In this document: in pieces, positions 1-12,717 of the stretch | Layout: the number at the start of each line of letters is the position of its first letter | How positions within the stretch are numbered: the stretch's first letter is position 1 | DNA from: a virus | Lineage: Duplodnaviria > Heunggongvirae > Uroviricota > Caudoviricetes | IMG/VR virus record: IMGVR_UViG_2778261593_000004 | Coordinates: 1-12,717 of that record | Length of the DNA: 12,717 bases | Direction: 5' to 3' (one strand) | Made by a program: the position numbers and the translations under genes | Notes under the pieces: generated by a model | The model's database searches: none | Told to the model about the DNA's origin: nothing | What the model saw: the letters and a program-made list of their open reading frames with translations, nothing else

Positions 1-101
1 TAAGTATTCTGCGCAATTTCCCCGACGGTCGCCGGTTCGGTGACGCTTAATTCATTAAACACCACTCTGGCGGTTTCGGTCATATCCTGCTGTTTTAGCA
101 T
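1..101 (-). CDS. Partial CDS (N-terminal 33 codons, continues beyond window start); unknown function
   Basis: ATG at 101..99 preceded by AAGGA-rich stretch; frame open to the window edge (MLKQQDMTETARVVFNELSVTEPATVGEIAQNT...). Hydrophilic, so not holin-like. Lies just downstream of the terminator that follows the Q-like gene. Confidence 0.35.
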   Translation of the reverse strand, partial: MLKQQDMTETARVVFNELSVTEPATVGEIAQNT

Positions 102-224
102 GTCTTTTTTCCTTTTCTGGTTAACGTGACATACCAATAACTCTTGTCGAAAAAGCCAGCAAGCTGAAAGACCGATATTCGGAACCACCAGCGCGTTTAA
201 TGTTCTGTGCCATTTTTCAGGCAT

Positions 225-246
225 AAAAAAACCCGCAAAAAGCGGG
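225..246 (-). terminator. Rho-independent terminator downstream of the Q-like gene (possible tR'-equivalent)
   Basis: Stem cccgc (232-236), loop aaaaa, stem gcggg (242-246); on the minus strand the stem is followed by a run of 7 T (231-225). Located about 80 nt after the Q-like stop. Confidence 0.55.
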
Positions 247-325
247 CTCTTTCAAATGTCCATGTCTGCTATTCGCCTCGCGGTACAGCTTTGCGAAGCG
301 TACCGGAATTGAAGCAGTTTTTACG

Positions 326-892
326 TCAAAAAGCAATAACTTTTTTCTCTATACCAAAAGCCATAACCATTGGTTTGTACAAAATAAATTCTGCCACCTT
401 TAGCCAATGCTCAATGCGTCTTTCACAGGTTCTTAAACTCCATTCCGGGTGTGCATCATTCAGCAGTTCAGCCATTTTGCGCTTAGTCATCCCCCGCCCC
501 ACATAACGCTGACTCAGGACATTGAGCAGCCCGGGATAACCGGCCAGGGCTTCACCAATAACCCTGTCGATTATTAACGCCTCTGAATCGGTACAATGTG
601 CCAGCCAGCTTTTTTGATTGCCGTTGATCATATCCCGCAAAAAAGCCTCAAGTTCAGGTTTGTCCAGGCCCGCTTTTTTCATCCTCCGGAGCGCCTCGTT
701 AATTGCCGTTTTTGTCAGCTTTTTAGAGGTCAGTAATTGGTTGAACATATTTCCCGTCTTACCGCCGCCAATATACGACCAACGCCCCCACATACGCAGT
801 TTCCCCTGGAGCCAGACACTTTCCAGCGTTTTCAGGCGTAAATGCTCACCGCTTTTGCCTGTAATTTCCGGGTATATCATATTTACGCTCAC
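326..892 (-). CDS. Putative late-gene antitermination protein (Q-like)
   Basis: 188-aa ORF. GTG start at 892 overlaps the rusA stop as GTGA (alternative ATG at 880). Sits immediately downstream of rusA and upstream of an intrinsic terminator, the canonical Q position in lambdoid phages. Family assignment is from memory of Q-like prophage antiterminators, not verified. Confidence 0.55.
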   Translation of the reverse strand: MSVNMIYPEITGKSGEHLRLKTLESVWLQGKLRMWGRWSYIGGGKTGNMFNQLLTSKKLTKTAINEALRRMKKAGLDKPELEAFLRDMINGNQKSWLAHCTDSEALIIDRVIGEALAGYPGLLNVLSQRYVGRGMTKRKMAELLNDAHPEWSLRTCERRIEHWLKVAEFILYKPMVMAFGIEKKVIAF

Positions 893-1248
893 TCACTTTC
901 AATTTTGTAAATCTTCACGCCCAGCCGCCCACCAGGAACGACCTGACCGCGCACTATATTGATTTCATCAAACTGCTCGTCGTCTATGAGTAGTCCCGCA
1001 TGCGTCAGCGCATCCAGTGGAGCTTTCAGGATATTGTCCAGGTCACGGCGACGCTTATCCGGTGGCTCTGCAATAATCTTTATCGCCAGCCTTCCGGACA
1101 GGTTTAACTTCAGCCGCTGCTGGCGAACAATGAGCGCCACATCACGGCGATAACGCTCACCGGATTTTGATACAAAATATGTGCTGCCACGACGTCGCCA
1201 GTAGGTGTTCACCGTCGGCGGGTAAGGCAAAACAAACTCTATACACAT
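889..1248 (-). CDS. rusA: Crossover junction endodeoxyribonuclease RusA (Holliday junction resolvase)
   Basis: 119 aa; N-terminal LPYPPTVNTYWRRRG and central DKRRRDLDNILKAPLDALTHAGLL match the RusA pattern (compare K-12 RusA LPWPPSNNRYYR ... [22 protein letters not shown]). ATG at 1248 with AAGAGG 6 nt upstream. Confidence 0.85.
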   Translation of the reverse strand: MCIEFVLPYPPTVNTYWRRRGSTYFVSKSGERYRRDVALIVRQQRLKLNLSGRLAIKIIAEPPDKRRRDLDNILKAPLDALTHAGLLIDDEQFDEINIVRGQVVPGGRLGVKIYKIESE

Positions 1249-1260
1249 CAGTAACCTCTT

Positions 1261-2307
1261 TTACCCGAGCACGCCGGTTGCAAAGGCGTGATCAAGAAAA
1301 CGAAAAATTAAATCAATCTGGGAACCATGCTTTTCTTCGAACGCCAGCGGGTCCGCATGAAGCTCGTTGTGATGCTCCCGACACAGCGGTAGCGTGAAAA
1401 TATCGTGGGCTTTTGTCCCCATTCCGCCCTGACCGTGACCAATCAGGTGATGGGGATCGTCGGCTGGCTTACCACAACACGCACACGGCTGTGTCTTTAC
1501 CCAGCGAGTGTATTTCTCATTTATCCAACGGCGACGTTTAGGCCGCTTCATGAAAGATTCAGGAGACTCCGGATCAACGGCAATACTGACCACCGTCTTT
1601 TCCTGTGGCGGGTTTTGCTGGTGGGCGTGAGGCAGCGGCGCAAGATTTTTTGTGCGCTGCTTCATTATGCTGGTGGCAGTCTGCTCTCCCGGTATGATGT
1701 CGCTTTCGCGGTACACTGAGCGGATTTTTTCCGCACGCAACCCCAGAGAACGACGCAATACTGTCTCAGGTAATGCGTCCGCCACCTGATTGCAGACCGC
1801 CCACCAGGATAATTCAGCCAGCGATAATTCCCGCTCCTGTGTGCCATTCATTGCATGGCGTATGACGTCAGTCATCCAGGCTGCCAGGTTTTGTTGAGCA
1901 AGTTGCTCAAGTGATTCGGATGTCTGGTCACGCAGCTGGTTGTCGCAGTGCCAGCACAACACCATTGCGCCGGTACCGTAACGATGTATGACGGTTTCAC
2001 TGTGATGGTAGTCACCATGAGGCCACTGGCAGGATTTGACATGACGCAGGAGCCAGTCAGACAGTGCACCAGCGCCGCCGGCAGCACGAATCACCCGCTC
2101 ATCGCTGAAAAATGGCAGTAATGATTTATCTTCCGCCAGCGGCTGGCGAACGGCGGGAACAACTCCGGACGGCAGACCGCGCATGCTTTTTGGCTCCGGT
2201 TCAACCAGCACTCTGCCGTTATGGAATACCTGCATGGATTCACGACCTGGCTTAACGATAACCACCCCAAGTTCCGGCACCAGAACAGGTCGAAGTAATA
2301 CCCGCAC
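1261..2307 (-). CDS. DUF968-like prophage protein (YdfU-like) with C-terminal Cys/His-rich HNH-like motif
   Basis: 348 aa; C-terminal CACCGKPADDPHHLIGHG...LPLCREHHNELHADP metal-binding motif. GTG start 1 nt after the stop of the upstream ORF with GGAGG embedded in that ORF's last codons (translational coupling). Same neighbourhood as ydfU in Qin-type prophages (from memory). Confidence 0.7.
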   Translation of the reverse strand: MRVLLRPVLVPELGVVIVKPGRESMQVFHNGRVLVEPEPKSMRGLPSGVVPAVRQPLAEDKSLLPFFSDERVIRAAGGAGALSDWLLRHVKSCQWPHGDYHHSETVIHRYGTGAMVLCWHCDNQLRDQTSESLEQLAQQNLAAWMTDVIRHAMNGTQERELSLAELSWWAVCNQVADALPETVLRRSLGLRAEKIRSVYRESDIIPGEQTATSIMKQRTKNLAPLPHAHQQNPPQEKTVVSIAVDPESPESFMKRPKRRRWINEKYTRWVKTQPCACCGKPADDPHHLIGHGQGGMGTKAHDIFTLPLCREHHNELHADPLAFEEKHGSQIDLIFRFLDHAFATGVLG

Positions 2308-2308
2308 G

Positions 2309-2581
2309 TTACCTCCAGATGCGTTGCTGGAATGTGCGGGACGGACGCGGTGGGCGTTCGGAATAAGGGAGTCTGACGTAGATTATCCAGTGACGATAAT
2401 CGAGGCTGAGGGCTTTCCTAAACTCATACCCACGTCTGCGGTAGTTATGAATCAGCCATTCGGCCTGTTCTTCAGTGCAGGGGTCGTGCTGATACCAGTC
2501 ATATTTGAATGTGTGAGAACACCGCCCGTGCCTGCTGGCACGAACGGTATCAGAATTGTGTAATTTGGTCTTGTGCGCCAT
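2309..2581 (-). CDS. Small prophage protein (90 aa), rem-like by position only
   Basis: ORF with ATG at 2581, stop TAA directly abutting the downstream GTG start; basic, Cys/His-containing. Weak RBS. Identity not recognised. Confidence 0.5.
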   Translation of the reverse strand: MAHKTKLHNSDTVRASRHGRCSHTFKYDWYQHDPCTEEQAEWLIHNYRRRGYEFRKALSLDYRHWIIYVRLPYSERPPRPSRTFQQRIWR

Positions 2582-2629
2582 CTGTTTTCTCTGCTGGCGC
2601 AGCAGGTGCCAGTTGTTCAGGCTAGCGCG

Positions 2630-2675
2630 ACAGATTGTAACTCATAAATAATAAAAAAGACAAAATCTGCCAAAA
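2630..2675 (-). promoter_or_regulatory. Candidate sigma70 promoter for the 90-aa/ydfU-like/rusA/Q gene string
   Basis: On the minus strand: TTGTCT, then about 18 bp of AT-rich spacer, then TACAAT, in the AT-rich gap between the 273-aa gene stop and the 90-aa ORF start. By-eye match only. Confidence 0.25.
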
Positions 2676-2695
2676 AAAACTAAAAACAAGTTCGG

Positions 2696-3517
2696 TTAAG
2701 ACACCTTCCTGAAAATTACTAGCGGTGTCATACCATAGGAAGTTTCGCTCCTCCCAATCATTCCACGAATACCTTCAAGCATATAGTCTATTGTGCCTCT
2801 GATTTCGTCAGAAGGAAATATTGACTCTGAAACTGTCTCGTCACTTATATCCGGGAGCGCATCTATAACACCGATGACATACCATTCACCAGGTATTCTG
2901 GAACCATACTTTAATGCAAGATTTCCCACATCTAAAGCTAAATCATCAGCCTTGACCGACATCCAGAATATATTTTCTTGATCGTCAAGAAGCTCTATCT
3001 GTGTAGAGAACGGGAGCAAAGAAAACATGTCAGCAGCCATTTTAGCATGATAAATTTCTTCTTGAATATCTTTTTTCTGAGCTGGTGATTTAGTCTGCTT
3101 TAGTTCTTTTTGTTTTGCATCTTTATATATAGGGAGAACATCATGAGCCATTTTCACATCAAATAATTTGATATGCCCTTTTACCATCACCAGACTTCCA
3201 ATTTCTGCATTTTCTAAGCTCGTTGCCACCAAGCCTTGTTCGTGCAACTTATCAAAAAAATTTAATGGTAAAGACCATGATGAGTCAAAATGCCGCTCTT
3301 GCGTTTTTGCAAAAGAATCCCCCGCATTTTTCCTGGCATTAAATAATGAAACGCCACCTTTAAGTTCATTTAATGAATGCTCAGAACTGGACGAGATTTG
3401 TTTTACAGCATTCAATACTCCTGATGGAAATAATTGCGCAGTGAAGTAACCTACGCGCTCTTTGTCAAGATAAAGGTAATCAAATAGTGAATCTACGGCT
3501 TGACAATCTTGATCCAT
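2696..3517 (-). CDS. Hypothetical protein, 273 aa, unknown function (AT-rich cargo gene)
   Basis: Long ORF. Start chosen at ATG 3517 (MDQDCQAVDS...) because GAGGAG lies 7 nt upstream; the track's upstream ATGATG at 3586 has no SD. No transmembrane stretch or recognisable catalytic motif seen. Visibly lower GC than flanking phage genes. Confidence 0.7.
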   Translation of the reverse strand: MDQDCQAVDSLFDYLYLDKERVGYFTAQLFPSGVLNAVKQISSSSEHSLNELKGGVSLFNARKNAGDSFAKTQERHFDSSWSLPLNFFDKLHEQGLVATSLENAEIGSLVMVKGHIKLFDVKMAHDVLPIYKDAKQKELKQTKSPAQKKDIQEEIYHAKMAADMFSLLPFSTQIELLDDQENIFWMSVKADDLALDVGNLALKYGSRIPGEWYVIGVIDALPDISDETVSESIFPSDEIRGTIDYMLEGIRGMIGRSETSYGMTPLVIFRKVS

Positions 3518-3659
3518 TGGCATGCTCCTCTTTGATCCTTGCTTTTTCCTCAGCAATTTTTCTTTGCTTTTCTTCGATTTCATCATACATCAATTGCATT
3601 TCAGTGATGTCGAACGGCTTTGAACCACTTTTAAGCAATCTCACCAGTTTGCGGATCAT
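3480..3659 (-). CDS. Small ORF (59 aa) overlapping the start of the 273-aa gene
   Basis: ATG at 3659 with GAGGAG 7 nt upstream; MIRKLVRLLKSGSKPFDITEMQLMYDEIEEKQRKIAEEKARIKEEHANGSRLSSRRFTI; stop at 3480 overlaps the downstream start by 38 nt in another frame. Below the track's length cut-off. A promoter-like AT-rich stretch lies upstream (about 3665-3760, minus strand). Confidence 0.3.
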   Translation of the reverse strand: MIRKLVRLLKSGSKPFDITEMQLMYDEIEEKQRKIAEEKARIKEEHANGSRLSSRRFTI

Positions 3660-3770
3660 TGCGTATCTCCTCTTAAATATCGTTCAAATTATGTTCAAAC
3701 AAATTCTCAAACACAACAATGTAATGCATCAATATTTGGGTGCGTTGAGGATGCCTGACACATCAGAGGT

Positions 3771-3792
3771 GGCGAGGGATTTCTCCCTCGCC
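3771..3792. other. Perfect 9-bp stem-loop immediately 3' of hok (hok mRNA 3' structure)
   Basis: ggcgaggga (3771-3779), loop tttc, tccctcgcc (3784-3792); 8 nt downstream of the hok stop on the minus strand; no U-tract follows, so not a canonical intrinsic terminator. Confidence 0.45.
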
Positions 3793-3799
3793 AGGTCTC

Positions 3800-3955
3800 T
3801 TACTCCTCAGGTTCGTAAGCTGTGAAGACAGCGACCTCCGTCTGGCCGGTTCGGATTCGTACCTCACAGAGGTCTTTCCTCGTTACCAGTGCCGTCGCTA
3901 TGACGGTTAAACAGATGACGATCAGGGCGATTAACATCGCCTTTTGCTGCTTCAT
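3800..3955 (-). CDS. hok: Hok-family type I toxin (HokD/RelF-like), 51 aa
   Basis: Translation MKQQKAMLIALIVICLTVIATALVTRKDLCEVRIRTGQTEVAVFTAYEPEE is an essentially exact Hok-family sequence. Below the ORF-track length cut-off, so found by manual translation. Confidence 0.9.
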   Translation of the reverse strand: MKQQKAMLIALIVICLTVIATALVTRKDLCEVRIRTGQTEVAVFTAYEPEE

Positions 3956-4011
3956 AGCCTGCTTCTCCTTGACCTTTCGGTCCGTAAGAGGCTAATCTCT
4001 ATGTGTCGCAT
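3952..4011 (-). CDS. Short leader ORF (19 codons) translationally coupled to hok (mok-like)
   Basis: ATG at 4011..4009, MRHIEISLLRTERSRRSRL, TGA stop overlapping the hok ATG (ATGA). Hok loci normally carry an upstream overlapping reading frame (mok) that controls hok translation. Confidence 0.4.
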   Translation of the reverse strand: MRHIEISLLRTERSRRSRL

Positions 4012-4075
4012 AGATATGGCCTCAGATTAATGTTAAGCGTCTTGCCGGACGCCGAATGTTAACTGGGGCTTTTCT
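3969..4075 (+). ncRNA. Candidate Sok-like antisense RNA with its promoter (boundaries approximate)
   Basis: Plus-strand TTGACC (3969-3974), 18-bp spacer, TAATCT (3993-3998), giving a transcript antisense to the hok leader/mok-like start; downstream nested inverted repeats (4033-4062) and ctatctgcc/ggcagatag (4073-4109). The 3' end is not defined by a clean terminator. Confidence 0.3.
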
Positions 4076-4511
4076 CTATCTGCCTTTTGGTGTTCATGCC
4101 TGAGGCAGATAGCCTCAAGCACCCGCAGCAATTCTAACTATCCAATAGATCAATGCCAACTTCTTTTCCTGCAACATCTCTCAACATAAGTGACCAAAAT
4201 TCACCCAATCAGCACAAAAGAAACATTTAAAGCGTGAATGCTACCGAACGTTCATTTCAATTACATCGTTTTGATTTTTAACAGTTTTCACCTCAACAAA
4301 TCAAATGGCATTAGCATTCATCATGGAAGAAAGACTGATAAAAATGATCATTTTCAATGACTTATGATCACACCGGGTATTGCCAAGTCATTCCTTTTAC
4401 GCCAGGATACCCACAAGTAAGTAGTCGAGGAGAGTTTGCCAATTTTTGCGATATAAATTTCAATGTCCGAAGAACCATTAATTGTTAATTGATTCTGTAT
4501 AAGGTTTTAAC

Positions 4512-5609
4512 ATGACAATTTCATATATTCCTATTCTGAAAGCGAAGCGTTCTGAGTTATCAGCTTTATCGCAGCTATCCATTGAAAAGAAATCAAAAAT
4601 TTTGCCATTACTCGAAATTGAACCAGTGCCAATTGACCCTGATTCAGGTATTGCCTTAAAGAGTTATAACGAGACTCTTATAGAGTTCGGAAAGAAAGTC
4701 TCAAAATCTTGCTCAGATATGCAAGGTGTTTATATTGATGGATTATTAATTGAAGAGCATTTTATTTCGCCTGAAGATCATTACCCTATAATAAATGCGG
4801 TTAATCAAGTTAGAGATATGGGGATAAGAGTTATTCCTGTCAGTTCACCAACTCGCCCATCTAACTATAAAAGAGCGATTGATGAATTAATACAGAATGA
4901 AATATGCTTGAGATTAACCACGTTAGATCTGGTTAACCCACAATTAATAACGCATTACATTCATCATCTGGGAATTCCTTTATCAAATATTGATATAATT
5001 ATTGACTTAAGAGATGAGTTAACCGAGGATAAACTTAATTCCGGCGAACTATATACTTTGGCAATGGGATTGATAAACAATCTGGCGCACCTCAATGAAT
5101 ACAGAAAAGTGATTCTTTCTGGGGGTTCATTTCCTACAGATCTCAGTGATATTTCTGTTGGTCTATATTCTCAACCTCGAATCGAGTGGATTTTATGGCA
5201 GAGTTTAATGAATAGAAAAGAACTTGCCAGAAATGTGATTTATAGTGATTATGGAGTACAGCACCCCGACTTTAATAGGCTTTCGACGCGATTCCCTAGC
5301 GTATCTGCCAGCGTCAGATACTCTGGAGATAATGACTTTTGGGTATTTCGAGGAAGAGTAGCTAATCGCTTTGGTTATGAACAATATGGTAAACATAGTG
5401 AGGATATTCTTGCTCATCGAGAATATTCAGGGCCTACATTCTGTGCGGGAGATAGAGACATAGAATATTATGCAAACGAGTATCAAGCCTACAAAGCCAA
5501 TCCCTCTGGTAACTATAAATTTGGTAGCCCAGAGGTATGGCGTAGGATTGGGCAAAACCATCACATAACTAAGGTTGTTGAGCAACTCGCCACTCTTTAC
5601 GGGCTTTAA
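4512..5609 (+). CDS. Beta-protein family protein (sce7725-like), 365 aa
   Basis: ATG 4512 with AAGG 7 nt upstream; N-terminus MTISYIPILKAKRSELSALS matches the Y-x-P-I-L-K opening I associate with the Pfam Beta_protein family (memory, unverified). AT-rich; the only sizeable plus-strand gene between 326 and 10249. Confidence 0.8.
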   Translation: MTISYIPILKAKRSELSALSQLSIEKKSKILPLLEIEPVPIDPDSGIALKSYNETLIEFGKKVSKSCSDMQGVYIDGLLIEEHFISPEDHYPIINAVNQVRDMGIRVIPVSSPTRPSNYKRAIDELIQNEICLRLTTLDLVNPQLITHYIHHLGIPLSNIDIIIDLRDELTEDKLNSGELYTLAMGLINNLAHLNEYRKVILSGGSFPTDLSDISVGLYSQPRIEWILWQSLMNRKELARNVIYSDYGVQHPDFNRLSTRFPSVSASVRYSGDNDFWVFRGRVANRFGYEQYGKHSEDILAHREYSGPTFCAGDRDIEYYANEYQAYKANPSGNYKFGSPEVWRRIGQNHHITKVVEQLATLYGL

Positions 5610-6147
5610 GTTTAACTCGAACAGCTTCACGAAGCTCGCCAACATCCATACTATTGGCGAGTTTTGACCATAAGACGCGTTTAGGTTTATTTTTCAAATT
5701 CTGTAGCTCCCCTACATCACTTAATAGGGAAAGCAATTCATCTTTCCAAAGAAGCATTGTTAAGGAAAGTTTGTCCACTTGTGGATTCAACTTGCTAGTT
5801 CGAATTGTTTTTAAATGGATACCTTGCCGTGCACCTTGCGTAACTTGCTTTATCCCCCACCATGATGGAACTATGCTTAAAGCATCATAAAGATGGCAAT
5901 CAGAGACAACCAACGTTACTTTATCCATCACTGATGAGTAATGTTGCACCTGCGCTGGTAATCTGAGCAAGTTATCACTCTTGCTCTTCAACTCATAACC
6001 ATGTATAAGTCCATTGATCACTGCTATATCAGCTCTGCTAGCCCCTAGATTCATCGTAAACTCATCAATGATTAGGGTGTCAGGATCTTTATGATGATCT
6101 CTCAGAATCTTGGCATGCACAGCCTTTCTTACATCAATGTCTCTCAT
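5569..6147 (-). CDS. PD-(D/E)xK nuclease-fold protein (sce7726-like), 192 aa
   Basis: N-terminal region shows hydrophobic-D (TLIIDEF), RADIAVING, then HGYELKSKSD: a D ... E-x-K arrangement typical of restriction-endonuclease-fold nucleases. Weak SD. 3' end overlaps the convergent Beta-protein gene by 41 nt. Confidence 0.75.
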   Translation of the reverse strand: MRDIDVRKAVHAKILRDHHKDPDTLIIDEFTMNLGASRADIAVINGLIHGYELKSKSDNLLRLPAQVQHYSSVMDKVTLVVSDCHLYDALSIVPSWWGIKQVTQGARQGIHLKTIRTSKLNPQVDKLSLTMLLWKDELLSLLSDVGELQNLKNKPKRVLWSKLANSMDVGELREAVRVKLKARKEWRVAQQP

Positions 6148-6179
6148 ACCATAGTTGCGCTTTCATCGACTCTCTCAAG

Positions 6180-6198
6180 CCATGATTCTATATCATGG
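6180..6198. promoter_or_regulatory. Palindromic candidate operator upstream of the nuclease-fold gene
   Basis: ccatgat-tctat-atcatgg, perfect 7-bp arms, centred about 40 bp upstream of the ATG at 6147. Confidence 0.3.
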
Positions 6199-6452
6199 TT
6201 CGCATGAATGCCATTTGATATGACCAGTGGTTAAACATTGCACAGAAAAGTGGATGTGTATTTTAACAAAAGCAATGACGGCTAACCATGTTGGTATGTC
6301 GATAAAATGTTTCAACGTAAGCATTATCTGTTCCGCCCTTTCAGACGGCCTCCTGATGTTCTGAGGGTGCAGAATCCCTCCGGTTAAGGATTTAATAAAA
6401 TTCACTTCTGATTTAAATTTTCAGTATTTTGTTGTCAGGTAGTTTATCGCCT

Positions 6453-6764
6453 TTATGCTTCAGCCTTATTTCTCAGCCATACACAAACAGGACCATCTTC
6501 AGTGTCATGAATGGAACCAATGAACCAGCCATCACCTTCCGGGCGCTCCGGTTTCCAGGAGGCAATATCGGGACCATCTGCGTCCAGATTAAAATTATCT
6601 TCATCCATAGTTCTGATGGTCCATTGAAGATTATTTTCCTCCATCCATGCGTTAAACTCTTCCGTTGAAATATGTTCTCTACCATCACAGAATTTTTCAT
6701 ACTCAGGATGCGTCCAGCAGCCATATTCATCACGTATTACTGGTATTTCTCTAATTTCATTCAT
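6453..6764 (-). CDS. Strongly acidic small prophage protein, 103 aa, unknown function
   Basis: ORF with about 26 Asp/Glu versus about 9 Lys/Arg by hand count; 8-nt overlap with the upstream ORF suggests coupling within the nin-like gene string. Confidence 0.55.
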   Translation of the reverse strand: MNEIREIPVIRDEYGCWTHPEYEKFCDGREHISTEEFNAWMEENNLQWTIRTMDEDNFNLDADGPDIASWKPERPEGDGWFIGSIHDTEDGPVCVWLRNKAEA

Positions 6765-7014
6765 TTCTGTTCTCCCACGTTTTCAGACTTTCACCACAGA
6801 ACGGGCAAAAGCACATTGCAACGCCACGACCGATATATTGCCCAGAGTGAATTTGAGCAATATCTAAGCCTGACTCGCCAGTGTTTATGTTCACACGCTC
6901 CGGGATAAATATCCCTTTACTCTTGAACGTTGGATTTCCATATTCGAGAGATTTTGATAACGCCGCGCACGGCTCTATCTGATTGCCATTAATCTGACAT
7001 TTTGATTCACTCAT
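6757..7014 (-). CDS. Small Cys-rich (zinc-ribbon-like) protein, 85 aa
   Basis: Cys pairs near both ends (SKCQINGNQIEPC ... CFCPFCGE); ATGA overlap with the upstream ORF. Confidence 0.5.
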   Translation of the reverse strand: MSESKCQINGNQIEPCAALSKSLEYGNPTFKSKGIFIPERVNINTGESGLDIAQIHSGQYIGRGVAMCFCPFCGESLKTWENRNE

Positions 7015-7217
7015 TGCTTGAATCCCTCCCGAAGCTGTTCTGCACAGTGCAGCAGCGCATCAGTCACTTCTTTCACCGTAACGAGATCGCCATCGTCCAG
7101 TCCTGCAATTTTTGCGTGCCTGACAAACGCCGCGCAAAGGTCGTTAAACGCCCCAGCCCGCACATCCGCCAAGAAAGCGTTAGCAGCAGCCAATTCCTGG
7201 TAGTCAATCTTGCTCAC
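7011..7217 (-). CDS. Small nin-region protein, 68 aa
   Basis: GTG at 7217 with AGGAGG 6 nt upstream (preferred over the track's ATG at 7247, which has no SD and a larger overlap); 4-nt overlap with the downstream ORF. Confidence 0.45.
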
Positions 7218-7947
7218 TGGTTGCCTCCTGGCAAAGCTGGGCGACAATATCGCGATATTTATTCAGCTCCCGCAGCGCGGCACAGACTCGCTCCCATTTC
7301 CGGATATCACTTTTCGCCCGACGCAGTTCGCGGTTTGCCTGTCGCAGCGATGGCAGAACCAGATTATCCACTCGCTTCTCAAGCGGCTGCACAATGTCCG
7401 CCACAGTTTCTGTTTTAATATCTTCCTGTGTTGCAGCTTCCTGTACTGGTAACGCAACACATGCAGGCTGAGGAAAGGCTTTACCATCAGTTTCCGCTAC
7501 CGATGCCGCTTTCGGCTCTGCTGGTAAATTACCGCCCGGCATGCAGTAACGAAATTTACCGTTCTGATTAACACGAATCAGACGACCTTTGCTGATTGCC
7601 ATTGCCAGCGTTGAAGCCACTTTGCGGGATGTTGTACCGAACAGCGTAGCCAGTTCATCCGCCGTTTGTGGTCCGCGTTGTTCAATCGTCGCGGTTAAAT
7701 CGCACTCTGAGATTTTCGCTACTGTCGCCGTGGTGGTTTCTTCCGGCTGTTCTTCTGGCGCTGGCTGTTCCTGCTGAACGTTGTTATCAGCCACACGCCA
7801 GGTGTATACGCTTTTATCAACGAAGCCAGCCTTTTTCAGTTCCCACAGCTCGTTCAGTACTTCTTCACGACTGATATCAAGTCGCGCAGCCAGCTCTACC
7901 GACGTGGCTTTTCCCATCGCTTTCAGTGCGTCAAAAACTGTCTCCAT
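7204..7947 (-). CDS. Prophage protein with N-terminal winged-helix-like domain, 247 aa
   Basis: Start placed at ATG 7947 ([43 protein letters not shown]) with GGGAGG 8 nt upstream; the track's upstream extension lacks an RBS. Confidence 0.65.
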
Positions 7948-7981
7948 TAAAATTTCCTCCCGGTAAAAATTACTTCTCAAC

Positions 7982-8647
7982 TCAAACAAAACCAGCCGCT
8001 TTCCGGCGTTCATATTCCTGTTTCAGTAACTCAATTGGCGTTGGCCCCGACGGGCGTTTGGGTGCCGCCAGTTGTCGCCGGACTGGCGGAACGCTCAGGC
8101 CGTTACTAACATGCTTTGCCCATTTCGTCAGCTGCCGTTCTGCAAGCCGTTTTAATTCCCCTTCGGTCATCTGGCGCTCAATCCCCTTTGAACGCATCTC
8201 GAGGCAAATGTGATACAGCACAGGCTGAGACCACGGGTATTTATCGCTTCCGTCGTATCGCCAGGACTCGTTGCGCCAGCGTCGGTACTCCTCCATCACG
8301 TTATCCACCGTCAGACCAAATGGATTTGCCCCGCTCTCCGAAATCAGCGCCACAAACTCAGCCAAGTCCGGAGGCCATGTTTCACCTGCCCTGCAACGGT
8401 CCATGCACTGGCGGCAGACCAGCCGGATTTGCTGCTCAGTCATCGCGCCAATCTGTGCAATCCAGAGCTTCGAAGGTGCGGCCCCGTTCTTCTGGGTCCA
8501 GCGGTTCGAATAAACCTCCCCCATGAGTTCCCACAGCTTCCACGCCGTTTCCGTCGCTGATAAATCCATTTTCACGTTCCCACTGCTCACGTGCTGCCCG
8601 AATTTCCTGAACTGCCCGTGATGCGGTGCCACCTGGTGCGGCTGCAT
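7982..8647 (-). CDS. Replication protein P-like (DnaB helicase loader)
   Basis: C-terminal half ([15 protein letters not shown]...[21 protein letters not shown]...[14 protein letters not shown]) resembles lambda P as I recall it (YPWKS...LTDAELRRKAADEL...IPEPVKQLP). The 5' end is uncertain because of a 212-nt overlap with the O-like ORF. Confidence 0.7.
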
Positions 8648-9476
8648 GGCTCACCCCCTTGCTGACTGGTTTAACCTGCGCCCTGACGTGATTTACGTGA
8701 CGGGCGAATTTCTGCTCCCACTGAACCTGCGTAAATACTTTCCCCTCCGCTGCCCAGTAGTCCCGGAAGGCGGCAAGTTCAGCAGGTGTAAATTCCGGCT
8801 CCGGCAAAGCCATCCCCCACACCGCAGCCCGTCGTCGAAAATCCCGTGACGGATGCCAGCTATCGGTCATCGGAAATTTTCCGATGGGTTCGCTCAGGCC
8901 ATCCAGGAATACGGGTGGCACTGCCTGTAACGACAAAACTTCCTGCTCACTGGTCGGAGCACTCTCGCGTGCATTATGTGTGGGGTTTAGATCTTTGGGT
9001 TCCTTTGGGTTCCGTGATCCGTTTTTGGGTGTCTTTGATGGAAAATTTGGGTGTCTTTGGTTATTTTCCATGCAGCTAAGAGTTCCGTTTTTGGGGCTGT
9101 TTTGTGCTGAAACATAACCATTTTCGGTACTGTTTTTATTAACAGTACCAATTTTACCCACCTTTAAAGACTCCCGTTTTTGGGTGTATTCAGGCTCGGC
9201 AACGCTTTCTTCTACACCGATAAGTCGGTACACTACGATTTGCTTTGTTCGGCCTTTTCTCTCACCGGTATCAACAATTAACCCAATCTCCATCAGGTGT
9301 CGTAAGCTGTCCTGCACAGTCTTTTTGTTCAGCTCCGTTACTTCTGCCAGTGCAGATACAGACGGGTATGCACACAAATCGGCACCGCACATATCAGCAA
9401 GCCAGGTCAATACTGACTTACTGGATGAACTGCCGGTTTTCACCTTTTTAGCCCATCGTAGTGCATCGATACTCAT
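8436..9476 (-). CDS. Replication initiator (O-like): N-terminal wHTH domain, low-complexity linker containing origin iterons, C-terminal domain
   Basis: ATG 9476 with AGGGGT upstream (the track start at 9551 is TTG). N-terminus MSIDALRWAKKVKTG...LMEIGLIVDTGERKGRTKQIVVYRLIG is HTH-like; the origin-type iterons fall inside the K/N/P-rich linker coding region, as in lambda O. Confidence 0.7.
   Translation of the reverse strand: MSIDALRWAKKVKTGSSSSKSVLTWLADMCGADLCAYPSVSALAEVTELNKKTVQDSLRHLMEIGLIVDTGERKGRTKQIVVYRLIGVEESVAEPEYTQKRESLKVGKIGTVNKNSTENGYVSAQNSPKNGTLSCMENNQRHPNFPSKTPKNGSRNPKEPKDLNPTHNARESAPTSEQEVLSLQAVPPVFLDGLSEPIGKFPMTDSWHPSRDFRRRAAVWGMALPEPEFTPAELAAFRDYWAAEGKVFTQVQWEQKFARHVNHVRAQVKPVSKGVSHAAAPGGTASRAVQEIRAAREQWERENGFISDGNGVEAVGTHGGGLFEPLDPEERGRTFEALDCTDWRDD
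8982..9191. repeat. Candidate replication origin: iterons, AT-rich tract and 9-bp-arm palindrome, inside the O-like gene
   Basis: Iterons ccgtttttgggtgtctttg (9019-9037), gaaaatttgggtgtctttg (9041-9059), ccgtttttggggctgtttt (9085-9103), cccgtttttgggtgtattc (9173-9191), plus degenerate tttgggt copies at 8994-9010; AT-rich 9106-9165 containing ggtactgtt-tttatt-aacagtacc (9126-9149). Confidence 0.55.
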
Positions 9477-9999
9477 ACGAACCCCTGGCAGACATTTGTT
9501 TATCTGCAAAGTAATATTGGTATTGCTGACGATACGCACGCTTGAAAGCAATGGCTTTTTCTATAAGCTCGTCAGTCTCACGTTCCACAACAGCTGGATC
9601 CGCAAAAAGCAGCCCGGACTCCACCACATCGCCATATTCTTTGTTTAACCCGGCGATCATGTACGTAATGCTTTTTCCGTCAGTAATTTCACAATACAAC
9701 CTGAAATCGCTGATCCGGATAGCCTCCATAATTGCCGGAATCAGCGCCGTGAATTTTTCACGCTTATCCCTGGTGTCGATAGCTTTCCAGCGTTCGAATA
9801 TCTTCACCCTGTTAACGCCCAGCGCCCGTTGATCAACCGCGCCATCATCAAACGTGACGCGATGAACATCGATGTTCGGGCGTTCTTTCAGAGCCCAGAA
9901 TGCTTCCGTGATTAATATCGTCGCCTGCTCCTGCGTCATTCCTGGTCGGCATACCCAGGCATCCAGAGCCTCGCGAGCCTGCTCAGGAGTGAATATCAT
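9448..9999 (-). CDS. YdaT-like (CII-analogue) prophage regulator, 183 aa
   Basis: Segment ERWKAIDTRDKREKFTALIPAIMEAIRISDFRLYC resembles the YdaT core as I recall it (REKIQKLIPAILAIL...RLC); sits directly downstream of the Cro-like gene, as ydaS-ydaT in Rac. Confidence 0.6.
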   Translation of the reverse strand: MIFTPEQAREALDAWVCRPGMTQEQATILITEAFWALKERPNIDVHRVTFDDGAVDQRALGVNRVKIFERWKAIDTRDKREKFTALIPAIMEAIRISDFRLYCEITDGKSITYMIAGLNKEYGDVVESGLLFADPAVVERETDELIEKAIAFKRAYRQQYQYYFADKQMSARGSYEYRCTTMG

Positions 10000-10249
10000 T
10001 GTTCACCGCCAGTGATTCATTCGCTGTAGGCTTAATCCTGCCAATAGTCAAAACCGCATCAGCAGAAAATAATCCGTTTGATGCCAGAGCAATTTTTTCA
10101 GCGTAATTTGTTTCGCCTGTATATTCTGTGCGCGGTAATTTTCCATTATTCATCCATTTGTAGATTGCTCTTTGGCTGACACCGCAAACATCGGCTACAA
10201 CAGAAACGCGAACTGCTTTGATTACATCTGCAAGTGTTGTATGGCTCAT
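9983..10249 (-). CDS. Cro-like HTH regulator (YdaS/DicC-like), 88 aa
   Basis: Start at ATG 10249 (MSHTTLADVIKAVRVSVVADVCGVSQRAIYKWMNNGKLP) with a GAGGGTG SD; HTH-like VSQRAIYKW; divergent from the DicA-like repressor. Confidence 0.65.
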   Translation of the reverse strand: MSHTTLADVIKAVRVSVVADVCGVSQRAIYKWMNNGKLPRTEYTGETNYAEKIALASNGLFSADAVLTIGRIKPTANESLAVNNDIHS

Positions 10250-10328
10250 ATCACCCTCACAATGTGAACTTTGAGTACACAATATAACAGAACTGACAGT
10301 ACATTCAATAGTAAATATCATTGAACTT
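10250..10328. promoter_or_regulatory. Divergent promoter/operator region of the immunity switch
   Basis: 79-bp AT-rich gap between the divergent cro-like and dicA-like starts; repeated GAACT (10265, 10291, 10323) and AGTACA (10274, 10298) motifs; the dicA-like ATG has no SD, suggesting a leaderless or short-leader mRNA. Confidence 0.5.
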
Positions 10329-10748
10329 ATGGTTCATGAAGATGAAGCGCGTAAAGAGTTCGCCAGCAGGCTTGCGCTAGCCTGTGATAATGCTGGTTTT
10401 GAACAACACGGAAGGCAGGCAGAAATTGCCCGTCGAATGAAGCTAACACCCAAAGCGGTTAGTAAATGGTTTAATGGAGAGACAATTCCCCGTCGAGAGA
10501 AACTGAAAGAATTGGCAGCACTTATCGGAACAACACCAACTTACCTTCTGGGGGAGGACACTGAAGAAAGCGGAAGCCTGCGTTTCTATCAGGAGTTAAG
10601 TCCGAGGCAAAAAATCATCATTGAACTTCTTGATGAACTCCCTGACAGTGAAACTGATGAACTTTTAAAAACTCTTGAGGAGAAAAAACAGAAGTACAAC
10701 GCAATTTATGAAGAATTAGCGCGAAAGAAAAAACAAAAAGCCTCCTGA
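10329..10748 (+). CDS. dicA: DicA-like XRE-family repressor, 139 aa
   Basis: HTH region (EIARRMKLTPKAVSKWFNGETIPRREKLKELAALIG); C-terminal LSPRQKIIIELLDELPDSETDELLKTLEEKK resembles K-12 DicA (LSPKELELLELFNALPESEQDTQLAEM, from memory). Supported by a downstream DicF-like RNA and DicB-like start. Confidence 0.65.
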   Translation: MVHEDEARKEFASRLALACDNAGFEQHGRQAEIARRMKLTPKAVSKWFNGETIPRREKLKELAALIGTTPTYLLGEDTEESGSLRFYQELSPRQKIIIELLDELPDSETDELLKTLEEKKQKYNAIYEELARKKKQKAS

Positions 10749-10752
10749 ATCT

Positions 10753-10786
10753 GCATAAATCCGGTAACTTCCCTCCGGGTTTATGC
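10753..10786 (+). other. 12-bp stem hairpin after dicA-like stop, followed by a C-rich tract
   Basis: gcataaatccgg-taacttccct-ccgggtttatgc (one G-U wobble), then ctcctcccccccctcct; no U-tract, so not a canonical intrinsic terminator. Confidence 0.35.
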
Positions 10787-11050
10787 TCCTCCCCCCCCTC
10801 CTGGTACTTTATCTCTCATAAAATGTACTAAAAGTACTTTACATTAGTGAACAAAAAGTACATCATATCAACCAACCCACCCCGTCCCACAGAACGCAGG
10901 GCAATACTTCGAGTTACCAGGCAGTGGTCAGGGGTTAAGTAGCCAGCCCGAGACGTAAGAACATGACGGCAGGGTTCAACTTTAACTATGCAGCAGGTTT
11001 TTGTTCCGCTACCCCGGCGTTAAGGGGATACGGCATTGCGAGGAATCACT

Positions 11051-11257
11051 ATGCAGAAACGAGAACCCGTCATCATCGCGCCAGACTATACCGATGATGA
11101 ACTTTATGAGTGGATGCGCGGGAAGATACGCGCCATTAATGACCTGAAGCAGGCCACTGATCACAAAGAGCGCCTCTCTGAAACACTGGCGTCAGTGACG
11201 CAGGATATTACCGCTCTGGCAAAAAGCGCGGCATTAAACGTTTCGCGAGTGATTTAA
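11051..11257 (+). CDS. Small prophage protein, 68 aa (YdfA/B/C-region analogue by position)
   Basis: ATG 11051 (MQKREPVIIAPDYTDDELYEWMRG...) with GAGGAA 5 nt upstream; first gene after the dicA-like repressor on the same strand. Confidence 0.5.
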   Translation: MQKREPVIIAPDYTDDELYEWMRGKIRAINDLKQATDHKERLSETLASVTQDITALAKSAALNVSRVI

Positions 11258-11281
11258 AACCACCGACTGATGAGGTTGACT

Positions 11282-11920
11282 ATGGAATTTAAAGATTTAC
11301 CAATTTCAATACAGGAAATGGCCGCTGATGTGATTCGCTCGCAACTGGCGCGGAACCCAATGATATTAGTAGATAAACTGTTCATCAGAAATTTATCAAA
11401 TCATGTCCGCAATTCCTTTACCGGACTGTATTCATATTCGTTCACAAACAATCATTGTGTAGAAAATAAAGCAAAACTCATTGCAGAAACGACAGCGCAA
11501 AACATCAACACGAAACCAACGGAAGAAGAAATTGATCAGTTTGCTCATGATGCTGGTTTAAAAAACAAGGAAGAAAAATCGCCATATGCGGGAAACATGT
11601 TTGTTTATGACAACCTTATCCGAATTCGTGGCGAAATTCCGACTGAATACCTGGCAAAAATTCACCAGGCATTACTTAAAAATCTGGAAACGGAAGTATT
11701 TGATGGCAACACCAACGGCTCCTTCGTGGTGTCAGCTCTCGCAAAAGAGTGGGATAAAGATAATCGCTGGAATGTTGCTACATGGTTATTCAGCAACAAA
11801 GCTTCCGCCCTGGAAGCTGCGGCGTGTATTTGCGACCTGCTAAGGACAGACCGCAAATACAACCTGGATGTGTATAGCTATATTTATGCTGAACACTATC
11901 CGCTATGGATTAACTGGTAA
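11282..11920 (+). CDS. Hypothetical protein, 212 aa, unknown function (AT-rich cargo gene)
   Basis: ATG 11282 (MEFKDLPISIQEMAADVIRSQL...) with GAGG 6 nt upstream; visibly AT-rich; no recognisable motif. Confidence 0.6.
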   Translation: MEFKDLPISIQEMAADVIRSQLARNPMILVDKLFIRNLSNHVRNSFTGLYSYSFTNNHCVENKAKLIAETTAQNINTKPTEEEIDQFAHDAGLKNKEEKSPYAGNMFVYDNLIRIRGEIPTEYLAKIHQALLKNLETEVFDGNTNGSFVVSALAKEWDKDNRWNVATWLFSNKASALEAAACICDLLRTDRKYNLDVYSYIYAEHYPLWINW

Positions 11921-12130
11921 TTACAAAGCTGTACCAGCAGGGCCACGACGACCAGCACCACGATTGTAATCAATGATGCCATTATAAAGCGCATTATTTA
12001 ATTTATCGTCGAATGCCGATTCTGTGAGTCCTAGCTCTGAATGAGTTTTTAATAACCCTGATTGCCTGAGTTGATTAACCAGGCATTCAATCTGTTTTTC
12101 AATAAGCGGATGTATTGGCTTGTTTGGCAT
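11921..12130 (-). CDS. Small protein, 69 aa, unknown function
   Basis: ATG 12130 (MPNKPIHPLIEKQIECLVNQLRQSGLL...) with GGAGGA 4 nt upstream; its stop codon directly abuts the stop of the convergent 212-aa gene (TAATTA). Confidence 0.45.
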   Translation of the reverse strand: MPNKPIHPLIEKQIECLVNQLRQSGLLKTHSELGLTESAFDDKLNNALYNGIIDYNRGAGRRGPAGTAL

Positions 12131-12458
12131 TTTATCCTCCATTGAGGTTACTGGTTGAGAATGGAGACCACACGTGACAGCGTGTTGTCGTGCGCCGGAC
12201 ACGGATAAGAATCCGGCACTGACAGTTTACTGAAAGGATATATCCCTGAAAAGTCAGGGCATAACGCGAAAGCGCACGGCGAAGTTATTTCTCCCTCTGT
12301 TGCGTGCCACCGGCATCTTCGACCGTGCGCTTCCGGTTGTGGCAATCCGCGAAATGGCGCGGCGGTAAGTATGGCGAGGCTATCCTTTCCTCGAGATAAC
12401 ACCGGGTTGTCAGGTTGACCATACGCCTGAGTGACAACCCCGCTGCAACAACCCATGT

Positions 12459-12511
12459 TGATTACCTTTTGGCGACATCAGTTTCATTGCTGGCTGATGT
12501 CCGCCCTTTTT
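12459..12511 (+). ncRNA. dicF: DicF-like small RNA with intrinsic terminator (boundaries approximate)
   Basis: ttttggcgacatcagtttcattgctggctgatgtccgccctttttaaag: an 11-bp stem with one bulge (12471-12505) followed by 5 T; pattern resembles K-12 DicF as I recall it (uuuggcgguaucaguuuu...cugccgcccuuuuu); lies between dicA and a dicB-like start, as in Qin. Confidence 0.45.
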
Positions 12512-12672
12512 AAAGTGAATTTTGTGATGCGGTGAATGCGGCTCAGCGCACGCGGAACAGTTAAAACAAGCAACCTTATGGGTGAAATACTCCGGCGTTA
12601 ATTGTTAACTGGTTAACGTCACCTGGAGGCACCAGGCACCGCATCACAAAATTCATTGTTGAGGACGCGATA

Positions 12673-12717
12673 ATGGAAAAGTTATCATACAATGCCAGTA
12701 CGTCTGAACTTCGTTTC
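12673..12717 (+). CDS. dicB: Partial CDS (first 15 codons), DicB-like cell-division inhibitor
   Basis: ATG 12673 with GAGGA 7 nt upstream; MEKLSYNASTSELRF compares with K-12 DicB MKTLLPNVNTSEGCF (memory); continues beyond the window end. Confidence 0.45.
   Translation, partial: MEKLSYNASTSELRF

Follow-up and report, generated by a model that had tools for sequence, protein, structure and literature searches.

The segment from position 2600 to 6450 of the window (the whole 12,717-nucleotide stretch of DNA analyzed here) is the accessory, or "moron," section of the nin region in a Rac/Qin-like Shiga toxin (Stx2e) prophage integrated at ompW in Escherichia coli. We consider it likely that a conserved hok/sok unit is flanked here by two exchange positions, and that the cassettes at these positions are low-GC imports and probable anti-phage cargo. 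As a phage moron hotspot, the locus is of an ordinary type and a new instance of something already known, but it is well defined, and it houses two little-studied candidate defense cassettes.

The backbone genes around the three modules all lie on the minus strand. Upstream are O (8436 to 9476), P (7982 to 8443), DUF1627 (7204 to 7947), and nin open reading frames (ORFs) of 68 aa (7011 to 7217), 85 aa (6757 to 7014), and 103 aa (nin103; 6453 to 6764). Downstream are the rem-like gene (2309 to 2581), ydfU/DUF968 (1261 to 2307), rusA (889 to 1248), and Q/DUF1133 (326 to 880); this downstream part (326 to 2581) is 86 to 95% identical to relatives. An earlier note on this DNA had described the order P, nin ORFs, rem-like, ydfU-like, rusA, and Q, interrupted between the nin ORFs and rem by three modules stacked in one slot. 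The order and the modules are as it described, but there are two positions around hok/sok, not a single slot. The IMG/VR relatives were fetched with YdfU, an HNH-related protein, as the anchor. The comparison comprises these, the best 80 of at least 598 YdfU matches, plus 60 E. coli rows, a sample rather than a census. Counts for the hok/rem neighborhood come from the 74 informative loci among the 80 IMG/VR relatives. Genome counts are out of 5426 complete E. coli genomes, in which related sequence occupies a median of 2 places per genome and a maximum of 10 to 12.

The hok/sok unit (3738 to 4136, minus strand) is a type I toxin-antitoxin locus and a conserved anchor rather than exchangeable cargo. 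It contains hok (3800 to 3955; PF01848, E value 1.7e-23), a 19-codon leader ORF (3952 to 4011) whose terminal ATGA lies on the start of hok, and, at 3953 to 4124, the sok/hok-leader RNA (Rfam RF01794; 107.5 bits, the gathering score being 59). The unit lies next to rem, on its upstream side, in 65 of the 74 informative relatives. Its identity to relatives is 93 to 98%. Its GC content is 52%, so it is not AT-rich. Sequence similar to positions 3300 to 7100 of the window, mostly the hok/sok segment, is present in 4742 of the 5426 genomes. The hok promoter (4131 to 4159, minus strand; 10 of 12 matches) has its -10 element, TAGAAT (4136 to 4131), inside the conserved unit, and its -35 element, TTGGCA, comes from the end of cassette A. 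The -35 region in relatives is unlike this one and reads TTTGCG or TTGGCG, then AGTTAAG abutting TAGAAT.

Cassette A (4137 to 6332; 2196 bp; 37.8% GC) occupies the position upstream of sok. It consists of a convergent gene pair, one gene on each strand, including both upstream regions. The plus-strand gene (4512 to 5609) encodes a 365-aa Beta-family protein (Pfam PF14350, 4e-52) that matches the PADLOC model PD-Lambda-2_C (1.3e-41) and, over its full length, P4 beta (23% identity, E value 2e-8). The minus-strand gene (5569 to 6147) overlaps it by 41 nt and encodes a 192-aa PD-(D/E)xK nuclease-fold protein of the sce7726 family (P4 cII-like; NCBIfam NF033832, 1.7e-56). This convergent pairing recurs, with 3' ends that overlap or abut, in P4, in elements encoding a P4-type primase, in a Pseudomonas phage region, and in Gordonia phages. 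By sequence comparison, cassette A is the two-gene core of beta/cII of satellite P4. No gop gene was found with cassette A; gop is the component described as toxic in P4. PADLOC-type rules would therefore call no system here.

The distribution of cassette A points to horizontal spread. It is present in 93 of the 5426 genomes, full length every time, and is at least 99% identical in 92 of them. Across seven backbones whose replication and Q-proximal modules are not alike, the cassette is 99.4 to 99.5% identical, with flanks at only 85 to 98%: the hok/sok unit at 93 to 98% and the nin103 block at 85 to 87%.

Cassette B (2675 to 3737; 1063 bp; 37.5% GC) lies at the hok/rem junction and is a self-promoted two-gene operon on the minus strand. 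Its larger gene (2696 to 3517) encodes a 273-aa DUF6414-family protein (Pfam PF19952, 1.7e-7, 31.7 bits against a cutoff of 25; phrog_9699, 9.5e-71). The earlier note had taken this gene for an orphan. However, it has a conserved upstream partner of 59 aa (3480 to 3659) that overlaps its start by 38 nt, and the pair has its own promoter. A small homologous ORF precedes the DUF6414 gene in every context looked up. The partner has 59 aa and the 38-nt overlap in Enterobacter, Enterobacteriaceae, Klebsiella, and Pantoea; in Methylomagnum it has 63 aa and no overlap. In the alignment, a GSRLTKHRFTI-like motif is conserved at its C terminus. The promoter (3688 to 3716; TTGTGT, a 17-nt spacer, and CATAAT) lies within the invariant GAACATAATTT and is kept in seven of seven aligned Enterobacterales copies, whose proteins are only 35 to 57% identical and whose contexts are unrelated. 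This promoter and that of hok are the only two individually convincing ones in the locus. The promoter-like sites to which the earlier note had pointed are not enriched overall (13, compared with 12.6 ± 3.9 in shuffles).

The DUF6414 family has 1360 cluster representatives. PADLOC gave no match for the 273-aa protein or for 33 relatives. A predicted structure (pLDDT 77) produced only partial matches, OB-fold-like and helical-hairpin, and the modeled fold is uninformative. Cassette B is present in 6 of the 5426 genomes. One of these, A19, carries it at the identical hok/rem junction in another prophage backbone, and loci L007, L073, and L016 have 13 to 60 bp instead. It also occupies several other moron positions in other Enterobacterales prophages, where it is found beside a cI-like repressor, inside tail genes on the opposite strand, or in an island with Shedu-like and PemK-like genes.

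Cargo varies among relatives at both positions. The hok-to-rem spacing is 169 to 170 bp (empty) in 29 loci, 455 to 564 bp in 23, 0.8 to 1.5 kb in 8, and 2.0 to 2.3 kb in 5. Other occupants downstream of hok are Rosmer RmrT/RmrA (RmrA, 6e-105), Phd with Fic/Doc, and pairs of HTH and Peptidase_M78 (HTH/ImmA) genes. Upstream of sok we found 3HP (in relative L064), a 604-aa GmrSD_N/NsnA-like protein (a GmrSD-like enzyme), an NgoMIV restriction-modification system, a SMEK-domain protein, and, in K-12 Qin, relBE. The earlier note's placing of relB-relE-hokD in Qin was confirmed; the order there is ydfU-rem-hokD-relE-relB. Given this variety of cargo, the note's reading of the locus as a variable slot is largely right. 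Many occupants are anti-phage defense or addiction genes, but the exchange is not restricted to these: the Paa adhesin, a BCCT transporter with DUF2254, QueH, IS elements, and ordinary small nin genes also occur upstream of sok. That position merges gradually with the wider mosaic of small nin genes.

Identity drops sharply at the cassette borders. On the rem side, the border is a conserved zone (2582 to 2674, minus strand) that contains a promoter-like site matching 9 of 12 positions, its -35 at 2663 and the end of its -10 at 2634, and homology to relatives stops between 2598 and 2674. The far border of cassette A is a conserved 65-bp intergenic linker (6333 to 6396, minus strand). Of 103 fetched loci, 35 contain this linker, and many of these lack nin103; it always lies at a module junction, and its predicted fold does not stand out (z = -0.3). 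The borders at 3738 and 4136 are sharp when this window is the reference. The hok unit of most relatives is longer, running through its own terminator and -35 region, which indicates that the cassettes here replaced the regulatory ends of hok.

We suggest that the cassettes are imports of low GC content and that homologous recombination between conserved flanks most likely exchanges them. These flanks would be the hok/sok unit, the zone upstream of rem, and nin103 with the 65-bp linker. E. coli genomes usually harbor several related lambdoid prophages, so recombination partners would be available. The replaced regulatory ends of hok are not accounted for by simple flank recombination alone. 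The lysogen probably expresses these cassettes, which would act as anti-phage or exclusion functions, and hok/sok probably penalizes loss of the region.

Other accounts are less likely. One is that of the earlier note: one slot, where three modules, each mobile on its own (the Beta/nuclease pair, hok/sok, and the orphan), happen to be stacked. The hok/sok unit is compact, running from promoter to terminator with variable sequence on either side; hok-like units are found at 694 plasmid places as well; and hok is missing in 9 of the 74 relatives, with the NgoMIV system in its place in strain A34. We nevertheless regard this account as improbable, because hok/sok adjoins rem in most sampled E. 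coli genomes as well as in K-12 Qin and the 65 relatives, and does so with ydfU-type and NinG-type downstream backbones alike. Its backbone-like GC content and its identity level, unlike the 99.4% of cassette A, fit vertical inheritance with the backbone. Alternatively, ordinary nin-region mosaicism, with no privileged slot and no functional bias, could have left the cargo as chance remnants of recombination. We give this only a modest chance. Between DUF1627/Ren-like and sok there is indeed a mosaic of numerous small phage ORFs, and sok has at least 15 different immediate neighbors; both the common nondefense cargo and the lack of promoter enrichment agree with it. However, the hok/rem junction is a single discrete point with about 12 alternative states, the larger of which are nearly all of toxin-antitoxin or defense type (Rosmer twice, Doc, and the HTH/M78 pairs). 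In addition, at least four PADLOC-recognized system types lie less than 3 kb from hok, and the cassettes are sharply bordered with a steep identity step.

A dedicated site-specific insertion (an integron-like, transposon-like, or homing element) would explain the precise borders, the reuse of the same junctions by both cassette B backbones, and the HNH-related YdfU of the prophage. This is very improbable: the cassettes encode neither a recombinase nor a transposase, their borders showed no terminal repeats or target duplications, and the same cassettes sit elsewhere in other phages at unrelated positions with unrelated junctions. Conservation of this exact gene content from an ancestral state has next to no chance. 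It would rely on nothing but the 5 of 5426 genomes that hold the whole content, which are nearly identical (one feral pig isolate from the USA and four swine enterotoxigenic E. coli isolates from Belgium). That count, the separate counts for cassettes A and B, and the far greater likeness of the low-GC cassettes than of their flanks across genomes rule it out. The comparison thus goes clearly against the outcome that the earlier note had named as refuting its reading, a conserved ancestral content with no alternative cargo at the site.

The favored reading, a conserved hok/sok unit between two exchange positions, resembles the P4 hotspot described in 2022 (PMC9122126). There too, many alternative arrangements, among them known defense systems and toxin-antitoxin pairs, occur at one fixed site flanked by conserved genes of a temperate element. 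The occupants of the P4 hotspot include gop-beta-cII, which is related to cassette A, and 3HP was first described at such hotspots. However, it is one position next to cos, whereas here two positions flank hok/sok in the nin region of a lambdoid prophage. The cargo here also includes virulence and metabolic genes, and the window's own cassettes are candidate defense cargo. In K-12 Qin, relBE lies immediately upstream of hokD, in place of Beta/sce7726, and nothing lies between hokD and rem.

P4 gop-beta-cII (gop_beta_cll in PADLOC/DefenseFinder), which protects against lambda and P1 (PMC9122126), has the same convergent arrangement of Beta-family and sce7726/cII-family genes. Unlike it, cassette A lacks gop, its proteins are only 23% and 28% identical to those of P4, its cII homologue lacks about 80 C-terminal residues, and its 3' ends overlap, whereas those of P4 are separated by a terminator. 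PD-lambda-2 (Vassallo et al. 2022, PMC9519451) requires for defense a Beta-family protein, its third component, which is like that of cassette A. Its HigB-like and HTH-peptidase components are missing here, and the partner is a nuclease-fold protein.

For cassette B, Dodola is the nearest named system, as a summary (bioRxiv 10.1101/2024.10.26.620412) of Millman et al. 2022 describes it: a DUF6414 protein, DolA, with a ClpB-like DolB. The 273-aa protein is likewise a DUF6414 member above the Pfam threshold. However, its conserved partner is the 59-aa protein. No ClpB-like gene was seen near the DUF6414 gene in any context examined, and 0 of 34 family members matched the PADLOC Dodola models, even at E ≤ 1. 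Cassette B is unrelated to RexA and RexB in both sequence and fold. Its placing is rexAB-like: lambda rexAB sits directly after cI, and in Klebsiella and other Enterobacteriaceae prophages cassette B directly follows a cI-like repressor. Its own promoter likewise recalls rexAB and other morons expressed in the lysogen.

Between the nin ORFs and the rem/ydfU-like genes, the earlier note had placed a single cargo slot with three stacked modules. Pfam, NCBIfam, and Rfam matches confirmed all three, namely a sce7726/Beta pair (cassette A, 4137 to 6332), hok with sok (3738 to 4136), and a DUF6414-family protein (cassette B, 2675 to 3737). The flanking genes follow a lambdoid order. The cI-like repressor gene (10329 to 10748) is on the plus strand, and the early-right genes on the minus strand are cro, ydaT, an O/DnaT-like gene (8436 to 9476), P (7982 to 8443), and DUF1627 (7204 to 7947), followed by three small minus-strand nin ORFs (7011 to 7217, 6757 to 7014, and 6453 to 6764). 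Downstream of the interval, also on the minus strand, are rem-like (2309 to 2581), ydfU/DUF968 (1261 to 2307), rusA (889 to 1248), and Q/DUF1133 (326 to 880). AT-rich flanks had been ascribed to each module. GC is low in cassette B (37.5%) and cassette A (37.8%), whose cargo genes have a GC3 of 0.30 to 0.42 versus 0.48 to 0.65 in the backbone. However, the hok/sok unit (52.1%) resembles the backbone (51.5 to 52.3%). Promoter-like sequences did not prove to be a general property of the interval, with 13 sites found and 12.6 expected in 2300 to 6800, and the terminator scan of the same region was not enriched either (1 versus 3.5 expected).

To compare related prophages, we fetched 80 IMG/VR loci through YdfU (92 to 96% identical; the best 80 of at least 598 YdfU matches), mapped the window proteins onto them, clustered the locus ORFs, and aligned the junction DNA. 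A second sample comprised 60 records evenly spaced among 5215 matching E. coli records. Of the 74 informative YdfU loci, 65 have hok just upstream of rem, and the picture in the 60-record sample was similar. Therefore, hok/sok is a near-constant anchor, with variation on both its sides. The hok-to-rem spacing is 169 to 170 bp (n = 29), 455 to 564 bp (n = 23), 0.8 to 1.5 kb (n = 8), or 2.0 to 2.3 kb (n = 5), and it is 1218 bp in the window. In dozens of loci, the variable segments are bounded by hok/sok, by rem/ydfU, and by a conserved 65-bp linker plus the 103-aa nin ORF (nin103, 6453 to 6764). The K-12 Qin prophage fits this anatomy with the order ydfT-ydfU-rem-hokD-relE-relB; the earlier note had given relB-relE-hokD for it. 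The locus is thus a variable slot in the sense that its occupants differ widely among relatives, but there are two variable positions around a conserved hok/sok rather than one stack of three modules. On the whole, the observation in the note was essentially correct, and its interpretation was largely right.

Among the relatives sampled, the hok-rem junction has about 12 states, and at least 15 different neighbors occur upstream of sok. Downstream of hok, we found two versions of Rosmer RmrT/RmrA (RmrA, 6e-105 and 5.5e-102), a 75-aa protein with a Fic/Doc protein, an HTH protein with a Peptidase_M78 protein, and small ORFs without known function. In the 60-record sample, this junction was mostly empty or held a small ORF; single occurrences there were a Doc toxin, an ImmA/IrrE and HTH pair, and IS1203. 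Upstream of sok are 3HP (Hp1, 5e-41), a GmrSD_N/NsnA-like protein of 604 aa, an NgoMIV endonuclease paired with a C5 methyltransferase (type II restriction-modification), and a SMEK-domain protein with a methyltransferase. The relBE pair of K-12 Qin is another addiction/defense occupant. However, a Paa adhesin, a BCCT transporter with DUF2254, QueH, an IS element, and runs of ordinary small nin genes also occur upstream of sok. The cargo in relatives appears rich in defense and addiction genes yet is not confined to them. In three of the fetched loci (L073, 6372 to 9400; also L074 and L077), the place that cassette A takes between nin103 and sok is filled by an unannotated four-gene block. It encodes proteins of 177, 234, 142, and 365 aa, and three of the genes are on the opposite strand. 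Pfam gave no match for the 234- and 365-aa proteins, and PADLOC gave none for any of the four. This block is an uncharacterized alternative cargo.

The anchor itself, a type I toxin-antitoxin unit, consists of hok (3800 to 3955; PF01848, 1.7e-23; RefSeq name hokD) and the sok antisense region with the hok mRNA leader (3953 to 4124), which matches Rfam RF01794 over the full model length with 107.5 bits (gathering score, 59). In the window, a stop codon interrupts (region 3952 to 4021) the 70-codon in-frame ORF that is annotated as mok in phage Rac-SA53. What is present instead is a 19-codon ORF, MRHIEISLLRTERSRRSRL, which terminates as ATGA, overlapping the hok start codon. The promoter before hok (4159 to 4131) is the best promoter match of the region (10/12). 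Its −35 element, TTGGCA, comes from the end of cassette A, whereas relatives have their own −35 region. At the other end, the hok unit is closed in 13 of the 14 relatives inspected (L004 to L076) by an intrinsic terminator, GCACTTAACCCGCTTCGGCGGGTTTTTG, consisting of the hairpin CCCGCTTCGGCGGG and a T-run, and in these relatives the cargo downstream of hok starts directly past it. At 3738 to 3800 of the window, the terminator is missing. In the window and in E. coli A19, cassette B stands in its place, so hok transcripts may run on into the operon of cassette B. The borders at 3738 and 4136 are thus the edges of the window's own cassettes, and the hok unit reaches further in relatives.

Cassette A contains Beta (4512 to 5609, plus strand; PF14350, 4e-52; PADLOC PD-Lambda-2_C, 1.3e-41) and sce7726 (5569 to 6147, minus strand; NF033832, 1.7e-56; PADLOC "cll," 2.4e-28), which are convergent and overlap by 41 nt. 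The cassette is present in 93 of 5426 genomes, complete every time, at least 99% identical in 92, and in the same hok-to-nin103 context in 65. Seven of the backbones that carry it have different replication genes, and the genes adjoining Q are ydfU-rusA in some and NinG-type in others. Across these seven, cassette A is 99.4 to 99.5% identical, but the hok/sok unit is 93 to 98% and the nin103 block 85 to 87% identical. This step in identity between cassette A and its flanks indicates a recent horizontal spread of the cassette.

The pair shares components with two known defense systems. In satellite P4, gop and beta converge on cII, and the window pair keeps the same orientation; RefSeq already names P4 cII a sce7726-family protein. 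The window proteins are 23% identical to P4 beta over its full length and 28% identical to P4 cII. However, tblastn with P4 Gop found nothing in 4137 to 6332, and upstream of Beta there are only ORFs of 40 and 43 codons. The P4 gop-beta-cII locus is protective against lambda and P1 (PMC9122126), as reported for P4's own system only. The window's Beta also matches component C of PD-lambda-2, a Beta-family protein, but the HigB-like component A and the HTH-peptidase component B are not in cassette A. PD-lambda-2 defense requires the Beta-family protein, which is not its antitoxin (PMC9519451). Because the gop-less convergent pair recurs in P4-type-primase elements, a Pseudomonas phage region, and Gordonia phages, Beta and sce7726 are the conserved two-gene core. 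The structure model of sce7726 (pLDDT, 94) has a PD-(D/E)xK nuclease fold of the restriction-endonuclease type with an E...D...ExK motif, and residues E29, D40, E52, and K54 are invariant. We infer that sce7726 may be a nuclease effector and Beta its putative sensor or regulator. Sequence and profile searches of the PDB with Beta, sce7726, and the DUF6414-family protein gave no match below E = 0.09.

A 16-nt inverted motif lies upstream of both cassette A genes (4297 to 4312 and 6207 to 6222; 15/16 complementary), and its orientation with respect to the gene is the same in both cases. We considered it as a putative shared operator. It was not found in other Beta/sce7726 cassettes and may therefore be due to chance; in addition, the upstream regions of sce7726 fail to align. 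In many O111 strains (e.g., NC_013364.1, 1445149 to 1449535), IS1203 is annotated within the hok-to-nin103 block that bears cassette A, and the adjacent hok gene is annotated just as "Hok/Gef family protein." A second, divergent sce7726/Beta pair is present in two relatives (L019, 19166 to 20795; L031, 19685 to 21044), with 53% and 29 to 30% identity to the window pair. The one in L019 is downstream of ORFs whose size and position suggest lysis genes. For this type of prophage, such a pair would mark a further moron position.

The DUF6414-family gene of cassette B (2696 to 3517) scores 31.7 bits against Pfam DUF6414 (cutoff, 25), in a large family of 1360 cluster representatives. The earlier note had regarded this 273-aa gene as an orphan, but it has a partner. 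A 59-aa ORF overlaps its start by 38 nt and is kept in 35 to 57% identical homologues from Enterobacter, Enterobacteriaceae, Klebsiella, and Pantoea; in Methylomagnum, the gene follows a 63-aa version. Cassette B itself occurs in six genomes. Five have the same Stx2e prophage, and the sixth, E. coli A19 from a vampire bat, has a 97.2% identical copy at the same hok-rem junction in a different backbone. Elsewhere, the cassette directly follows the cI-like repressor gene in Rac-like prophages, lies on the opposite strand within a cluster of tail genes, or shares an island with SduA_C and PemK-like genes, and these contexts are typical of morons. All seven aligned copies share the invariant GAACATAATTT, within which is a sigma-70-type promoter (TTGnnn, 17-nt spacer, CATAAT). 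The protein passes the Pfam threshold for DUF6414, the DolA-type domain of Dodola. However, neither the window nor any of the nine contexts inspected has a ClpB-like DolB partner, PADLOC gave no match for the protein, and the PADLOC Dodola models matched none of 34 family members; cassette B is therefore not a Dodola system. The structure model (pLDDT, 77) gave partial OB-like and helical-hairpin matches, and the fold was uninformative.

The linker (6333 to 6396) recurs in 35 of the 103 fetched loci, 87 to 100% identical and always between modules, one example being the stretch directly before a gene for a 60-aa acidic protein. A structured RNA or terminator was considered and rejected, as the linker folds no better than shuffled sequence (z = −0.3). 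No recombinase accompanies the cassettes, and we found no terminal repeats or target duplications at their borders. Since related sequence is present at several places per genome (median, 2; up to 10 to 12), homologous recombination between conserved flanks is the most economical mechanism of exchange. Recombination in the flanks alone would leave the loss of the regulatory ends of hok unexplained.

Lambdoid phages are textbook cases of a mosaic nin region. The locus is a new, well-delimited instance of a known phenomenon, a phage-encoded cargo hotspot of the P2/P4 kind, with two variable positions around a hok/sok anchor, and it leaves the existing understanding of how such hotspots work unchanged. 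What it adds is that variation in a very common E. coli prophage family is pinned to two junctions; sequence related to the ydfU-to-hok stretch is found in about 88% of complete genomes. At these junctions, validated systems (Rosmer, 3HP, restriction-modification, relBE, and Doc) alternate with uncharacterized cassettes, and the conserved anchors are a possible tool for mining new defense genes from lambdoid prophages. We found no description of the hok-flanking hotspot in the literature; judging by its title, a 2025 paper by Brenes & Laub on the prophage defenses of E. coli (Cell Host Microbe) may overlap.

The two cassettes are candidate defense cassettes, the most interesting part of the locus, and concrete candidates for testing. 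It is possible, though somewhat doubtful, that two things hold jointly. The operon of the 59-aa and DUF6414-family genes, driven from the invariant GAACATAATTT promoter, would be an undescribed, self-contained anti-phage or superinfection-exclusion system, mobile in Enterobacterales prophages among four or more moron positions, and the gop-less Beta and sce7726 pair would be a stand-alone nuclease-based defense core, ranging from Gordonia phages to E. coli. If so, both junctions flanking hok/sok would be a practical hunting ground for more systems, with further leads in the four-gene block of L073, L074, and L077 and in function-unknown proteins of 130, 152, 356, and 447 aa. For Stx-converting phages, a changeable defense load could affect their own spread and phage biocontrol of swine STEC/ETEC.

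E. coli RM10740, from a feral pig, carries a prophage that shares 99.4% identity with the window; the prophages of four swine ETEC strains from Belgium share 98.2%. The integration site of the RM10740-type prophage adjoins ompW, and stx2e is about 2 kb past the left end of the window. There, between Q and the lysis genes of RM10740 (L001, 3075 to 4310), are stx2eA/B, three tRNA genes, and a DNA methyltransferase gene. Downstream of the cI-like repressor gene, there is a 216-aa ORF (11270 to 11920), and RefSeq annotates part of it (11405 to 11920) as an incomplete pseudogene. This region is low in GC (38%) and may represent another remnant of cargo, located where relatives hold cassette B. Toward the right end, 12456 to 12650 has subthreshold Rfam matches to DicF (26 bits; gathering score, 48) and STnc100 (40 bits; gathering score, 47), directly preceding dicB, which RefSeq annotates past the end of the window.

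Follow-up and report, generated by a model that had tools for sequence, protein, structure and literature searches.

A mobile two-gene cassette of an Stx2e-type prophage pairs an overlapping micro-protein gene with a DUF6414 protein gene and is a candidate phage-defence or toxin-antitoxin-like module

What is the function of the AT-rich pair of minus-strand genes that lies between hokD and rem of an Stx2e-type lambdoid prophage? The window, by which we mean the whole stretch of 12,717 nucleotides of viral DNA that was analysed, carries at this position a gene for a 273-aa protein together with a 59-aa open reading frame that overlaps its start. The region is a mobile, self-promoted bicistronic cassette encoding a micro-protein and a DUF6414 protein with a fixed overlap of 38 nt, and it recurs in more than 100 phages and bacteria. 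It is best read as cargo (a 'moron') carried by temperate phages, satellites and IS elements and represents a good candidate for a new phage-defence or toxin-antitoxin-like module.

The gene pair is a discrete insert in an otherwise empty prophage site. Aligned against E. coli STEC299, whose rem-hokD site is empty, the window shows a sharp right junction at 3737/3738 and a left junction within 2645-2672. The insert of about 1.07 kb consists of the two genes and 78 nt of upstream DNA and nothing more (Table 1). GC content is 0.365-0.40 over positions 2600-3800 compared to 0.52-0.56 in the flanking rem/DUF968 genes. Lambdoid prophages that carry Stx2e in porcine and feral-pig E. coli match the region with 99.9-100% identity, and the cassette is present in six of 5,426 complete E. 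coli genomes. Most of the remaining genomes are matched by megablast through the flanks only (27% query coverage) because rem and hokD are adjacent there. The sequence-only reading, which had placed an AT-rich locus in a prophage cargo slot between hok and rem/ydfU-like genes, is borne out on all three points. A site that is empty in relatives, a deviant base composition and a promoter of its own are the marks of a prophage moron. Also found in the window as neighbours of the cassette are hok/sok and a beta/sce7726 module. A generic scan of positions 2500-4600 returned no intrinsic terminator for the cassette, and the DNA 3' of the large-gene stop codon contains T-rich runs without a strong hairpin.

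Table 1. Features of the cassette and its flanks, with positions given in window coordinates.
Feature	Position	Strand	Evidence or remark
DUF968/YdfU protein	1261-2307		
rem-like ORF	2309-2581		
Inserted cargo cassette	2672..3737	-	Alignment with empty rem-hokD site of E. coli STEC299; megablast; GC
Large gene, 273 aa, DUF6414 (DolA-like)	2696..3517	-	Pfam, PHROG, RefSeq
Overlap of small and large genes, 38 nt	3480..3517	-	Read from sequence; two-frame display of 25 loci
Small gene, 59 aa	3480..3659	-	phrog_29688, E 1.3e-17; RefSeq CDS WP_089565161
Shine-Dalgarno AAGAGGAG of large gene	3525..3532	-	Inside small gene (codons K-E-E), 7 nt 5' of ATG
Shine-Dalgarno AAGAGGAG of small gene	3667..3674	-	Read from sequence; 7 nt 5' of ATG
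-10 hexamer CATAAT	3688..3693	-	Invariant alignment columns and regex scan
-35 hexamer TTGTGT	3711..3716	-	Conserved at fixed ATG distance in 8 enterobacterial copies
hokD	3800-3955		Rfam sok match, 107.5 bits (full sok RNA)

The two genes of the cassette are linked by a precisely positioned overlap and by identical ribosome-binding sites. The same 8-mer, AAGAGGAG, is found exactly 7 nt before both ATG codons. In the window, the TGA stop codon of the small gene is embedded in the F-D codons of a DSLFD motif of the large gene and, across loci, it sits in the [FY]-D codons of a DSx[YF]DF motif that hardly varies among the large proteins. The position of this stop is identical in all 79 viral loci. 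An ATG or GTG that generates an overlap of exactly 38 nt is present in 14 of 25 loci, ranging from Enterobacterales (E. coli) to Acinetobacter, Moraxella, Dyella and Alphaproteobacteria including Acetobacteraceae. A 59-aa frame with a strong Shine-Dalgarno sequence ending 38 nt inside the large gene had been proposed from the letters of the window and stands as described, while the suggested translational linkage gains support in that the two frames behave as a genuine linked pair.

The small protein begins with a short basic helix, continues as a long charged helix of coiled-coil-like character (residues 18-48) and ends in a conserved tail without structure, which has the sequence GSRLSSRRFTI. 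Secondary structure in the AlphaFold (AF2) model comprises helices at residues 3-10 and 18-48, with the tail (residues 49-59) being unstructured. Homologous small proteins have a basic N-terminus, a long charged helix and a conserved end in common. The conserved C-terminal tail can be written as G-[AS]-R-x3-5-[RK]-F-x-[LI]-stop, a motif that fits 41 of the 45 distinct tails found among viral small proteins. No Pfam, NCBIfam or PADLOC family matches the small protein, and a PDB sequence profile search yielded coiled-coil matches only and nothing meaningful. Pfam and PDB searches likewise did not detect a known DNA-binding antitoxin fold.

The enterobacterial copies of the cassette share a predicted sigma-70 promoter upstream of the small gene. 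In the aligned upstream DNA of the window and six enterobacterial copies, which encode proteins 35-57% identical to that of the window, the block AACATAAT around the -10 hexamer is invariant. A regex scan of upstream regions adds an eighth promoter copy (L030). The pattern TTGnnT-17-CATAAT is thus kept in eight of eight enterobacterial copies (the window and seven loci) within surrounding sequence that has diverged, and the predicted leader in the window is about 21 nt long. A generic promoter scan returned nothing at threshold upstream of the small gene. The claim that the gene pair has its own promoter is therefore supported by comparison between copies and not by consensus strength. In the window copy, a TTGAAC direct repeat flanks the -10 hexamer on either side. 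In five other copies (L003, L005, L021, L029 and L030), the -10 hexamer is bracketed by a perfect 7-10 bp inverted repeat with the core AGAGAAC-N16-GTTCTCT, reading AAAGAGAAC-N16-GTTCTCTTT in L029 and L030. This inverted repeat, which is missing from the upstream regions of the window, L002 and L035, looks like a putative operator in the repressor-adjacent clade.

Cassettes are found in a range of prophages, phages, islands and chromosomes. In Rac-like prophages, a 35%-identical clade is located immediately 3' of, and co-oriented with, a cI/RacR-like repressor gene, divergent from ydaS/ydaT and ahead of kilR/recET. The order of repressor followed by the gene pair is also present in L002-L005 and in Clostridium phage HM T. 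A representative of the repressor-adjacent clade (L029) gave no megablast match in complete E. coli genomes. The cassette adjoins the integrase gene in Bordetella phages and is inserted among the genes of the late tail operon in Acinetobacter and Moraxella phages. The closest relative, from Enterobacter and 57% identical, occupies the edge of an AlpA/DUF927-primase island in which Shedu nuclease, PemK-like and AAA_15/21 genes are present as well. Three alphaproteobacterial copies (L010, L014 and L023) follow directly behind an IS1595 transposase gene, and several chromosomal copies represent stand-alone pairs among ordinary metabolic genes. A true plasmid copy was not found in the plasmid collection searched.

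To characterize the neighbourhood of the cassette, the products of the three closest ORFs to either side were compared with Pfam at 25 species loci (145 proteins). Recurrent families were Peptidase_S24/HTH_3 and YdaS (four loci each), YdaT (three), Cro/CI, and IS1595 transposases (three). Beyond these prophage immunity genes and transposases no family recurs among the 145 neighbours that would indicate a third partner gene. Scattered neighbours match PADLOC models for MmeI-type restriction-modification, IetA, AriA, PD-Lambda-5, MADS and PDC candidates, taken here as raw occurrences. The adjacency to hok seen in the window looks incidental because the cassette is found in many unrelated contexts without hok.

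The contexts occupied by the cassette elsewhere correspond to classic slots for exclusion or abortive-infection genes. In lambda the slot downstream of the repressor is occupied by rexAB, and in Rac by sieB. The cassette of Rac-like prophages and of phage HM T is similarly placed to lambda rexAB and Rac/P22 sieB, being 3' of and co-oriented with the repressor gene and divergent from the cro/ydaS side. In contrast to rexAB and sieB, it shows no sequence or fold similarity to solved structures and has no predicted membrane component, and the window copy is located in the nin region instead of the immunity region. Based on context, we lean towards expression of the cassette in lysogens and a role in phage exclusion or abortive infection. 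The more complete proposal, a lysogen-expressed defence or exclusion module whose small protein regulates or neutralises a DUF6414 effector, is the best overall explanation and one that we give an even chance. The defence-type slots, the DUF6414 family, the AT-rich insert in a site that is otherwise empty and the conserved promoter argue for a role in defence. However, many chromosomal loci have ordinary metabolic neighbours, and the orientation of the window cassette, which is that of the early-right operon, would allow read-through during lytic growth, a counterpoint to expression in the lysogen. The weak Pfam match of the large protein, the lack of PADLOC matches and of a known antitoxin fold, and the absence of the inverted repeat from the window also count against the defence or antitoxin reading.

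The organization of the cassette resembles that of type II toxin-antitoxin modules. A small upstream gene is translationally coupled to a larger downstream gene through the 38-nt overlap, with the downstream Shine-Dalgarno sequence located inside the upstream gene. The pair has its own promoter, with a palindrome over the -10 hexamer in one clade, is carried on mobile elements and encodes a small protein that is predicted to combine a helical body with a disordered conserved C-terminal tail. It differs from these modules in that neither protein is homologous to any known toxin or antitoxin family and the small protein lacks a recognisable DNA-binding domain. The cassette could be a selfish addiction module that stabilises a prophage, island or IS element and plays no part in phage defence, an explanation that we consider unlikely though deserving of attention. 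Coupling, helix and tail, the inverted repeat of one clade and the obligate pairing of the two genes would all fit such a module, as would its passage directly behind IS1595 transposases and its stand-alone occurrence among metabolic genes in several chromosomes. Yet, apart from the missing family resemblance, 273 aa is big for a type II toxin, and the recurrent lysogen-expressed prophage slots, the Shedu island and the family link to Dodola (discussed below) point to defence. The addiction and defence readings are mutually compatible. Some type II toxin-antitoxin modules also act in phage defence, an example being relBE, which adjoins hokD in the Qin prophage of K-12.

An accessory that serves the phage itself, for example a counter-defence pair, a modulator of the lysis-lysogeny decision or a host-takeover factor unrelated to excluding other phages, appears somewhat less likely again. 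Carriage by many temperate phages, co-orientation with the early-right operon in the window and insertion in the late tail operon of Acinetobacter and Moraxella phages are consistent with this idea. Against it, the cassette also occurs outside phages, behind IS1595 transposases, in the AlpA/primase island and among chromosomal metabolic genes, and within phage genomes its position is variable and not tied to a fixed functional module. It moreover has its own promoter, and its large protein belongs to a family tied to a defence system.

Conservation and purifying selection indicate that the small open reading frame is a real gene and an obligate partner of the large gene. All 25 full-length loci from different species, which span Enterobacterales, Dyella, Neisseria, Schmidhempelia, many Alphaproteobacteria, Binatia and Acidobacteria, contain a small ORF of 59-79 aa on the same strand that overlaps the start of the large gene. 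The same applies to 79 of 80 IMG/VR viral contigs, the sole exception being cut at the contig end, and the small gene is annotated in isolated phages of Acinetobacter, Moraxella and Clostridium. Among seven gap-free enterobacterial copies (the window and six loci), dN/dS over the 46 non-overlapping codons is 0.10-0.46 for pairs in which dS is not saturated. Synonymous sites are saturated in some of the comparisons. The other five reading frames over the small gene mostly contain stop codons, with one reverse frame being open in two copies. The large protein varies at its overlapping residues 1-8 while the G-[AS]-R part of the tail is kept, which shows that the small frame is under a constraint of its own there. 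Conservation of the 59-aa frame in homologous loci, which the sequence-only reading had set as a check on its proposal, is thus observed across species, viral contigs and synonymous-site comparisons.

These results make it very improbable that the 59-aa ORF is a chance frame in an AT-rich leader or the upstream portion of a large protein that is frameshifted or extended. In favour of the latter, the large frame is open up to position 3586 in the window, 23 codons further upstream, which yields a maximal ORF of 296 aa, a long form is annotated in some records (P0026), and six alphaproteobacterial and related loci have no start codon at the usual position, with the large frame opening further upstream. 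However, the small frame is conserved across phyla with an independently constrained tail motif and a dN/dS well below 1, it possesses a strong Shine-Dalgarno sequence and a PHROG family of its own, and the profiles for the large protein in PHROG and Pfam start at the annotated Met. This start corresponds to the ATG at 3517 in RefSeq and gives the N-terminus MDQDCQ. The frameshift-fusion idea was rejected on the conservation of the small frame.

The large protein belongs to an extensive family and carries a DUF6414 domain. Pfam DUF6414 (PF19952) is matched with 31.7-32.1 bits (E 1.3e-7 to 1.7e-7), above the curated gathering threshold of 25 bits, and the match spans residues 12-234 and profile positions 2-234 of 283. 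The match is weak (about 32 bits), and the most conserved part of the protein, its C-terminal 40 residues, falls outside of it. DUF6414 is also matched by 57 of 58 aligned relatives with a best E of 6.3e-13, RefSeq names the large protein 'DUF6414 family protein', and phrog_9699 is matched with an E of 9.5e-71. An exhaustive profile search identified about 1,360 clusters at 50% identity with E <= 1e-3, including 475 with E <= 1e-30, and the best 150 of the 1,360 are all single-domain proteins of about 254-357 aa. Alignments show invariant residues throughout the protein and a highly conserved C-terminal motif, GRxxxSYGMTPLxIFR. The description of the 273-aa protein as an orphan without recognisable motif is therefore refuted by the DUF6414 match and the size of the family.

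For the large protein, the AF2 model has reasonable confidence (pLDDT 81.4, pTM 0.74) and predicts an alpha/beta fold with an OB-like barrel, a long helical hairpin at residues 121-166 and a disordered loop at residues 46-71. Foldseek found no significant match to this fold in PDB or BFVD, and a PDB sequence profile search returned nothing meaningful. Homology to a housekeeping or structural protein, which would have refuted the sequence-only proposal, did not emerge from either type of search. Likewise, no PADLOC, NCBIfam or toxin family matches the protein, and the predicted fold offers no enzymatic clue, no membrane clue and no predicted membrane component. The modelled OB-like core would be compatible with nucleic-acid or protein binding, which provides only a lead.

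DUF6414 connects the cassette to the Dodola defence system. Dodola consists of DolA (DUF6414) and the ClpB-like DolB (Millman et al., 2022, cited in 10.1101/2024.10.26.620412 and in PMC11514479). It is a validated system that defends Bacillus, Streptococcus and Lactococcus from phages by a mechanism yet to be worked out (PMC11514479; 10.1101/2024.10.22.618286). Similar to Dodola, the cassette is a two-gene system on mobile or defence loci whose large protein falls in the same Pfam family as DolA, a kinship judged via the DUF6414 profile. In contrast to Dodola, the partner is a 59-aa overlapping upstream gene instead of a ClpB/Clp-like ATPase, the cassette is not recognised by any PADLOC model, and the weak Pfam match omits the invariant C-terminal GR...YGMTPLxIFR motif. 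The window ORFs and RefSeq annotation contain no DolB-like ClpB/Clp ATPase or other AAA+ gene, no Clp-type family recurs among the 145 neighbour ORFs of the 25 loci, and no Clp-like partner is present in the prophage, island and phage contexts examined. PADLOC-DB v2.0.0, which we take to include Dodola models, gave no match at E <= 1 for the window large protein, none for any of its 58 relatives and none for the small protein. A scan seeded with the homologue from Clostridium phage HM T, seeking a link to Firmicutes DolA, found that phage alone. The cassette is consequently not a Dodola system by definition, though its large protein has a DUF6414 domain, because no ClpB-like partner recurs and no PADLOC model matches. 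That it represents canonical DolA and DolB, for which the Pfam match speaks, has a negligible probability in our estimate given the lack of a Clp-like or AAA+ gene in the window and recurrently at the 25 loci, as well as the 58 relatives without a PADLOC match.

The defence or exclusion reading can be formulated as a working model. The cassette would be expressed in the lysogen from its own promoter and would protect both host and prophage from other phages through superinfection exclusion or abortive infection. The DUF6414 protein may act as an effector or sensor, an assignment taken from architecture and the least certain part of the model. Its obligate regulator would be the small protein, resembling a type II antitoxin with a helical body that probably oligomerises. 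The disordered C-terminal tail could dock on the large protein and hold it inactive, with the small-protein helix perhaps packing on the 121-166 hairpin. In one clade the small protein might also autoregulate through the inverted repeat. Infection would then deplete or displace the small protein and thereby release the effector. The micro-protein would thus take the place that the DolB Clp-like ATPase has in canonical Dodola. Judging from architecture, an antitoxin-like or regulatory action of the small protein is a tentative proposal.

The domain family is already known and linked to defence; the architecture of the cassette is not described in the literature searched. This search returned one review mentioning DUF6414, nothing for PF19952 or the RefSeq accessions and no mechanistic paper on Dodola. 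This architecture is marked by the micro-protein partner with its fixed overlap, the lack of an ATPase, the conserved promoter and the carriage as prophage cargo, and the cassette is missed by the defence-detection models tested. A large DUF6414 branch, with about 1,360 clusters at 50% identity and occurrence in no fewer than 80 viral contigs, is accompanied by a conserved micro-protein and not by a Clp-like ATPase, always so in the complete loci examined, and escapes PADLOC, the one detection database tested. It is conceivable, and we suggest it with reserve, that this branch represents a widespread and hitherto unrecognised two-gene anti-phage 'mini-Dodola' with a DolA-like DUF6414 effector that lacks an AAA+ partner and is controlled by a tail-bearing micro-protein whose gene overlaps by a fixed 38 nt. 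If so, being small and native to E. coli phages, it would offer a tractable entry to the mechanism of DUF6414 proteins and Dodola. As a defence system, the cassette would be a compact E. coli-native two-gene system on Stx2e-converting prophages of pig strains and a simple model for DUF6414 protein function. It also illustrates clearly a functional small gene that overlaps its neighbour and has its stop codon fixed within a conserved motif of the downstream protein.

Five loci that carry homologs of the pair, the small 59-aa gene and the overlapping DUF6414 large gene, possess a perfect inverted repeat of 7-10 bp around the conserved -10 element CATAAT (L003, L005, L021, L029 and L030). The repeat lies ca. 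45 to 15 nt 5' of the small-gene ATG, takes the form AAAGAGAAC-N16-GTTCTCTTT in L029 and L030, and is restricted to the clade adjoining prophage repressors. Its placement on both sides of the -10 element is operator-like, marking it as a putative operator. Comparison of upstream regions shows that the window copy lacks this inverted repeat.

In other prophages the DUF6414 pair directly follows an HTH_3-type repressor, whereas in the window it is located elsewhere. The immunity region of the window prophage (9448-10748) consists of an HTH_3 repressor-like gene with divergent HTH and YdaT-family genes. Within 10963-11920, two plus-strand ORFs 3' of the repressor gene occupy the lysogen-expressed slot. 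The matching stretch of a RefSeq relative encodes a 68-aa hypothetical protein and an N-terminally truncated pseudogene co-linear with the 216-aa ORF.

Features of the window and of homologous loci
Feature	Coordinates	Strand	Match or remark
Promoter-like TTGTCT-18-TACAAT	2634-2663	-	
GC stem-loop, 9 bp, 3' of hok stop	~3770-3791		
hokD ORF	3800-3955	-	
sok RNA	3953-4124	-	Rfam match
Promoter-like TTGGCA-17-TAGAAT of hok/sok locus	4159-4131		
Beta_protein/'beta family' gene	4512-5609	+	Pfam 4e-52; PADLOC PD-Lambda-2_C 1.3e-41
sce7726-family gene	5569-6147	-	NCBIfam 1.7e-56; PADLOC 'cll' 2.4e-28
YdaT-family gene	9448-9999	-	divergent from repressor-like gene
HTH gene	9983-10321	-	divergent from repressor-like gene
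HTH_3 repressor-like gene	10329-10748	+	
73-aa ORF	11036-11257	+	no Pfam or PADLOC family matched
216-aa ORF	11270-11920	+	no Pfam or PADLOC family matched
IS1595/ISXO2-like transposase + pair	~6770-8940 in each of L010, L014, L023		

A different context is found in three alphaproteobacterial genomes (L010, L014 and L023): a co-oriented IS1595/ISXO2-like transposase immediately precedes the pair, and the DNA separating it from the pair contains nothing that resembles a promoter. Here, the pair may be a passenger moving with the IS element. In six loci (L010, L012, L015, L017, L019 and L023), none of the codons ATG, GTG and TTG occurs at the start position that gives the 38-nt overlap and is conserved elsewhere; the reading frame of the large gene stays open 70-140 nt farther upstream in these loci.

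Around the insert that carries the window pair, a promoter-like TTGTCT-18-TACAAT site is positioned immediately 3' of the DUF6414 stop and 5' of the rem-like ORF. The left junction is placed only approximately, at 2645-2672; the site lies inside or close to this interval and would consequently belong to the conserved flank rather than to the insert. The hok/sok locus (3800-4160) is intact. The beta and sce7726 genes are convergent with a 41-nt overlap at their 3' ends and have a GC content of 0.34-0.41 (4512-6147). The couple looks like a candidate defence system of the gop-beta-cll/PD-Lambda-2 type, but the small flanking ORFs did not include a gop/A/B component.

Follow-up and report, generated by a model that had tools for sequence, protein, structure and literature searches.

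Introduction

The closest described relatives of the gene pair analysed here are two anti-phage loci. The first, gop-β-cII of satellite phage P4, which PADLOC lists as gop_beta_cll, protects against λ and P1 as a three-gene locus (Rousset 2022, PMC9122126) and is triggered by the phage gene orf184 (bioRxiv 10.1101/2023.04.06.535777). P4 β has been described as the antitoxin that neutralises gop, and gop, β and cII are all non-essential, their locus being a variable defence hotspot (PMC9122126, citing Ghisotti 1990 for P4 genetics). The second, PD-λ-2, consists of a HigB-like protein (A), an Xre-M78 peptidase (B) and a Beta-family protein (C) (Vassallo 2022, PMC9519451), of which C is dispensable for neutralising the toxin yet needed for defence (PMC9519451).

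We analysed a 12,717-nt stretch of viral DNA (IMG/VR record IMGVR_UViG_2778261593_000004, positions 1 to 12,717; hereafter the window) in which a Beta-family gene faces a gene of the sce7726 family. The initial annotation, made from the sequence alone, had read this pair as a plausible uncharacterised defence or abortive-infection module. Its gene families, convergent pairing and cargo slot all stood, but the pair proved not to be wholly uncharacterised, as it corresponds to the β-cII core of P4 gop-β-cII and its Beta to component C of PD-λ-2.

Results and Discussion

The Beta-family gene (4512..5609, + strand) encodes 365 aa with the N-terminus MTISYIPILK, and the sce7726 (Phage_P4_cII) family gene (5569..6147, − strand) encodes 192 aa; the two converge as first annotated, with positions 5569-5609 (41 nt) common to both. 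Further elements of that annotation were borne out. The pair is AT-rich cargo, with a GC content of 0.34-0.41 compared with 0.50-0.58 in the replication genes at 7000-9000, and Beta runs against the operon as the sole + strand ORF with family support between 326 and 10321. The slot was also correctly identified as that of relBE in K-12 Qin, the gene order being ydfU-rem-hokD-relE-relB in Qin and DUF968-...-hokD-[Beta/sce7726] in the window. Both sets of genes thus lie directly upstream of hokD in the early-right transcription unit as cargo of the same prophage lineage, although relBE is a co-directional type II toxin-antitoxin (TA) operon with no sequence or fold kinship with Beta-sce7726. Within the 556 bp upstream of Beta lies the hok/sok regulatory RNA, and no ORF there has family support.

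The carrier is a lambdoid Stx2e (Shiga-toxin) prophage of E. coli. A 2.25-kb segment with the pair is found at 99% identity or more in approximately 88 complete genomes of E. coli (1.7% of all that are complete), in which PGAP already annotates the two genes as 'beta family protein' and 'sce7726 family protein', and E. coli has a second variant of the pair, located in the lysis-terminase moron slot. The region of the prophage has a mosaic structure; in strain SA53 the pair is adjoined by an IS1 insertion, and a rearranged copy of the pair lies on one IMG/VR contig. Such signs of rearrangement would fit a reading of the two genes as functionless, decaying remnants, but both ORFs are full length, retain every invariant residue of their families and are kept at that identity in all of these genomes, making decay a very improbable explanation.

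Beta matches the Pfam family Beta_protein (PF14350) with 178.2 bits against a gathering score of 27 (E 4.1e-52), residues 5-356 aligning to model positions 1-341 of 342 and hence over the full length, and its partner matches NCBIfam NF033832 (sce7726_fam) with 191.1 bits against a cut-off of 70 (E 1.7e-56). E-values of this order (1e-52 and 1e-56) place both assignments beyond chance, and neither protein fell into a housekeeping family. The additional label 'sce7725-like' for Beta did not survive, since no NCBIfam model matched the window, P4, Gordonia or Sorangium Betas at E ≤ 0.01-0.1 in a release from which sce7725 is possibly absent. An AF2 model of Beta (pLDDT 92.8) showed alternating β/α elements, predicting a (β/α)8 TIM barrel, and Foldseek searches with this model returned TIM-barrel matches exclusively; an HMM search of PDB sequences gave zero matches for the Beta and sce7726 families alike. 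The N-terminal strand carries Y-x-P-x-L-K, and the invariant residues include Y5, P7, L9, K12, E15, D76, R134, D165, R223, D246, R269, Y270 and H351. In a 26-sequence alignment including P4 β and PD-λ-2C, Y5, P7, L9, E15, P32, P109, D165, D246 and H351 were invariant. The model places the invariant charged residues at the C-terminal ends of predicted barrel strands, the usual position of an active or ligand site.

The sce7726 protein combines a PD-(D/E)xK nuclease fold with a C-terminal helical domain. Close homologues carry a precomputed match to PF26915, the newer Pfam name of the family being Phage_P4_cII. The nuclease signature noticed initially was substantiated by an αβββαβ core fold and by a D40...E52-L-K54 motif that is invariant in the family, E29, D40, E52 and K54 being retained in 43/43 and 214/214 sequences. 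Given the modelled fold and a strictly invariant E-D-ExK-Q site, sce7726 is expected to be an active Mg-dependent nuclease. The core fold and D...ExK arrangement are those of MmcB-like/SPO1766, NucS, Can2, SfsA and other PD-(D/E)xK nucleases; sequence identity is below 20%, and sce7726 differs in its own C-terminal helical domain and its Beta partner.

Like P4 gop-β-cII, the window pair is convergent, non-essential cargo in a mobile-element hotspot, P4 β occupying 651-1718 (+) and cII 1746-2540 (−). Beta is homologous to P4 β (same Pfam family, approximately 22% identity), and sce7726 to the N-terminal 184 residues of P4 cII (NF033832, 151 bits, approximately 28% identity). A profile of window-like Betas matched P4 β at 1.7e-10; the PADLOC 'beta' model matched the window Beta weakly (2.8e-4) and the 'cll' model matched the window sce7726 at 2.4e-28, and a PADLOC run on the window called no system. 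The two loci differ in that P4 cII carries a C-terminal extension of approximately 80 aa that the window nuclease lacks, and in that β and cII are separated by a 27-nt gap with a terminator instead of overlapping. The P4 locus also lies on a satellite phage together with gop, whereas the window pair lies on a lambdoid prophage without it: a tblastn search with P4 gop, which encodes a small membrane toxin, against the window and 83 loci found nothing below E = 2.8 outside P4 itself.

The relationship to PD-λ-2 is of a different kind. The window Beta matches the PADLOC PD-Lambda-2_C models at E 1e-41 (PDLC03983, E 1.3e-41), far more weakly than a genuine E. coli PD-λ-2C does (517 bits), and iterated profiles of HigB-like A and Xre-M78 peptidase B, both of which lie upstream of C in PD-λ-2, found neither among the window ORFs. 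Lacking gop, HigB and the Xre-peptidase, the window therefore holds a minimal two-gene variant. In many genomes outside E. coli the A/B/C operon ends in the same convergent Beta-sce7726 overlap; PD-λ-2-like operons there usually have sce7726 as an unreported fourth, convergent gene. From the validated E. coli PD-λ-2, sce7726 is absent, and the convergent neighbour, approximately 260 bp away, is a DUF6119 or hypothetical gene. We considered whether a sce7726 gene had gone unnoticed in the published E. coli loci and rejected this, as near-identical A/B/C loci have the DUF6119 or hypothetical gene instead; the ECOR42 PD-λ-2 clone contains 396 bp beyond C, too little for an intact sce7726. Beta-dependent defence thus does not need this nuclease. 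Judged by sequence comparison, the Beta/cII core is common to P4 gop-β-cII and, outside E. coli, PD-λ-2.

The survey of homologue loci found Beta and sce7726 paired in 77/80 genome loci, two of the three exceptions being contig ends (77 of the 78 evaluable), in all 43 viral loci found via Beta, and in 4/4 loci found via PD-λ-2B. With the broad Beta alignment (A3), diversity was too great to locate loci, so the Beta-side survey is biased towards window-like and moderately divergent Betas. On the nuclease side, sce7726 forms 5,437 clusters at 50% identity. Besides phages, the pair occurs on plasmids, near integrases, in non-phage chromosomal islands and beside TA-like toxin modules. Scattered Kiwa and R-M genes are found among its neighbours, amounting to a modest defence-gene enrichment in a tally made around the loci alone. 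A scan of flanking genes revealed no conserved third gene beyond PD-λ-2-type partners.

This distribution bears on whether an MmcB-like nuclease, named cII in P4, and a TIM barrel might instead serve the carrier element in DNA metabolism or lysogeny by acting on phage or host DNA, for example through repair, recombination, replication control or counter-defence. We regard such a role as unlikely: the pair is patchy, present in 450/185,579 species and in few E. coli genomes, it also sits in the non-phage islands and beside the toxin modules just mentioned, and in P4 the corresponding genes are dispensable and located in a variable defence hotspot (PMC9122126).

Four lineages (L012, L063, L123 and L175) retain a sce7726 with an intact active site although Beta is truncated or absent. 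This weakened a candidate explanation in which Beta is the essential antitoxin of the nuclease, as it indicates that Beta is no indispensable antidote to a constitutively lethal enzyme. The same loci speak to a broader alternative, namely that the pair is a TA-like selfish element that stabilises prophages, plasmids or islands and has no anti-phage role. Its position in the relBE slot directly beside hok/sok, which act in this way in the same region, would fit, as would its presence on plasmids and integrative elements, the description of P4 β as a gop antitoxin (PMC9122126) and an overlap that enforces co-inheritance of both genes. Against addiction, Beta also survives without sce7726, so that an obligate antidote role seems unlikely for either gene; a convergent arrangement with two promoters differs from that of type II TA operons, which are co-directional and co-transcribed; and relatives of the pair were recovered in functional anti-phage selections (PMC9519451, PMC9122126). 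Addiction alone consequently seems an improbable account.

The two genes share more than proximity. The double-coding 41-nt segment (5569..5609, both strands) encodes Beta residues 353-365 and its stop on one strand and sce7726 residues 180-192 and its stop on the other, and an ORF-calling artefact was rejected because stop codons define both 3′ ends. Within it, a rigid junction core (5583..5594, both strands) sets Beta Q358-L359-A360-T361 opposite sce7726 W186-R187, so that the last conserved codons of both proteins (Beta Q-L-A/S, nuclease W-R) lie on opposite strands of the same DNA at a fixed spacing; the distance from the Beta H351 codon to the sce7726 W186 codon is exactly 30 nt in 68/78 loci. 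In this core all three codon positions are constrained, and the conservation pattern flips from Beta-type to sce7726-type. The genes overlap in 69/76 dereplicated lineages (69/72 of the convergent ones), and in all 69 the overlap length is 2 mod 3, as is the 41 nt of the window, with a range of 11-167 nt in steps of 3 that reflects stop-codon drift. The overlap is kept in Proteobacteria, Firmicutes, Actinobacteria, Chloroflexi, Acidobacteria, CPR and others across a protein divergence of approximately 60-70%, and the two proteins co-evolve (Mantel r = 0.69, reached in 0/2000 permutations). An overlap of constant register, with the last conserved codons of Beta and the nuclease co-encoded, is new.

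Type I TA loci of the txpA/RatA and bsrG/SR4 class of B. subtilis are convergent, with transcripts that overlap at their 3′ ends. Complementary 3′ ends are likewise present in Beta-sce7726, but in type I systems the antisense partner is non-coding and its duplex governs stability or translation, while here two conserved protein genes are involved.

The sce7726 gene has a putative promoter at 6180..6214 (− strand), with 9/12 consensus matches in a consensus scan (−35 ATGGCA, 6214-6209; −10 TAGAAT, 6190-6185, preceded by TG-n), and a 7-5-7 palindrome, CCATGAT-N5-ATCATGG (6198-6180), spans its −10. In Enterobacterales relatives, an extended −10 element (TGnTATA) is conserved at 40-80 nt upstream of sce7726. 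The region upstream of Beta (4400..4511, + strand) is AT-rich, with a Shine-Dalgarno-like AAGG 7 nt before the ATG; the same scan found no sigma-70 match above background there, and relatives showed no upstream conservation. Past the Beta stop and within the sce7726 coding sequence, a 13-bp hairpin followed by a U-run (5630..5670, + strand) is a possible 3′ end of the Beta transcript; the RNA fold of 5590-5700(+) gave z = −2.45, and that of the overlap segment itself was unremarkable (z about 0). Terminator-like sites were weakly enriched just past the stops (25/67 loci versus 11/67 on the control strand), and no terminator conserved as a class was found across the 67 loci.

If both genes are transcribed from promoters of their own and lack a conserved terminator between them, each mRNA would reach at least 41 nt, and probably at least 100 nt, into the opposing gene. 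The expression levels of Beta and sce7726 could then be coupled through convergent transcription or an RNA duplex, and the overlap would make the two genes inseparable by recombination. Antisense coupling of this kind is what we infer from the arrangement. The overlap could instead be a frozen accident without regulatory role, having arisen once by loss of a spacer and persisted because indels would damage a conserved C-terminus, with expression independent. Strong dual constraint is limited to approximately 12 nt, the flanking protein tails being variable and predicted disordered; the length drift by threes, the hairpin enrichment past the stops and the retention of the pair where the genes are spaced apart (P4, L013, L014 and a group with 69-70-nt spacing) all agree with it. 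Conversely, the overlap has persisted in nearly all convergent lineages of many phyla despite extensive divergence, and escape by duplication of a few codons is mechanistically easy and has happened, but is rare, which argues for some selective retention. We consider an accident a serious possibility, if somewhat short of an even chance.

Conclusions

We estimate a probability of about one half that the pair is a self-contained mobile two-gene 'moron' of the Stx2e prophage, a minimal Beta/cII core whose most likely role is to defend the lysogen from other phages. The defence function is suggested by analogy with P4 gop-β-cII and PD-λ-2, in which case Beta would be the sensing or regulating enzyme-like component and sce7726 a nuclease effector, or the second effector in loci that also have gop or HigB/Xre-peptidase modules. 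A more far-reaching version, which we hold to be rather doubtful, would make Beta-sce7726 an ancient autonomous immune or addiction module and the true core of gop-β-cII and PD-λ-2, to which gop, HigB, DUF6932 and the Xre-peptidase are interchangeable add-ons. The overlap would then have been kept by selection in at least 8 phyla as a means of coupling expression, comparable to type I TA antisense control but between protein-coding genes.

The Beta-nuclease core joins two separately described anti-phage systems and also stands alone, in Shiga-toxin prophages, plasmids and phages of many phyla. This suggests that defining PD-λ-2 by three genes overlooks a convergent nuclease that most lineages encode; PADLOC detectors do not call the two-gene form. 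The conserved antisense coding overlap offers an unusually clean natural test case for expression coupling by convergent overlap, and also suits the study of two proteins evolving on opposite strands of the same DNA. Finally, the Beta TIM barrel is needed in a validated defence system, and the minimal pair provides the simplest setting for working out its biochemical role.

Gene pair and prophage setting

The gene pair comprises a 365-aa ORF with the N-terminus MTISYIPILK (Beta; 4512..5609, + strand) and a 192-aa ORF (sce7726; 5569..6147, − strand), whose 3′ ends have 41 nt in common. Database searches upheld the family assignments of the initial annotation: Beta aligns along its entire length to Pfam PF14350 (E 4e-52) and also hits the PADLOC PD-Lambda-2_C models (E 1e-41), and its partner is recognised by NCBIfam sce7726_fam (E 1.7e-56), a family that appears in newer Pfam as PF26915 (Phage_P4_cII), and by PADLOC model "cll" (E 2e-28). 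PGAP already annotates Beta as "beta family protein" and its partner as "sce7726 family protein", and PHROGs files both products under unknown function. The AT-richness noted earlier was confirmed, with a GC content of 0.34–0.41 over the pair versus 0.50–0.58 over the replication genes to its right. Several porcine ETEC/STEC strains have a chromosomal copy of the segment with 100% identity, and among 5,426 complete genomes of E. coli, 93 contain at least 80% of its 2.25 kb. In E. coli RM10740 (locus L001) it lies inside a lambdoid prophage that also carries stx2eA/B (L001 1876–3111, approximately 6 kb past the left end of the window, together with tRNA genes and a DNA methyltransferase), and the pair is therefore cargo of a Shiga-toxin-converting phage. 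In strain SA53 (Escherichia phage Rac-SA53, KU052037 14602–17627) an IS1 element is inserted beside the pair, upstream of sce7726.

Gene order in the window runs DUF968, small ORF, DUF6414, hokD, Beta/sce7726, small ORFs, DUF1627, P-like, DnaT-like/O-like, YdaT and Cro-like, with the repressor beyond, and in the K-12 prophage Qin it is ydfU(DUF968)-rem-hokD-relE-relB. The matching DUF968 and hokD flanks thus place the pair in the relBE slot, as had been proposed, and Beta is the sole gene with family support transcribed against the early-right operon. An intact hok/sok type I toxin-antitoxin locus (3800–4124, − strand) lies directly downstream of the pair on the strand of sce7726, with a hokD ORF (3800–3955, − strand; Pfam HOK_GEF, E 1.7e-23), a sok RNA (3953–4124; Rfam RF01794, 107.5 bits) and a promoter fitting the hok mRNA (4159–4131, 10/12 consensus match); sce7726 read-through would consequently cross Beta in antisense and then enter hok. 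A second AT-rich cargo gene (2696–3586, − strand; GC 0.37–0.40) lies between the DUF968 gene and hokD, at the position of rem in Qin. Its product, 296 aa long, belongs to DUF6414 (Pfam E 1.7e-7; PHROG 9699, unknown function) and has no match in PADLOC or NCBIfam; the gene might be a further candidate moron or defence gene. The DUF1627 protein (7204–8013, − strand) has a weak PHROG match to "Ren-like exclusion protein" (E 5.9e-5), its stronger matches being to proteins of unknown function.

Relationship to gop-β-cII and PD-λ-2

The satellite phage P4 carries gop (247–648, + strand), β (651–1718, + strand) and cII (1746–2540, − strand), of which β is a "beta family protein" and cII an sce7726 family protein (151 bits), convergent like the pair in the window. 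In P4, however, cII is extended and a 27-nt gap with an annotated terminator separates the two genes. The gop-β-cII locus guards E. coli against λ and P1 (Rousset et al., PMC9122126), gop being toxic without β (Ghisotti 1990, as cited by Rousset et al.), and the phage gene orf184 triggers cell death via this locus (Silas et al., bioRxiv 10.1101/2023.04.06.535777). In the PD-λ-2 system, A is HigB-like, B is a toxic Xre-peptidase, and the third component, "related to a P4 phage antitoxin", is needed for defence and dispensable for toxin neutralisation (Vassallo et al., PMC9519451); we found that this third component is Beta. Neither gop (tblastn, E > 2) nor a homologue of PD-λ-2 A or B was found in the window, which therefore carries neither known system but a two-gene version of what the two have in common.

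The initial annotation, which missed this link, had called the module uncharacterised. That description does not hold for the Beta/nuclease core, known from gop-β-cII, or for Beta, known from PD-λ-2; it stands for the two-gene, gop-less form, which as far as we found has not been described as a widespread unit. Automatic annotation already names the genes, and Pfam and PADLOC imply their P4 ancestry; none of this is new in kind. Only three papers in the searchable literature refer to gop-β-cII, and a dissection of β or cII was found in none of them.

Conserved features of the two proteins

The predicted nuclease signature was borne out by E29, D40, E52, K54 and Q66, which are identical in all 214 collected homologues, including P4 cII. 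Beta is predicted to form a (β/α)8 barrel, its structural matches being generic TIM barrels only (TM approximately 0.3–0.4), and no solved structural relative of either family was detectable by sequence. Its invariant charged residues (K12, D76, R134, D165, R223, D246 and R269) map to the C-terminal ends of the barrel strands or immediately beyond them, the region in which enzymes with a TIM barrel bind their substrate; by analogy with general properties of the fold, they would occupy the substrate-binding position.

Co-occurrence and spread

A scan of 185,579 species genomes yielded 450 loci encoding an sce7726 relative, and in 77 of the best 80 of these Beta lies immediately downstream and convergent; two of the remaining three stop at a contig edge. 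The best 80 span Proteobacteria, Myxococcota, Acidobacteriota, Firmicutes, Actinobacteria, Chloroflexi, Armatimonadota, Melainabacteria and two CPR lineages. Viral contigs found via Beta likewise encode the nuclease (43/43), including those whose Beta is only 27–36% identical to that of the window. The pair is also found in the Gordonia phages Powerball and DumpsterDude and on plasmids of Rhodococcus, Agrobacterium, Sinorhizobium, Bacillus and Acinetobacter. A second E. coli variant, 53% identical (355 aa and 206 aa, 59-nt overlap; E. coli prophages L084–L086 and many IMG/VR loci, L182–L209), occupies another moron slot of lambdoid prophages, between the Rz/lysis genes and terminase Nu1. Pairwise distances of Beta and sce7726 are correlated (r = 0.69, reached by 0 of 2000 Mantel permutations), and the nuclease family comprises 5,437 clusters at 50% identity.

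Could such a linked pair be an addiction (toxin-antitoxin) module? Against a simple arrangement of this kind, lineages with a truncated or missing Beta (L012, L063, L123, L175) retain a catalytically intact nuclease, and Beta also occurs without the nuclease. Near the margin of the family, loci of orphan nucleases often bear marks of disruption, for example Tn3 at the junction or the remnant of a Beta gene. In the IMG/VR prophage L123, Beta is truncated at residue 232 and sce7726 is on the same strand, indicating rearrangement.

A fourth gene in PD-λ-2-like operons

In 13 of the best 80 loci (L021, L039, L043, L045, L048, L053, L059, L060, L075, L077, L078, L081 and L083) the operon of Beta also contains, upstream of it, a gene for a PD-λ-2B-type Xre-M78 peptidase (E 1.8e-150) together with a HigB-like or DUF6932 gene. 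Four further loci picked by the peptidase alone (L087–L090; Pseudomonas, Chromobacterium, Dongia and Halomonas) each terminate in Beta-sce7726, the two genes overlapping by 56, 56, 47 and 32 nt, respectively. Outside E. coli, PD-λ-2-like operons thus usually hold a fourth, convergent gene, which the published and PADLOC three-gene definition omits and which, as far as we found, has not been described. DUF6932 (160–210 aa; L087:3468–4004, L089:3381–4004, L090:3489–4004 and L039:8865–9380) replaces the HigB-like first gene in many of these operons, so the "A" position seems exchangeable. In the Enterobacterales prophage form, to which the window belongs, no operon gene precedes Beta.

In E. coli, sce7726 is absent from loci with A, B and C genes that fit the PADLOC PD-λ-2 models nearly perfectly, and Beta-dependent defence can therefore work without the nuclease. 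Approximately 260 bp downstream of Beta these loci carry other convergent genes, encoding a 549-aa DUF6119 protein (L091:5833–7482, − strand) or a 317-aa hypothetical protein (L092:5780–6733, − strand). The original ECOR42 PD-λ-2 clone extends only 396 bp past C.

A frame-locked antisense junction

Dereplication at 85% identity left 76 lineages, 69 of which are convergent and overlap by 11–158 nt (median 50); three are convergent with a short gap and four have lost full-length Beta. P4 is among the rare escapes from overlap. Overlap length is 2 mod 3 in all 69 overlapping lineages, and the distance between the anchor codons Beta H351 and nuclease W186 is exactly 30 nt in 68 of 78 loci. Per-nucleotide conservation tracks Beta codon positions 1 and 2 upstream of the junction and nuclease codon position 2 downstream of it. 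Within the junction itself (approximately 12 nt, 5583–5594) all three codon positions are fixed, since the codons for Beta Q-L-(A/S)-(T/N/S) face those for nuclease W-R on the other strand. Given the fixed spacing and the switch in conservation, the conserved cores abut without a spacer and each variable tail is read from the other gene's conserved end; the tails past the junction are short, variable and of low confidence in both proteins. In contigs L176–L181, sisters of the second E. coli variant, the nuclease stops 48 nt earlier to give an 11-nt overlap, showing stop-codon drift in steps of 3. The rival account of the overlap is that it is a frozen accident only. As far as we found, a phylum-spanning, frame-locked antisense coding junction has not been described.

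A putative sigma-70-like sce7726 promoter (−35 at 6214–6209; −10 TAGAAT at 6190–6185, preceded by TG-n; − strand) lies 30 nt upstream of the start, and relatives have a conserved TGnTATA element at the equivalent position. A perfect 7-5-7 palindrome (CCATGAT-ATAGA-ATCATGG, 6180–6198) spans the putative −10. It could be an operator. A palindrome of such size is not rare by chance in 300 bp, and conservation of this one in relatives is not obvious. Neither a consensus scan nor comparison among relatives gave a convincing Beta promoter. A 13-bp hairpin with a U-run lies 20–60 nt past the Beta stop, within the nuclease gene, and hairpins past the stops are only weakly enriched across loci. There is no canonical terminator near either stop, and the two transcripts must consequently be complementary for at least 41 nt, probably more.

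Proposed function

Given the folds, catalytic conservation, linkage, homology to parts of validated systems and cargo context, we consider it roughly an even chance that the pair is a prophage-borne anti-phage module, rivals being an addiction module and a role serving the phage itself in DNA metabolism or lysogeny. In an anti-phage module, the invariant PD-(D/E)xK nuclease would act as effector, with the Beta TIM barrel responsible for sensing or regulation, and convergent, overlapping transcription may couple the expression of the two genes.

Follow-up and report, generated by a model that had tools for sequence, protein, structure and literature searches.

The replication module in the window

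The window (throughout, the whole stretch of 12,717 nt that was analysed, from IMG/VR record IMGVR_UViG_2778261593_000004) carries a replication module that is located in an E. coli prophage. The segment is present in 1,255 of 5,426 complete E. coli genomes, and an identical (100%) copy lies in a prophage of E. coli RM10740. We considered the following features, whose coordinates refer to the window.

8436-9476, minus strand: replication initiator gene ("O-like"), 346 aa (ORF, with the PGAP start taken from the 100%-identical RM10740 record)
7982-8647, minus strand: P-like helicase-loader gene in its long form, the proposed true CDS, 221 aa (ORF)
8436-8647, minus strand: dual-coding overlap of 212 nt, initiator residues 277-346 and P residues 1-70
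8436-8438, minus strand: initiator stop codon TGA, formed by the P codons Thr70-Glu71 (acTGAg)
8645-8647, minus strand: proposed P start codon ATG, within the initiator codons His-Ala (cAT Gca)
8654-8660, minus strand: Shine-Dalgarno (SD) sequence AAGGGGG for the long P, inside initiator codons and 6 nt upstream of ATG 8647
8651-8653, minus strand: in-frame TGA closing the P frame, one codon above the ATG
8522-8524, minus strand: internal ATG (Met42), alternative P start, which would leave an 89-nt overlap
8441-8443, minus strand: internal ATG (Met69), the currently annotated P start, giving 153 aa and an 8-nt ATGACTGA overlap
8546-8647, minus strand: part A of the overlap, P residues 1-34, variable and predicted to be mostly disordered (lambda P domain I equivalent)
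8571-8618, minus strand: conserved helix codons of the initiator frame in part A, an AF2-predicted helix at initiator residues 287-302
8439-8545, minus strand: part B of the overlap, P residues 35-70, predicted helices of the domain II equivalent; in the initiator frame, a predicted disordered acidic tail
8673-8879, minus strand: DnaT-like ssDNA-binding domain of the initiator, residues about 200-268, directly upstream of the overlap
9019-9192, no strand assigned: four iteron-like direct repeats inside the disordered linker of the initiator, CCGTTTTTGGG on the plus strand

Both frames are open over the 212 nt of 8436-8647, since the initiator reads to the TGA at 8438-8436 and P is open from the ATG at 8647. 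Relative to the initiator, P is read at +1 (the initiator frame being the P frame +2), and the initiator ORF ends in ...DCTDWRDD before its stop. The original prediction of an O-like stop at 8436, a P-like ATG at 8647 with a GGGG-type SD and a 212-nt overlap was therefore confirmed by the coordinates on the minus strand. The in-frame P ATG at 8443 with an 8-nt overlap, which had been pointed out as well, is present, and it is the RefSeq/PGAP start for the RM10740 prophage.

Families and predicted structures of the two proteins

According to the AF2 domain layout, the initiator consists of an N-terminal winged HTH, a disordered linker, a DnaT-like domain and a C-terminal tail of roughly 78 aa. 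The wHTH-like fold is predicted at residues 1-87 with moderate confidence; HTH_36 scored 20.7 bits, below the cut-off of 25, and homologues at 52-61% identity bear a precomputed PF13730. PHROG "replication initiation O-like" matches (phrog_391, E 4e-12; phrog_678, E 6e-11; phrog_8540, E 6e-8; phrog_345, E 1e-7) are confined to this N-terminal wHTH region, from residue 1 to about 176. The Pfam DnaT domain PF17948 was matched with 62.6 bits (cut-off 25, E 2.9e-17), and residues 200-268 have pLDDT values of 77-89. The NCBIfam DnaT model was matched only partially (93.6 bits against a cut-off of 201, profile positions 82-157), so that the initiator is not DnaT itself. Residues 306-346 have pLDDT below 50, and the tail ends in LDxxDW.

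No match to PF04492 (Phage_rep_O) was found in the initiator at E <= 0.01, whereas lambda O itself scores 123 bits, and the tail has no similarity to lambda O. By its domain matches the initiator is a wHTH plus DnaT-domain (DopC-type) protein and not a member of the lambda O family, so that the label "O-like" holds functionally but not by family. A relationship with the canonical Rac YdaU was also considered and rejected, as there was no significant similarity (best E 0.21). Since, in addition, ydaU and the DnaC-like ydaV of canonical Rac do not overlap, the gene name "ydaU" in some phage records is misleading.

The four repeats of the linker form one family (D1) of 19-mer CCGTTTTTGGG-like copies, which start at 9019, 9085, 9118 and 9174; by analogy with lambda they probably mark a putative replication origin.

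The P-like protein is, on profile comparison, a true homologue of lambda P, although its identity to lambda P is about 18-22%. Pfam Phage_lambda_P (PF06992) was matched with 61.3 bits against a cut-off of 26; the match proper begins at residue 59, and the model starts at lambda residue 38, which corresponds to about residue 29 of the protein of the window. With PHROG 109 ("P-like helicase loader") the E-value was 1.1e-62 and P residues 20-220 aligned with profile positions 23-235 of 236, and hhalign with lambda-type P (probability 100%, E 7.9e-46) paired residues 30-221 with lambda residues 35-231. No NCBIfam model matched P. The collinearity with lambda P, domain II included, holds only for the long ORF from 8647.

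The AF2 model of P has a mean pLDDT of 75.7. Residues 1-27 have values of 30-44, and helices are predicted at residues 25-46, 48-54 and 60-67 (pLDDT 79-89), continuous with the rest of the fold. Domain II of lambda P comprises about residues 30-119 (PMC12661323). P residues 25-70 are predicted to be helices of the domain II equivalent. A Foldseek search of the PDB returned the lambda P chains of 9OA1 as the top three hits (E 1e-5, probability 1.0, 200-220 aligned columns), with a TM of only 0.39-0.41 and an rmsd of 10-13 A, values to be expected where domains are joined by flexible linkers. Conservation of W36, W39 and residues ahead of Met42 persists down to 46% identity.

Conservation of the overlap

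The comparison set consisted of 110 loci, namely 30 diverged loci and 80 viral contigs encoding near-identical P proteins. The diverged loci came from Escherichia, Citrobacter, Enterobacter, Klebsiella, Pluralibacter, Kluyvera, Pectobacterium, Erwinia, Samsonia and Limnobaculum, plus three Vibrio-phage lineages. P identity is 44-91% in the loci from these genera, and the loaders of enterobacterial prophages and of Vibrio phages are only about 36% identical.

An overlap of 149-227 nt, mostly 209-215 nt, with a constant relative frame was found in 30/30 diverged loci. All 80 close-relative contigs had the ATG, a P of 221 aa and an overlap of exactly 212 nt, the independent assemblies thus agreeing on both frame and length. 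P is 197-230 aa long in the 30 loci, and the P codon at which the initiator tail ends varies by only a few residues. Homologues of the initiator have 324-366 aa and homologues of P with the same N-terminus 212-223 aa; both proteins match their orthologues in length and ends in the 30 diverged loci, and the lengths are identical in the 80 close relatives. The arrangement occurs in phage isolates (Vibrio phages D72, K249, 1.247.B and D68) as well as in two records deposited as phages, vB_Apl-pPE4 and Rac-SA53. The sequence of vB_Apl-pPE4 is E. coli-like, and this record is itself queried.

We then considered how often two frames would stay open by chance. The upstream initiator gene bodies, read in the P frame, have 0.0446 stops per codon, which corresponds to p = 0.04 per lineage for 70 open codons, and the third frame has a mean of 4.5 stops within the overlap. 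When synonymous codons were randomised with the P protein kept constant, the initiator frame remained open with a median probability of about 0.04 per lineage; with the initiator protein kept constant, the corresponding value for the P frame was about 0.23. Over 18 lineages distant from one another, log10 openness added up to -28.5 for the initiator frame, -10.8 for the P frame and -5.7 for the P segment above Met42, which is open up to the top ATG (8647) in every lineage; these sums assume independence of the lineages, which is only approximately true, so that the combined values understate the probabilities to an unknown degree. Chance openness of both frames is excluded.

Selection within the overlap

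Selection ratios were obtained with a custom OLGenie-like count, whose validation consists of internal mock-frame controls only. In the region coding for P alone, the ratio was 0.06-0.08 for P and 1.3-1.6 for a mock initiator frame; where only the initiator is encoded, it was 0.19-0.36 for the initiator and 0.75-1.1 for a mock P frame. Over the whole overlap we obtained 0.08-0.34 for P and 0.15-0.78 for the initiator.

The two halves of the overlap gave different values. Across part A the initiator ratio was 0.08-0.5, and that of P was 0.09-0.34 in close comparisons (upper CI 0.36, 0.56 and 1.70) and 0.63-0.78 in distant pairs, with a population CI of 0.04-1.7 that includes 1. Across part B the ratio of P was 0.02-0.17 (0.02 among close relatives), and for the initiator close relatives gave 0.08 (CI 0-0.20) and distant ones 0.6-1.0, for a null of about 1.3-1.6. 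Both frames are therefore under purifying selection in the overlap, the signal being weak for P residues 2-34 and, in distant comparisons, for the initiator tail. An in-silico check identified two minus-strand single-base changes, each of which knocks out one frame and leaves the other unchanged: C8559A turns Ser30 of P into a stop and leaves an Ile of the initiator as it is, and G8519T introduces a stop at residue 320 of the initiator, which removes its last 27 residues, and leaves Gly43 of P as it is. The ATG at 8647, in contrast, cannot be turned into a non-start codon without altering the initiator; ATA, for instance, would replace Ala by Thr there.

These data bear on the reading of the two open frames as a lesion, that is, a frameshift (either a mutation or a homopolymer sequencing error) in a decaying prophage, which would make one or both replication genes pseudogenes. 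Rac-like prophages are often defective. Long annotated co-directional overlaps are mostly errors (PMC2478687), and the peptide of the O frame, for which a resemblance to the lambda P N-terminus had been claimed, does match lambda P residues 49-81 in a pairwise BLASTP (E 6e-4, 36% over 33 aa). The pairwise match was lost, however, in the profile-profile comparison (probability 0.4%, E 0.16), so that this resemblance is probably due to chance and was not taken as a sign that the initiator tail is homologous to the N-terminus of lambda P. Moreover, the architecture is identical in 110 loci from many genera and from plaque-isolated phages, neither protein shifts frame relative to its homologues, and genuine lesions look different, with truncated or fused ORFs (loci L027 and L035 from Erwinia, L030 from Leclercia, and the ORFs P0084 and P0107). 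The conserved architecture and the selection on both frames effectively refute the frameshift or pseudogene reading. The comparison with homologues, proposed at the outset as the test for a lesion, thus gave the ordinary outcome, since isolated phages and many prophages share the two-frame overlap with both proteins full-length.

The start codon of P

SD strength was expressed as anti-SD duplex energy, for which the background had a mean of -2.3, a 5th percentile of -6.6 and a 1st percentile of -10.0 kcal/mol. The AAGGGGG at the top ATG has a duplex energy of -11.8 kcal/mol. Over the 30 loci the median was -9.8 kcal/mol at the top ATG, -4.8 at Met42 and -2.5 at Met69, and the energy was below the background 5th percentile in 77% of the loci for the top ATG and in 8% for Met42. 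GGAGG-type sites lie at the equivalent position in other genera. A start codon and a ribosome-binding site for P are hence conserved inside the initiator gene, with weak SDs of -3.5 to -4.4 kcal/mol in the Vibrio phages.

The start ATG of P was found in 110/110 loci, and it stands in the same column of the initiator alignment in 23/30 diverged loci. The initiator codon that bears it is always NAT and never NAC, while the background NAT usage is 0.49 (p about 3e-6 with 18 lineages, and 5e-5 when only the 14 representatives that share the column are counted). In 29/30 loci the P frame is closed by a stop 0-16 codons above the ATG. Around the P start no stable RNA structure was found (MFE -36.7 against a shuffle mean of -36.5 kcal/mol, z = -0.06), and a structure sequestering the start as a coupling device was rejected. 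We infer that ATG 8647 is used as the P start in vivo, and that translation of P begins internally and is not coupled to the initiator stop.

Two shorter forms of P have to be weighed against this start. If P started at Met42 (ATG 8524), the loader would have 180 aa and the overlap 89 nt, and the frame further upstream would be untranslated or would yield a minor isoform. An ATG is found at the Met42 column in 26/30 loci and could be a second or even the main start; PGAP annotates a "replication protein P" of 180/181 aa in Citrobacter, Klebsiella, Brenneria and Salmonella; and P residues 2-34 are poorly conserved, with residues 1-27 predicted to be disordered. Yet the column holds Leu (CTG) in four lineages, the Vibrio phages included, the SD is weak and the stronger one is positionally conserved with its ATG 41 codons upstream. 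The openness of the frame up to the top ATG in every lineage is left over too, as are the conserved W36 and W39, the predicted helix that starts at residue 25, and the lambda-P and PHROG profile alignments, which begin at residues 20-30. Because residues 2-34 show weak amino-acid constraint, it is the conserved ATG and SD, the closeness of the upstream stop and the continued openness that support the 41 additional P codons. On this balance we regard the start at Met42 as unlikely.

The other short form is the annotated one, in which P (153 aa) starts from ATG 8443 and is translated by termination-reinitiation coupling over the 8-nt ATGACTGA, in a manner similar to the ATGA junction of lambda. 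It is the start used by PGAP and GenBank, also in the Rac-SA53 and pPE4 records, the Pfam match proper begins at residue 59, and coupling usually takes the form of short stop/start overlaps (PMC6728339). Against it, Met69 is ATG in 22/30 loci and Leu in 8/30, with no SD, and it falls between the predicted helices 60-67 and 71-86, so that a start there would remove half of the domain II equivalent. It would also leave unexplained 35 strongly conserved upstream residues (the P ratio of 0.02-0.17 given above), and the alignments with lambda-type P and with the PHROG 109 profile reach about 40-50 residues further upstream. The same gene is elsewhere annotated with 140 aa, which suggests that gene callers simply avoid the long overlap. 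We consider a start at ATG 8443 very improbable.

Since P is in +1 relative to the initiator over 70 codons, we also considered programmed +1 ribosomal frameshifting in the overlap, which would produce an initiator-P fusion alongside or instead of the free P. Fusion-like ORFs do exist in the databases (phrog_15931, P0107 and P0084), but they were rejected as evidence of recoding, P0084 being a deletion fusion and P0107 being multiply frameshifted; phrog_15931 is matched by both proteins over overlapping positions and was probably built from merged ORFs. Shifts to +1 are rare in bacteria and normally need a defined shift site. Furthermore, the conserved SD and ATG already explain the expression of P, and there is no stable RNA structure at its start. 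Frameshifting is in our opinion a highly improbable source of P.

Interpretation and comparison with known systems

The explanation that we prefer, to which we assign a probability of about 0.75, is a genuine and ancient co-directional dual-coding overlap of the lambdoid replication module, with P internally initiated at ATG 8647. As enterobacterial prophages and Vibrio phages share the double-coding stretch, the overlap is not a frameshift lesion. Thus, among the three alternatives that the original prediction had left side by side, the genuine long overlap stood, with conservation and two full-length proteins; a frameshift or pseudogene was not supported, the P frame alone being collinear with lambda-type P, and a shorter P was disfavoured, as Met69 is missing in 8/30 lineages and lacks an SD.

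According to this explanation, the initiator (346 aa) would be translated through to the TGA at 8438-8436, and the loader (221 aa) would initiate independently at ATG 8647 by means of the internal AAGGGGG, 212 nt ahead of the initiator stop. The two frames would share the stretch by partition: in the first half the initiator frame would encode a conserved helix and the P frame a variable, disordered N-terminal segment (the lambda P domain I equivalent), and in the second half the P frame would encode the conserved helices of the domain II equivalent and the initiator frame the disordered acidic tail ending in LDxxDW. The initiator tail most likely arose as a C-terminal extension, by overprinting of the 5' part of P, and was subsequently maintained by selection, as judged from the homology of the second-half P frame to the non-overlapped lambda P and from the related DnaT-type initiators (e.g. 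that of phage PAS61), which stop right after the DnaT domain.

The module resembles the O-P pair of lambda (also gp15/gp14 of phi80) in its gene order, in which an origin-binding initiator, here putative, is directly followed by a DnaB loader, here predicted. In lambda the iterons are annotated inside gene O, and here the iteron-like repeats are inside the initiator gene. The C-terminal half of the initiator travels here with the loader as one mosaic unit, in agreement with the classical view of the O C-terminus as P-specific. The differences are that lambda, phi80 and PAS61 have a 4-nt ATGA overlap in the other relative frame, while here 212 nt, i.e. 70 codons, are read in two frames, and that the initiator, not being of the Phage_rep_O family, has a DnaT-like domain and the tail of roughly 78 aa.

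The same pair of domain architectures is found in DopC (HTH_36 plus a DnaT C-terminal motif) and DopE (Replication protein P domain), which are encoded side by side; this domesticated pair of lambdoid origin has been proposed to act as a helicase matchmaker in Cellvibrionales and Oceanospirillales (Brezellec et al. 2017, PMC5509034). That pair is chromosomal and proposed to serve oriC, while the pair described here is in a prophage. The word "overlap" is absent from the texts of PMC5509034 and PMC11087808, and in a limited literature search, not aimed at the overlap itself, we found no earlier description of it.

With regard to length, the longest genuine co-directional overlap in 338 prokaryotic genomes was reported to be that of holD/rimI, with 32-56 bp, and no real one longer than 60 bp was present among 715 examined (Palleja et al. 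2008, PMC2478687). The overlap of holD/rimI resembles ours in being co-directional, in its conservation (there in Enterobacteria) and in having been validated against the orthologues of both proteins, but ours has 212 bp. Both ends of ours are conserved in orthologues.

A further comparison is with overprinted gene pairs, in which typically one frame is structured where the other is disordered, a distribution that is also predicted here. Such pairs are known from small viruses and phages, e.g. phiX174 and the MS2 lysis gene (reviewed in PMC8227390). Here too one DNA stretch encodes two proteins in different frames, one of which (P) has older homologues; however, the overlap is a partial, terminal one between neighbouring and cooperating genes of a dsDNA temperate phage, rather than a gene nested in an unrelated one.

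Significance for the lambdoid replication module

The loader is annotated with 153 aa in the RefSeq RM10740 record inspected and in the protein cluster P0026 (at least 1,000 contigs), and with 140 or 180/181 aa in others. The annotation that cuts it to 153 residues is probably wrong. If the loader starts at 8647, the annotated truncations lose about 40-80 residues of a folded domain, and they would mislead structure prediction, cloning and any judgement on the replication competence of a prophage.

The overlap would bind the C-terminal half of the initiator to its cognate loader in a single recombination unit, and it possibly sets the initiator/loader ratio. Going beyond the preferred explanation, we can imagine the 212 nt as a "specificity cassette" that encodes both sides of the initiator-loader contact, its initiator tail having been overprinted on an ancestral lambda-P-type gene and having then become functional; this idea is tentative and we consider it rather doubtful. 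On the initiator side the contact would be made by the C-terminal helix and the acidic LDxxDW tail, and on the loader side by the N-terminal lasso and the first helices of domain II. Cognate partners would thereby be inseparable by recombination, and the internal initiation of the loader would be modulated by the ribosomes that translate the initiator.

The 212-bp overlap is a well-supported counter-example to the survey that had found no genuine co-directional overlap longer than 60 bp (PMC2478687), and it points to the C-terminal tail of the initiator and the N-terminal domain of the loader as a co-inherited unit. Should the specificity cassette be true, the stretch would rank among the longest co-directional overlaps under selection in any genome of a bacterium or dsDNA phage, and a functional protein segment would have been born de novo inside an essential replication module.

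Reading frames and annotation of the two genes

All the relevant genes lie on the minus strand, and the features used below were located as follows:

8436-9551, minus: ORF containing the initiator gene (start 9476, 346 aa; RefSeq, 100%-identical E. coli RM10740 prophage)
8660-8654, minus: AAGGGGG upstream of the P-frame ATG (sequence)
8653-8651, minus: in-frame TGA closing the P frame, one codon above ATG 8647
8647-8645, minus: P-frame ATG (sequence)
7982-8647, minus: P-like ORF, 221 aa (Pfam Phage_lambda_P, 61.3 bits)
8438-8436, minus: TGA stop of the initiator (sequence)

When the coordinates were rechecked, 8436-8647 was open in two frames over 212 nt, exactly as in the original prediction. 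The ATG at 8443, from which a shorter P had been proposed, is also present in the P frame; it would give 153 aa and an 8-nt overlap, and P is annotated from there by PGAP as well as in the records of Rac-SA53 and pPE4. In the records of the PPompW and Stx2a phages, P starts later still (140 aa). At least six different P starts (140, 153, 177, 180/181, 189 and 212-223 aa) occur in public annotations, and this shortening by gene callers appears to be an avoidance of the long overlap.

RefSeq names the initiator of RM10740 'DnaT-like ssDNA-binding domain-containing protein', and its annotated start is overlapped by 29 nt (9448-9476) by a YdaT-family gene (9448-9999, minus strand). Downstream of the replication module, a convergent pair (4512-6147; 'sce7726 family protein' and 'beta family protein' by RefSeq in the identical RM10740 prophage) may be accessory or defence cargo.

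Conservation of the overlap

Scanning one genome per species gave 33 loci with relatives of P (44-91% identity), 25 of which were used in the overlap comparison. The compared loci came from Escherichia albertii, Citrobacter, Enterobacter, Klebsiella, Pluralibacter, Phytobacter, Kluyvera, Scandinavium, Salmonella, Pectobacterium, Erwinia, Buttiauxella, Dryocola, Samsonia and Limnobaculum. In the genome-scan loci roughly 180-260 nt were open in both frames, with the initiator frame at +2 relative to the P frame in every locus and an ATG at the top of the open P frame. By tblastn on phage records we obtained three more lineages (Vibrio phages D72/K249, 1.247.B and D68), where both frames stay open over 191-218 nt in the same arrangement and the P-like proteins are about 36-43% identical to window P residues 34-132. 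Counting from the top ATG down to the stop of the initiator, 30 loci had an overlap of 149-227 nt, mostly 209-215, and in the IMG/VR contigs at 95-99% P identity the ATG, the 221 aa and an overlap of exactly 212 nt were found in 80 of 80. These 30 diverged loci and 80 contigs support a genuine long overlap, one of the readings first offered; since intact homologous phages have the same two-frame overlap with both proteins full-length, the arrangement is ordinary and not a lesion.

In lambda, phi80 and PAS61, by contrast, initiator and P are joined by ATGA in the other relative frame, in PAS61 despite an HTH_36 + DnaT initiator like that of the window. At the distant loci L036-L038 the two-frame open stretch is 22-29 nt.

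The Vibrio-phage P-like proteins (L039 1402-2061, L042 1390-2019, and L043) share only the N-terminal half (window ~34-132) with enterobacterial P and had no match to Pfam Phage_lambda_P; they may belong to phage relatives of the VdhL helicase loaders (PMC11087808).

Openness expected by chance

P-frame stops were found at 364 of 8,163 codons (0.0446 per codon) in the initiator bodies upstream of the ATG, so that 70 open codons have p = 0.04 per lineage. In 29 of the 30 loci the first in-frame stop upstream was 0-16 codons from the ATG, and the third frame held a mean of 4.5 stops per overlap. We then kept one protein fixed and redrew synonymous codons according to the codon usage of the locus concerned: the median probability of chance openness was about 0.04 for the initiator frame given P and about 0.23 for the P frame given the initiator. 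Over 18 mutually distant lineages the log10 values summed to -28.5 (initiator frame) and -10.8 (P frame), and to -5.7 for the P frame upstream of Met42 (ATG 8524) alone; these products assume independence, which is reasonable at saturated synonymous sites and not exact.

Selection in the two frames

We considered dNN/dSN for the reference frame and dNN/dNS for the alternative frame, using our own OLGenie-like estimator, which was first checked on the flanks. The population set comprised 67 distinct sequences (80 contigs plus the window).

Selection ratios in the overlap and its flanks
P-only region (control): P frame 0.06-0.08; mock initiator frame 1.3-1.6
Initiator-only region (control): mock P frame 0.75-1.1; initiator frame 0.19-0.36
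Part A, P residues 2-34: P frame 0.09-0.34 in close comparisons (upper CI 0.36-1.70), 0.63-0.78 in distant pairs; initiator frame 0.08-0.5
Part B, P residues 35-69: P frame 0.02-0.17; initiator frame 0.08 (CI 0-0.20) in the population set, 0.6-1.0 in distant pairs

Changes silent in one frame occurred at a 4- to 9-fold lower rate in the overlap than in the flanks. From these ratios and lowered rates, both overlap frames are constrained, with a division of labour: the conserved initiator helix SRAVQxIRAAxxxW sits over the variable, disordered P N-terminus, and the conserved P helices sit over the disordered acidic initiator tail GGNLFEPLDxEERG...LDxxDWxDD.

The frameshift or pseudogene that had also been proposed, i.e. 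a lesion reading of the two-frame stretch, was rejected, given the same architecture across relatives and constraint on both frames. Damaged copies look different: in Leclercia adecarboxylata (L030, 2438-2687) a frameshift cuts the P frame after 83 codons, in Erwinia sp. CGal63 (L027, 2486-2677) the initiator is broken by stops in its tail, and in Symbiopectobacterium (L035, 2176-2636) both genes are broken. Among database proteins, P0084 is a deletion fusion and P0107 is multiply frameshifted. The family phrog_15931 ('unknown function', 482 positions), matched at overlapping positions by the initiator (163-347) and P (265-482), was probably built from such merged ORFs.

Choice of the P start

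Candidate P starts in 30 loci
8647, minus, top ATG: ATG in 30/30 by selection, same alignment column in 23/30; SD median -9.8 kcal/mol
8524, minus, Met42: ATG in 26/30; SD median -4.8 kcal/mol
8443, minus, Met69: ATG in 22/30; SD median -2.5 kcal/mol

The SD duplex background averaged -2.3 kcal/mol (5th percentile -6.6), and in 77% of loci the SD of the top ATG was beyond that percentile. The A and T of this ATG belong to an initiator codon that was always NAT (His, Asn, Tyr, Asp), never NAC; with a background NAT usage of 49%, p is about 3e-6 (18 lineages) or 5e-5 (14 representatives in the shared column). P-frame residues upstream of Met69 and Met42 are kept down to 46% identity (AWxLWExMGEIYSNRWxxKNGxxPSxLWIAQIG). 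It is very likely that the two genes truly overlap by 89 nt or more, and likely that they do so over the full 212 nt with P starting at 8647 (probability roughly 0.75). No notable RNA structure was found at the P start (z = -0.06), and the best account of P expression would be that translation begins independently at the internal SD and ATG.

Identity of the two proteins

Profile comparisons place the P-like protein among the true relatives of lambda P. BLASTP of lambda P against window P gave only E 7e-7 over residues 86-193; the profile of P homologues (n=45) matched a lambda-type P profile (lambda, phi80, PAS61 and four others) with probability 100% and E 7.9e-46, lambda residues 35-231 being collinear with window residues 30-221. 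Residues 20-220 match positions 23-235 of 236 of PHROG 109 'P-like helicase loader'. In the AF2 model residues 1-27 are disordered, helices span 25-46, 48-54, 60-67 and 71-86 (pLDDT 76-89), and in the PDB the model matched best to full-length lambda P (chains of 9OA1). The lambda P-DnaB structure (2025) divides lambda P into four domains: I, an intrinsically disordered N-terminal lasso (1-29), II (about 30-119), III (120-192) and IV (193-233) (PMC12661323). By these boundaries the overlap would code for the counterparts of domain I and of the N-terminal half of domain II, and P from Met69 would begin in mid-domain II.

The label 'O-like' held for the initiator role and for the gene order, preceding P, but not for the family: a PF04492 search left the initiator without a match, lambda O itself scoring 123 bits. 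Pfam gave a weak HTH_36 and a clear DnaT domain (62.6 bits), the same architecture (HTH_36 + DnaT_C) as DopC, whose partner is the P-like DopE (Brezellec et al., PMC5509034). AF2 predicted a wHTH (1-87), a disordered linker (88-195), a DnaT-like domain (200-268), one helix (287-302) and a disordered tail (306-346). Canonical Rac YdaU, considered as a relative, was unrelated on comparison; in Rac, ydaU is followed by DnaC-like ydaV with no overlap, unlike the window pair.

The initiator tails end in a short acidic-aromatic motif (window 8439-8470; also L005 940-986, L041 1455-1501, and L034), which reads IDLDNGDW in Vibrio phage D72; many enterobacterial lineages have R followed by F in place of the W. 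Lambda O (LDLTNTDWIYGVDL) and phi80 gp15 (DLDFNNTDWAYGVIR) end in a similar way; this could be a shared docking motif or coincidence.

The O-frame peptide had also been likened to the lambda P N-terminus. Pairwise, it does align with lambda P 49-81 (E 6e-4), but a profile of 24 initiator tails failed against the lambda-type P profile (probability 0.4%, E 0.16), and lambda P homology is accounted for without any initiator-frame segment; the likeness is therefore treated as chance.

Probable origin, mosaicism and proposed history of the module

Four iteron-like direct repeats (CCGTTTTTGGG..., plus strand 9019, 9085, 9118, 9174; span 9019-9192) lie in the linker-coding part of the initiator gene, where they encode repeated 'PKNG' peptides. 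They are probably the replication origin, which in lambda likewise lies inside the initiator gene (gene O). Both proteins are full-length relative to homologues and these repeats are present; judged by its reading frames, the replication module is intact.

Rac-SA53 and pPE4 match the window, at about 94% identity, between ~8969 and 7900 only, and the same initiator C-terminal half (DnaT domain and tail, 85-90% identity) is found behind different N-termini (HTH_36, DUF1376, T5orf172 + DUF1376). On these alignments the module is mosaic, with a junction inside the initiator gene at about 8969, which fits a loader-specific C-terminal half. The match to Actinobacillus phage vB_Apl-pPE4 (PP818812.1, L003; 94-98% identity to the replication module) comes from an unexpected host, A. 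pleuropneumoniae.

The P frame of part B is homologous to lambda P, where lambda P is not overlapped, and the PAS61 initiator (HTH_36 + DnaT) ends 19 residues past its DnaT domain. On these grounds the initiators of this clade seem to have gained their ~78-aa tail as an extension of the C-terminus that overprinted the 5' part of P and was then retained by selection.

Phages are well known for overlapping genes, and neither gene family is new. In a limited literature search we found no prior report of a conserved 212-nt co-directional overlap at an initiator-loader junction, which thus appears unreported; in the 338 genomes surveyed by Palleja et al., no co-directional overlap >60 bp proved real, the longest genuine one being 56 bp (PMC2478687). 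The immediate practical consequence of the finding is the correction of annotation.

Follow-up and report, generated by a model that had tools for sequence, protein, structure and literature searches.

The dyad-symmetric repeat array inside the initiator gene of an Escherichia coli lambdoid prophage is probably the iteron part of a putative lambda-type replication origin, as judged from sequence anatomy. The window, the whole stretch of DNA analysed (12,717 nt; IMG/VR virus record IMGVR_UViG_2778261593_000004, positions 1–12,717; Caudoviricetes), is the early-right region of the prophage. An origin located inside the prophage's own initiator gene is an ordinary arrangement, found here in a less studied initiator family. 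Coordinates are collected in Table 1.

Table 1. Features of the initiator gene, its repeat array and its surroundings, in window coordinates.
Feature	Coordinates	Strand	Sequence or basis
Lambda-P-like helicase-loader gene	7982–8647	(-)	Pfam PF06992 (Phage_lambda_P), E 1.3e-16
Initiator gene	8436–9476	(-)	346 aa, ATG at 9476; ORF and translation
Winged-helix N-domain coding region (aa 1–88)	9213–9476	(-)	AlphaFold model H-H-H-H-E-E, pLDDT 66–86
Predicted disordered linker coding region (aa 89–195)	8892–9212	(-)	pLDDT ~30; holds the entire repeat array
DnaT-like ssDNA-binding domain coding region (aa 194–267)	8676–8897	(-)	PDB and fold matches
Site 1	9167–9190	(-)	AATACACCC AAAAAC GGGAGTCTT, dyad match 7/9
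Site 1a, degenerate iteron	9141–9164	(-)	AAGGTGGGT AAAATT GGTACTGTT
Site 1b	9111–9134	(-)	AACAGTACC GAAAAT GGTTATGTT, dyad match 7/9
Site 2	9078–9101	(-)	AACAGCCCC AAAAAC GGAACTCTT, dyad match 6/9
Site 3	9034–9057	(-)	AAGACACCC AAATTT TCCATCAAA; ACACCC half-site, then T-rich centre
Site 4	9012–9035	(-)	AAGACACCC AAAAAC GGATCACGG
Two tandem 10-mers GGAACCCAAA	8994–9013	(-)	CCCAAA core; TRF period 10 at 8993–9013
Least stable 40 bp of the gene	9128–9167		Nearest-neighbour stability scan, z = 2.7 within the gene
Perfect 9-bp-arm inverted repeat	9126–9149 (arms 9126–9134 / 9141–9149)		GGTACTGTT n6 AACAGTACC
Mosaic boundary	8960–8994		DNA similarity to Rac-type (DUF1376 N-domain) initiator ends at 8969
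pR-like promoter candidate	10281–10308	(-)	Consensus scan, repressor/cro intergenic region

Repeat search of the region 8800–9400 gives 19-nt copies at 9019–9037, 9085–9103, 9118–9136 and 9174–9192 and 14-nt copies at 8994, 9024 and 9046. A second repeat cluster is not seen in that region. Because the gene runs on the minus strand, the plus-strand motif of the sequence-only reading corresponds to ACACCCAAA in reverse complement. CCCAAA occurs six times in 190 nt of the coding (minus) strand, at 9184, 9095, 9051, 9029, 9009 and 8999; nine copies are present on this strand across the entire 12.7-kb window. The Poisson probability of the cluster is ~7e-9, or ~1e-6 corrected for window scanning. 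When the protein is fixed and synonymous codons are resampled, the mean is 0.94 copies, and six were reached in 0 of 20,000 resamples. The repeats that the sequence-only reading placed at 8982–9191 are thus present and beyond chance. It described four well-conserved 19-bp iterons with a shared core. Four 19-nt copies exist, but the exact core TTTGGGTGT is present only three times in the region (9024, 9046, 9179), the fourth 19-mer having TTTGGGGCTGT, and the true unit is better described as a dyad of ~24 bp, AAnRnWCCC-RAAAAC-GGKAnnnTT, than as a 19-mer. Six such sites are present in 9012–9190, three well conserved (ACACCC type) and three degenerate; degenerate copies had been correctly reported. 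Dyad scores of the window array are 5, 4, 4, 0 and 3 of 6, and its dyad symmetry exceeds the null.

Among 45 unique close relatives, site 4 is the best conserved, without variable columns. Two columns vary in site 3, three in site 1, five in the variable site 2 and six in site 1a. Site 1 is identical in Edwardsiella phage EPP-1; in nine relatives it contains GGGTGT and becomes a perfect ACACCC/GGGTGT dyad. Site 1a aligns column by column with an intact iteron, GACACCCAAAAACGGTACTGTT, of Edwardsiella phages and prophages (GGTGCTGTT in EPP-1). An Enterobacter relative carries the same pair of sites 1a and 1b (...GGAACTGTTAATACAAACAGTGCC...). The odd site 3 is kept in Salmonella, Klebsiella and Yokenella as ACACCC/GATCCC plus GTTTTTTCCGTC. 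In gene nt 411–480, which span sites 3 and 4 and the 10-mers, 3 of 70 columns vary, versus 65 of 236 in the remaining linker (Fisher p = 1e-5; same 45 relatives), and third codon positions vary in only 1 of 24. By codon position, variable sites number 14/7/16 in the linker versus 2/0/22 in the N-domain. The linker is without third-position bias and therefore under little selection at the protein level. Constraint on the repeats at the DNA level, not the protein level, is supported. The 10-mers were considered as iterons 5 and 6 but downgraded, since their aligned counterpart in relatives is the AT-richer tail GGAATCTA(T/C)CAGGAACCTAAAAGAT; they are unlikely to be complete iterons, and one relative has three copies. 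A terminator-like match at 9081–9098 was discarded; it is site 2 in plus-strand reading, and the terminator count is below shuffle expectation. No Rfam family is matched in the region.

The AT-rich segment is located inside the array, between sites 1 and 2, with a GC minimum of 0.32 at 9100–9159. No AT-richness is seen 3′ of the array. The least stable 40 bp, at the 97th percentile of the entire window for instability and thus not extreme, are a candidate unwinding element. In lambda, EPP-1, Edno5, Bcep176 and EBPR1 the same scan puts the minimum on the 3′ side of the array. A lambda-type AT-rich unwinding tract directly downstream of the last iteron is lacking in the window, as is the AT-rich tract with a CCCCC..GGGGG palindrome found after the array in Edwardsiella phages and P22. 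Both the tract and the perfect palindrome that the sequence-only reading saw after the iterons exist, but inside the array. One arm of the palindrome is the right arm of site 1a, the other the left arm of site 1b. The DNA hairpin has −7.3 to −7.6 kcal/mol (z = −2.75). The repeat is perfect in just 5 of 79 close relatives and shows no compensatory change. As a separate lambda-like element it was rejected, because it is not conserved in perfect form and maps onto two iteron arms; it is read as a by-product of neighbouring half-sites. The AT-rich DNA of the array consists of decayed iterons.

Relatives of the initiator are labelled 'DnaT-like ssDNA-binding domain-containing protein' in RefSeq and 'phage replication protein' in phage records. 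The window protein matches PHROG 1032 'replication initiation protein' (E 1e-89 over aa 1–298) and PHROG 6643 (E 2e-28). Pfam DnaT PF17948 is matched at aa 201–267 (E 2.6e-17). Pfam HTH_36 is matched at aa 36–67 with 20.8 bits, under the 25-bit cut-off, which is exceeded in most relatives tested, unlike in the window protein. By its N-domain profile the initiator is assigned to the HTH_36-type phage initiators (PHROG 1032 / 6643 / 391). The winged-helix N-domain is the presumed origin-binding domain and is common to phage initiators at 38–75% identity. Its model has weak Foldseek matches only (E at least 4e-3), all of them winged-helix DNA-binding proteins, including the plasmid Rep N-terminal domains 4pql and 5kbj; PDB sequence search with the N-domain gave nothing significant. 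Homologue search with the 91-aa N-domain returned fragments only, and a full-length query was required.

The array covers aa 96–161, between the folded N-domain and the DnaT domain and within the predicted disordered linker, in agreement with its earlier placement in linker-coding DNA. The DnaT-like domain matches 4ou6 and 6aep, structures of the DnaT C-terminal domain, by sequence (E ~1e-19) and by fold (TM-score 0.85–0.93, normalised to the target chain; 56% identity). The full-length NCBIfam DnaT model scores 93.6 bits versus a 201-bit cut-off, with profile positions 82–157 only matched. No match to the lambda O family (Pfam PF04492, Phage_rep_O) is found at E ≤ 0.01; lambda O and P22 gp18 score 123–130 bits with this model. 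PHROGs 678 and 345 ('replication initiation O-like') are matched by lambda O and the window initiator alike. By hhalign the N-domain is related only weakly to lambda O and P22 gp18 (P = 0.016 and 0.005 over HTH and wing), so membership of the O family was dropped and is not claimed. The protein is composed of HTH_36 and DnaT domains.

Arrays of this unit are found in the corresponding position of 17 homologous initiator genes, irrespective of the attached C-terminal domain. The genes are from Escherichia, Edwardsiella, Plesiomonas, Klebsiella, Enterobacter, Salmonella, Yokenella, Acinetobacter, Vibrio, Burkholderia and one unassigned metagenomic phage. The array is conserved in phages EPP-1, Bcep176, AP22, phiV10, Her, EBPR1, Ab105 and Edno5 and in prophages of Edwardsiella, Plesiomonas, Acinetobacter, Klebsiella, Enterobacter, Salmonella and Yokenella. 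The motif is absent in the N-domain relatives Mcat8 and BS46. Non-conservation in related initiator genes had been named beforehand as evidence against an origin; the repeats are conserved there, and the origin reading is therefore not refuted on this count. Every comparative test that was run favours its central idea, an iteron-type origin within the linker-coding stretch of an O-like initiator gene. The CCC-RAAAAC-GG dyad array 3′ of the N-domain is a feature defined in the present study, and the ~24-bp consensus is that of 82 sites from the 17 genes. Agreement at mirror positions in these sites is 0.29–0.95 versus a null of 0.20–0.30. GG at positions 16–17, not imposed by the search pattern, is present in 76–78 of the 82. 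Perfect dyads occur in EPP-1 (ACACCCAAAAACGGGTGT), phiV10 (GATCCCAAAAACGGGATC) and Ab105. The preferred half-site varies by phage and tends to track the sequence of the recognition helix, which is suggestive only. Phages of Enterobacterales, Vibrio, Acinetobacter and Burkholderia share conserved dyads, whose plan of short inverted arms and an AAAAC centre is also that of the lambda and P22 iterons.

One type of N-domain and array is joined to a DnaT domain (window, phiV10), to Phg_2220_C (EPP-1) or to a lambda O C-terminal domain followed by P (Edno5); in AP22 it stands beside a DnaB-like helicase. The view that the N-domain and its sites are exchanged between phages as one mosaic module is supported. 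The module is present in 907 of 5,426 complete E. coli genomes at 95–99% identity. Viral-contig scan yielded 80 loci, all ~100% identical in the N-domain and informative for within-clade variation only; genome-contig scan with a 3-sequence alignment yielded 6 loci only. Circular records of this prophage region, among them pZ1323HEC0067-2 (NZ_CP148379.1) and pZ1322PEC0161-3, have 8.5 kb and 15.6 kb; they may be lambda-dv-like plasmids or assembly artefacts. The 8,461-bp 'plasmid' record contains repressor, cro, ydaT, window-type initiator, P and few cargo genes, and no other replication gene is visible in it. Such records are circumstantial support for replication by the module. A literature search found no paper on this initiator/iteron family, absence there being no proof that it is undescribed.

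The P-like gene is directly downstream of the initiator gene. Its long form has 221 aa and a 212-nt overlap with the 3′ end of the initiator gene; the RefSeq form has 153 aa and starts at 8443. PHROG 109 'P-like helicase loader' is matched over aa 20–220, and the BLASTP alignment to phiV10 P begins at aa 18. Long overlapping forms are also called in Klebsiella and Salmonella. The pR-like candidate would drive the cro-like, YdaT/cII-like, initiator and P-like genes, with transcription passing through the array. Matches of the promoter scan are not above shuffle expectation, and the candidate is therefore proposed from its position. The mosaic boundary at 8969 is ~25 nt 3′ of the array. Rac-SA53, whose protein is DUF1376 plus DnaT, and phage pPE4 match window 8436–8969 only.

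The following course of initiation is proposed for the lambda-type origin. Derepression would be followed by leftward transcription from the pR-like promoter and by synthesis of initiator and P-like loader. Dimers of the winged-helix domain would bind the ~24-bp dyads, as predicted from sequence anatomy, each site being composed of two inverted half-sites, mainly (A)ACACCC, around the A-tract centre AAAAAC. The best conserved sites 1, 3 and 4 lie on either side of ~110 bp of decayed, AT-richer iterons. Several bound dimers, together with A-tract bending, may form an O-some-like complex that stresses and opens 9128–9167, the least stable DNA. The DnaT-like C-domain, a homologue of the E. coli DnaT ssDNA-binding domain, could hold the opened strand and/or dock the P-like protein with host DnaB. 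Loading would lead to theta replication. The sites are proposed to be tolerated by the protein because they lie in its disordered linker. Against the origin reading are the degenerate state of the window array, the deletion of one unit, the missing AT/GC-palindrome tail, the non-extreme instability of 9128–9167, the motif-less Mcat8 and BS46, and the report that PPompW prophages with a 97%-identical module are defective, at least in packaging (PMC8112680).

Several of these points would also suit an array that descends from a working iteron origin, is silent now and persists in the still-open initiator gene of a decaying prophage. Degeneracy is greater in the window array than in EPP-1, phiV10 and EBPR1; comparison with Edwardsiella prophages (L098, L099) and Plesiomonas shows that the window has lost one repeat unit; site 1a has GTGGGT instead of ACACCC as its left arm; the tail of Edwardsiella phages and P22 is lacking; the PPompW prophages are described as defective; and a deletion variant (P0031) is without 66 nt, exactly the distance between sites 2 and 4, another variant having three 10-mers. 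Nevertheless, sites 3 and 4 are strongly conserved at synonymous sites among the 45 unique relatives, the module is widespread in complete E. coli genomes at high identity, and the small circular records carry this replication module only. The DnaT-module versions of Klebsiella, Salmonella, Enterobacter and Yokenella have the same layout, which is therefore a family norm, not local decay. Silence of the origin is considered unlikely.

Quite improbable is a role of the sites in initiator binding with the start located elsewhere, whether to autoregulate the initiator/P operon, to titrate or handcuff the initiator, or to exclude related phages. Plasmid-borne lambda iteron DNA does inhibit related phages, the AT-rich region not being needed (PMC3349717), and the window is without a clear lambda-like AT-rich flank. 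However, in lambda and P22, the two phages of the comparison that have been studied by experiment, the origin is formed by iterons within the initiator gene; the searched region 8800–9400 offers no other cluster; DnaA boxes near the array are 2-mismatch matches only, none of them good; and elsewhere in the window ACACCCAAA is found in exact form just once, at 10446–10454. A low-complexity repeat of the protein (PKNG / TQKR) in a flexible linker, or neutral slippage, without DNA function is scarcely credible. Copies in phiV10, Her, Ab105 and Edno5 are mostly in one frame, translated as (D/R)P(K/E)NG repeats, and slippage variants occur. By contrast, the window, Bcep176 and EBPR1 have copies in three frames and EPP-1 has them in two; in the window the CCCAAA core is present in all three frames, and ACACCCAAA is translated as TQK, HPN and TPK. 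The observed count is beyond synonymous resampling, dyad symmetry is meaningless for a peptide, and sites 3 and 4 are invariant at all codon positions in a linker without third-position bias. The frame and synonymous-site tests already largely refute the protein-level reading.

A broader proposal is made tentatively. The ~24-bp dyad may be a previously undescribed, family-wide origin signature of HTH_36-type phage initiators. The winged-helix domain and the sites in its own linker would then form one ancient exchangeable cassette, attachable to DnaT-like, lambda-O C-domain, Phg_2220_C or helicase-coupled parts, and the unwinding element of the DnaT-fused subgroup would have been recruited from decayed iterons. 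The lambda-type origin reading provides a likely origin and a predicted binding-site consensus for a module of about one sixth of complete E. coli genomes, including EHEC prophages hosting Stx phages. Phages from several further genera also have this type of module, with the gene currently annotated only as a 'DnaT-like' or 'primosomal' protein. Swapping of the origin-binding domain and its sites as a unit, with varied loader-recruiting domains, helps to predict cross-activation and exclusion of replication among prophages. If the family-wide signature is true, the sequences of thousands of prophages could directly reveal their origins and replicon specificity groups. The general understanding of lambdoid replication is not altered.

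Like the window, ori-lambda (gene O) and the 6-iteron origins of Stx phages 933W/P27 have dyad-symmetric site arrays with an A-rich centre. The lambda unit is ATCCCTC-AAAAC-GAGGGAT, the window-type unit ACACCC-AAAAAC-GGGTGT; the annotated lambda iterons, ATCCCTCAAAACGAGGGA, have the same plan as the window sites. In both, the sites occupy the middle part of the initiator gene, which encodes the linker and immediately follows the winged-helix domain; a P-type helicase-loader gene is next, and a pR-like promoter (a candidate in the window) transcribes the region. The two differ in the N-domain (HTH_36 versus Phage_rep_O, linked via PHROGs 678/345 and weak hhalign scores only), in the C-terminal domain (DnaT-like versus O C-domain), in the sites (3–6 bp core arms with conserved AA/TT ends, ~24 bp, versus 18–19 bp) and in the position of AT-rich DNA (inside the array versus 3′ of it). 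The ori-in-O architecture of lambda, claimed by the sequence-only reading, is thus retained for the dyad array in the linker and the P-like gene downstream, but not for the order of iterons, AT tract and palindrome. Plasmid iteron origins (RepA/pi/RepE class; staphylococcal RepA_N) also have a winged-helix initiator and direct repeats next to easily melted DNA; their iterons are usually outside the rep gene and monomer-bound, whereas the window has dyads within the gene. E. coli DnaT (primosomal protein I) has a C-terminal ssDNA-binding domain clearly homologous to that of the window protein, the only domain in common; its role is PriA restart, not origin recognition. In P22, as in the window, the annotated ori is inside the initiator gene (gene 18). 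P22 gp18 is a Phage_rep_O protein, unlike the window initiator, its iterons are of the TCGGTAAAAC type, and the gene after gene 18 encodes a DnaB-like helicase instead of a P-like loader. Edwardsiella relatives of the window module follow the P22 order of iterons, AT-rich tract and CCCCC..GGGGG palindrome, a tail that the window lacks. The initiators of phiV10/epsilon15-like phages, EPP-1, Edno5 and AP22 ('primosomal protein' or 'replication initiation protein') have iterons annotated in none of their records and differ from the window in C-terminal domains and loader partners. The preferred half-site of phiV10 and Edno5 is GATCCC, that of AP22 is GAACCC, and that of the window and EPP-1 is ACACCC. 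N-domain family, iteron plan and position are as in the window, and phiV10 also has a DnaT domain and a P-like gene.

The array lies in the mid-part (8982-9191) of the initiator gene, among minus-strand genes in the classic early-right order (table). A prophage of E. coli RM10740 is 99.4% identical to the 12.7-kb window, and PPompW-type lambdoid prophages of EHEC are 97% identical over the initiator gene region. The N-terminus of the initiator matches PHROG 1032, 'replication initiation protein' (E 1e-89), and, under the cut-off, Pfam HTH_36. Residues 194-267 are clearly homologous to the E. coli DnaT domain that binds ssDNA (PDB sequence matches 4ou6 and 6aep, E about 1e-19; fold match with 56% identity and a TM-score, normalised to the target chain, of 0.85-0.93). 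In an AlphaFold model built from 12 homologues, aa 1-88 form a winged helix, the DnaT domain is folded and aa 89-195 have a pLDDT of about 30; the repeats therefore fall wholly within a predicted disordered linker. PHROGs 678 and 345 ('replication initiation O-like') are matched by both lambda O and the initiator. The Pfam search gave no match to Phage_rep_O, and direct profile comparison with lambda O and P22 gp18 is weak; the protein is therefore treated as O-like in its presumed working, outside the O family.

Features of the replication region and adjoining loci, with positions in the window
Feature	Position	Strand	Remarks
Repressor	10329-10748	plus
Cro-like regulator		minus	early-right gene order, between repressor and YdaT/cII-like gene
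YdaT/cII-like protein	9448-9999	minus
Initiator	8436-9476	minus	346-aa 'replication protein'
Lambda-P-like protein	7982-8647	minus
DUF1627/Ren-like protein		minus	next after lambda-P-like gene in early-right order
'Beta protein' gene	in 4512-6147 pair		PF14350; PADLOC PD-Lambda-2_C, E 1e-41
sce7726/'cll' family gene	in 4512-6147 pair		PADLOC E 2e-28
sok (Rfam)	3953-4124	minus	107.5 bits
hokD	3800-3955		annotated
Site 1	9167-9190	minus
Site 1a	9141-9164	minus
Site 1b	9111-9134	minus
Site 2	9078-9101	minus
Site 3	9034-9057	minus
Site 4	9012-9035	minus
10-mers	8994-9013	minus

In its long form (221 aa, start codon ATG at 8647) the P-like ORF shares 212 nt (8436-8647, minus strand), out of frame, with the final 70 codons of the initiator. 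Alignments of PHROG 109 and of phiV10 P to the P-like protein begin at aa 18-20, within the overlap. Gene callers predict an overlap of this length in relatives from Klebsiella and Salmonella too; the RefSeq annotation gives the 153-aa form only. Variable sites in the overlap number 18/9/14 by initiator codon position, a spread slightly more in keeping with the P frame, or with dual coding. Positions 3800-4124 carry a type I toxin-antitoxin locus, hok/sok. The convergent pair at 4512-6147 occupies the moron slot, which separates the replication region from the nin-like region, and is likely anti-phage defence cargo; a circular 8.5-kb E. coli record carries a different pair there (HNH endonuclease and ATP-binding protein).

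Copies of a 19-nt repeat start at 9019, 9085, 9118 and 9174, and of a 14-nt repeat at 8994, 9024 and 9046 (repeat search). CCCAAA occurs six times within 190 nt of the coding strand, with nine on that strand across the window (clustering probability about 1e-6, scanning-corrected). The repeats described in the sequence-only reading are thus real; of the nonamer TTTGGGTGT, four copies had been claimed and three exact ones occur in the array region. The only other exact nonamer in the window, at 10446-10454 inside the repressor gene, is opposite in orientation to the array (plus strand ACACCCAAA, minus strand TTTGGGTGT); it is a single copy, possibly due to chance.

That the repeats belong purely to the linker protein is essentially excluded. 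The six CCCAAA cores lie in frames 1, 0, 2, 0, 2, 0, and ACACCCAAA is translated in the three frames as TQK, HPN and TPK. Resampling with the linker peptide held fixed and synonymous codons drawn from the region's own codon usage gave a mean of 0.94 CCCAAA against the six observed (0/20,000 samples reached six). Among 45 unique close relatives in IMG/VR, variable sites at codon positions 1/2/3 number 2/0/22 in the N-domain and 14/7/16 in the linker; the latter is without third-position bias, a sign of weak constraint on its peptide. Variable columns nevertheless number only 3/70 across gene nt 411-480 (sites 3 and 4 with the 10-mers) versus 65/236 in the other linker (p = 1e-5), with third positions variable in only 1/24. 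The repeats are dyad-symmetric, which has no meaning for a peptide. Frames, resampling, variation and symmetry point to selection acting on DNA.

The repeats are kept in homologous initiator genes, so that the refuting condition of the sequence-only reading, a lack of such conservation, does not refute it. N-domain relatives at 38-75% identity are phage initiators of EPP-1 and Edno5 (Edwardsiella), Bcep176 (Burkholderia), AP22, Acb75 and Ab105-2phi (Acinetobacter), phiV10 (E. coli), Her (a Vibrio phage) and EBPR podovirus 1; in all of these an array of the same kind begins within a few codons past the N-domain end. It is likewise present in Edwardsiella, Plesiomonas and Acinetobacter prophages, and in full-length HTH_36 + DnaT homologues (51-58% identity) of Klebsiella, Enterobacter, Salmonella and Yokenella. 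Pooling of 82 sites from 17 genes gives the 24-bp consensus AAnRnWCCC-RAAAAC-GGKAnnnTT. GG at positions 16-17 (76-78/82 sites) and AA at positions 1-2 (76-79/82) lie outside what the search required. At most arm positions, agreement between mirror images is well over the null; perfect dyads include ACACCCAAAAACGGGTGT in EPP-1 and GATCCCAAAAACGGGATC in phiV10. The preferred half-site varies by phage (ACACCC, GATCCC, AGTCCC, AGTACC, GAACCC) and appears to go with the presumed recognition-helix sequence. The N-domain homologue of Moraxella phage Mcat8 (L090, 1501-2619) is without CCC-AAAAAC-GG sites; its linker codes for peptide repeats that are long (GGTILHERGCKNDTPNNFVSK...), suggestive of an iteron of another type. 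Three tandem 12-mers, AACCAGTCATAT (L006, 2310-2345), immediately adjoin the phiV10 array on its 3' side and may be an unwinding element comparable to the 13-mers of oriC; no counterpart was found in the window.

In an alignment of the linker DNA with Edwardsiella and Plesiomonas arrays, the window array is colinear and site 1 identical. The following site, 1a, is decayed in the window (GACACCCAAAAACGGTACTGTT to GGTGGGTAAAATTGGTACTGTT), one repeat unit is deleted, and sites 1b, 2, 3 and 4 follow. Both GGAACCCAAA 10-mers align to the AT-richer tail of the relatives rather than to iterons. Within-clade variable columns number 0 at site 4, 2 at site 3, 3 at site 1 and 5-6 at each of 1a, 1b and 2; thus the ACACCC sites 1, 3 and 4, the three TTTGGGTGT copies, are the best candidates for working iterons, on either side of a decayed centre that melts easily. 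Length of the array varies through its repeats: the E. coli/Shigella protein P0031, a close relative, is missing 22 aa (66 nt, exactly the spacing of sites 2 and 4), and one IMG/VR relative has three GGAACCCAAA 10-mers versus two. In one relative both site 1 arms are changed together, from ACACCC..GGGAGT to ACCCCC..GGGGGG.

An AT-rich tract (GC minimum 0.32) and a palindrome, perfect as GGTACTGTT-n6-AACAGTACC at 9126-9149, exist as first described; they had been placed after the array and both lie between its first and second repeat. The palindrome is best read as two half-sites that face each other, GGTACTGTT on the right of the decayed 1a and AACAGTACC on the left of 1b, inverted arm pairs being automatic where dyad sites adjoin. 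The equivalent pair in an Enterobacter relative is imperfect. Among 79 close relatives the palindrome is perfect in only 5, and no compensatory change in its arms was found.

N-domain and array occur with varied partners: joined to a DnaT domain, with a P-like gene (window, phiV10); joined to Phg_2220_C (EPP-1); beside a DnaB-like helicase gene (AP22); joined to the lambda O C-terminal domain, followed by P (Edno5). Edno5 is the most telling case. Its initiator (L094, 1429-2271) is a natural hybrid of an HTH_36-type N-domain, three near-perfect ATCCCAAAATTGGGAT dyads and the lambda O C-terminal domain. The DnaT half of the window initiator shares 93% DNA identity with a Rac-type initiator, which has another N-domain (DUF1376) and is without such repeats; the similarity ends at 8969, about 25 nt past the array. 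DNA-binding domain and sites are therefore a single mosaic unit, a linkage that is textbook knowledge for lambda O with its iterons.

In the proposed mechanism, N-domain dimers would bind the sites, and several bound dimers with A-tract bending would build an O-some-like complex that opens 9128-9167. The DnaT-like domain would hold single strands and/or dock the P-like protein with DnaB, and transcription from a pR-like promoter would run through the origin, as in lambda. Rivals to a working origin are the relic of one and a set of binding sites that serve in regulation or exclusion. A relic would agree with the degenerate array of the window and with PPompW prophages that carry this module, reported as defective, at least for packaging (PMC8112680). 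Origin function has circumstantial support from two circular E. coli 'plasmid' records, NZ_CP148379.1 (L108, 8,461 bp) and NZ_CP148543.1 (L109, 15,643 bp). Their content is limited to the early region of this prophage (repressor, cro, ydaT, the array-bearing initiator, P, hokD and cargo genes); no other replication gene is visible in the 8.5-kb record. They resemble lambda-dv plasmids and may be natural replicons of that type, or assembly artefacts.

The sites and their 24-bp consensus are absent from annotations of the records examined and from searchable literature. To that extent they are new, as are the membership of the initiator in another domain family, its DnaT-like C-terminus and the position of the AT-rich element within the array; novelty relative to the lambda kind is modest. 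Lambda has four annotated iterons (ATCCCTCAAAACGAGGGA and variants) at the equivalent place in O, sharing with the window sites a plan in which AAAAC or AAATT is enclosed by short inverted arms; its origin consists of iterons and a 38-bp AT-rich tract (PMC7466680, PMC3349717). In a nearest-neighbour stability scan the 40-mer of lowest stability in O was this known tract, and that of the window initiator gene was 9128-9167, inside the array, unlike lambda, EPP-1, Edno5, Bcep176 and EBPR1, where the minimum is just 3' of the array. The annotated ori in P22 gene 18 runs from iterons through an AT-rich tract to a CCCCC..GGGGG palindrome, and Edwardsiella relatives of the window module keep this order. 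Judged by its sequence, the arrangement is of the well-known lambda kind.

Follow-up and report, generated by a model that had tools for sequence, protein, structure and literature searches.

What does a pair of convergent genes of no named family do in the middle of a repressor-controlled prophage operon that leads to a small RNA and a division inhibitor? The window analysed here, a 12,717-nucleotide stretch of IMG/VR virus record IMGVR_UViG_2778261593_000004, carries such a pair, which a first-pass annotation had described as consistent with a small toxin/antitoxin-like or exclusion module. The pair lies directly upstream of dicF and dicB, genes whose expression has effects on cell division, on resistance to phage and, in EHEC, on the control of virulence; roughly one complete E. 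coli genome in nine has it, pathotypes included. Were it to act as an effector–antagonist switch, it would be a new, compact and tractable module among the few sieB-type genes read against an early operon, and would also mark a hypervariable site of exchange for prophage genes of this sort. Without a phenotype, it would be a pair of hypothetical genes, well conserved and of ordinary interest.

A gene pair inserted between ydfC and dicF

The locus is made up of the following features.

11048-11257, plus strand: ydfC-like gene at the left flank of the insert (69 aa; phrog_1744; RefSeq WP_001171935)
11282-11920, plus strand: ORF212, ATG start, 212 aa, intact
11918-11923, no strand: abutting stop codons TAA and TTA, read from the sequence, forming the tail-to-tail junction
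11921-12130, minus strand: ORF69, 69 aa, intact
12456-12511, plus strand: divergent DicF-like sRNA and its intrinsic terminator at the right flank (Rfam match 12456-12506)

The coordinates, strands and sizes first assigned to the two ORFs hold, as does the claim that their stop codons are adjacent. Two segments align to Qin of K-12, 11027-11254 with ydfC and 12189-12716 with the ydfC-dicF-dicB interval; therefore about 930 bp (11255-12188) stand in place of about 75 bp of K-12, which bears out the proposed insertion into the dicA-to-dicB operon. Otherwise the window resembles the K-12 dicBF operon (ydfA-ydfB-ydfC-dicF-dicB), with a dicA-like repressor gene, a ydfC-like gene, the dicF leader, a DicF-like sRNA and dicB (PMC5069750). 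The ydfC-like gene is 75% identical in DNA to K-12 ydfC, and the DicF copy is divergent, scoring 26.4 bits against an Rfam gathering score of 48; its terminator spans 12474-12501 and is followed by a T run, and dicB starts at 12673, as annotated in near-identical records. The first-pass annotation had considered that both ORFs might be conserved Qin genes in a fixed arrangement, and this is half true: the pair is absent from K-12 Qin, yet widely conserved in Qin/PPompW-type prophages in the same arrangement.

ORF212 had also been called much more AT-rich than its neighbours. The bias is real but moderate: its GC content is 40.8% (37.1% in the N-terminal part, 44.0% in the C-terminal part), compared with 50.0% for the ydfC-like gene, 54.2% for the dicF leader and 46.1% for the whole window. 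ORF69 has a GC content of 41.0%. An alternative in-frame ATG at 11270 would extend ORF212 to 216 aa.

Two genuine genes of no named family

Both ORFs are genuine genes under purifying selection and not chance reading frames. For ORF69, dN/dS is 0.18-0.23 in its own frame and 0.34-4.0 in the five others, its length is a constant 210 nt in divergent loci, and the strong Shine–Dalgarno (SD) sequence noted earlier is GGAGG (CCTCC on the plus strand, 12136-12140), five nt before the ATG. For the C-terminal domain of ORF212, dN/dS is 0.09-0.25. RefSeq records of 99.6-99.9% identity mark ORF212 as a pseudogene, a status we reject as the ORF is intact in both translated records (L001 and L005); the flagged part begins at about the end of the divergent, mosaic N-terminus, which we take to be the cause of the flag.

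Three parts can be told apart in the ORF212 protein.

aa 1 to about 53, plus strand: N-domain, MEFKDLP to NVRNSFTGLY, common to other proteins
aa about 54-97, plus strand: linker, helical and variable
aa 98-212 (nt 11573-11917), plus strand: C-domain, alpha/beta and conserved

AlphaFold2 models residues 103-199 as beta-beta-alpha-beta-beta-alpha-beta, with pLDDT of 81-90 over most of this region; the C-domain resembles a ferredoxin/ACT-like alpha/beta domain of a generic kind more than it does an enzyme. In the ORF69 model (pLDDT 74), helices at residues 8-24 and 37-61 form a hairpin; the disordered tail after it, GRRGPAGTAL, is basic, Gly-rich and conserved family-wide. Each protein falls over its full length into a PHROG family that lacks functional annotation: ORF212 into phrog_2151 (E 2.9e-100, 1-212 of 212) and ORF69 into phrog_4274 (E 5e-42, 1-69 of 69).

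As first noted for the larger protein, no recognisable motif emerges. Pfam, NCBIfam and PADLOC gave zero matches for ORF212 and for ORF69, and PADLOC-DB v2 at E values up to 1 held no family for either or for the ydfC-like protein. Neither protein matched a toxin, antitoxin, Sie, defence or other named family by sequence or fold, with no toxin-domain homology found for ORF212 and no DNA-binding fold detected in ORF69; a long hydrophobic stretch was not seen on reading the ORF69 sequence. Among INPHARED phage genomes ORF69 was not found, and from ORF212 only the N-terminal 51 aa were present, in PPompW phages. A literature search returned nothing relevant on either ORF.

The pair is inherited together

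Within 5,426 complete E. coli genomes, ORF69 DNA occurs in 597 (744 places) and DNA of the ORF212 C-domain in 600 (751 places), so that the pair is found in about 11%, with up to four copies per genome and with carriers that include the O157:H7, O145 and O111 pathotypes. ORF212 sequence adjoins ORF69 in all 73 IMG/VR loci that have ORF69; the gap is zero in 69 of them, and both ORFs are intact in 63 of these. ORF69 away from the C-domain gene was found neither in the IMG/VR loci nor in the 5,426 genomes. The N-domain recovered only three loci from a contig collection because that collection holds one genome per species.

ORF69 can nevertheless be lost. Three complete genomes have it deleted with ORF212 apparently intact (ORF212 was checked in IMG/VR locus L022), and in eight IMG/VR loci ORF69 is frameshifted with ORF212 intact in six. 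The frameshift is an A7-to-A6 homopolymer change for which sequencing error is possible, and in all such cases ORF212 is presumably repressed in lysogens, which confounds any inference about a toxin and its antitoxin.

The same pair is present in a different Salmonella element, and distant Salmonella relatives are more telling. Remote C-domain proteins of 217-307 aa, at 24-33% identity, have a different N-terminal part and keep the C-domain of about 110 aa. In 10 of 10 remote loci, representing four protein variants, the C-domain gene is accompanied by a convergent, overlapping ORF69 homologue, which is 41-52% identical to ORF69 and retains SGLLK, F..KL and the RRGPAG tail. These pairs overlap by 11 or 53 nt and sit in other elements that share no DNA-level similarity. 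Because the Salmonella C-domain and ORF69 homologue are kept at about 25-33% identity of the former, the conserved unit is the C-domain plus the small helical protein, tail-to-tail; and the joint spread in E. coli and in distant Salmonella relatives argues for a real functional pair. Judged by sequence, neither deep divergence nor residence in different mobile elements has separated the C-domain from the small protein or undone their convergent, overlapping layout.

This conservation bears on the idea that the two genes are joined merely by adjacency in one exchangeable segment, ORF69 being an independent, sieB-like lysogenic-conversion 'moron' and ORF212 an unrelated early gene, for example for anti-defence or host takeover. 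Both flanks of the insertion site are conserved recombination targets, ORF212 is able to persist without ORF69, and, as described below, the leader of ORF69 also occurs on at least 12 unrelated small ORFs, some of which have no convergent N-domain gene, while N-domain proteins of the commonest type usually stand alone. Linkage alone, however, fails to account for the convergent ORF69 homologue in 10 of 10 remote loci, and ORF69 was never seen apart from a C-domain gene. We regard mere adjacency as unlikely.

The remote relatives also raise the alternative of a developmental circuit, with the large protein serving as an early regulator or as an anti-repressor and the small protein, which would be made in the lysogen, as an anti-factor tuning lysis–lysogeny or induction. 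Some remote C-domain proteins (P0172 and those of L182-L184) carry an XRE helix-turn-helix (HTH) insert, and the genes of these HTH-bearing relatives follow directly after Phage_Cox and the repressor. An ACT/ferredoxin-like fold is typical of binding and regulatory domains, and the leader of the small gene carries predicted translational control. Against this, the E. coli form of ORF212 has no DNA-binding domain detectable with Pfam, and there is no likeness to the Ant, Tum, Gfo or Rha anti-repressors in Pfam or PHROG annotations. We assign a regulatory circuit a low probability.

Overlapping transcripts and a shared leader

In every locus examined the two genes are convergent, with 3' ends that abut or overlap. 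The first-pass annotation argued that the two transcripts must read into each other, and the arrangement agrees: they overlap because the plus-strand operon transcript has to cross ORF69 on its way to dicF and dicB, and the terminator-like structures available to ORF69 lie only inside ORF212.

11800-11861, minus strand: 3' UTR structures of ORF69, lying antisense within the 3' end of ORF212
11825-11861, minus strand: predicted 15-bp inverted repeat in the ORF69 3' UTR
11818-11800, minus strand: predicted terminator-like hairpin in the ORF69 3' UTR

Two G.U pairs of the inverted repeat on minus-strand RNA would be A.C mismatches on the plus strand. An equivalent stem is present in O157-type sequence, and the remote locus L176 has a canonical terminator within the large gene, 50 nt beyond the stop of the small one.

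Upstream of its start codon, ORF69 appears to be preceded by a structured leader and a weak promoter.

12131-12222, minus strand: putative structured 5' leader of ORF69, about 95 nt, with two hairpins and an anti-SD:SD helix
12194-12217 (plus-strand coordinates), minus strand: leader hairpin 1, GCCGGA-N12-TCCGGC
12166-12189, minus strand: leader hairpin 2, kept as a hairpin across four different stem sequences
12161-12166 (plus-strand coordinates), minus strand: anti-SD CUCCAU, predicted to pair with AUGGAG of the SD region (plus-strand 12137-12142)
12224-12252, minus strand: weak sigma-70-like promoter candidate for ORF69 from our own scan, TTTTCA, 17 nt, TAAACT

Conservation of this leader extends to ORF69 homologues from E. 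coli and Salmonella and to those of the remote elements. Hairpin 1 and the anti-SD:SD helix are both predicted by RNAalifold, supported by a single compensatory AU-to-UA pair, and the folding z-score is -3.1; G.U pairs and folding energies give a mixed result as to the strand on which the hairpins act. No Rfam family matched 12131-12225 on either strand at E values up to 10. The slot is hypervariable and present in about 4,700 E. coli genomes; 12 or more unrelated small ORFs in it have a leader of the same type, which is a candidate new cis-regulatory RNA for a wide range of small prophage proteins that are otherwise unrelated.

A strong sigma-70 promoter for ORF69 was rejected, the promoter tool finding none and only weak candidates being available. 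The candidate listed above falls under that tool's threshold, and its -10 element ends 7 nt before hairpin 1; in other contexts a different -10-like hexamer lies a few nt 5' of hairpin 1, in some cases without T at position 6. Pairing of DicF to the ORF69 SD was likewise dropped, as the DicF variant of the window lacks a complementary ACUCC on inspection.

The same features invite an explanation at the level of RNA or transcription, whereby a constitutive antisense unit would insulate the toxic division inhibitors dicF-dicB against leaky expression, by transcriptional interference or an RNase III-sensitive duplex, and the ORFs would be secondary cargo. The plus-strand transcript does pass antisense through ORF69 before reaching dicF and dicB, RNase III and RNase E process the dicF precursor (PMC5069750), and both leader hairpins are kept without a small ORF in about 22 of 80 loci and in K-12 Qin, where the SD is also missing. 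Cargo of this kind is hard to square with clear purifying selection on both proteins, and the remote Salmonella pairs sit in elements where Rfam found no DicF (L175-L177 and L008 were scanned). Insulation as the main function is, in our estimate, quite unlikely.

A possible exchangeable cassette site

The N-domain of ORF212 is found by itself in small proteins with differing C-termini, which form about 45 clusters. In a set of 102 N-domain genes we distinguished six C-terminal types, several of which recur with a particular partner: C2 with m4 in 22 of 24 loci, C3 with m9 in 11 of 13, C4 with m11 in four of five and C5 with m23 in two of two, counts that come from E. coli and are confounded by linkage, only C2-m4 being backed by remote homologues. 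A small minus-strand partner accompanies C3 mostly, and C4-C6 (one to five loci each) mostly or always. The commonest N-domain protein at the slot, C1 (124 aa), is mostly without a partner (35 loci with none); since C1 stands alone and the leader occurs on unrelated small ORFs, part of the linkage could reflect the architecture of the slot. The nine alternative partner proteins had no Pfam match and only marginal PADLOC matches (E 0.016-0.025). In the Salmonella element, two cassettes of the same design lie in tandem.

These patterns suggest a broader model, which taken as a whole we consider speculative and somewhat improbable. In it, prophages of the Qin/Rac/Gifsy type would use their ydfC-to-dicF junction as an exchangeable cassette site. 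Sequence coding for a common N-terminal adaptor domain would mark the left edge, and the common structured leader, with its constant 5' hairpin, a second hairpin that covaries and a helix sequestering the SD, would mark the right; alternative effector C-domains and their cognate opposite-strand antagonists would be swapped in between. ORF212/ORF69 would then be an ancient pair of a new convergent effector–immunity class, governed by a new RNA leader and by antisense collision.

A possible effector and its antagonist

For the pair itself we tentatively favour, as a possibility well short of established, a repressor-controlled early effector, ORF212, with a separately transcribed cognate antagonist, ORF69. 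ORF212 would be expressed from the repressor-controlled plus-strand operon (dicA-like repressor gene, ydfC-like gene, ORF212, dicF, dicB) as a modular protein, with an exchangeable N-terminal part and the conserved alpha/beta C-domain of about 110 aa. ORF69 appears to form its own transcription unit, comprising a weak promoter, the leader and 3' structures in the end of ORF212, and the leader anti-SD could sequester its ribosome-binding site. ORF69 would probably be made in the lysogen, and ORF212 only upon derepression of the early operon; the early transcript, fully antisense to the ORF69 mRNA, may then shut ORF69 off by collision or through double-stranded RNA. We envisage ORF69 as an antidote- or immunity-like protein that binds the ORF212 C-domain, with its RRGPAG tail acting as a docking peptide or degron. 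Activity of the effector would thus be confined to the time after induction; alternatively, ORF69 would neutralise this effector when it comes from a superinfecting relative. Such a switch would resemble a toxin–antitoxin or exclusion module.

By analogy with known systems, a toxin/antitoxin or exclusion reading of the pair is plausible. What stands of the original suggestion is that the pair is genuine and co-inherited and that 'exclusion' is a fair description by position; likeness to any known toxin, antitoxin, Sie or defence protein is lacking. The positional analogy is apt because the equivalent slot of Rac is occupied by an opposite-strand gene, sieB. Like ORF69, Rac sieB is an opposite-strand gene in a repressor-controlled early-left operon; it is convergent with the DUF1391 gene ydaF (4-nt overlap) and lies just upstream of the sRNA kilS and the division inhibitor kilR, as ORF69 lies upstream of the sRNA dicF and the division inhibitor dicB. 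ORF69 shares this slot and orientation but has no sequence similarity to SieB (no Pfam match), and is predicted to be a soluble helical hairpin, whereas the SieB protein of Rac, lambda and P22 is larger and resides in the membrane. ORF69 is also strictly coupled to one convergent partner domain, a coupling that, to our knowledge, is not described for sieB.

In type II toxin–antitoxin systems, too, a mobile element carries a pair of small genes that are closely linked and inherited together, and many of the antitoxins, like ORF69, are helical with a disordered tail. Such systems are co-transcribed from one strand, however, whereas ORF212 and ORF69 are convergent in every locus examined, and ORF212 persists in nature after loss of ORF69. 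The organization of the slot also recalls polymorphic effector/immunity systems of the colicin or CDI kind, in having a common N-terminal module with alternative C-terminal domains. In operons of the colicin E1/A/Ia type, the effector gene is under repressor control; next comes a small immunity gene, read on the opposite strand from a constitutive promoter of its own, beyond which the operon continues; the effectors are modular, with a conserved N-terminal part and a variable C-terminal domain that matches the small partner. The slot, with its N-domain, variable C-domains and partners, appears to mirror this design of the pore-forming colicin operons. There is no homology between them, though, ORF69 is not a membrane protein, and C1-type slot proteins mostly lack a partner.

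A last alternative would place the active product in another frame, as in type I toxin–antitoxin systems, with a hydrophobic peptide (MRFIMASLITIVVLVVVALLVQLCNYQLIHSG) encoded in the ORF69 mRNA and controlled by the antisense transcript. An ATG-initiated hydrophobic ORF of 32-38 aa does exist in the +1 frame in five of six E. coli/Salmonella-type loci checked, its hydrophobicity arising because Gly, Ala and Arg codons are frame-shifted. The frame is interrupted by a stop in L006, the hydrophobic ORF is absent from all remote homologues, and dN/dS in this frame is 1.25-1.44. We therefore dropped the peptide as not conserved, and consider a type I toxin at this locus very improbable. A genuine hok/sok is present elsewhere in the window, at 3800-4124.

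Prophage setting

The sequence in the window comes from an E. coli prophage, lambdoid and of Qin/Rac/PPompW type, and covers its early region; near-identical prophages adjacent to ompW occur in pig and beef STEC/ETEC strains. Its 212-aa ORF (ORF212) and convergent 69-aa ORF (ORF69) lie exactly where the first-pass annotation had placed them.

Features from the dicC-like gene to dicB
9983-10321, minus strand: dicC-like gene
10329-10748, plus strand: dicA-like HTH repressor
11048-11257, plus strand: ydfC-like gene
11282-11920, plus strand: ORF212
11921-12130, minus strand: ORF69
Between ORF69 and the DicF-like sRNA: GC-rich sequence with homology to the spacer between ydfC and dicF in K-12
12456-12506, plus strand: divergent DicF-like sRNA, with a terminator after it
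12673: dicB start

Aligned with K-12 Qin, positions 11027-11254 correspond to ydfC and 12189-12716 to the stretch made up of spacer, dicF and dicB. The window has about 930 bp where K-12 has about 75 bp, which agrees with the insertion within the operon originally proposed. The AT-richness described is correct, if only moderate: GC content is 40.8% for ORF212 and 41.0% for ORF69, compared with 50.0% and 54.2% for the sequences directly adjoining them and 46.1% for the window.

With 26 bits, the window's DicF copy falls below the gathering score of 48, and the O157 copy reaches 75 bits. The window's copy keeps the terminator hairpin but does not have the ACUCC segment found in canonical DicF. 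Behind it lies an STnc100-like stretch (12518-12650), whose 40 bits are likewise below its gathering score (47).

Coding evidence and predicted structure

The two stop codons abut (TAA followed directly by TTA), and ORF69 does have the strong Shine-Dalgarno (SD) sequence attributed to it, GGAGG 5 nt before the ATG. ORF69 is 210 nt long in every divergent locus; its dN/dS is 0.18-0.23 when read in frame and 0.34-4.0 in the five alternative frames, and dN/dS in the C-terminal domain (C-domain) of ORF212 is 0.09-0.25. Both are real genes. RefSeq annotates them as hypothetical proteins, and PGAP flags ORF212 as a pseudogene 'missing N-terminus' in three records (L001, L002 and L005) that match the window at 99.6-99.9% identity. 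Translation of two of these records (L001 and L005) gives an intact 212-aa ORF. The first ~120 nt of the window's allele represent a different lineage of N-terminal domain, and since the flagged part starts at approximately the point (~nt 120) from which the DNA resembles other alleles, this mosaic N-terminus is the likely cause of the flag.

It is highly improbable that the locus encodes a type I toxin in another frame. The +1 frame of the ORF69 mRNA holds a hydrophobic 32-aa ORF (MRFIMASLITIVVLVVVALLVQLCNYQLIHSG; 11892-11990, minus strand) across the gene junction, found in five of six E. coli/Salmonella-type loci checked, interrupted in L006 and absent in remote homologues; we judged it a by-product of Gly/Ala/Arg codons.

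Consistent with the reported lack of a recognisable motif, ORF212 is matched by no family in Pfam, NCBIfam or PADLOC. AlphaFold predicts a helical N-terminal half at low confidence and, for the C-domain (residues 103-199), a beta-beta-alpha-beta-beta-alpha-beta arrangement mostly at pLDDT 81-90. An exhaustive profile search of 1.84 billion representatives shows a modular build for ORF212: the first ~53 residues, the N-domain (MEFKDLP...NVRDAFTGLY), recur in ~45 small-protein clusters with quite different C-termini, and the C-domain has only two remote relatives, P0172 and P0187. ORF69 is predicted to be a hairpin of two helices ending in a disordered stretch, GRRGPAGTAL, and a structural-neighbour search with it gave no informative neighbours.

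Overlapping transcripts

The abutting stops leave zero intergenic space and hence, as first noted, no room for a terminator, so any terminator must sit within the partner gene. An inverted repeat of 15 bp (11825-11861) lies on the minus strand 60-120 nt beyond the stop codon of ORF69; two of its pairs are G.U on minus-strand RNA and would be A.C mismatches on the plus strand. A terminator-like hairpin (11818-11800) comes next. A long, equivalent stem also forms in the O157-type sequence. Remote loci have a canonical terminator ~50 nt past the small gene's stop, within the large gene, with a compensatory change between two of them (L175 and L176). On the plus strand nothing terminator-like precedes the DicF terminator, so the early transcript must cross all of ORF69 antisense, as the suggestion of overlapping transcripts had anticipated.

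Remote pairs

P0172, P0187 and further Salmonella proteins (217-307 aa) share 24-33% identity with ORF212 and have a different N-terminal part (MFNVKRNG...), with an XRE HTH insert in some. They are encoded in other integrative elements, whose genes run in the order integrase, HTH repressor, Cox, the large gene, an Rv2179c-like exonuclease and ExoVIII. In all ten remote loci (four protein variants), a convergent small gene overlaps the large gene's 3' end by 11 or 53 nt. This gene is a clear ORF69 homologue (41-52% identity) that keeps IEKQIEC, SGLLK, F..KL and the C-terminal tail RRGPAG(V/T)xL. A close form of the pair, with abutting stops, is found in a Salmonella element with yet another backbone (L008). 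From the remote pairs and this close one, the selected unit is therefore the ~110-aa C-domain and the small helical protein, arranged tail-to-tail, and ORF212 and ORF69 very probably constitute a functional two-gene module.

That two unrelated genes are merely kept together by linkage is unlikely, as the remote pairs disfavour it: these loci have no nucleotide similarity to the window, so linkage within one DNA segment fails as an explanation. We also doubt that the pair is a developmental regulator with its anti-factor, a reading favoured by the HTH-bearing relatives placed after cox. An RNA-level insulator for dicF and dicB seems quite improbable given the purifying selection on the genes and the remote pairs, which lack DicF by Rfam in the loci scanned.

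A hypervariable slot

In the loci collected by that stage, 102 genes with the N-domain fall into six C-terminal types.

C-terminal types and their small minus-strand partners
C1 (124 aa, commonest): usually none
C2 (ORF212): ORF69, 22 of 24 loci
C3 (133 aa): 57-aa gene, 11 of 13 loci
C4 (119 aa): 64-aa gene, 4 of 5 loci
C5: 100-aa gene, 2 of 2 loci

The slot, from the ydfC-like gene to dicF, is modular as well as hypervariable. Two cassettes stand in tandem in the Salmonella element, C2 with ORF69 and then C4 with its partner. None of the alternative partners matches known families. At the equivalent position in Rac, sieB lies on the opposite strand, like ORF69 at its slot; it overlaps ydaF, a DUF1391 gene, and immediately after it come kilS, an sRNA, and kilR, a division inhibitor.

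In L064 (4454-4900, minus strand) and similar loci, a 148-aa alternative partner has a marginal PADLOC match to an SLATT-type DRT effector (E 0.025) and a long hydrophobic stretch resembling transmembrane segments; it could be a membrane effector or Sie-like gene. Downstream of both cassettes, L008 has three tandem repeats of IsrK and C4 antisense RNA interleaved with Phage_ASH genes (9064-10578).

A shared structured leader

The same ~95-nt element, outside the interval first annotated (11282-12130), precedes all the minus-strand small genes described above, the remote ORF69 homologues included. Coordinates are on the plus strand; the element is read on the minus strand.

Leader of ORF69
12194-12217, minus strand: hairpin 1, GCCGGA-N12-TCCGGC, nearly invariant, loop included
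12166-12189, minus strand: hairpin 2
12161-12166, minus strand: CUCCAU, complementary to AUGGAG of the SD region

RNAalifold independently predicted hairpin 1 and the anti-SD:SD helix. Of 18 distinct sequences, 17 or 18 form each of the five pairs predicted for the helix, and one AU-to-UA double change is seen; when the partners are slid against each other, pairing falls from 97% to 24-47%. Four unrelated stem sequences form hairpin 2. The window's leader has a folding z-score of -3.1 and no Rfam match. Among 80 sampled IMG/VR loci found by hairpin 1 alone, with neither gene selected on, ~30 have leader, SD and small ORF, the ORFs representing at least 12 families, and ~22 are K-12-like, with hairpins and no SD or small ORF; K-12 Qin itself keeps hairpins 1 and 2 (L004, ~2585-2650). 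Candidate roles for hairpins without an ORF are a plus-strand dicF precursor, a protein-binding site or a relic. Some G.U substitutions in the hairpins favour minus-strand RNA and one favours the plus strand. Upstream of ORF69 there are only weak promoter candidates, such as TTTTCA-17-TAAACT (12224-12252).

Prevalence and possible function

A survey of 5,426 complete E. coli genomes found ORF69 DNA in 597 (744 places) and C-domain DNA in 600 (751 places); a single genome can hold as many as four copies, and carriers include O157:H7, O145 and O111 strains. The three extra genomes match a variant with ORF69 deleted except for its last codons; in L022, the IMG/VR locus defining the deletion junction, ORF212 is intact at 211 aa. 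Both ORFs are intact with no gap in 63 of the 73 IMG/VR loci having ORF69. In eight others (L167-L174), an O157-type ORF69 is frameshifted at codons 4-6 by an A7-to-A6 change, which could reflect phase variation or, in older assemblies, a homopolymer sequencing error; six of the eight have an intact ORF212. INPHARED holds no isolated phage genome with the pair.

The anatomy and co-inheritance of the pair are established. One possible, still tentative, interpretation is an effector and its antagonist, resembling a toxin-antitoxin or exclusion module. ORF69 would be expressed independently in the lysogen and ORF212 only once the early operon is derepressed; early transcription would oppose ORF69 expression, and ORF69 may be the cognate antagonist of the C-domain. 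The first-pass proposal of such a module is partly supported, in that the two genes form a co-inherited convergent pair; against it are the lack of known-family similarity, a fold that looks non-enzymatic, natural ORF212-only loci and the partner-less C1 proteins.

Both proteins match PHROG families of unknown function (ORF212, phrog_2151; ORF69, phrog_4274), ORF212 is named 'Ybl81' in some E. coli records, and a literature search turned up nothing on either. Since both are catalogued as hypothetical proteins, their sequences were known before; the novelty lies in recognising that they are an anciently coupled, convergent pair, and that the modular cassette site where they lie has a structured leader shared among its small genes. 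Modules of this general kind, accessory or antagonist genes of prophages that are transcribed against the early operon, are already known.

Other accessory genes in the window

Finally, we note a hok/sok type I toxin-antitoxin at 3800-4124 (minus strand), with sok antitoxin RNA at 3953-4124 (Rfam RF01794, 107 bits) and a Hok-like 51-aa ORF at 3800-3955; hokD is annotated at the corresponding position in a related prophage. Between it and the DUF968/RusA region, an AT-rich gene for a 296-aa DUF6414 protein (2696-3586, minus strand) is another accessory gene. An AT-rich island (4512-6147, 34-43% GC) holds a second convergent pair, overlapping by 41 nt: a 365-aa protein (4512-5609, plus strand) matching Pfam Beta_protein PF14350 and PADLOC PD-Lambda-2_C (E 1e-41), and a 192-aa protein (5569-6147, minus strand) with a PADLOC 'cll' match (E 2e-28). 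By these matches, the pair looks like a PD-Lambda-2-like defence module, possibly partial.

Follow-up and report, generated by a model that had tools for sequence, protein, structure and literature searches.

A putative DicF/KilS-family small RNA allele at the dicF position of an Stx2e-type lambdoid prophage

Introduction

The question raised by this locus is whether a terminator hairpin located at the dicF position of a lambdoid prophage should be read as DicF, the inhibitor of ftsZ translation, or as another member of a wider family. DicF is among the textbook examples of a prophage sRNA, and what the host gains from it is a matter of continuing debate. The stretch of DNA analysed here (the window) comprises 12,717 nucleotides of a Caudoviricetes record (IMGVR_UViG_2778261593_000004), and a sequence-only reading of it had proposed a DicF-like sRNA with an intrinsic terminator at 12455-12511 (AUGUUGAUUACCUUUUGGCGACAUCAGUUUCAUUGCUGGCUGAUGUCCGCCCUUUUU), upstream of a dicB-like gene, the resemblance implying inhibition of ftsZ. 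DicF uses its 3' region to bind the ftsZ ribosome-binding site and its 5' end to bind xylR; the 5' end supplies the seed for both xylR and pykA (PMC5069750). Its 3' end is generated by termination or by RNase III and its 5' end by RNase E, with the RNase III route yielding a 72-nt species (PMC9438474). A second relevant RNA is KilS, annotated as a 98-nt sRNA (b4833) of the K-12 Rac prophage. It was first predicted on the basis of Hfq RIL-seq and then confirmed on a Northern blot, with yncL given as its partner (Bar et al. 2021, PMC8175672); that paper makes no mention of DicF.

Results

Prophage context and gene order

Over its full 12.7 kb, the window was 99.4% identical to a prophage of E. 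coli RM10740, a strain from feral pig, in which stx2e is situated approximately 2-3 kb outside the left end of the window. The host element is an Stx2e-type lambdoid prophage with the hairpin at its dicF position. On the + strand, the dicA-like gene is followed by the ydfC homologue, an ORF of 216 aa, a non-coding block, the hairpin element, a structured leader, and the start of the dicB-like gene (Table 1). The DicA-like repressor shares 29% identity with DicA over 112 aa and is divergent from a YdaT-like gene and from the Cro/DicC-like gene, whose homologous position in RM10740 is annotated as an HTH regulator. The dicB gene is annotated at the homologous position in both RM10740 and ETEC1732. 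The synteny claimed in the sequence-only reading was confirmed, with the dicA-like gene and the YdfC homologue upstream of the element and the dicB-like ATG (12673) downstream. The element lies where DicF is expected, flanked by ydfC and dicB within the dicB operon of a lambdoid immunity region, and, like DicF of K-12 (b1574, Qin cryptic prophage, RF00039), it is preceded by ydfC and a non-coding block and followed by a leader and dicB. No ydfA or ydfB was found in the window.

Other genes in the window were recorded as well. The 216-aa ORF (11270-11920, + strand) is intact in the window and lacks a Pfam match, while its counterpart in RM10740 and ETEC1732 is annotated as a partial pseudogene with the N-terminus missing. 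Relative to K-12, the ydfC-to-dicF stretch is split by a hypothetical gene of 69 aa encoded on the opposite strand (11921-12130). Further away, a sok antitoxin RNA (3953-4124, - strand; Rfam RF01794, 107.5 bits) marks a hok/sok locus of the hokD type; the annotation of RM10740 has hokD at the corresponding site.

When compared to the Qin prophage of K-12, the window showed 90.8% identity in the proximal upstream 129 nt (12321-12449) and 89.1% in the U-tract and leader, whereas the tail and hairpin together reached 56.5% (35% in the tail, with a 10-nt deletion, and 74% in the hairpin). In this alignment, the element is the part of the region most diverged from Qin. Its Qin-like flanks (89-91%), combined with a tail and hairpin of about 56% identity, point to a positional orthologue of dicF.

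Table 1. Features of the dicA-dicB region of the window (coordinates refer to the window; nt, nucleotides).
Feature	Position	Strand	Remark
Cro/DicC-like HTH regulator, divergent	9983-10249	-	weak HTH_17 match
DicA-like HTH repressor, immunity region	10329-10748	+	Pfam HTH_3, E = 4.9e-10
ydfC homologue	11051-11257	+	63% identity to K-12 YdfC
Conserved non-coding block, Qin-like	12186-12449	+	82% identity to K-12 overall
Variable 5' tail, W type (AACCCAUGUUGAUUACCUUUU)	12450-12470	+	in place of the K-12 DicF seed UUUCUGGUGACGUUU
Predicted sRNA body (5' tail, terminator hairpin, U5)	12455-12511	+	W tail / B loop allele
Terminator hairpin	12471-12505	+	13 pairs, bulged C12501
Hairpin loop	12484-12491	+	8 nt, UCAUUGCU
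U-tract (T5), intrinsic terminator	12507-12511	+	identical in K-12 DicF and KilS
21-bp perfect helix, 5' strand	12514-12534	+	starts 3 nt past the U-tract; identical to K-12
STnc100-like structured domain (dicB leader), enclosed by the helix	12518-12650	+	Rfam RF02076
21-bp helix, 3' strand	12637-12657	+	ends 4 nt ahead of the dicB Shine-Dalgarno
dicB-like gene, first 15 codons (MEKLSYNASTSELRF)	12673-12717	+	start aligns with K-12 dicB; ended by the window edge

The terminator hairpin

The bulged stem and U-tract described in the sequence-only reading were present. The arms of the hairpin extend over 12471-12483 and 12492-12505 and form 11 Watson-Crick and two G-U pairs around the bulged C12501, ahead of T5. 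The minimum free energy was -18.9 kcal/mol, compared to -9.45 +/- 2.3 for 200 dinucleotide shuffles, none of which was as stable (z = -4.11). A terminator scan recovered the element as 10 pairs between 12474 and 12501 followed by CGCCCTTTTT; the number of terminator-like sites in the region (3, against 2.5 +/- 1.5 expected) showed no excess over chance. The three DicF-like motifs that had been named, i.e., TTTGGCG (12468-12474), ATCAGTTT (12477-12484), and CCGCCC (12501-12506), were also found; pairwise alignment showed them unchanged in K-12 DicF, and most alleles at the dicF locus have them. A12475 is private to the window allele; all related alleles carry G at this position, and the substitution converts a G-U or G-C pair into an A-U pair.

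Flanking structured RNA

The non-coding block upstream of the tail (about 265 nt) was moderately structured (fold z = -2.5), contained a 9-bp stem-loop at approximately 12404-12440, directly 5' of the tail, and was better conserved than the sRNA element. It yielded no Rfam match and is presumed to be the precursor and processing context of the element. Within it, the segment 12291-12320 was only about 40% identical to K-12 and displaces the stretch GTTAAATTT common to Qin and Rac, which is a candidate promoter stretch of KilS and Qin. No sigma-70-like promoter was found on the + strand between 10866 and 12659, so production of the RNA would depend on the operon transcript.

Downstream, the 21-bp helix encloses the leader and ends ahead of the dicB Shine-Dalgarno GAGGA (12662-12666); the fold of 12455-12675, including this helix, had a z of -5.3. 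The predicted structure therefore comprises the 3' Rho-independent hairpin, U-tract, and downstream duplex that characterise DicF. By analogy with DicF, the helix is a candidate RNase III site for a longer, 72-nt-type species, and its position fits, the 53 nt of DicF plus about 19 nt giving 72 nt. Since the helix is identical in sequence to that of K-12 and its position fits the RNase III route, both 3'-end routes are plausibly kept.

The leader matched STnc100 (RF02076) at 40.4 bits (E = 5e-6), the match spanning positions 21-154 of the 206-position model; with a score short of the gathering value of 47, the domain is related but sub-threshold. The K-12 Qin dicF-dicB spacer likewise scored under the STnc100 gathering score. 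The leader hairpin motif TCACCNGGAGGCACCNGGCAC (12621-12641) was seen in at least 120 stretches of species-representative Enterobacterales genomes (loci L129-L248), with Kosakonia, Citrobacter, Salmonella, Pantoea, Rahnella, Erwinia, and Klebsiella as hosts among the matches listed, and Pantoea carries tandem copies of it on a plasmid. The STnc100-like architecture consists of GGTGAATCCCCC..GCGG.GGGG, a variable part, and TCACCGGGAGGCACCCGGCACC, and often precedes a terminator (sRNA-like) or an ORF. Among the matches listed, a DicF-like hairpin ahead of the TCACCNGGAGGCACCNGGCAC motif occurred in Escherichia and Shigella only. STnc100 has been tied to the EPEC sRNA PasD (2026 preprint).

Family membership

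At curated thresholds, the Rfam search of the window returned no DicF, and the sok RNA was the only match to pass. Under relaxed thresholds, the DicF model matched 12456-12506 with 26.4 bits (E = 0.0014 for 618 nt searched and 0.03 for the whole window), compared to 76.7 bits for K-12 DicF, 39.1 bits for KilS, and a gathering score of 48 bits. This covariance-model search, which had been proposed as a check, gave a borderline answer; the B, C, D, E, F, and Shigella-type loci tested all stayed below the cut-off too. A further covariance model, R1, was built from the DicF (A), KilS (G), D, and H alleles, with every B-loop sequence left out. R1 matched 12455-12511 with 39.6 bits and an E-value of about 4.5e-9, which is rough owing to a shortened calibration, and its next match scored 9.8 bits. 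Defining the DicF/KilS superfamily in this analysis as the alleles at the dicF/kilS position, membership of the window element is supported, since a model lacking the B-loop allele finds it as a single strong match. Its classification as DicF in the sense of Rfam is not supported. The original designation as a DicF-like sRNA therefore holds for a homologue at the dicF position with an intrinsic terminator and fails for the Rfam gathering score and for the K-12 seed UUUCUGGUGAC. RNAalifold on eight alleles gave one compensatory pair, on an alignment in which MAFFT misaligns the loops and independent alleles are too few to argue from covariation.

Comparison with DicF and KilS

The window element and DicF have in common the hairpin base GGCG/CCGCC, the motif AUCAGUUU, U5, and the downstream AAAGUGAAUUUUGUGAUG helix, and the window RNA is presumably made as DicF is, its 3' end set by termination or RNase III cleavage and its 5' end by RNase E. 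In contrast, the DicF 5' seed is missing in the window through the 10-nt deletion and substitutions, the stem of DicF has an internal loop where that of the window is continuous, and the loop and upper stem differ. The suggestion that the 5' part is unlike K-12 DicF and that specificity may differ was borne out as to sequence, the seed being absent and the tail 35% identical.

KilS (locus L416, 2906-3003) is followed by the downstream element also present in the window and by kilR. Its stem is that of the window bar one base (GGCG[G/A]CAUCAG / CUGAUGUCCGCC), and both elements are followed by U5, the downstream helix, and an STnc100-like leader and are placed before a division-inhibitor gene. 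The window tail (CAUGUUGAUUACC) appears to grade into the KilS tail (CAUUGCUGUGUGUAGUCC) through forms such as CAUUGUUGUUUGUAGUC, a series (S, S2, W) arranged by eye rather than by formal alignment. Several features separate the two. The KilS loop has about 19 nt (UUUUUUUCUUGAAGUUCGG) compared to 8 nt in the window; upstream, the window resembles Qin and has about 100 nt more than KilS separating GTGCGCTTCCGG from the tail; the stretch proposed as the KilS promoter is replaced; and the gene downstream is kilR in one case and dicB-like in the other. Of the features by which KilS is recognised (same hairpin, tail seed, and loop, upstream of kilR), the stem alone is common. As a separate observation, the B loop (12484-12493) holds CAUUGCUG, the first 8 nt of the KilS tail (KilS nt 32-39), a match with a chance of about 1e-3 that is rough and stands before correction for post-hoc choice; it may be a seed copied into the loop or a coincidence.

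KilS and DicF (locus L001, 4383-4435) themselves appear to be homologous alleles of one locus, sharing the stem base, U5, the downstream helix and leader, and the place before a division-inhibitor gene. By sequence comparison, the window element is homologous to DicF and closer to KilS. Given a stem identical to that of KilS bar one base and a tail alignable to it by eye, the label 'DicF/KilS-family sRNA of unknown target' fits better than 'DicF that inhibits ftsZ'.

The allele series

Loci were gathered by their flanking sequence and not by the element; the sampling is biased by the search patterns chosen and covers the matches listed. Within this set, a common GGCGG/CCGCC stem was combined with no fewer than three types of 5' tail and six types of loop. 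The scaffold common to the alleles consists of the stem, the U-tract, and the downstream helix; UUGGCGG...CCGCC(C)UUUUU followed by AAAGUGAAUUUUGUG was present in all of them and AUCAGUUU in most. Their folding energies ranged from -10.7 to -22.6 kcal/mol. Loop class A is that of K-12 DicF, B is UUU[C/A]AUUGCUGG, C is GGGUAUCCG-U-rich-UGAUACCC, D is UGUUUGCCCAUGAAC, F is a short hairpin, G is the KilS loop, and H is a further class. The tails fall into classes K (UUUCUGGUGAC), W (CAUGUUGA...ACCUUU), and S (CAUUGCUGUGUG...). K was combined with A, D, and F; W with B and C; and S with B, G, and H, so that KilS is an S tail with a G loop and the window a W tail with a B loop. The stem of the window is that of KilS and of types D and G except for the G>A at 12475. 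Among the unnamed types, C shares the W tail, flanks, stem base, and terminator with the window; D and H share its stem, flanks, and terminator; and F shares its flanks, stem base, and terminator; the loops differ in each case.

Allele counts were obtained by megablast over 5,426 complete E. coli genomes, a search that registers close variants only. Allele A was found in 3,969 genomes, G/KilS in 1,430, D in 290 (including O157:H7), C in 132, and W/B in at least 91. Carriers of the W/B allele include E. coli SE11 (NC_011415, 1781412-1781465) and ETEC1732 (NZ_CP122823, about 3001860). The loop classes are discrete, each recurring across many loci, with few intermediate forms noticed. The absence of RefSeq annotation was dropped as a sign of novelty, as PGAP genomes leave the canonical DicF allele without a feature as well.

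Different apical hairpins occur in prophages that otherwise share 99.4% identity. RM10740 equals the window up to UUUGGCG, continues with a C-like apical hairpin, and then matches it again across the terminator and the leader's first 90 nt. Over the mosaic patch (window 12470-12717, locus L249 15470-15760), the hairpin, the leader at 12572-12600, and the dicB start differ, the first 15 dicB codons being MEKLSYNASTSELRF in the window and METLLPNVNTSEGCF in RM10740. ETEC1732 has the B hairpin but differs from the window in a leader segment and in the dicB 5' end. These mosaics indicate that the apical hairpin is exchanged as a module between near-identical prophages. In Shigella flexneri (locus L151, 3100-3430), a B-like hairpin with an S tail is situated upstream of an STnc100-like element, with isrK (61.5 bits) and a C4 antisense RNA (75.7 bits) in place of dicB, a context that places the hairpin module in an antirepressor-type control region as well.

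Target pairing predictions

Pairing was computed by cofolding and by an accessibility-aware scan. Full-length RNAduplex runs without intramolecular structure returned long, meaningless duplexes and were set aside. K-12 DicF nt 26-53 paired with ftsZ positions -29 to -1 with a hybridisation energy of -26.7 kcal/mol, which opening costs reduce to a total of -6.4 kcal/mol. In the prediction for the ftsZ leader that the sequence-only reading had suggested, this 28-nt duplex collapses for the window allele to a best contact of 5 bp with a total of -2.8 kcal/mol. The cofold ddG values of K-12 DicF were -16.3 for ftsZ, -15.4 for xylR, -15.4 for manX, and -9.5 for pykA, compared to -6.3, -3.9, -7.4, and -2.1, respectively, for the window allele. 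Its value for ftsZ was worse than that of 55 of 60 mononucleotide shuffles, a weak control in that the shuffles break the hairpin and overestimate random binding.

The CUCCG anti-Shine-Dalgarno block is absent from the window loop, and the hairpin is more stable than that of DicF (-18.9 vs. -15.9 kcal/mol), so a seed in the loop or 3' arm would be less accessible. The leftover complements to ftsZ, AGUUUC against GAAACU (-8 to -3) and UGUC(C)GCC against GGCGACA (-28 to -22), gave no favourable interaction overall. Neither the complementarity to the ftsZ site nor the 5' seed pairing with xylR and pykA by which DicF is recognised was found. With the seed and CUCCG lost, the hairpin stronger, and the remaining blocks unfavourable, repression of ftsZ is unlikely, and the ftsZ inhibition implied at the outset was not supported. 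As both tail and loop are unlike those of DicF, regulation of ftsZ, xylR, pykA, or manX is not expected. These models suggest that the window allele probably regulates something other than ftsZ.

The best predicted KilS-yncL duplex involved KilS nt 32-47 (-18.4 kcal/mol), i.e., the tail just 5' of the hairpin, which suggests that the tail acts as a seed in the DicF/KilS family. The window tail has diverged at the positions of this predicted pairing, and the duplex is not kept.

Complements to the RNA within the window and RM10740 were limited to a 12-mer and an 11-mer, both near chance. The 12-mer (AAAGGTAATCAA, 3472-3483, + strand) is complementary to the 5' tail and antisense to annotated genes, with about 0.1 such matches expected by chance; the 11-mer complement is inside the dicA-like gene at 10649. 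GCCAGCAATG complements the B loop and is located downstream in loci of every class. Specificity through cis-antisense pairing has precedents in the c4 RNAs of P1/P7 and in plasmid copy-control RNAs. Co-variation of the loop class with a cis target was rejected, as the longest complements within +/-4 kb were no longer for a locus's own class.

Discussion

Taken together, the element is best described as a new, uncharacterised member of a known sRNA family. The explanation we favour, with moderate confidence, is that it is a DicF/KilS-family allele in the early-left (dicB) operon whose RNA acts in trans on altered targets and whose hairpin also serves in cis as a terminator. The trans action is inferred from DicF and KilS. 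By analogy with these RNAs, transcription would start at the repressor-controlled operon promoter and stop at the intrinsic terminator, or read through and be followed by an RNase III cut in the adjacent helix. RNase E would trim the 5' side within the unpaired segment that separates the hairpin from the upstream stem-loop; the site GA↓UUA at 12460/12461, which suits RNase E preference, is a guess. The product would be an Hfq-binding RNA of about 50-57 nt that pairs with host or phage mRNAs through the 5' tail (UUGAUUACCUUUU) and/or apical loop (UUUCAUUGCUGG), while in cis the hairpin would limit read-through into dicB. KilS, a non-DicF allele of the same locus, is a verified sRNA, which is consistent with this mechanism; the U-tail of just 5 U and the 69-aa opposite-strand gene in the path of the transcript are points against it.

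The main rival explanation assigns the element a role in cis only, as a terminator or attenuator with an RNase III context that sets polarity on dicB and exo/xis/int, and no role in trans. The conserved parts are those that a terminator needs (GC-rich stem base, U5, and the following helix), conservation is lowest in the loop and tail, none of the four known DicF targets keeps its predicted pairing, and no convincing target or cis partner was found in the window, in RM10740, or within +/-4 kb of the loci; the variation of loop and tail could accordingly reflect a lack of constraint instead of new specificities. However, experiments support both DicF and KilS as sRNAs that associate with Hfq and have mRNA partners (PMC5069750, PMC8175672), and the loop classes are discrete and recurrent, some of them very common in E. 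coli. This pattern is unlike the free drift of a terminator loop, although recent spread by recombination could also produce it. On balance, a purely cis-acting element is a serious contender that we consider rather unlikely.

A functional equivalent of DicF that still blocks division through ftsZ translation is far less probable. It would account for the same position, the dicB-like division inhibitor downstream, the sub-threshold Rfam DicF match, the conserved AUCAGUUU, whose AGUUUC is a perfect 6-mer complement to ftsZ, and a 3' arm able to pair with GGCGACA. Against it, the central block covering the ftsZ Shine-Dalgarno is missing, the accessible contact and the cofold energy are far weaker than those of K-12 DicF, the cofold energy ranking poorly among shuffles, and the hairpin that would need to open is the stronger of the two. 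A chance hairpin with a chance resemblance to DicF, to which only the unexceptional count of terminator-like sites in the region lends itself, is practically ruled out by positional orthology with flanks about 90% identical, the shuffles, model R1, and the recurrence of the W/B allele in at least 91 E. coli genomes and dozens of viral contigs.

Returning to the trans-acting family allele, a broader and more tentative proposal, which we rate as possible but doubtful, is that the dicF/kilS position is a recombining seed-cassette locus at which each tail/loop combination is an sRNA with its own host targets. The constant scaffold would comprise the upstream processing block, the GGCGG/CCGCC stem base, U5, the RNase III helix, and the STnc100-like leader, into which interchangeable 5' tails (at least three classes) and apical loops (at least six classes) would be inserted. 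DicF (ftsZ and others) and KilS (yncL) would then represent two sampled specificities, and W/B a third regulator.

Conclusions

DicF and the recently found KilS are apparently alleles of one locus, which occurs in many discrete tail/loop combinations and whose non-DicF alleles, in the loci tested, were missed by the Rfam DicF cut-off. An allele carried by Stx2e-type prophages of pig and wildlife E. coli appears to be without the determinants of ftsZ pairing, a caution that synteny alone is insufficient to infer an 'ftsZ inhibitor'. Should the non-DicF alleles prove inert, the element would be just an internal terminator of the operon, which is an ordinary finding. If the alleles are functional, the locus would provide a natural experiment in which horizontally acquired sRNAs change their targets by module exchange.

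Follow-up and report, generated by a model that had tools for sequence, protein, structure and literature searches.

The dicF-dicB region and its inverted repeat

The window, that is, the whole stretch of 12,717 nucleotides analysed here, is a lambdoid prophage and shares 99.4% identity with a prophage of E. coli RM10740. The order on its + strand (repressor gene, small ORFs, DicF-like RNA, the cell-division inhibitor gene dicB, DUF1482 gene, exonuclease) is that of a Qin-type dicBF layout. The features of the dicF-dicB region, all on this strand, are the following, the helices P1 to P5 and the RNase III cuts being described in the next sections.

12456-12506, + strand: divergent DicF-like small RNA, with a terminator hairpin (12474-12501) and a U-run (12507-12511), placed as dicF is in K-12
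12514-12534, + strand: 5' strand of helix P1, the left arm of the repeat (12516-12534) plus 2 pairs; predicted RNase III cut after U12525
12538-12553, + strand: hairpin P2 (GCGGC UCAGC GC-A-CGC), from the RNAalifold consensus on alignment A1; sequence almost invariant
12554-12593, + strand: P3, a 3-bp helix (12554-12556 with 12591-12593) around a variable insert (12557-12590)
12594-12620, + strand: hairpin P4, a 9-bp stem with the conserved loop UGUUAACUG, holding both GTTAAC motifs
12622-12636, + strand: hairpin P5 (CCUGG AGGCA CCAGG), with U-A to G-C covariation in 10 of 25 sequences; also in the Rfam STnc100 consensus
12637-12657, + strand: 3' strand of P1, the right arm (12637-12655) plus 2 pairs; predicted RNase III cut between 12647 and 12648
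12661-12717, + strand: Shine-Dalgarno sequence (SD) GAGGA (12661-12665) and start of the dicB-like ORF (ATG at 12673), which leaves the window at its end

A repeat search recovered the two arms that the first-pass annotation had described in the spacer between dicF and dicB: 12516-12534 (TGAATTTTGTGATGCGGTG) and 12637-12655 (CACCGCATCACAAAATTCA), each of 19 nt, 100% complementary and separated by 102 nt. The tandem gttaac it had pointed out within the repeat is there as well (12604-12609 and 12613-12618), and the sequence bears out the distance of 5 nt that it had given between the end of the 3' arm and the GAGGA at 12661-12665, which is followed by the ATG at 12673. Over the whole 12.7-kb window this is the sole perfect inverted repeat of at least 14 nt at a spacing of at most 300 nt; the runner-up, 21 nt at 76%, lies within sok. 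Chance can be excluded as the origin of the repeat, the only one of its kind in the window, since about 1e-5 repeats of 19 nt are expected (12717 positions x 300 spacings x 4^-19). The sok antitoxin RNA itself is full length (3953-4124, - strand; Rfam 107.5 bits) and adjoins the place where the near-identical RM10740 prophage has an annotated hokD.

The repeat had been thought peculiar because the K-12 spacer was held to be shorter and devoid of the second arm. Neither holds. In K-12 (locus L001) both arms are present, at 2445-2463 and 2574-2592, with a gap of 110 nt as compared with 102 nt in the window, and the K-12 spacer as a whole is slightly longer too. As DNA, the K-12 arms fail to match at two positions, which in + strand RNA become tandem G-U/U-G wobbles. 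A megablast search with a 418-nt region around the repeat found it in 4,720 of 5,426 complete E. coli genomes, with at least 80% of the region in 4,071 of them. The alignment with K-12 and other prophages that had been proposed as a check thus shows a repeat that is orthologous in K-12 and conserved in dicF-dicB loci. The first-pass annotation had itself counted against its reading a repeat conserved in all dicF-dicB loci with no effect on expression, or one from a known repetitive element family. This is largely what we found: the repeat is conserved in these loci and forms part of an RNA element, akin to STnc100, that recurs among prophages. It is an ordinary known feature, the conserved dicF-dicB stem of K-12 and thousands of other prophages; its supposed peculiarity to this prophage goes back to a mistaken view of K-12, and it carries little weight as a discovery. 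With about 90% identity, the dicF-dicB spacer of the E. coli type also turns up in MT713136 (Aeromonas phage AP1) and in PP818812 (Actinobacillus phage vB_Apl-pPE4), which, given the non-enterobacterial host labels of these records, looks like contamination or mislabelling.

Both neighbours of the spacer are divergent in the window. The position of the downstream ORF is orthologous to that annotated dicB in E. coli genomes, and the allele differs (MEKLSYNASTSELRF versus METLLPNVNTSEGCF). The difference from the METLLPNVNTSEGCF allele of the otherwise 99.4% identical prophage begins at codon 3, and every megablast alignment to the complete E. coli genomes ends at 12685. Upstream, the full Rfam DicF model matches 12456-12506 at 26.4 bits, below its gathering score of 48. 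The 5' single-stranded region and the loop of this DicF-like RNA (UUUCAUUGCUGG) are unlike those of K-12 DicF (UUUUACUCCGUGAC), so its targets may differ. Duplexfold energies of DicF against the ftsZ translation-initiation region could not be told apart from those of shuffled controls, for the K-12 and the window RNA alike.

Further upstream lies a structured segment, 12290-12450 (+ strand). Its homologue in K-12 forms the RNase III-dependent DicF precursor of 190 nt, and the segment has about 80% similarity to the stretch of phage P1 annotated as 'dicF-like region'. A motif shared with the spacer (GTGCGCTTCCnGTTGTGG-AAT) had raised the suspicion of a second family copy in this segment, which we rejected as a detectable member, as the best E-value of the covariance model R1 described below exceeded 2 there even with filters off. 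We also rejected a put-like antiterminator function for the RNAs flanking DicF: HK022 was absent from the blastn matches in the phage collection, and sensitive blastn against the HK022 immunity region (putL/putR) gave only matches with E > 1.

A structured RNA domain closed by the repeat

The first-pass annotation had proposed that the repeat forms a very stable long-range stem in RNA. Folding, one of the checks it had suggested, supports this for the dicB strand, where the stem lies just 3' of the DicF-like sRNA: for the RNA 12507-12680, the minimum free energy is -61.6 kcal/mol (z = -5.2 relative to shuffled sequences), and the repeat helix forms in both the minimum free energy and the centroid structure. 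In RNA, the 19-nt repeat is extended by the pairs G12515-U12656 and A12514-U12657 to a helix of 21 bp, named P1.

To collect related loci, we searched viral contigs and a single genome of each species with two patterns that avoid the arms; 25 copies with distinct arm pairs were then assembled into alignment A1. RNAalifold predicts for this alignment a consensus structure of five helices, P1 being the closing one. Every cell of P2 pairs; its columns are invariant, hence the absence of covariation there. P3 shows changes on both sides in 2 of its 3 pairs, and the length variation among loci falls in its insert, the inner length ranging from 98 to 125 nt. In P4, where 5 of 9 pairs show compensatory changes, one GTTAAC motif lies over the loop and the adjoining stem base and the other in the 3' stem strand. 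The loops of P4 and P5 are invariant although their stems covary. The dicF-dicB spacer is thus filled by a conserved five-helix RNA domain closed by P1.

Compensatory changes affect 13 of the 21 pairs of P1 among the 25 sequences of A1. Over the whole alignment 96.3% of the cells pair, a share that falls to 32-44% once the partners are shifted by 1-3 columns, and 21 of 43 pairs are altered on both sides. None of 500 shuffles reached the observed percentage of paired cells, the numbers of pairs or cells changed on both sides, or the covariation score; the observed count of further pair types was reached in 4 of 500. Some loci illustrate this at a glance, their arms being wholly different from those of the window yet complementary to each other, as in Citrobacter (L007; AGCAGGCTTTAAGGTGCGGTG / CACTGCACCTTAAAGTCTGTT) and in L152 and L211 (CAGACCTTGCAATGCAGTG / CACTGCATTGCAAGGTCTG). 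The structure is also specific to one strand. Read as + strand RNA, A1 has its 96.3% of pairing cells with 105 G-U cells among them, versus 87.7% for the - strand RNA, and R1, the covariance model built from A1, scores 169 bits on the + strand and 38 bits on the - strand. The mismatches seen in the arms at the DNA level are G-U wobbles in the + strand only. The repeat is therefore an RNA helix on the dicB strand, conserved through compensatory change and working on one strand only.

These observations bear directly on the idea that the repeat is a feature of the DNA, either the ends of a small, MITE-like inversion or insertion or a palindromic protein-binding site. The perfection of the repeat would fit such a view, as would the homology breakpoints that lie inside the element in L196 and L241. 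However, the arm sequence differs between loci while complementarity is kept, and the departures from perfect complementarity are G-U on the + strand, i.e. A-C on the opposite strand. The flanks (AAAG versus TTGT) form no target-site duplication, and the interior is itself a conserved structured RNA. An inverted orientation of the internal segment was found in none of 71 unique copies, all of which lie the same way round. Compensatory changes and one-strand wobbles contradict the small inversion or insertion suggested in the first-pass annotation, and a mobile element or invertible segment with terminal inverted repeats was rejected, since the flanks differ, the arms covary and the orientation is constant in the 71 copies. 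As the structure works on one strand only, inversion, insertion and protein-binding palindrome are excluded as its explanation; we regard any reading at the DNA level as extremely improbable. In the viral contigs L196 and L241, a recombination breakpoint interrupts the element. Its 3' half, made up of P4, P5 and the right arm, follows there on unrelated DNA, and these loci no longer have the inverted repeat.

The closing helix and RNase III

In K-12, a 72-nt DicF species is RNase III-dependent according to PMC5069750 and PMC9438474, and PMC2777011 includes the intergenic regions of the dicA-dicF-dicB transcript in a list of RNase III substrates; all three cite Faubladier, Cam and Bouche 1990. 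An RNA-seq study (Gordon 2017, Table S1) lists at location 1649470 an intergenic site 'dicF-dicB', marked 'Known: Yes', with 26 reads in the rnc mutant versus 0 in the wild type; this position, which does not have nucleotide resolution, lies 8 nt 3' of the K-12 left arm. The role in DicF 3' processing that the first-pass annotation had suggested for the stem agrees with both the 72-nt species and this site. DicF is annotated in K-12 at 1649382-1649434 (L001 2383-2435), which amounts to 53 nt. By coordinate arithmetic only, 19 additional nucleotides make up 72 and place the 3' end at L001 2454, on nucleotide 10 of the 19 of the left arm. The 3' end of the K-12 72-nt DicF is thus predicted inside TGAATTTTGT|GATGTGGTG, at K-12 1649453, and the equivalent in the window would be a cut after U12525.

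The properties of P1 are consistent with those of an RNase III substrate. The enzyme leaves a 2-nt 3' overhang and can accommodate a helix of about two turns, ~22 bp (PMC6212723), a size matched by the 21 contiguous pairs of P1. From the overhang rule, the second cut is predicted between 12647 and 12648. The positions between the cuts must in vivo be paired and include at least one G-C pair (PMC6212723); the pairs that lie between the two predicted cuts, G12524-C12647 and U12525-A12646, fit this rule. Among the 25 sequences of A1, the first of these two columns is GC in 22 and the second UA or CG in 22. Moreover, the closing helix has 21-29 pairs in all 90 dicB-type records with a DicF-type terminator motif upstream, whatever gene follows, some elements being counted twice in this table because of pattern matches one base apart; after their removal there are 79 dicB-type copies in all.

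We propose the following course of events. Transcripts reading through the DicF terminator into dicB would form P1, and RNase III would cut both of its strands, after ~12525 and before ~12648. The cut would set the 3' end of a 3'-extended DicF (72 nt in K-12) and separate DicF from the dicB mRNA, which would keep a 25-nt leader with the SD, while a structured RNA of ~122 nt would be excised as a by-product. The RNase III dependence is carried over by analogy from the K-12 literature, and the cut positions in the window are predicted ones. Since the K-12 reports, the coordinates and the cleavage rules agree, we consider that the repeat is probably the RNase III processing helix of read-through dicBF transcripts, as reported for K-12 in 1990. 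Read-through may be rare, as a 2023 preprint from the Vanderpool laboratory detected, in the conditions used there, no transcripts running on into dicB.

The K-12 Qin dicF site is the closest counterpart of the window helix. Both occupy orthologous positions in the same order (terminator, helix, SD, dicB), and their arms are identical save for the two wobble positions of K-12. The window differs in its perfect 19-nt core, where K-12 has two G-U pairs, in an interior shorter by 8 nt and in the divergence of both neighbours, the DicF-like sRNA upstream and the dicB allele downstream. RNase III sites are also found in other polycistronic early mRNAs of phages, such as the lambda N-leader and the T7 early intercistronic regions. 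There, likewise, a helix of about two turns lies between early-operon cistrons near the downstream ribosome-binding site, and cutting parts the upstream RNA from the downstream mRNA. No kinship in sequence with the lambda and T7 sites is expected; these are simple hairpins with an internal loop, whereas the window helix closes a large conserved multi-helix domain. The invariant loops of this inner domain would be superfluous for a plain RNase III site, which suggests that it has a further function.

Relatives of the spacer and other readings of the helix

On 12518-12650, the Rfam model of STnc100 (RF02076) scores 40.4 bits (E = 2.5e-7), short of the 47 bits set for gathering. In the cmscan alignment, the outer helix of the model falls on the inner part of the repeat and P5 is matched. 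The K-12 spacer scores 34.4 bits against STnc100, as compared with 70-165 bits for genuine STnc100 copies. Conversely R1, which was built from dicB-type copies, matches Rfam-called STnc100 loci at 50-68 bits, scores that are somewhat inflated because these loci were retrieved with the P5 pattern. As significant similarity is found in both directions, the dicF-dicB spacer is a sub-threshold, divergent relative of STnc100 and PasD, which are reported to be expressed prophage sRNAs (10.64898/2026.05.13.724894). STnc100 and PasD share the architecture of the spacer: a closing helix, AAU, a hairpin, a variable part, a hairpin with a U(G)UAAC-containing loop, then CCnGG-AGGCA-CCnGG. P2 differs, being GCGGCU..GCGCACG in the dicB-type copies and CCCCCU..GCGGnGGGG in STnc100. 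As the spacer copies score under the Rfam threshold, they may be worth a note to the curators.

The two types differ in their closing helix and in their surroundings, as follows.

Contiguous closing helix: mostly 6-9 bp in STnc100-type copies; mostly 20-22 bp in dicB-type copies, the rest ~10 bp
Terminator-like hairpin at most 160 nt downstream: 62 of 104 STnc100-type copies; 4 of 79 dicB-type copies
ORF start at most 90 nt downstream: 49 of 104 STnc100-type copies; 78 of 79 dicB-type copies

In the dicB-type copies with only ~10 contiguous pairs, a one-base bulge interrupts the helix and pairing resumes beyond it. The spacer of the window is part of the early-left operon, with an SD and an ORF coming next, whereas STnc100 is located in the prophage late region before a terminator.

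Relatives of both types occur in other settings. A dicB-type core with a 9-bp closing helix lies 44 nt upstream of terB in phage P7 (L323, 1507-1610), and another dicB-type core is found ~30 nt upstream of tciA in phage P1 (L325, 3340-3463), near the C1-controlled ban operon. The module is thus a recurring leader of small toxic or cell-division-related genes. The viral contig L217 (3521-6539) carries four tandem STnc100-like elements with a period of ~250 nt and a fifth one ~440 nt beyond. This array sits between a Q-like antiterminator gene and holin/lysozyme genes, a position where other lambdoid phages have tRNA genes or stx. STnc100-like elements occur in L144 and L164 too, and copies are spaced by exactly 253 nt in other contigs.

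The place of the helix immediately before dicB raises the question of whether it mainly governs dicB translation, by hindering or positioning ribosome loading, with or without RNase III, a role that would be compatible with processing. The 3' strand of the repeat ends 5 nt before GAGGA, nearly all dicB-type elements precede an ORF as listed above, and in partition-function folds the SD is unpaired with a probability of 0.04-0.20 in uncut read-through RNAs versus 0.69 in the predicted cut mRNA. The SD nevertheless is no part of the covarying helix, and its masking involves pairing with flanks (A1 columns 1-7 and 182-188) that lack conservation among loci. Cutting also lowers the accessibility of the AUG in these folds, and the long helix is found ahead of several unrelated genes, at varying spacings. 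The helix may affect dicB translation; that translational control is its main role seems doubtful to us.

The kinship with STnc100 leads to another reading, in which the spacer is primarily an STnc100/PasD-like sRNA gene, P1 its closing stem, and RNase III the enzyme that frees a functional RNA of ~122 nt acting as a regulator, a sponge or a protein ligand. It draws on the reciprocal matches between the two models, on the P4 and P5 loops that stay invariant on covarying stems, and on the expression of STnc100 and PasD as prophage sRNAs. Against it stand the score below the gathering threshold, the inflation of the reciprocal scores by retrieval with the P5 pattern and the scarcity of terminator-like hairpins after dicB-type copies; in addition, no RNA species from the dicF-dicB spacer is described in the literature examined. 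We find it unlikely that this is the primary role of the spacer. The inner domain itself may have a function, as an sRNA or a ligand of a partner, as the invariant loops together with the STnc100 kinship suggest. More broadly, the spacer might belong, as a form with a long stem, to a large superfamily of prophage RNAs comprising STnc100/PasD and the terB and tciA relatives in phages P7 and P1, in which the invariant loops would bind a putative partner and the ~21-bp helix would have evolved for RNase III excision from the operon. This scenario, too, we put forward as an improbable one.

We thus retain processing by RNase III as the probable role of the repeat helix. The RNase III helix is already known, and the STnc100 family link of the whole spacer is the sole point that is mildly new. 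The 13 of 21 pairs with compensatory changes put the RNase III site behind the 72-nt DicF on a structural, comparative footing, and the processing model predicts where the 5' end of the dicB mRNA would lie.
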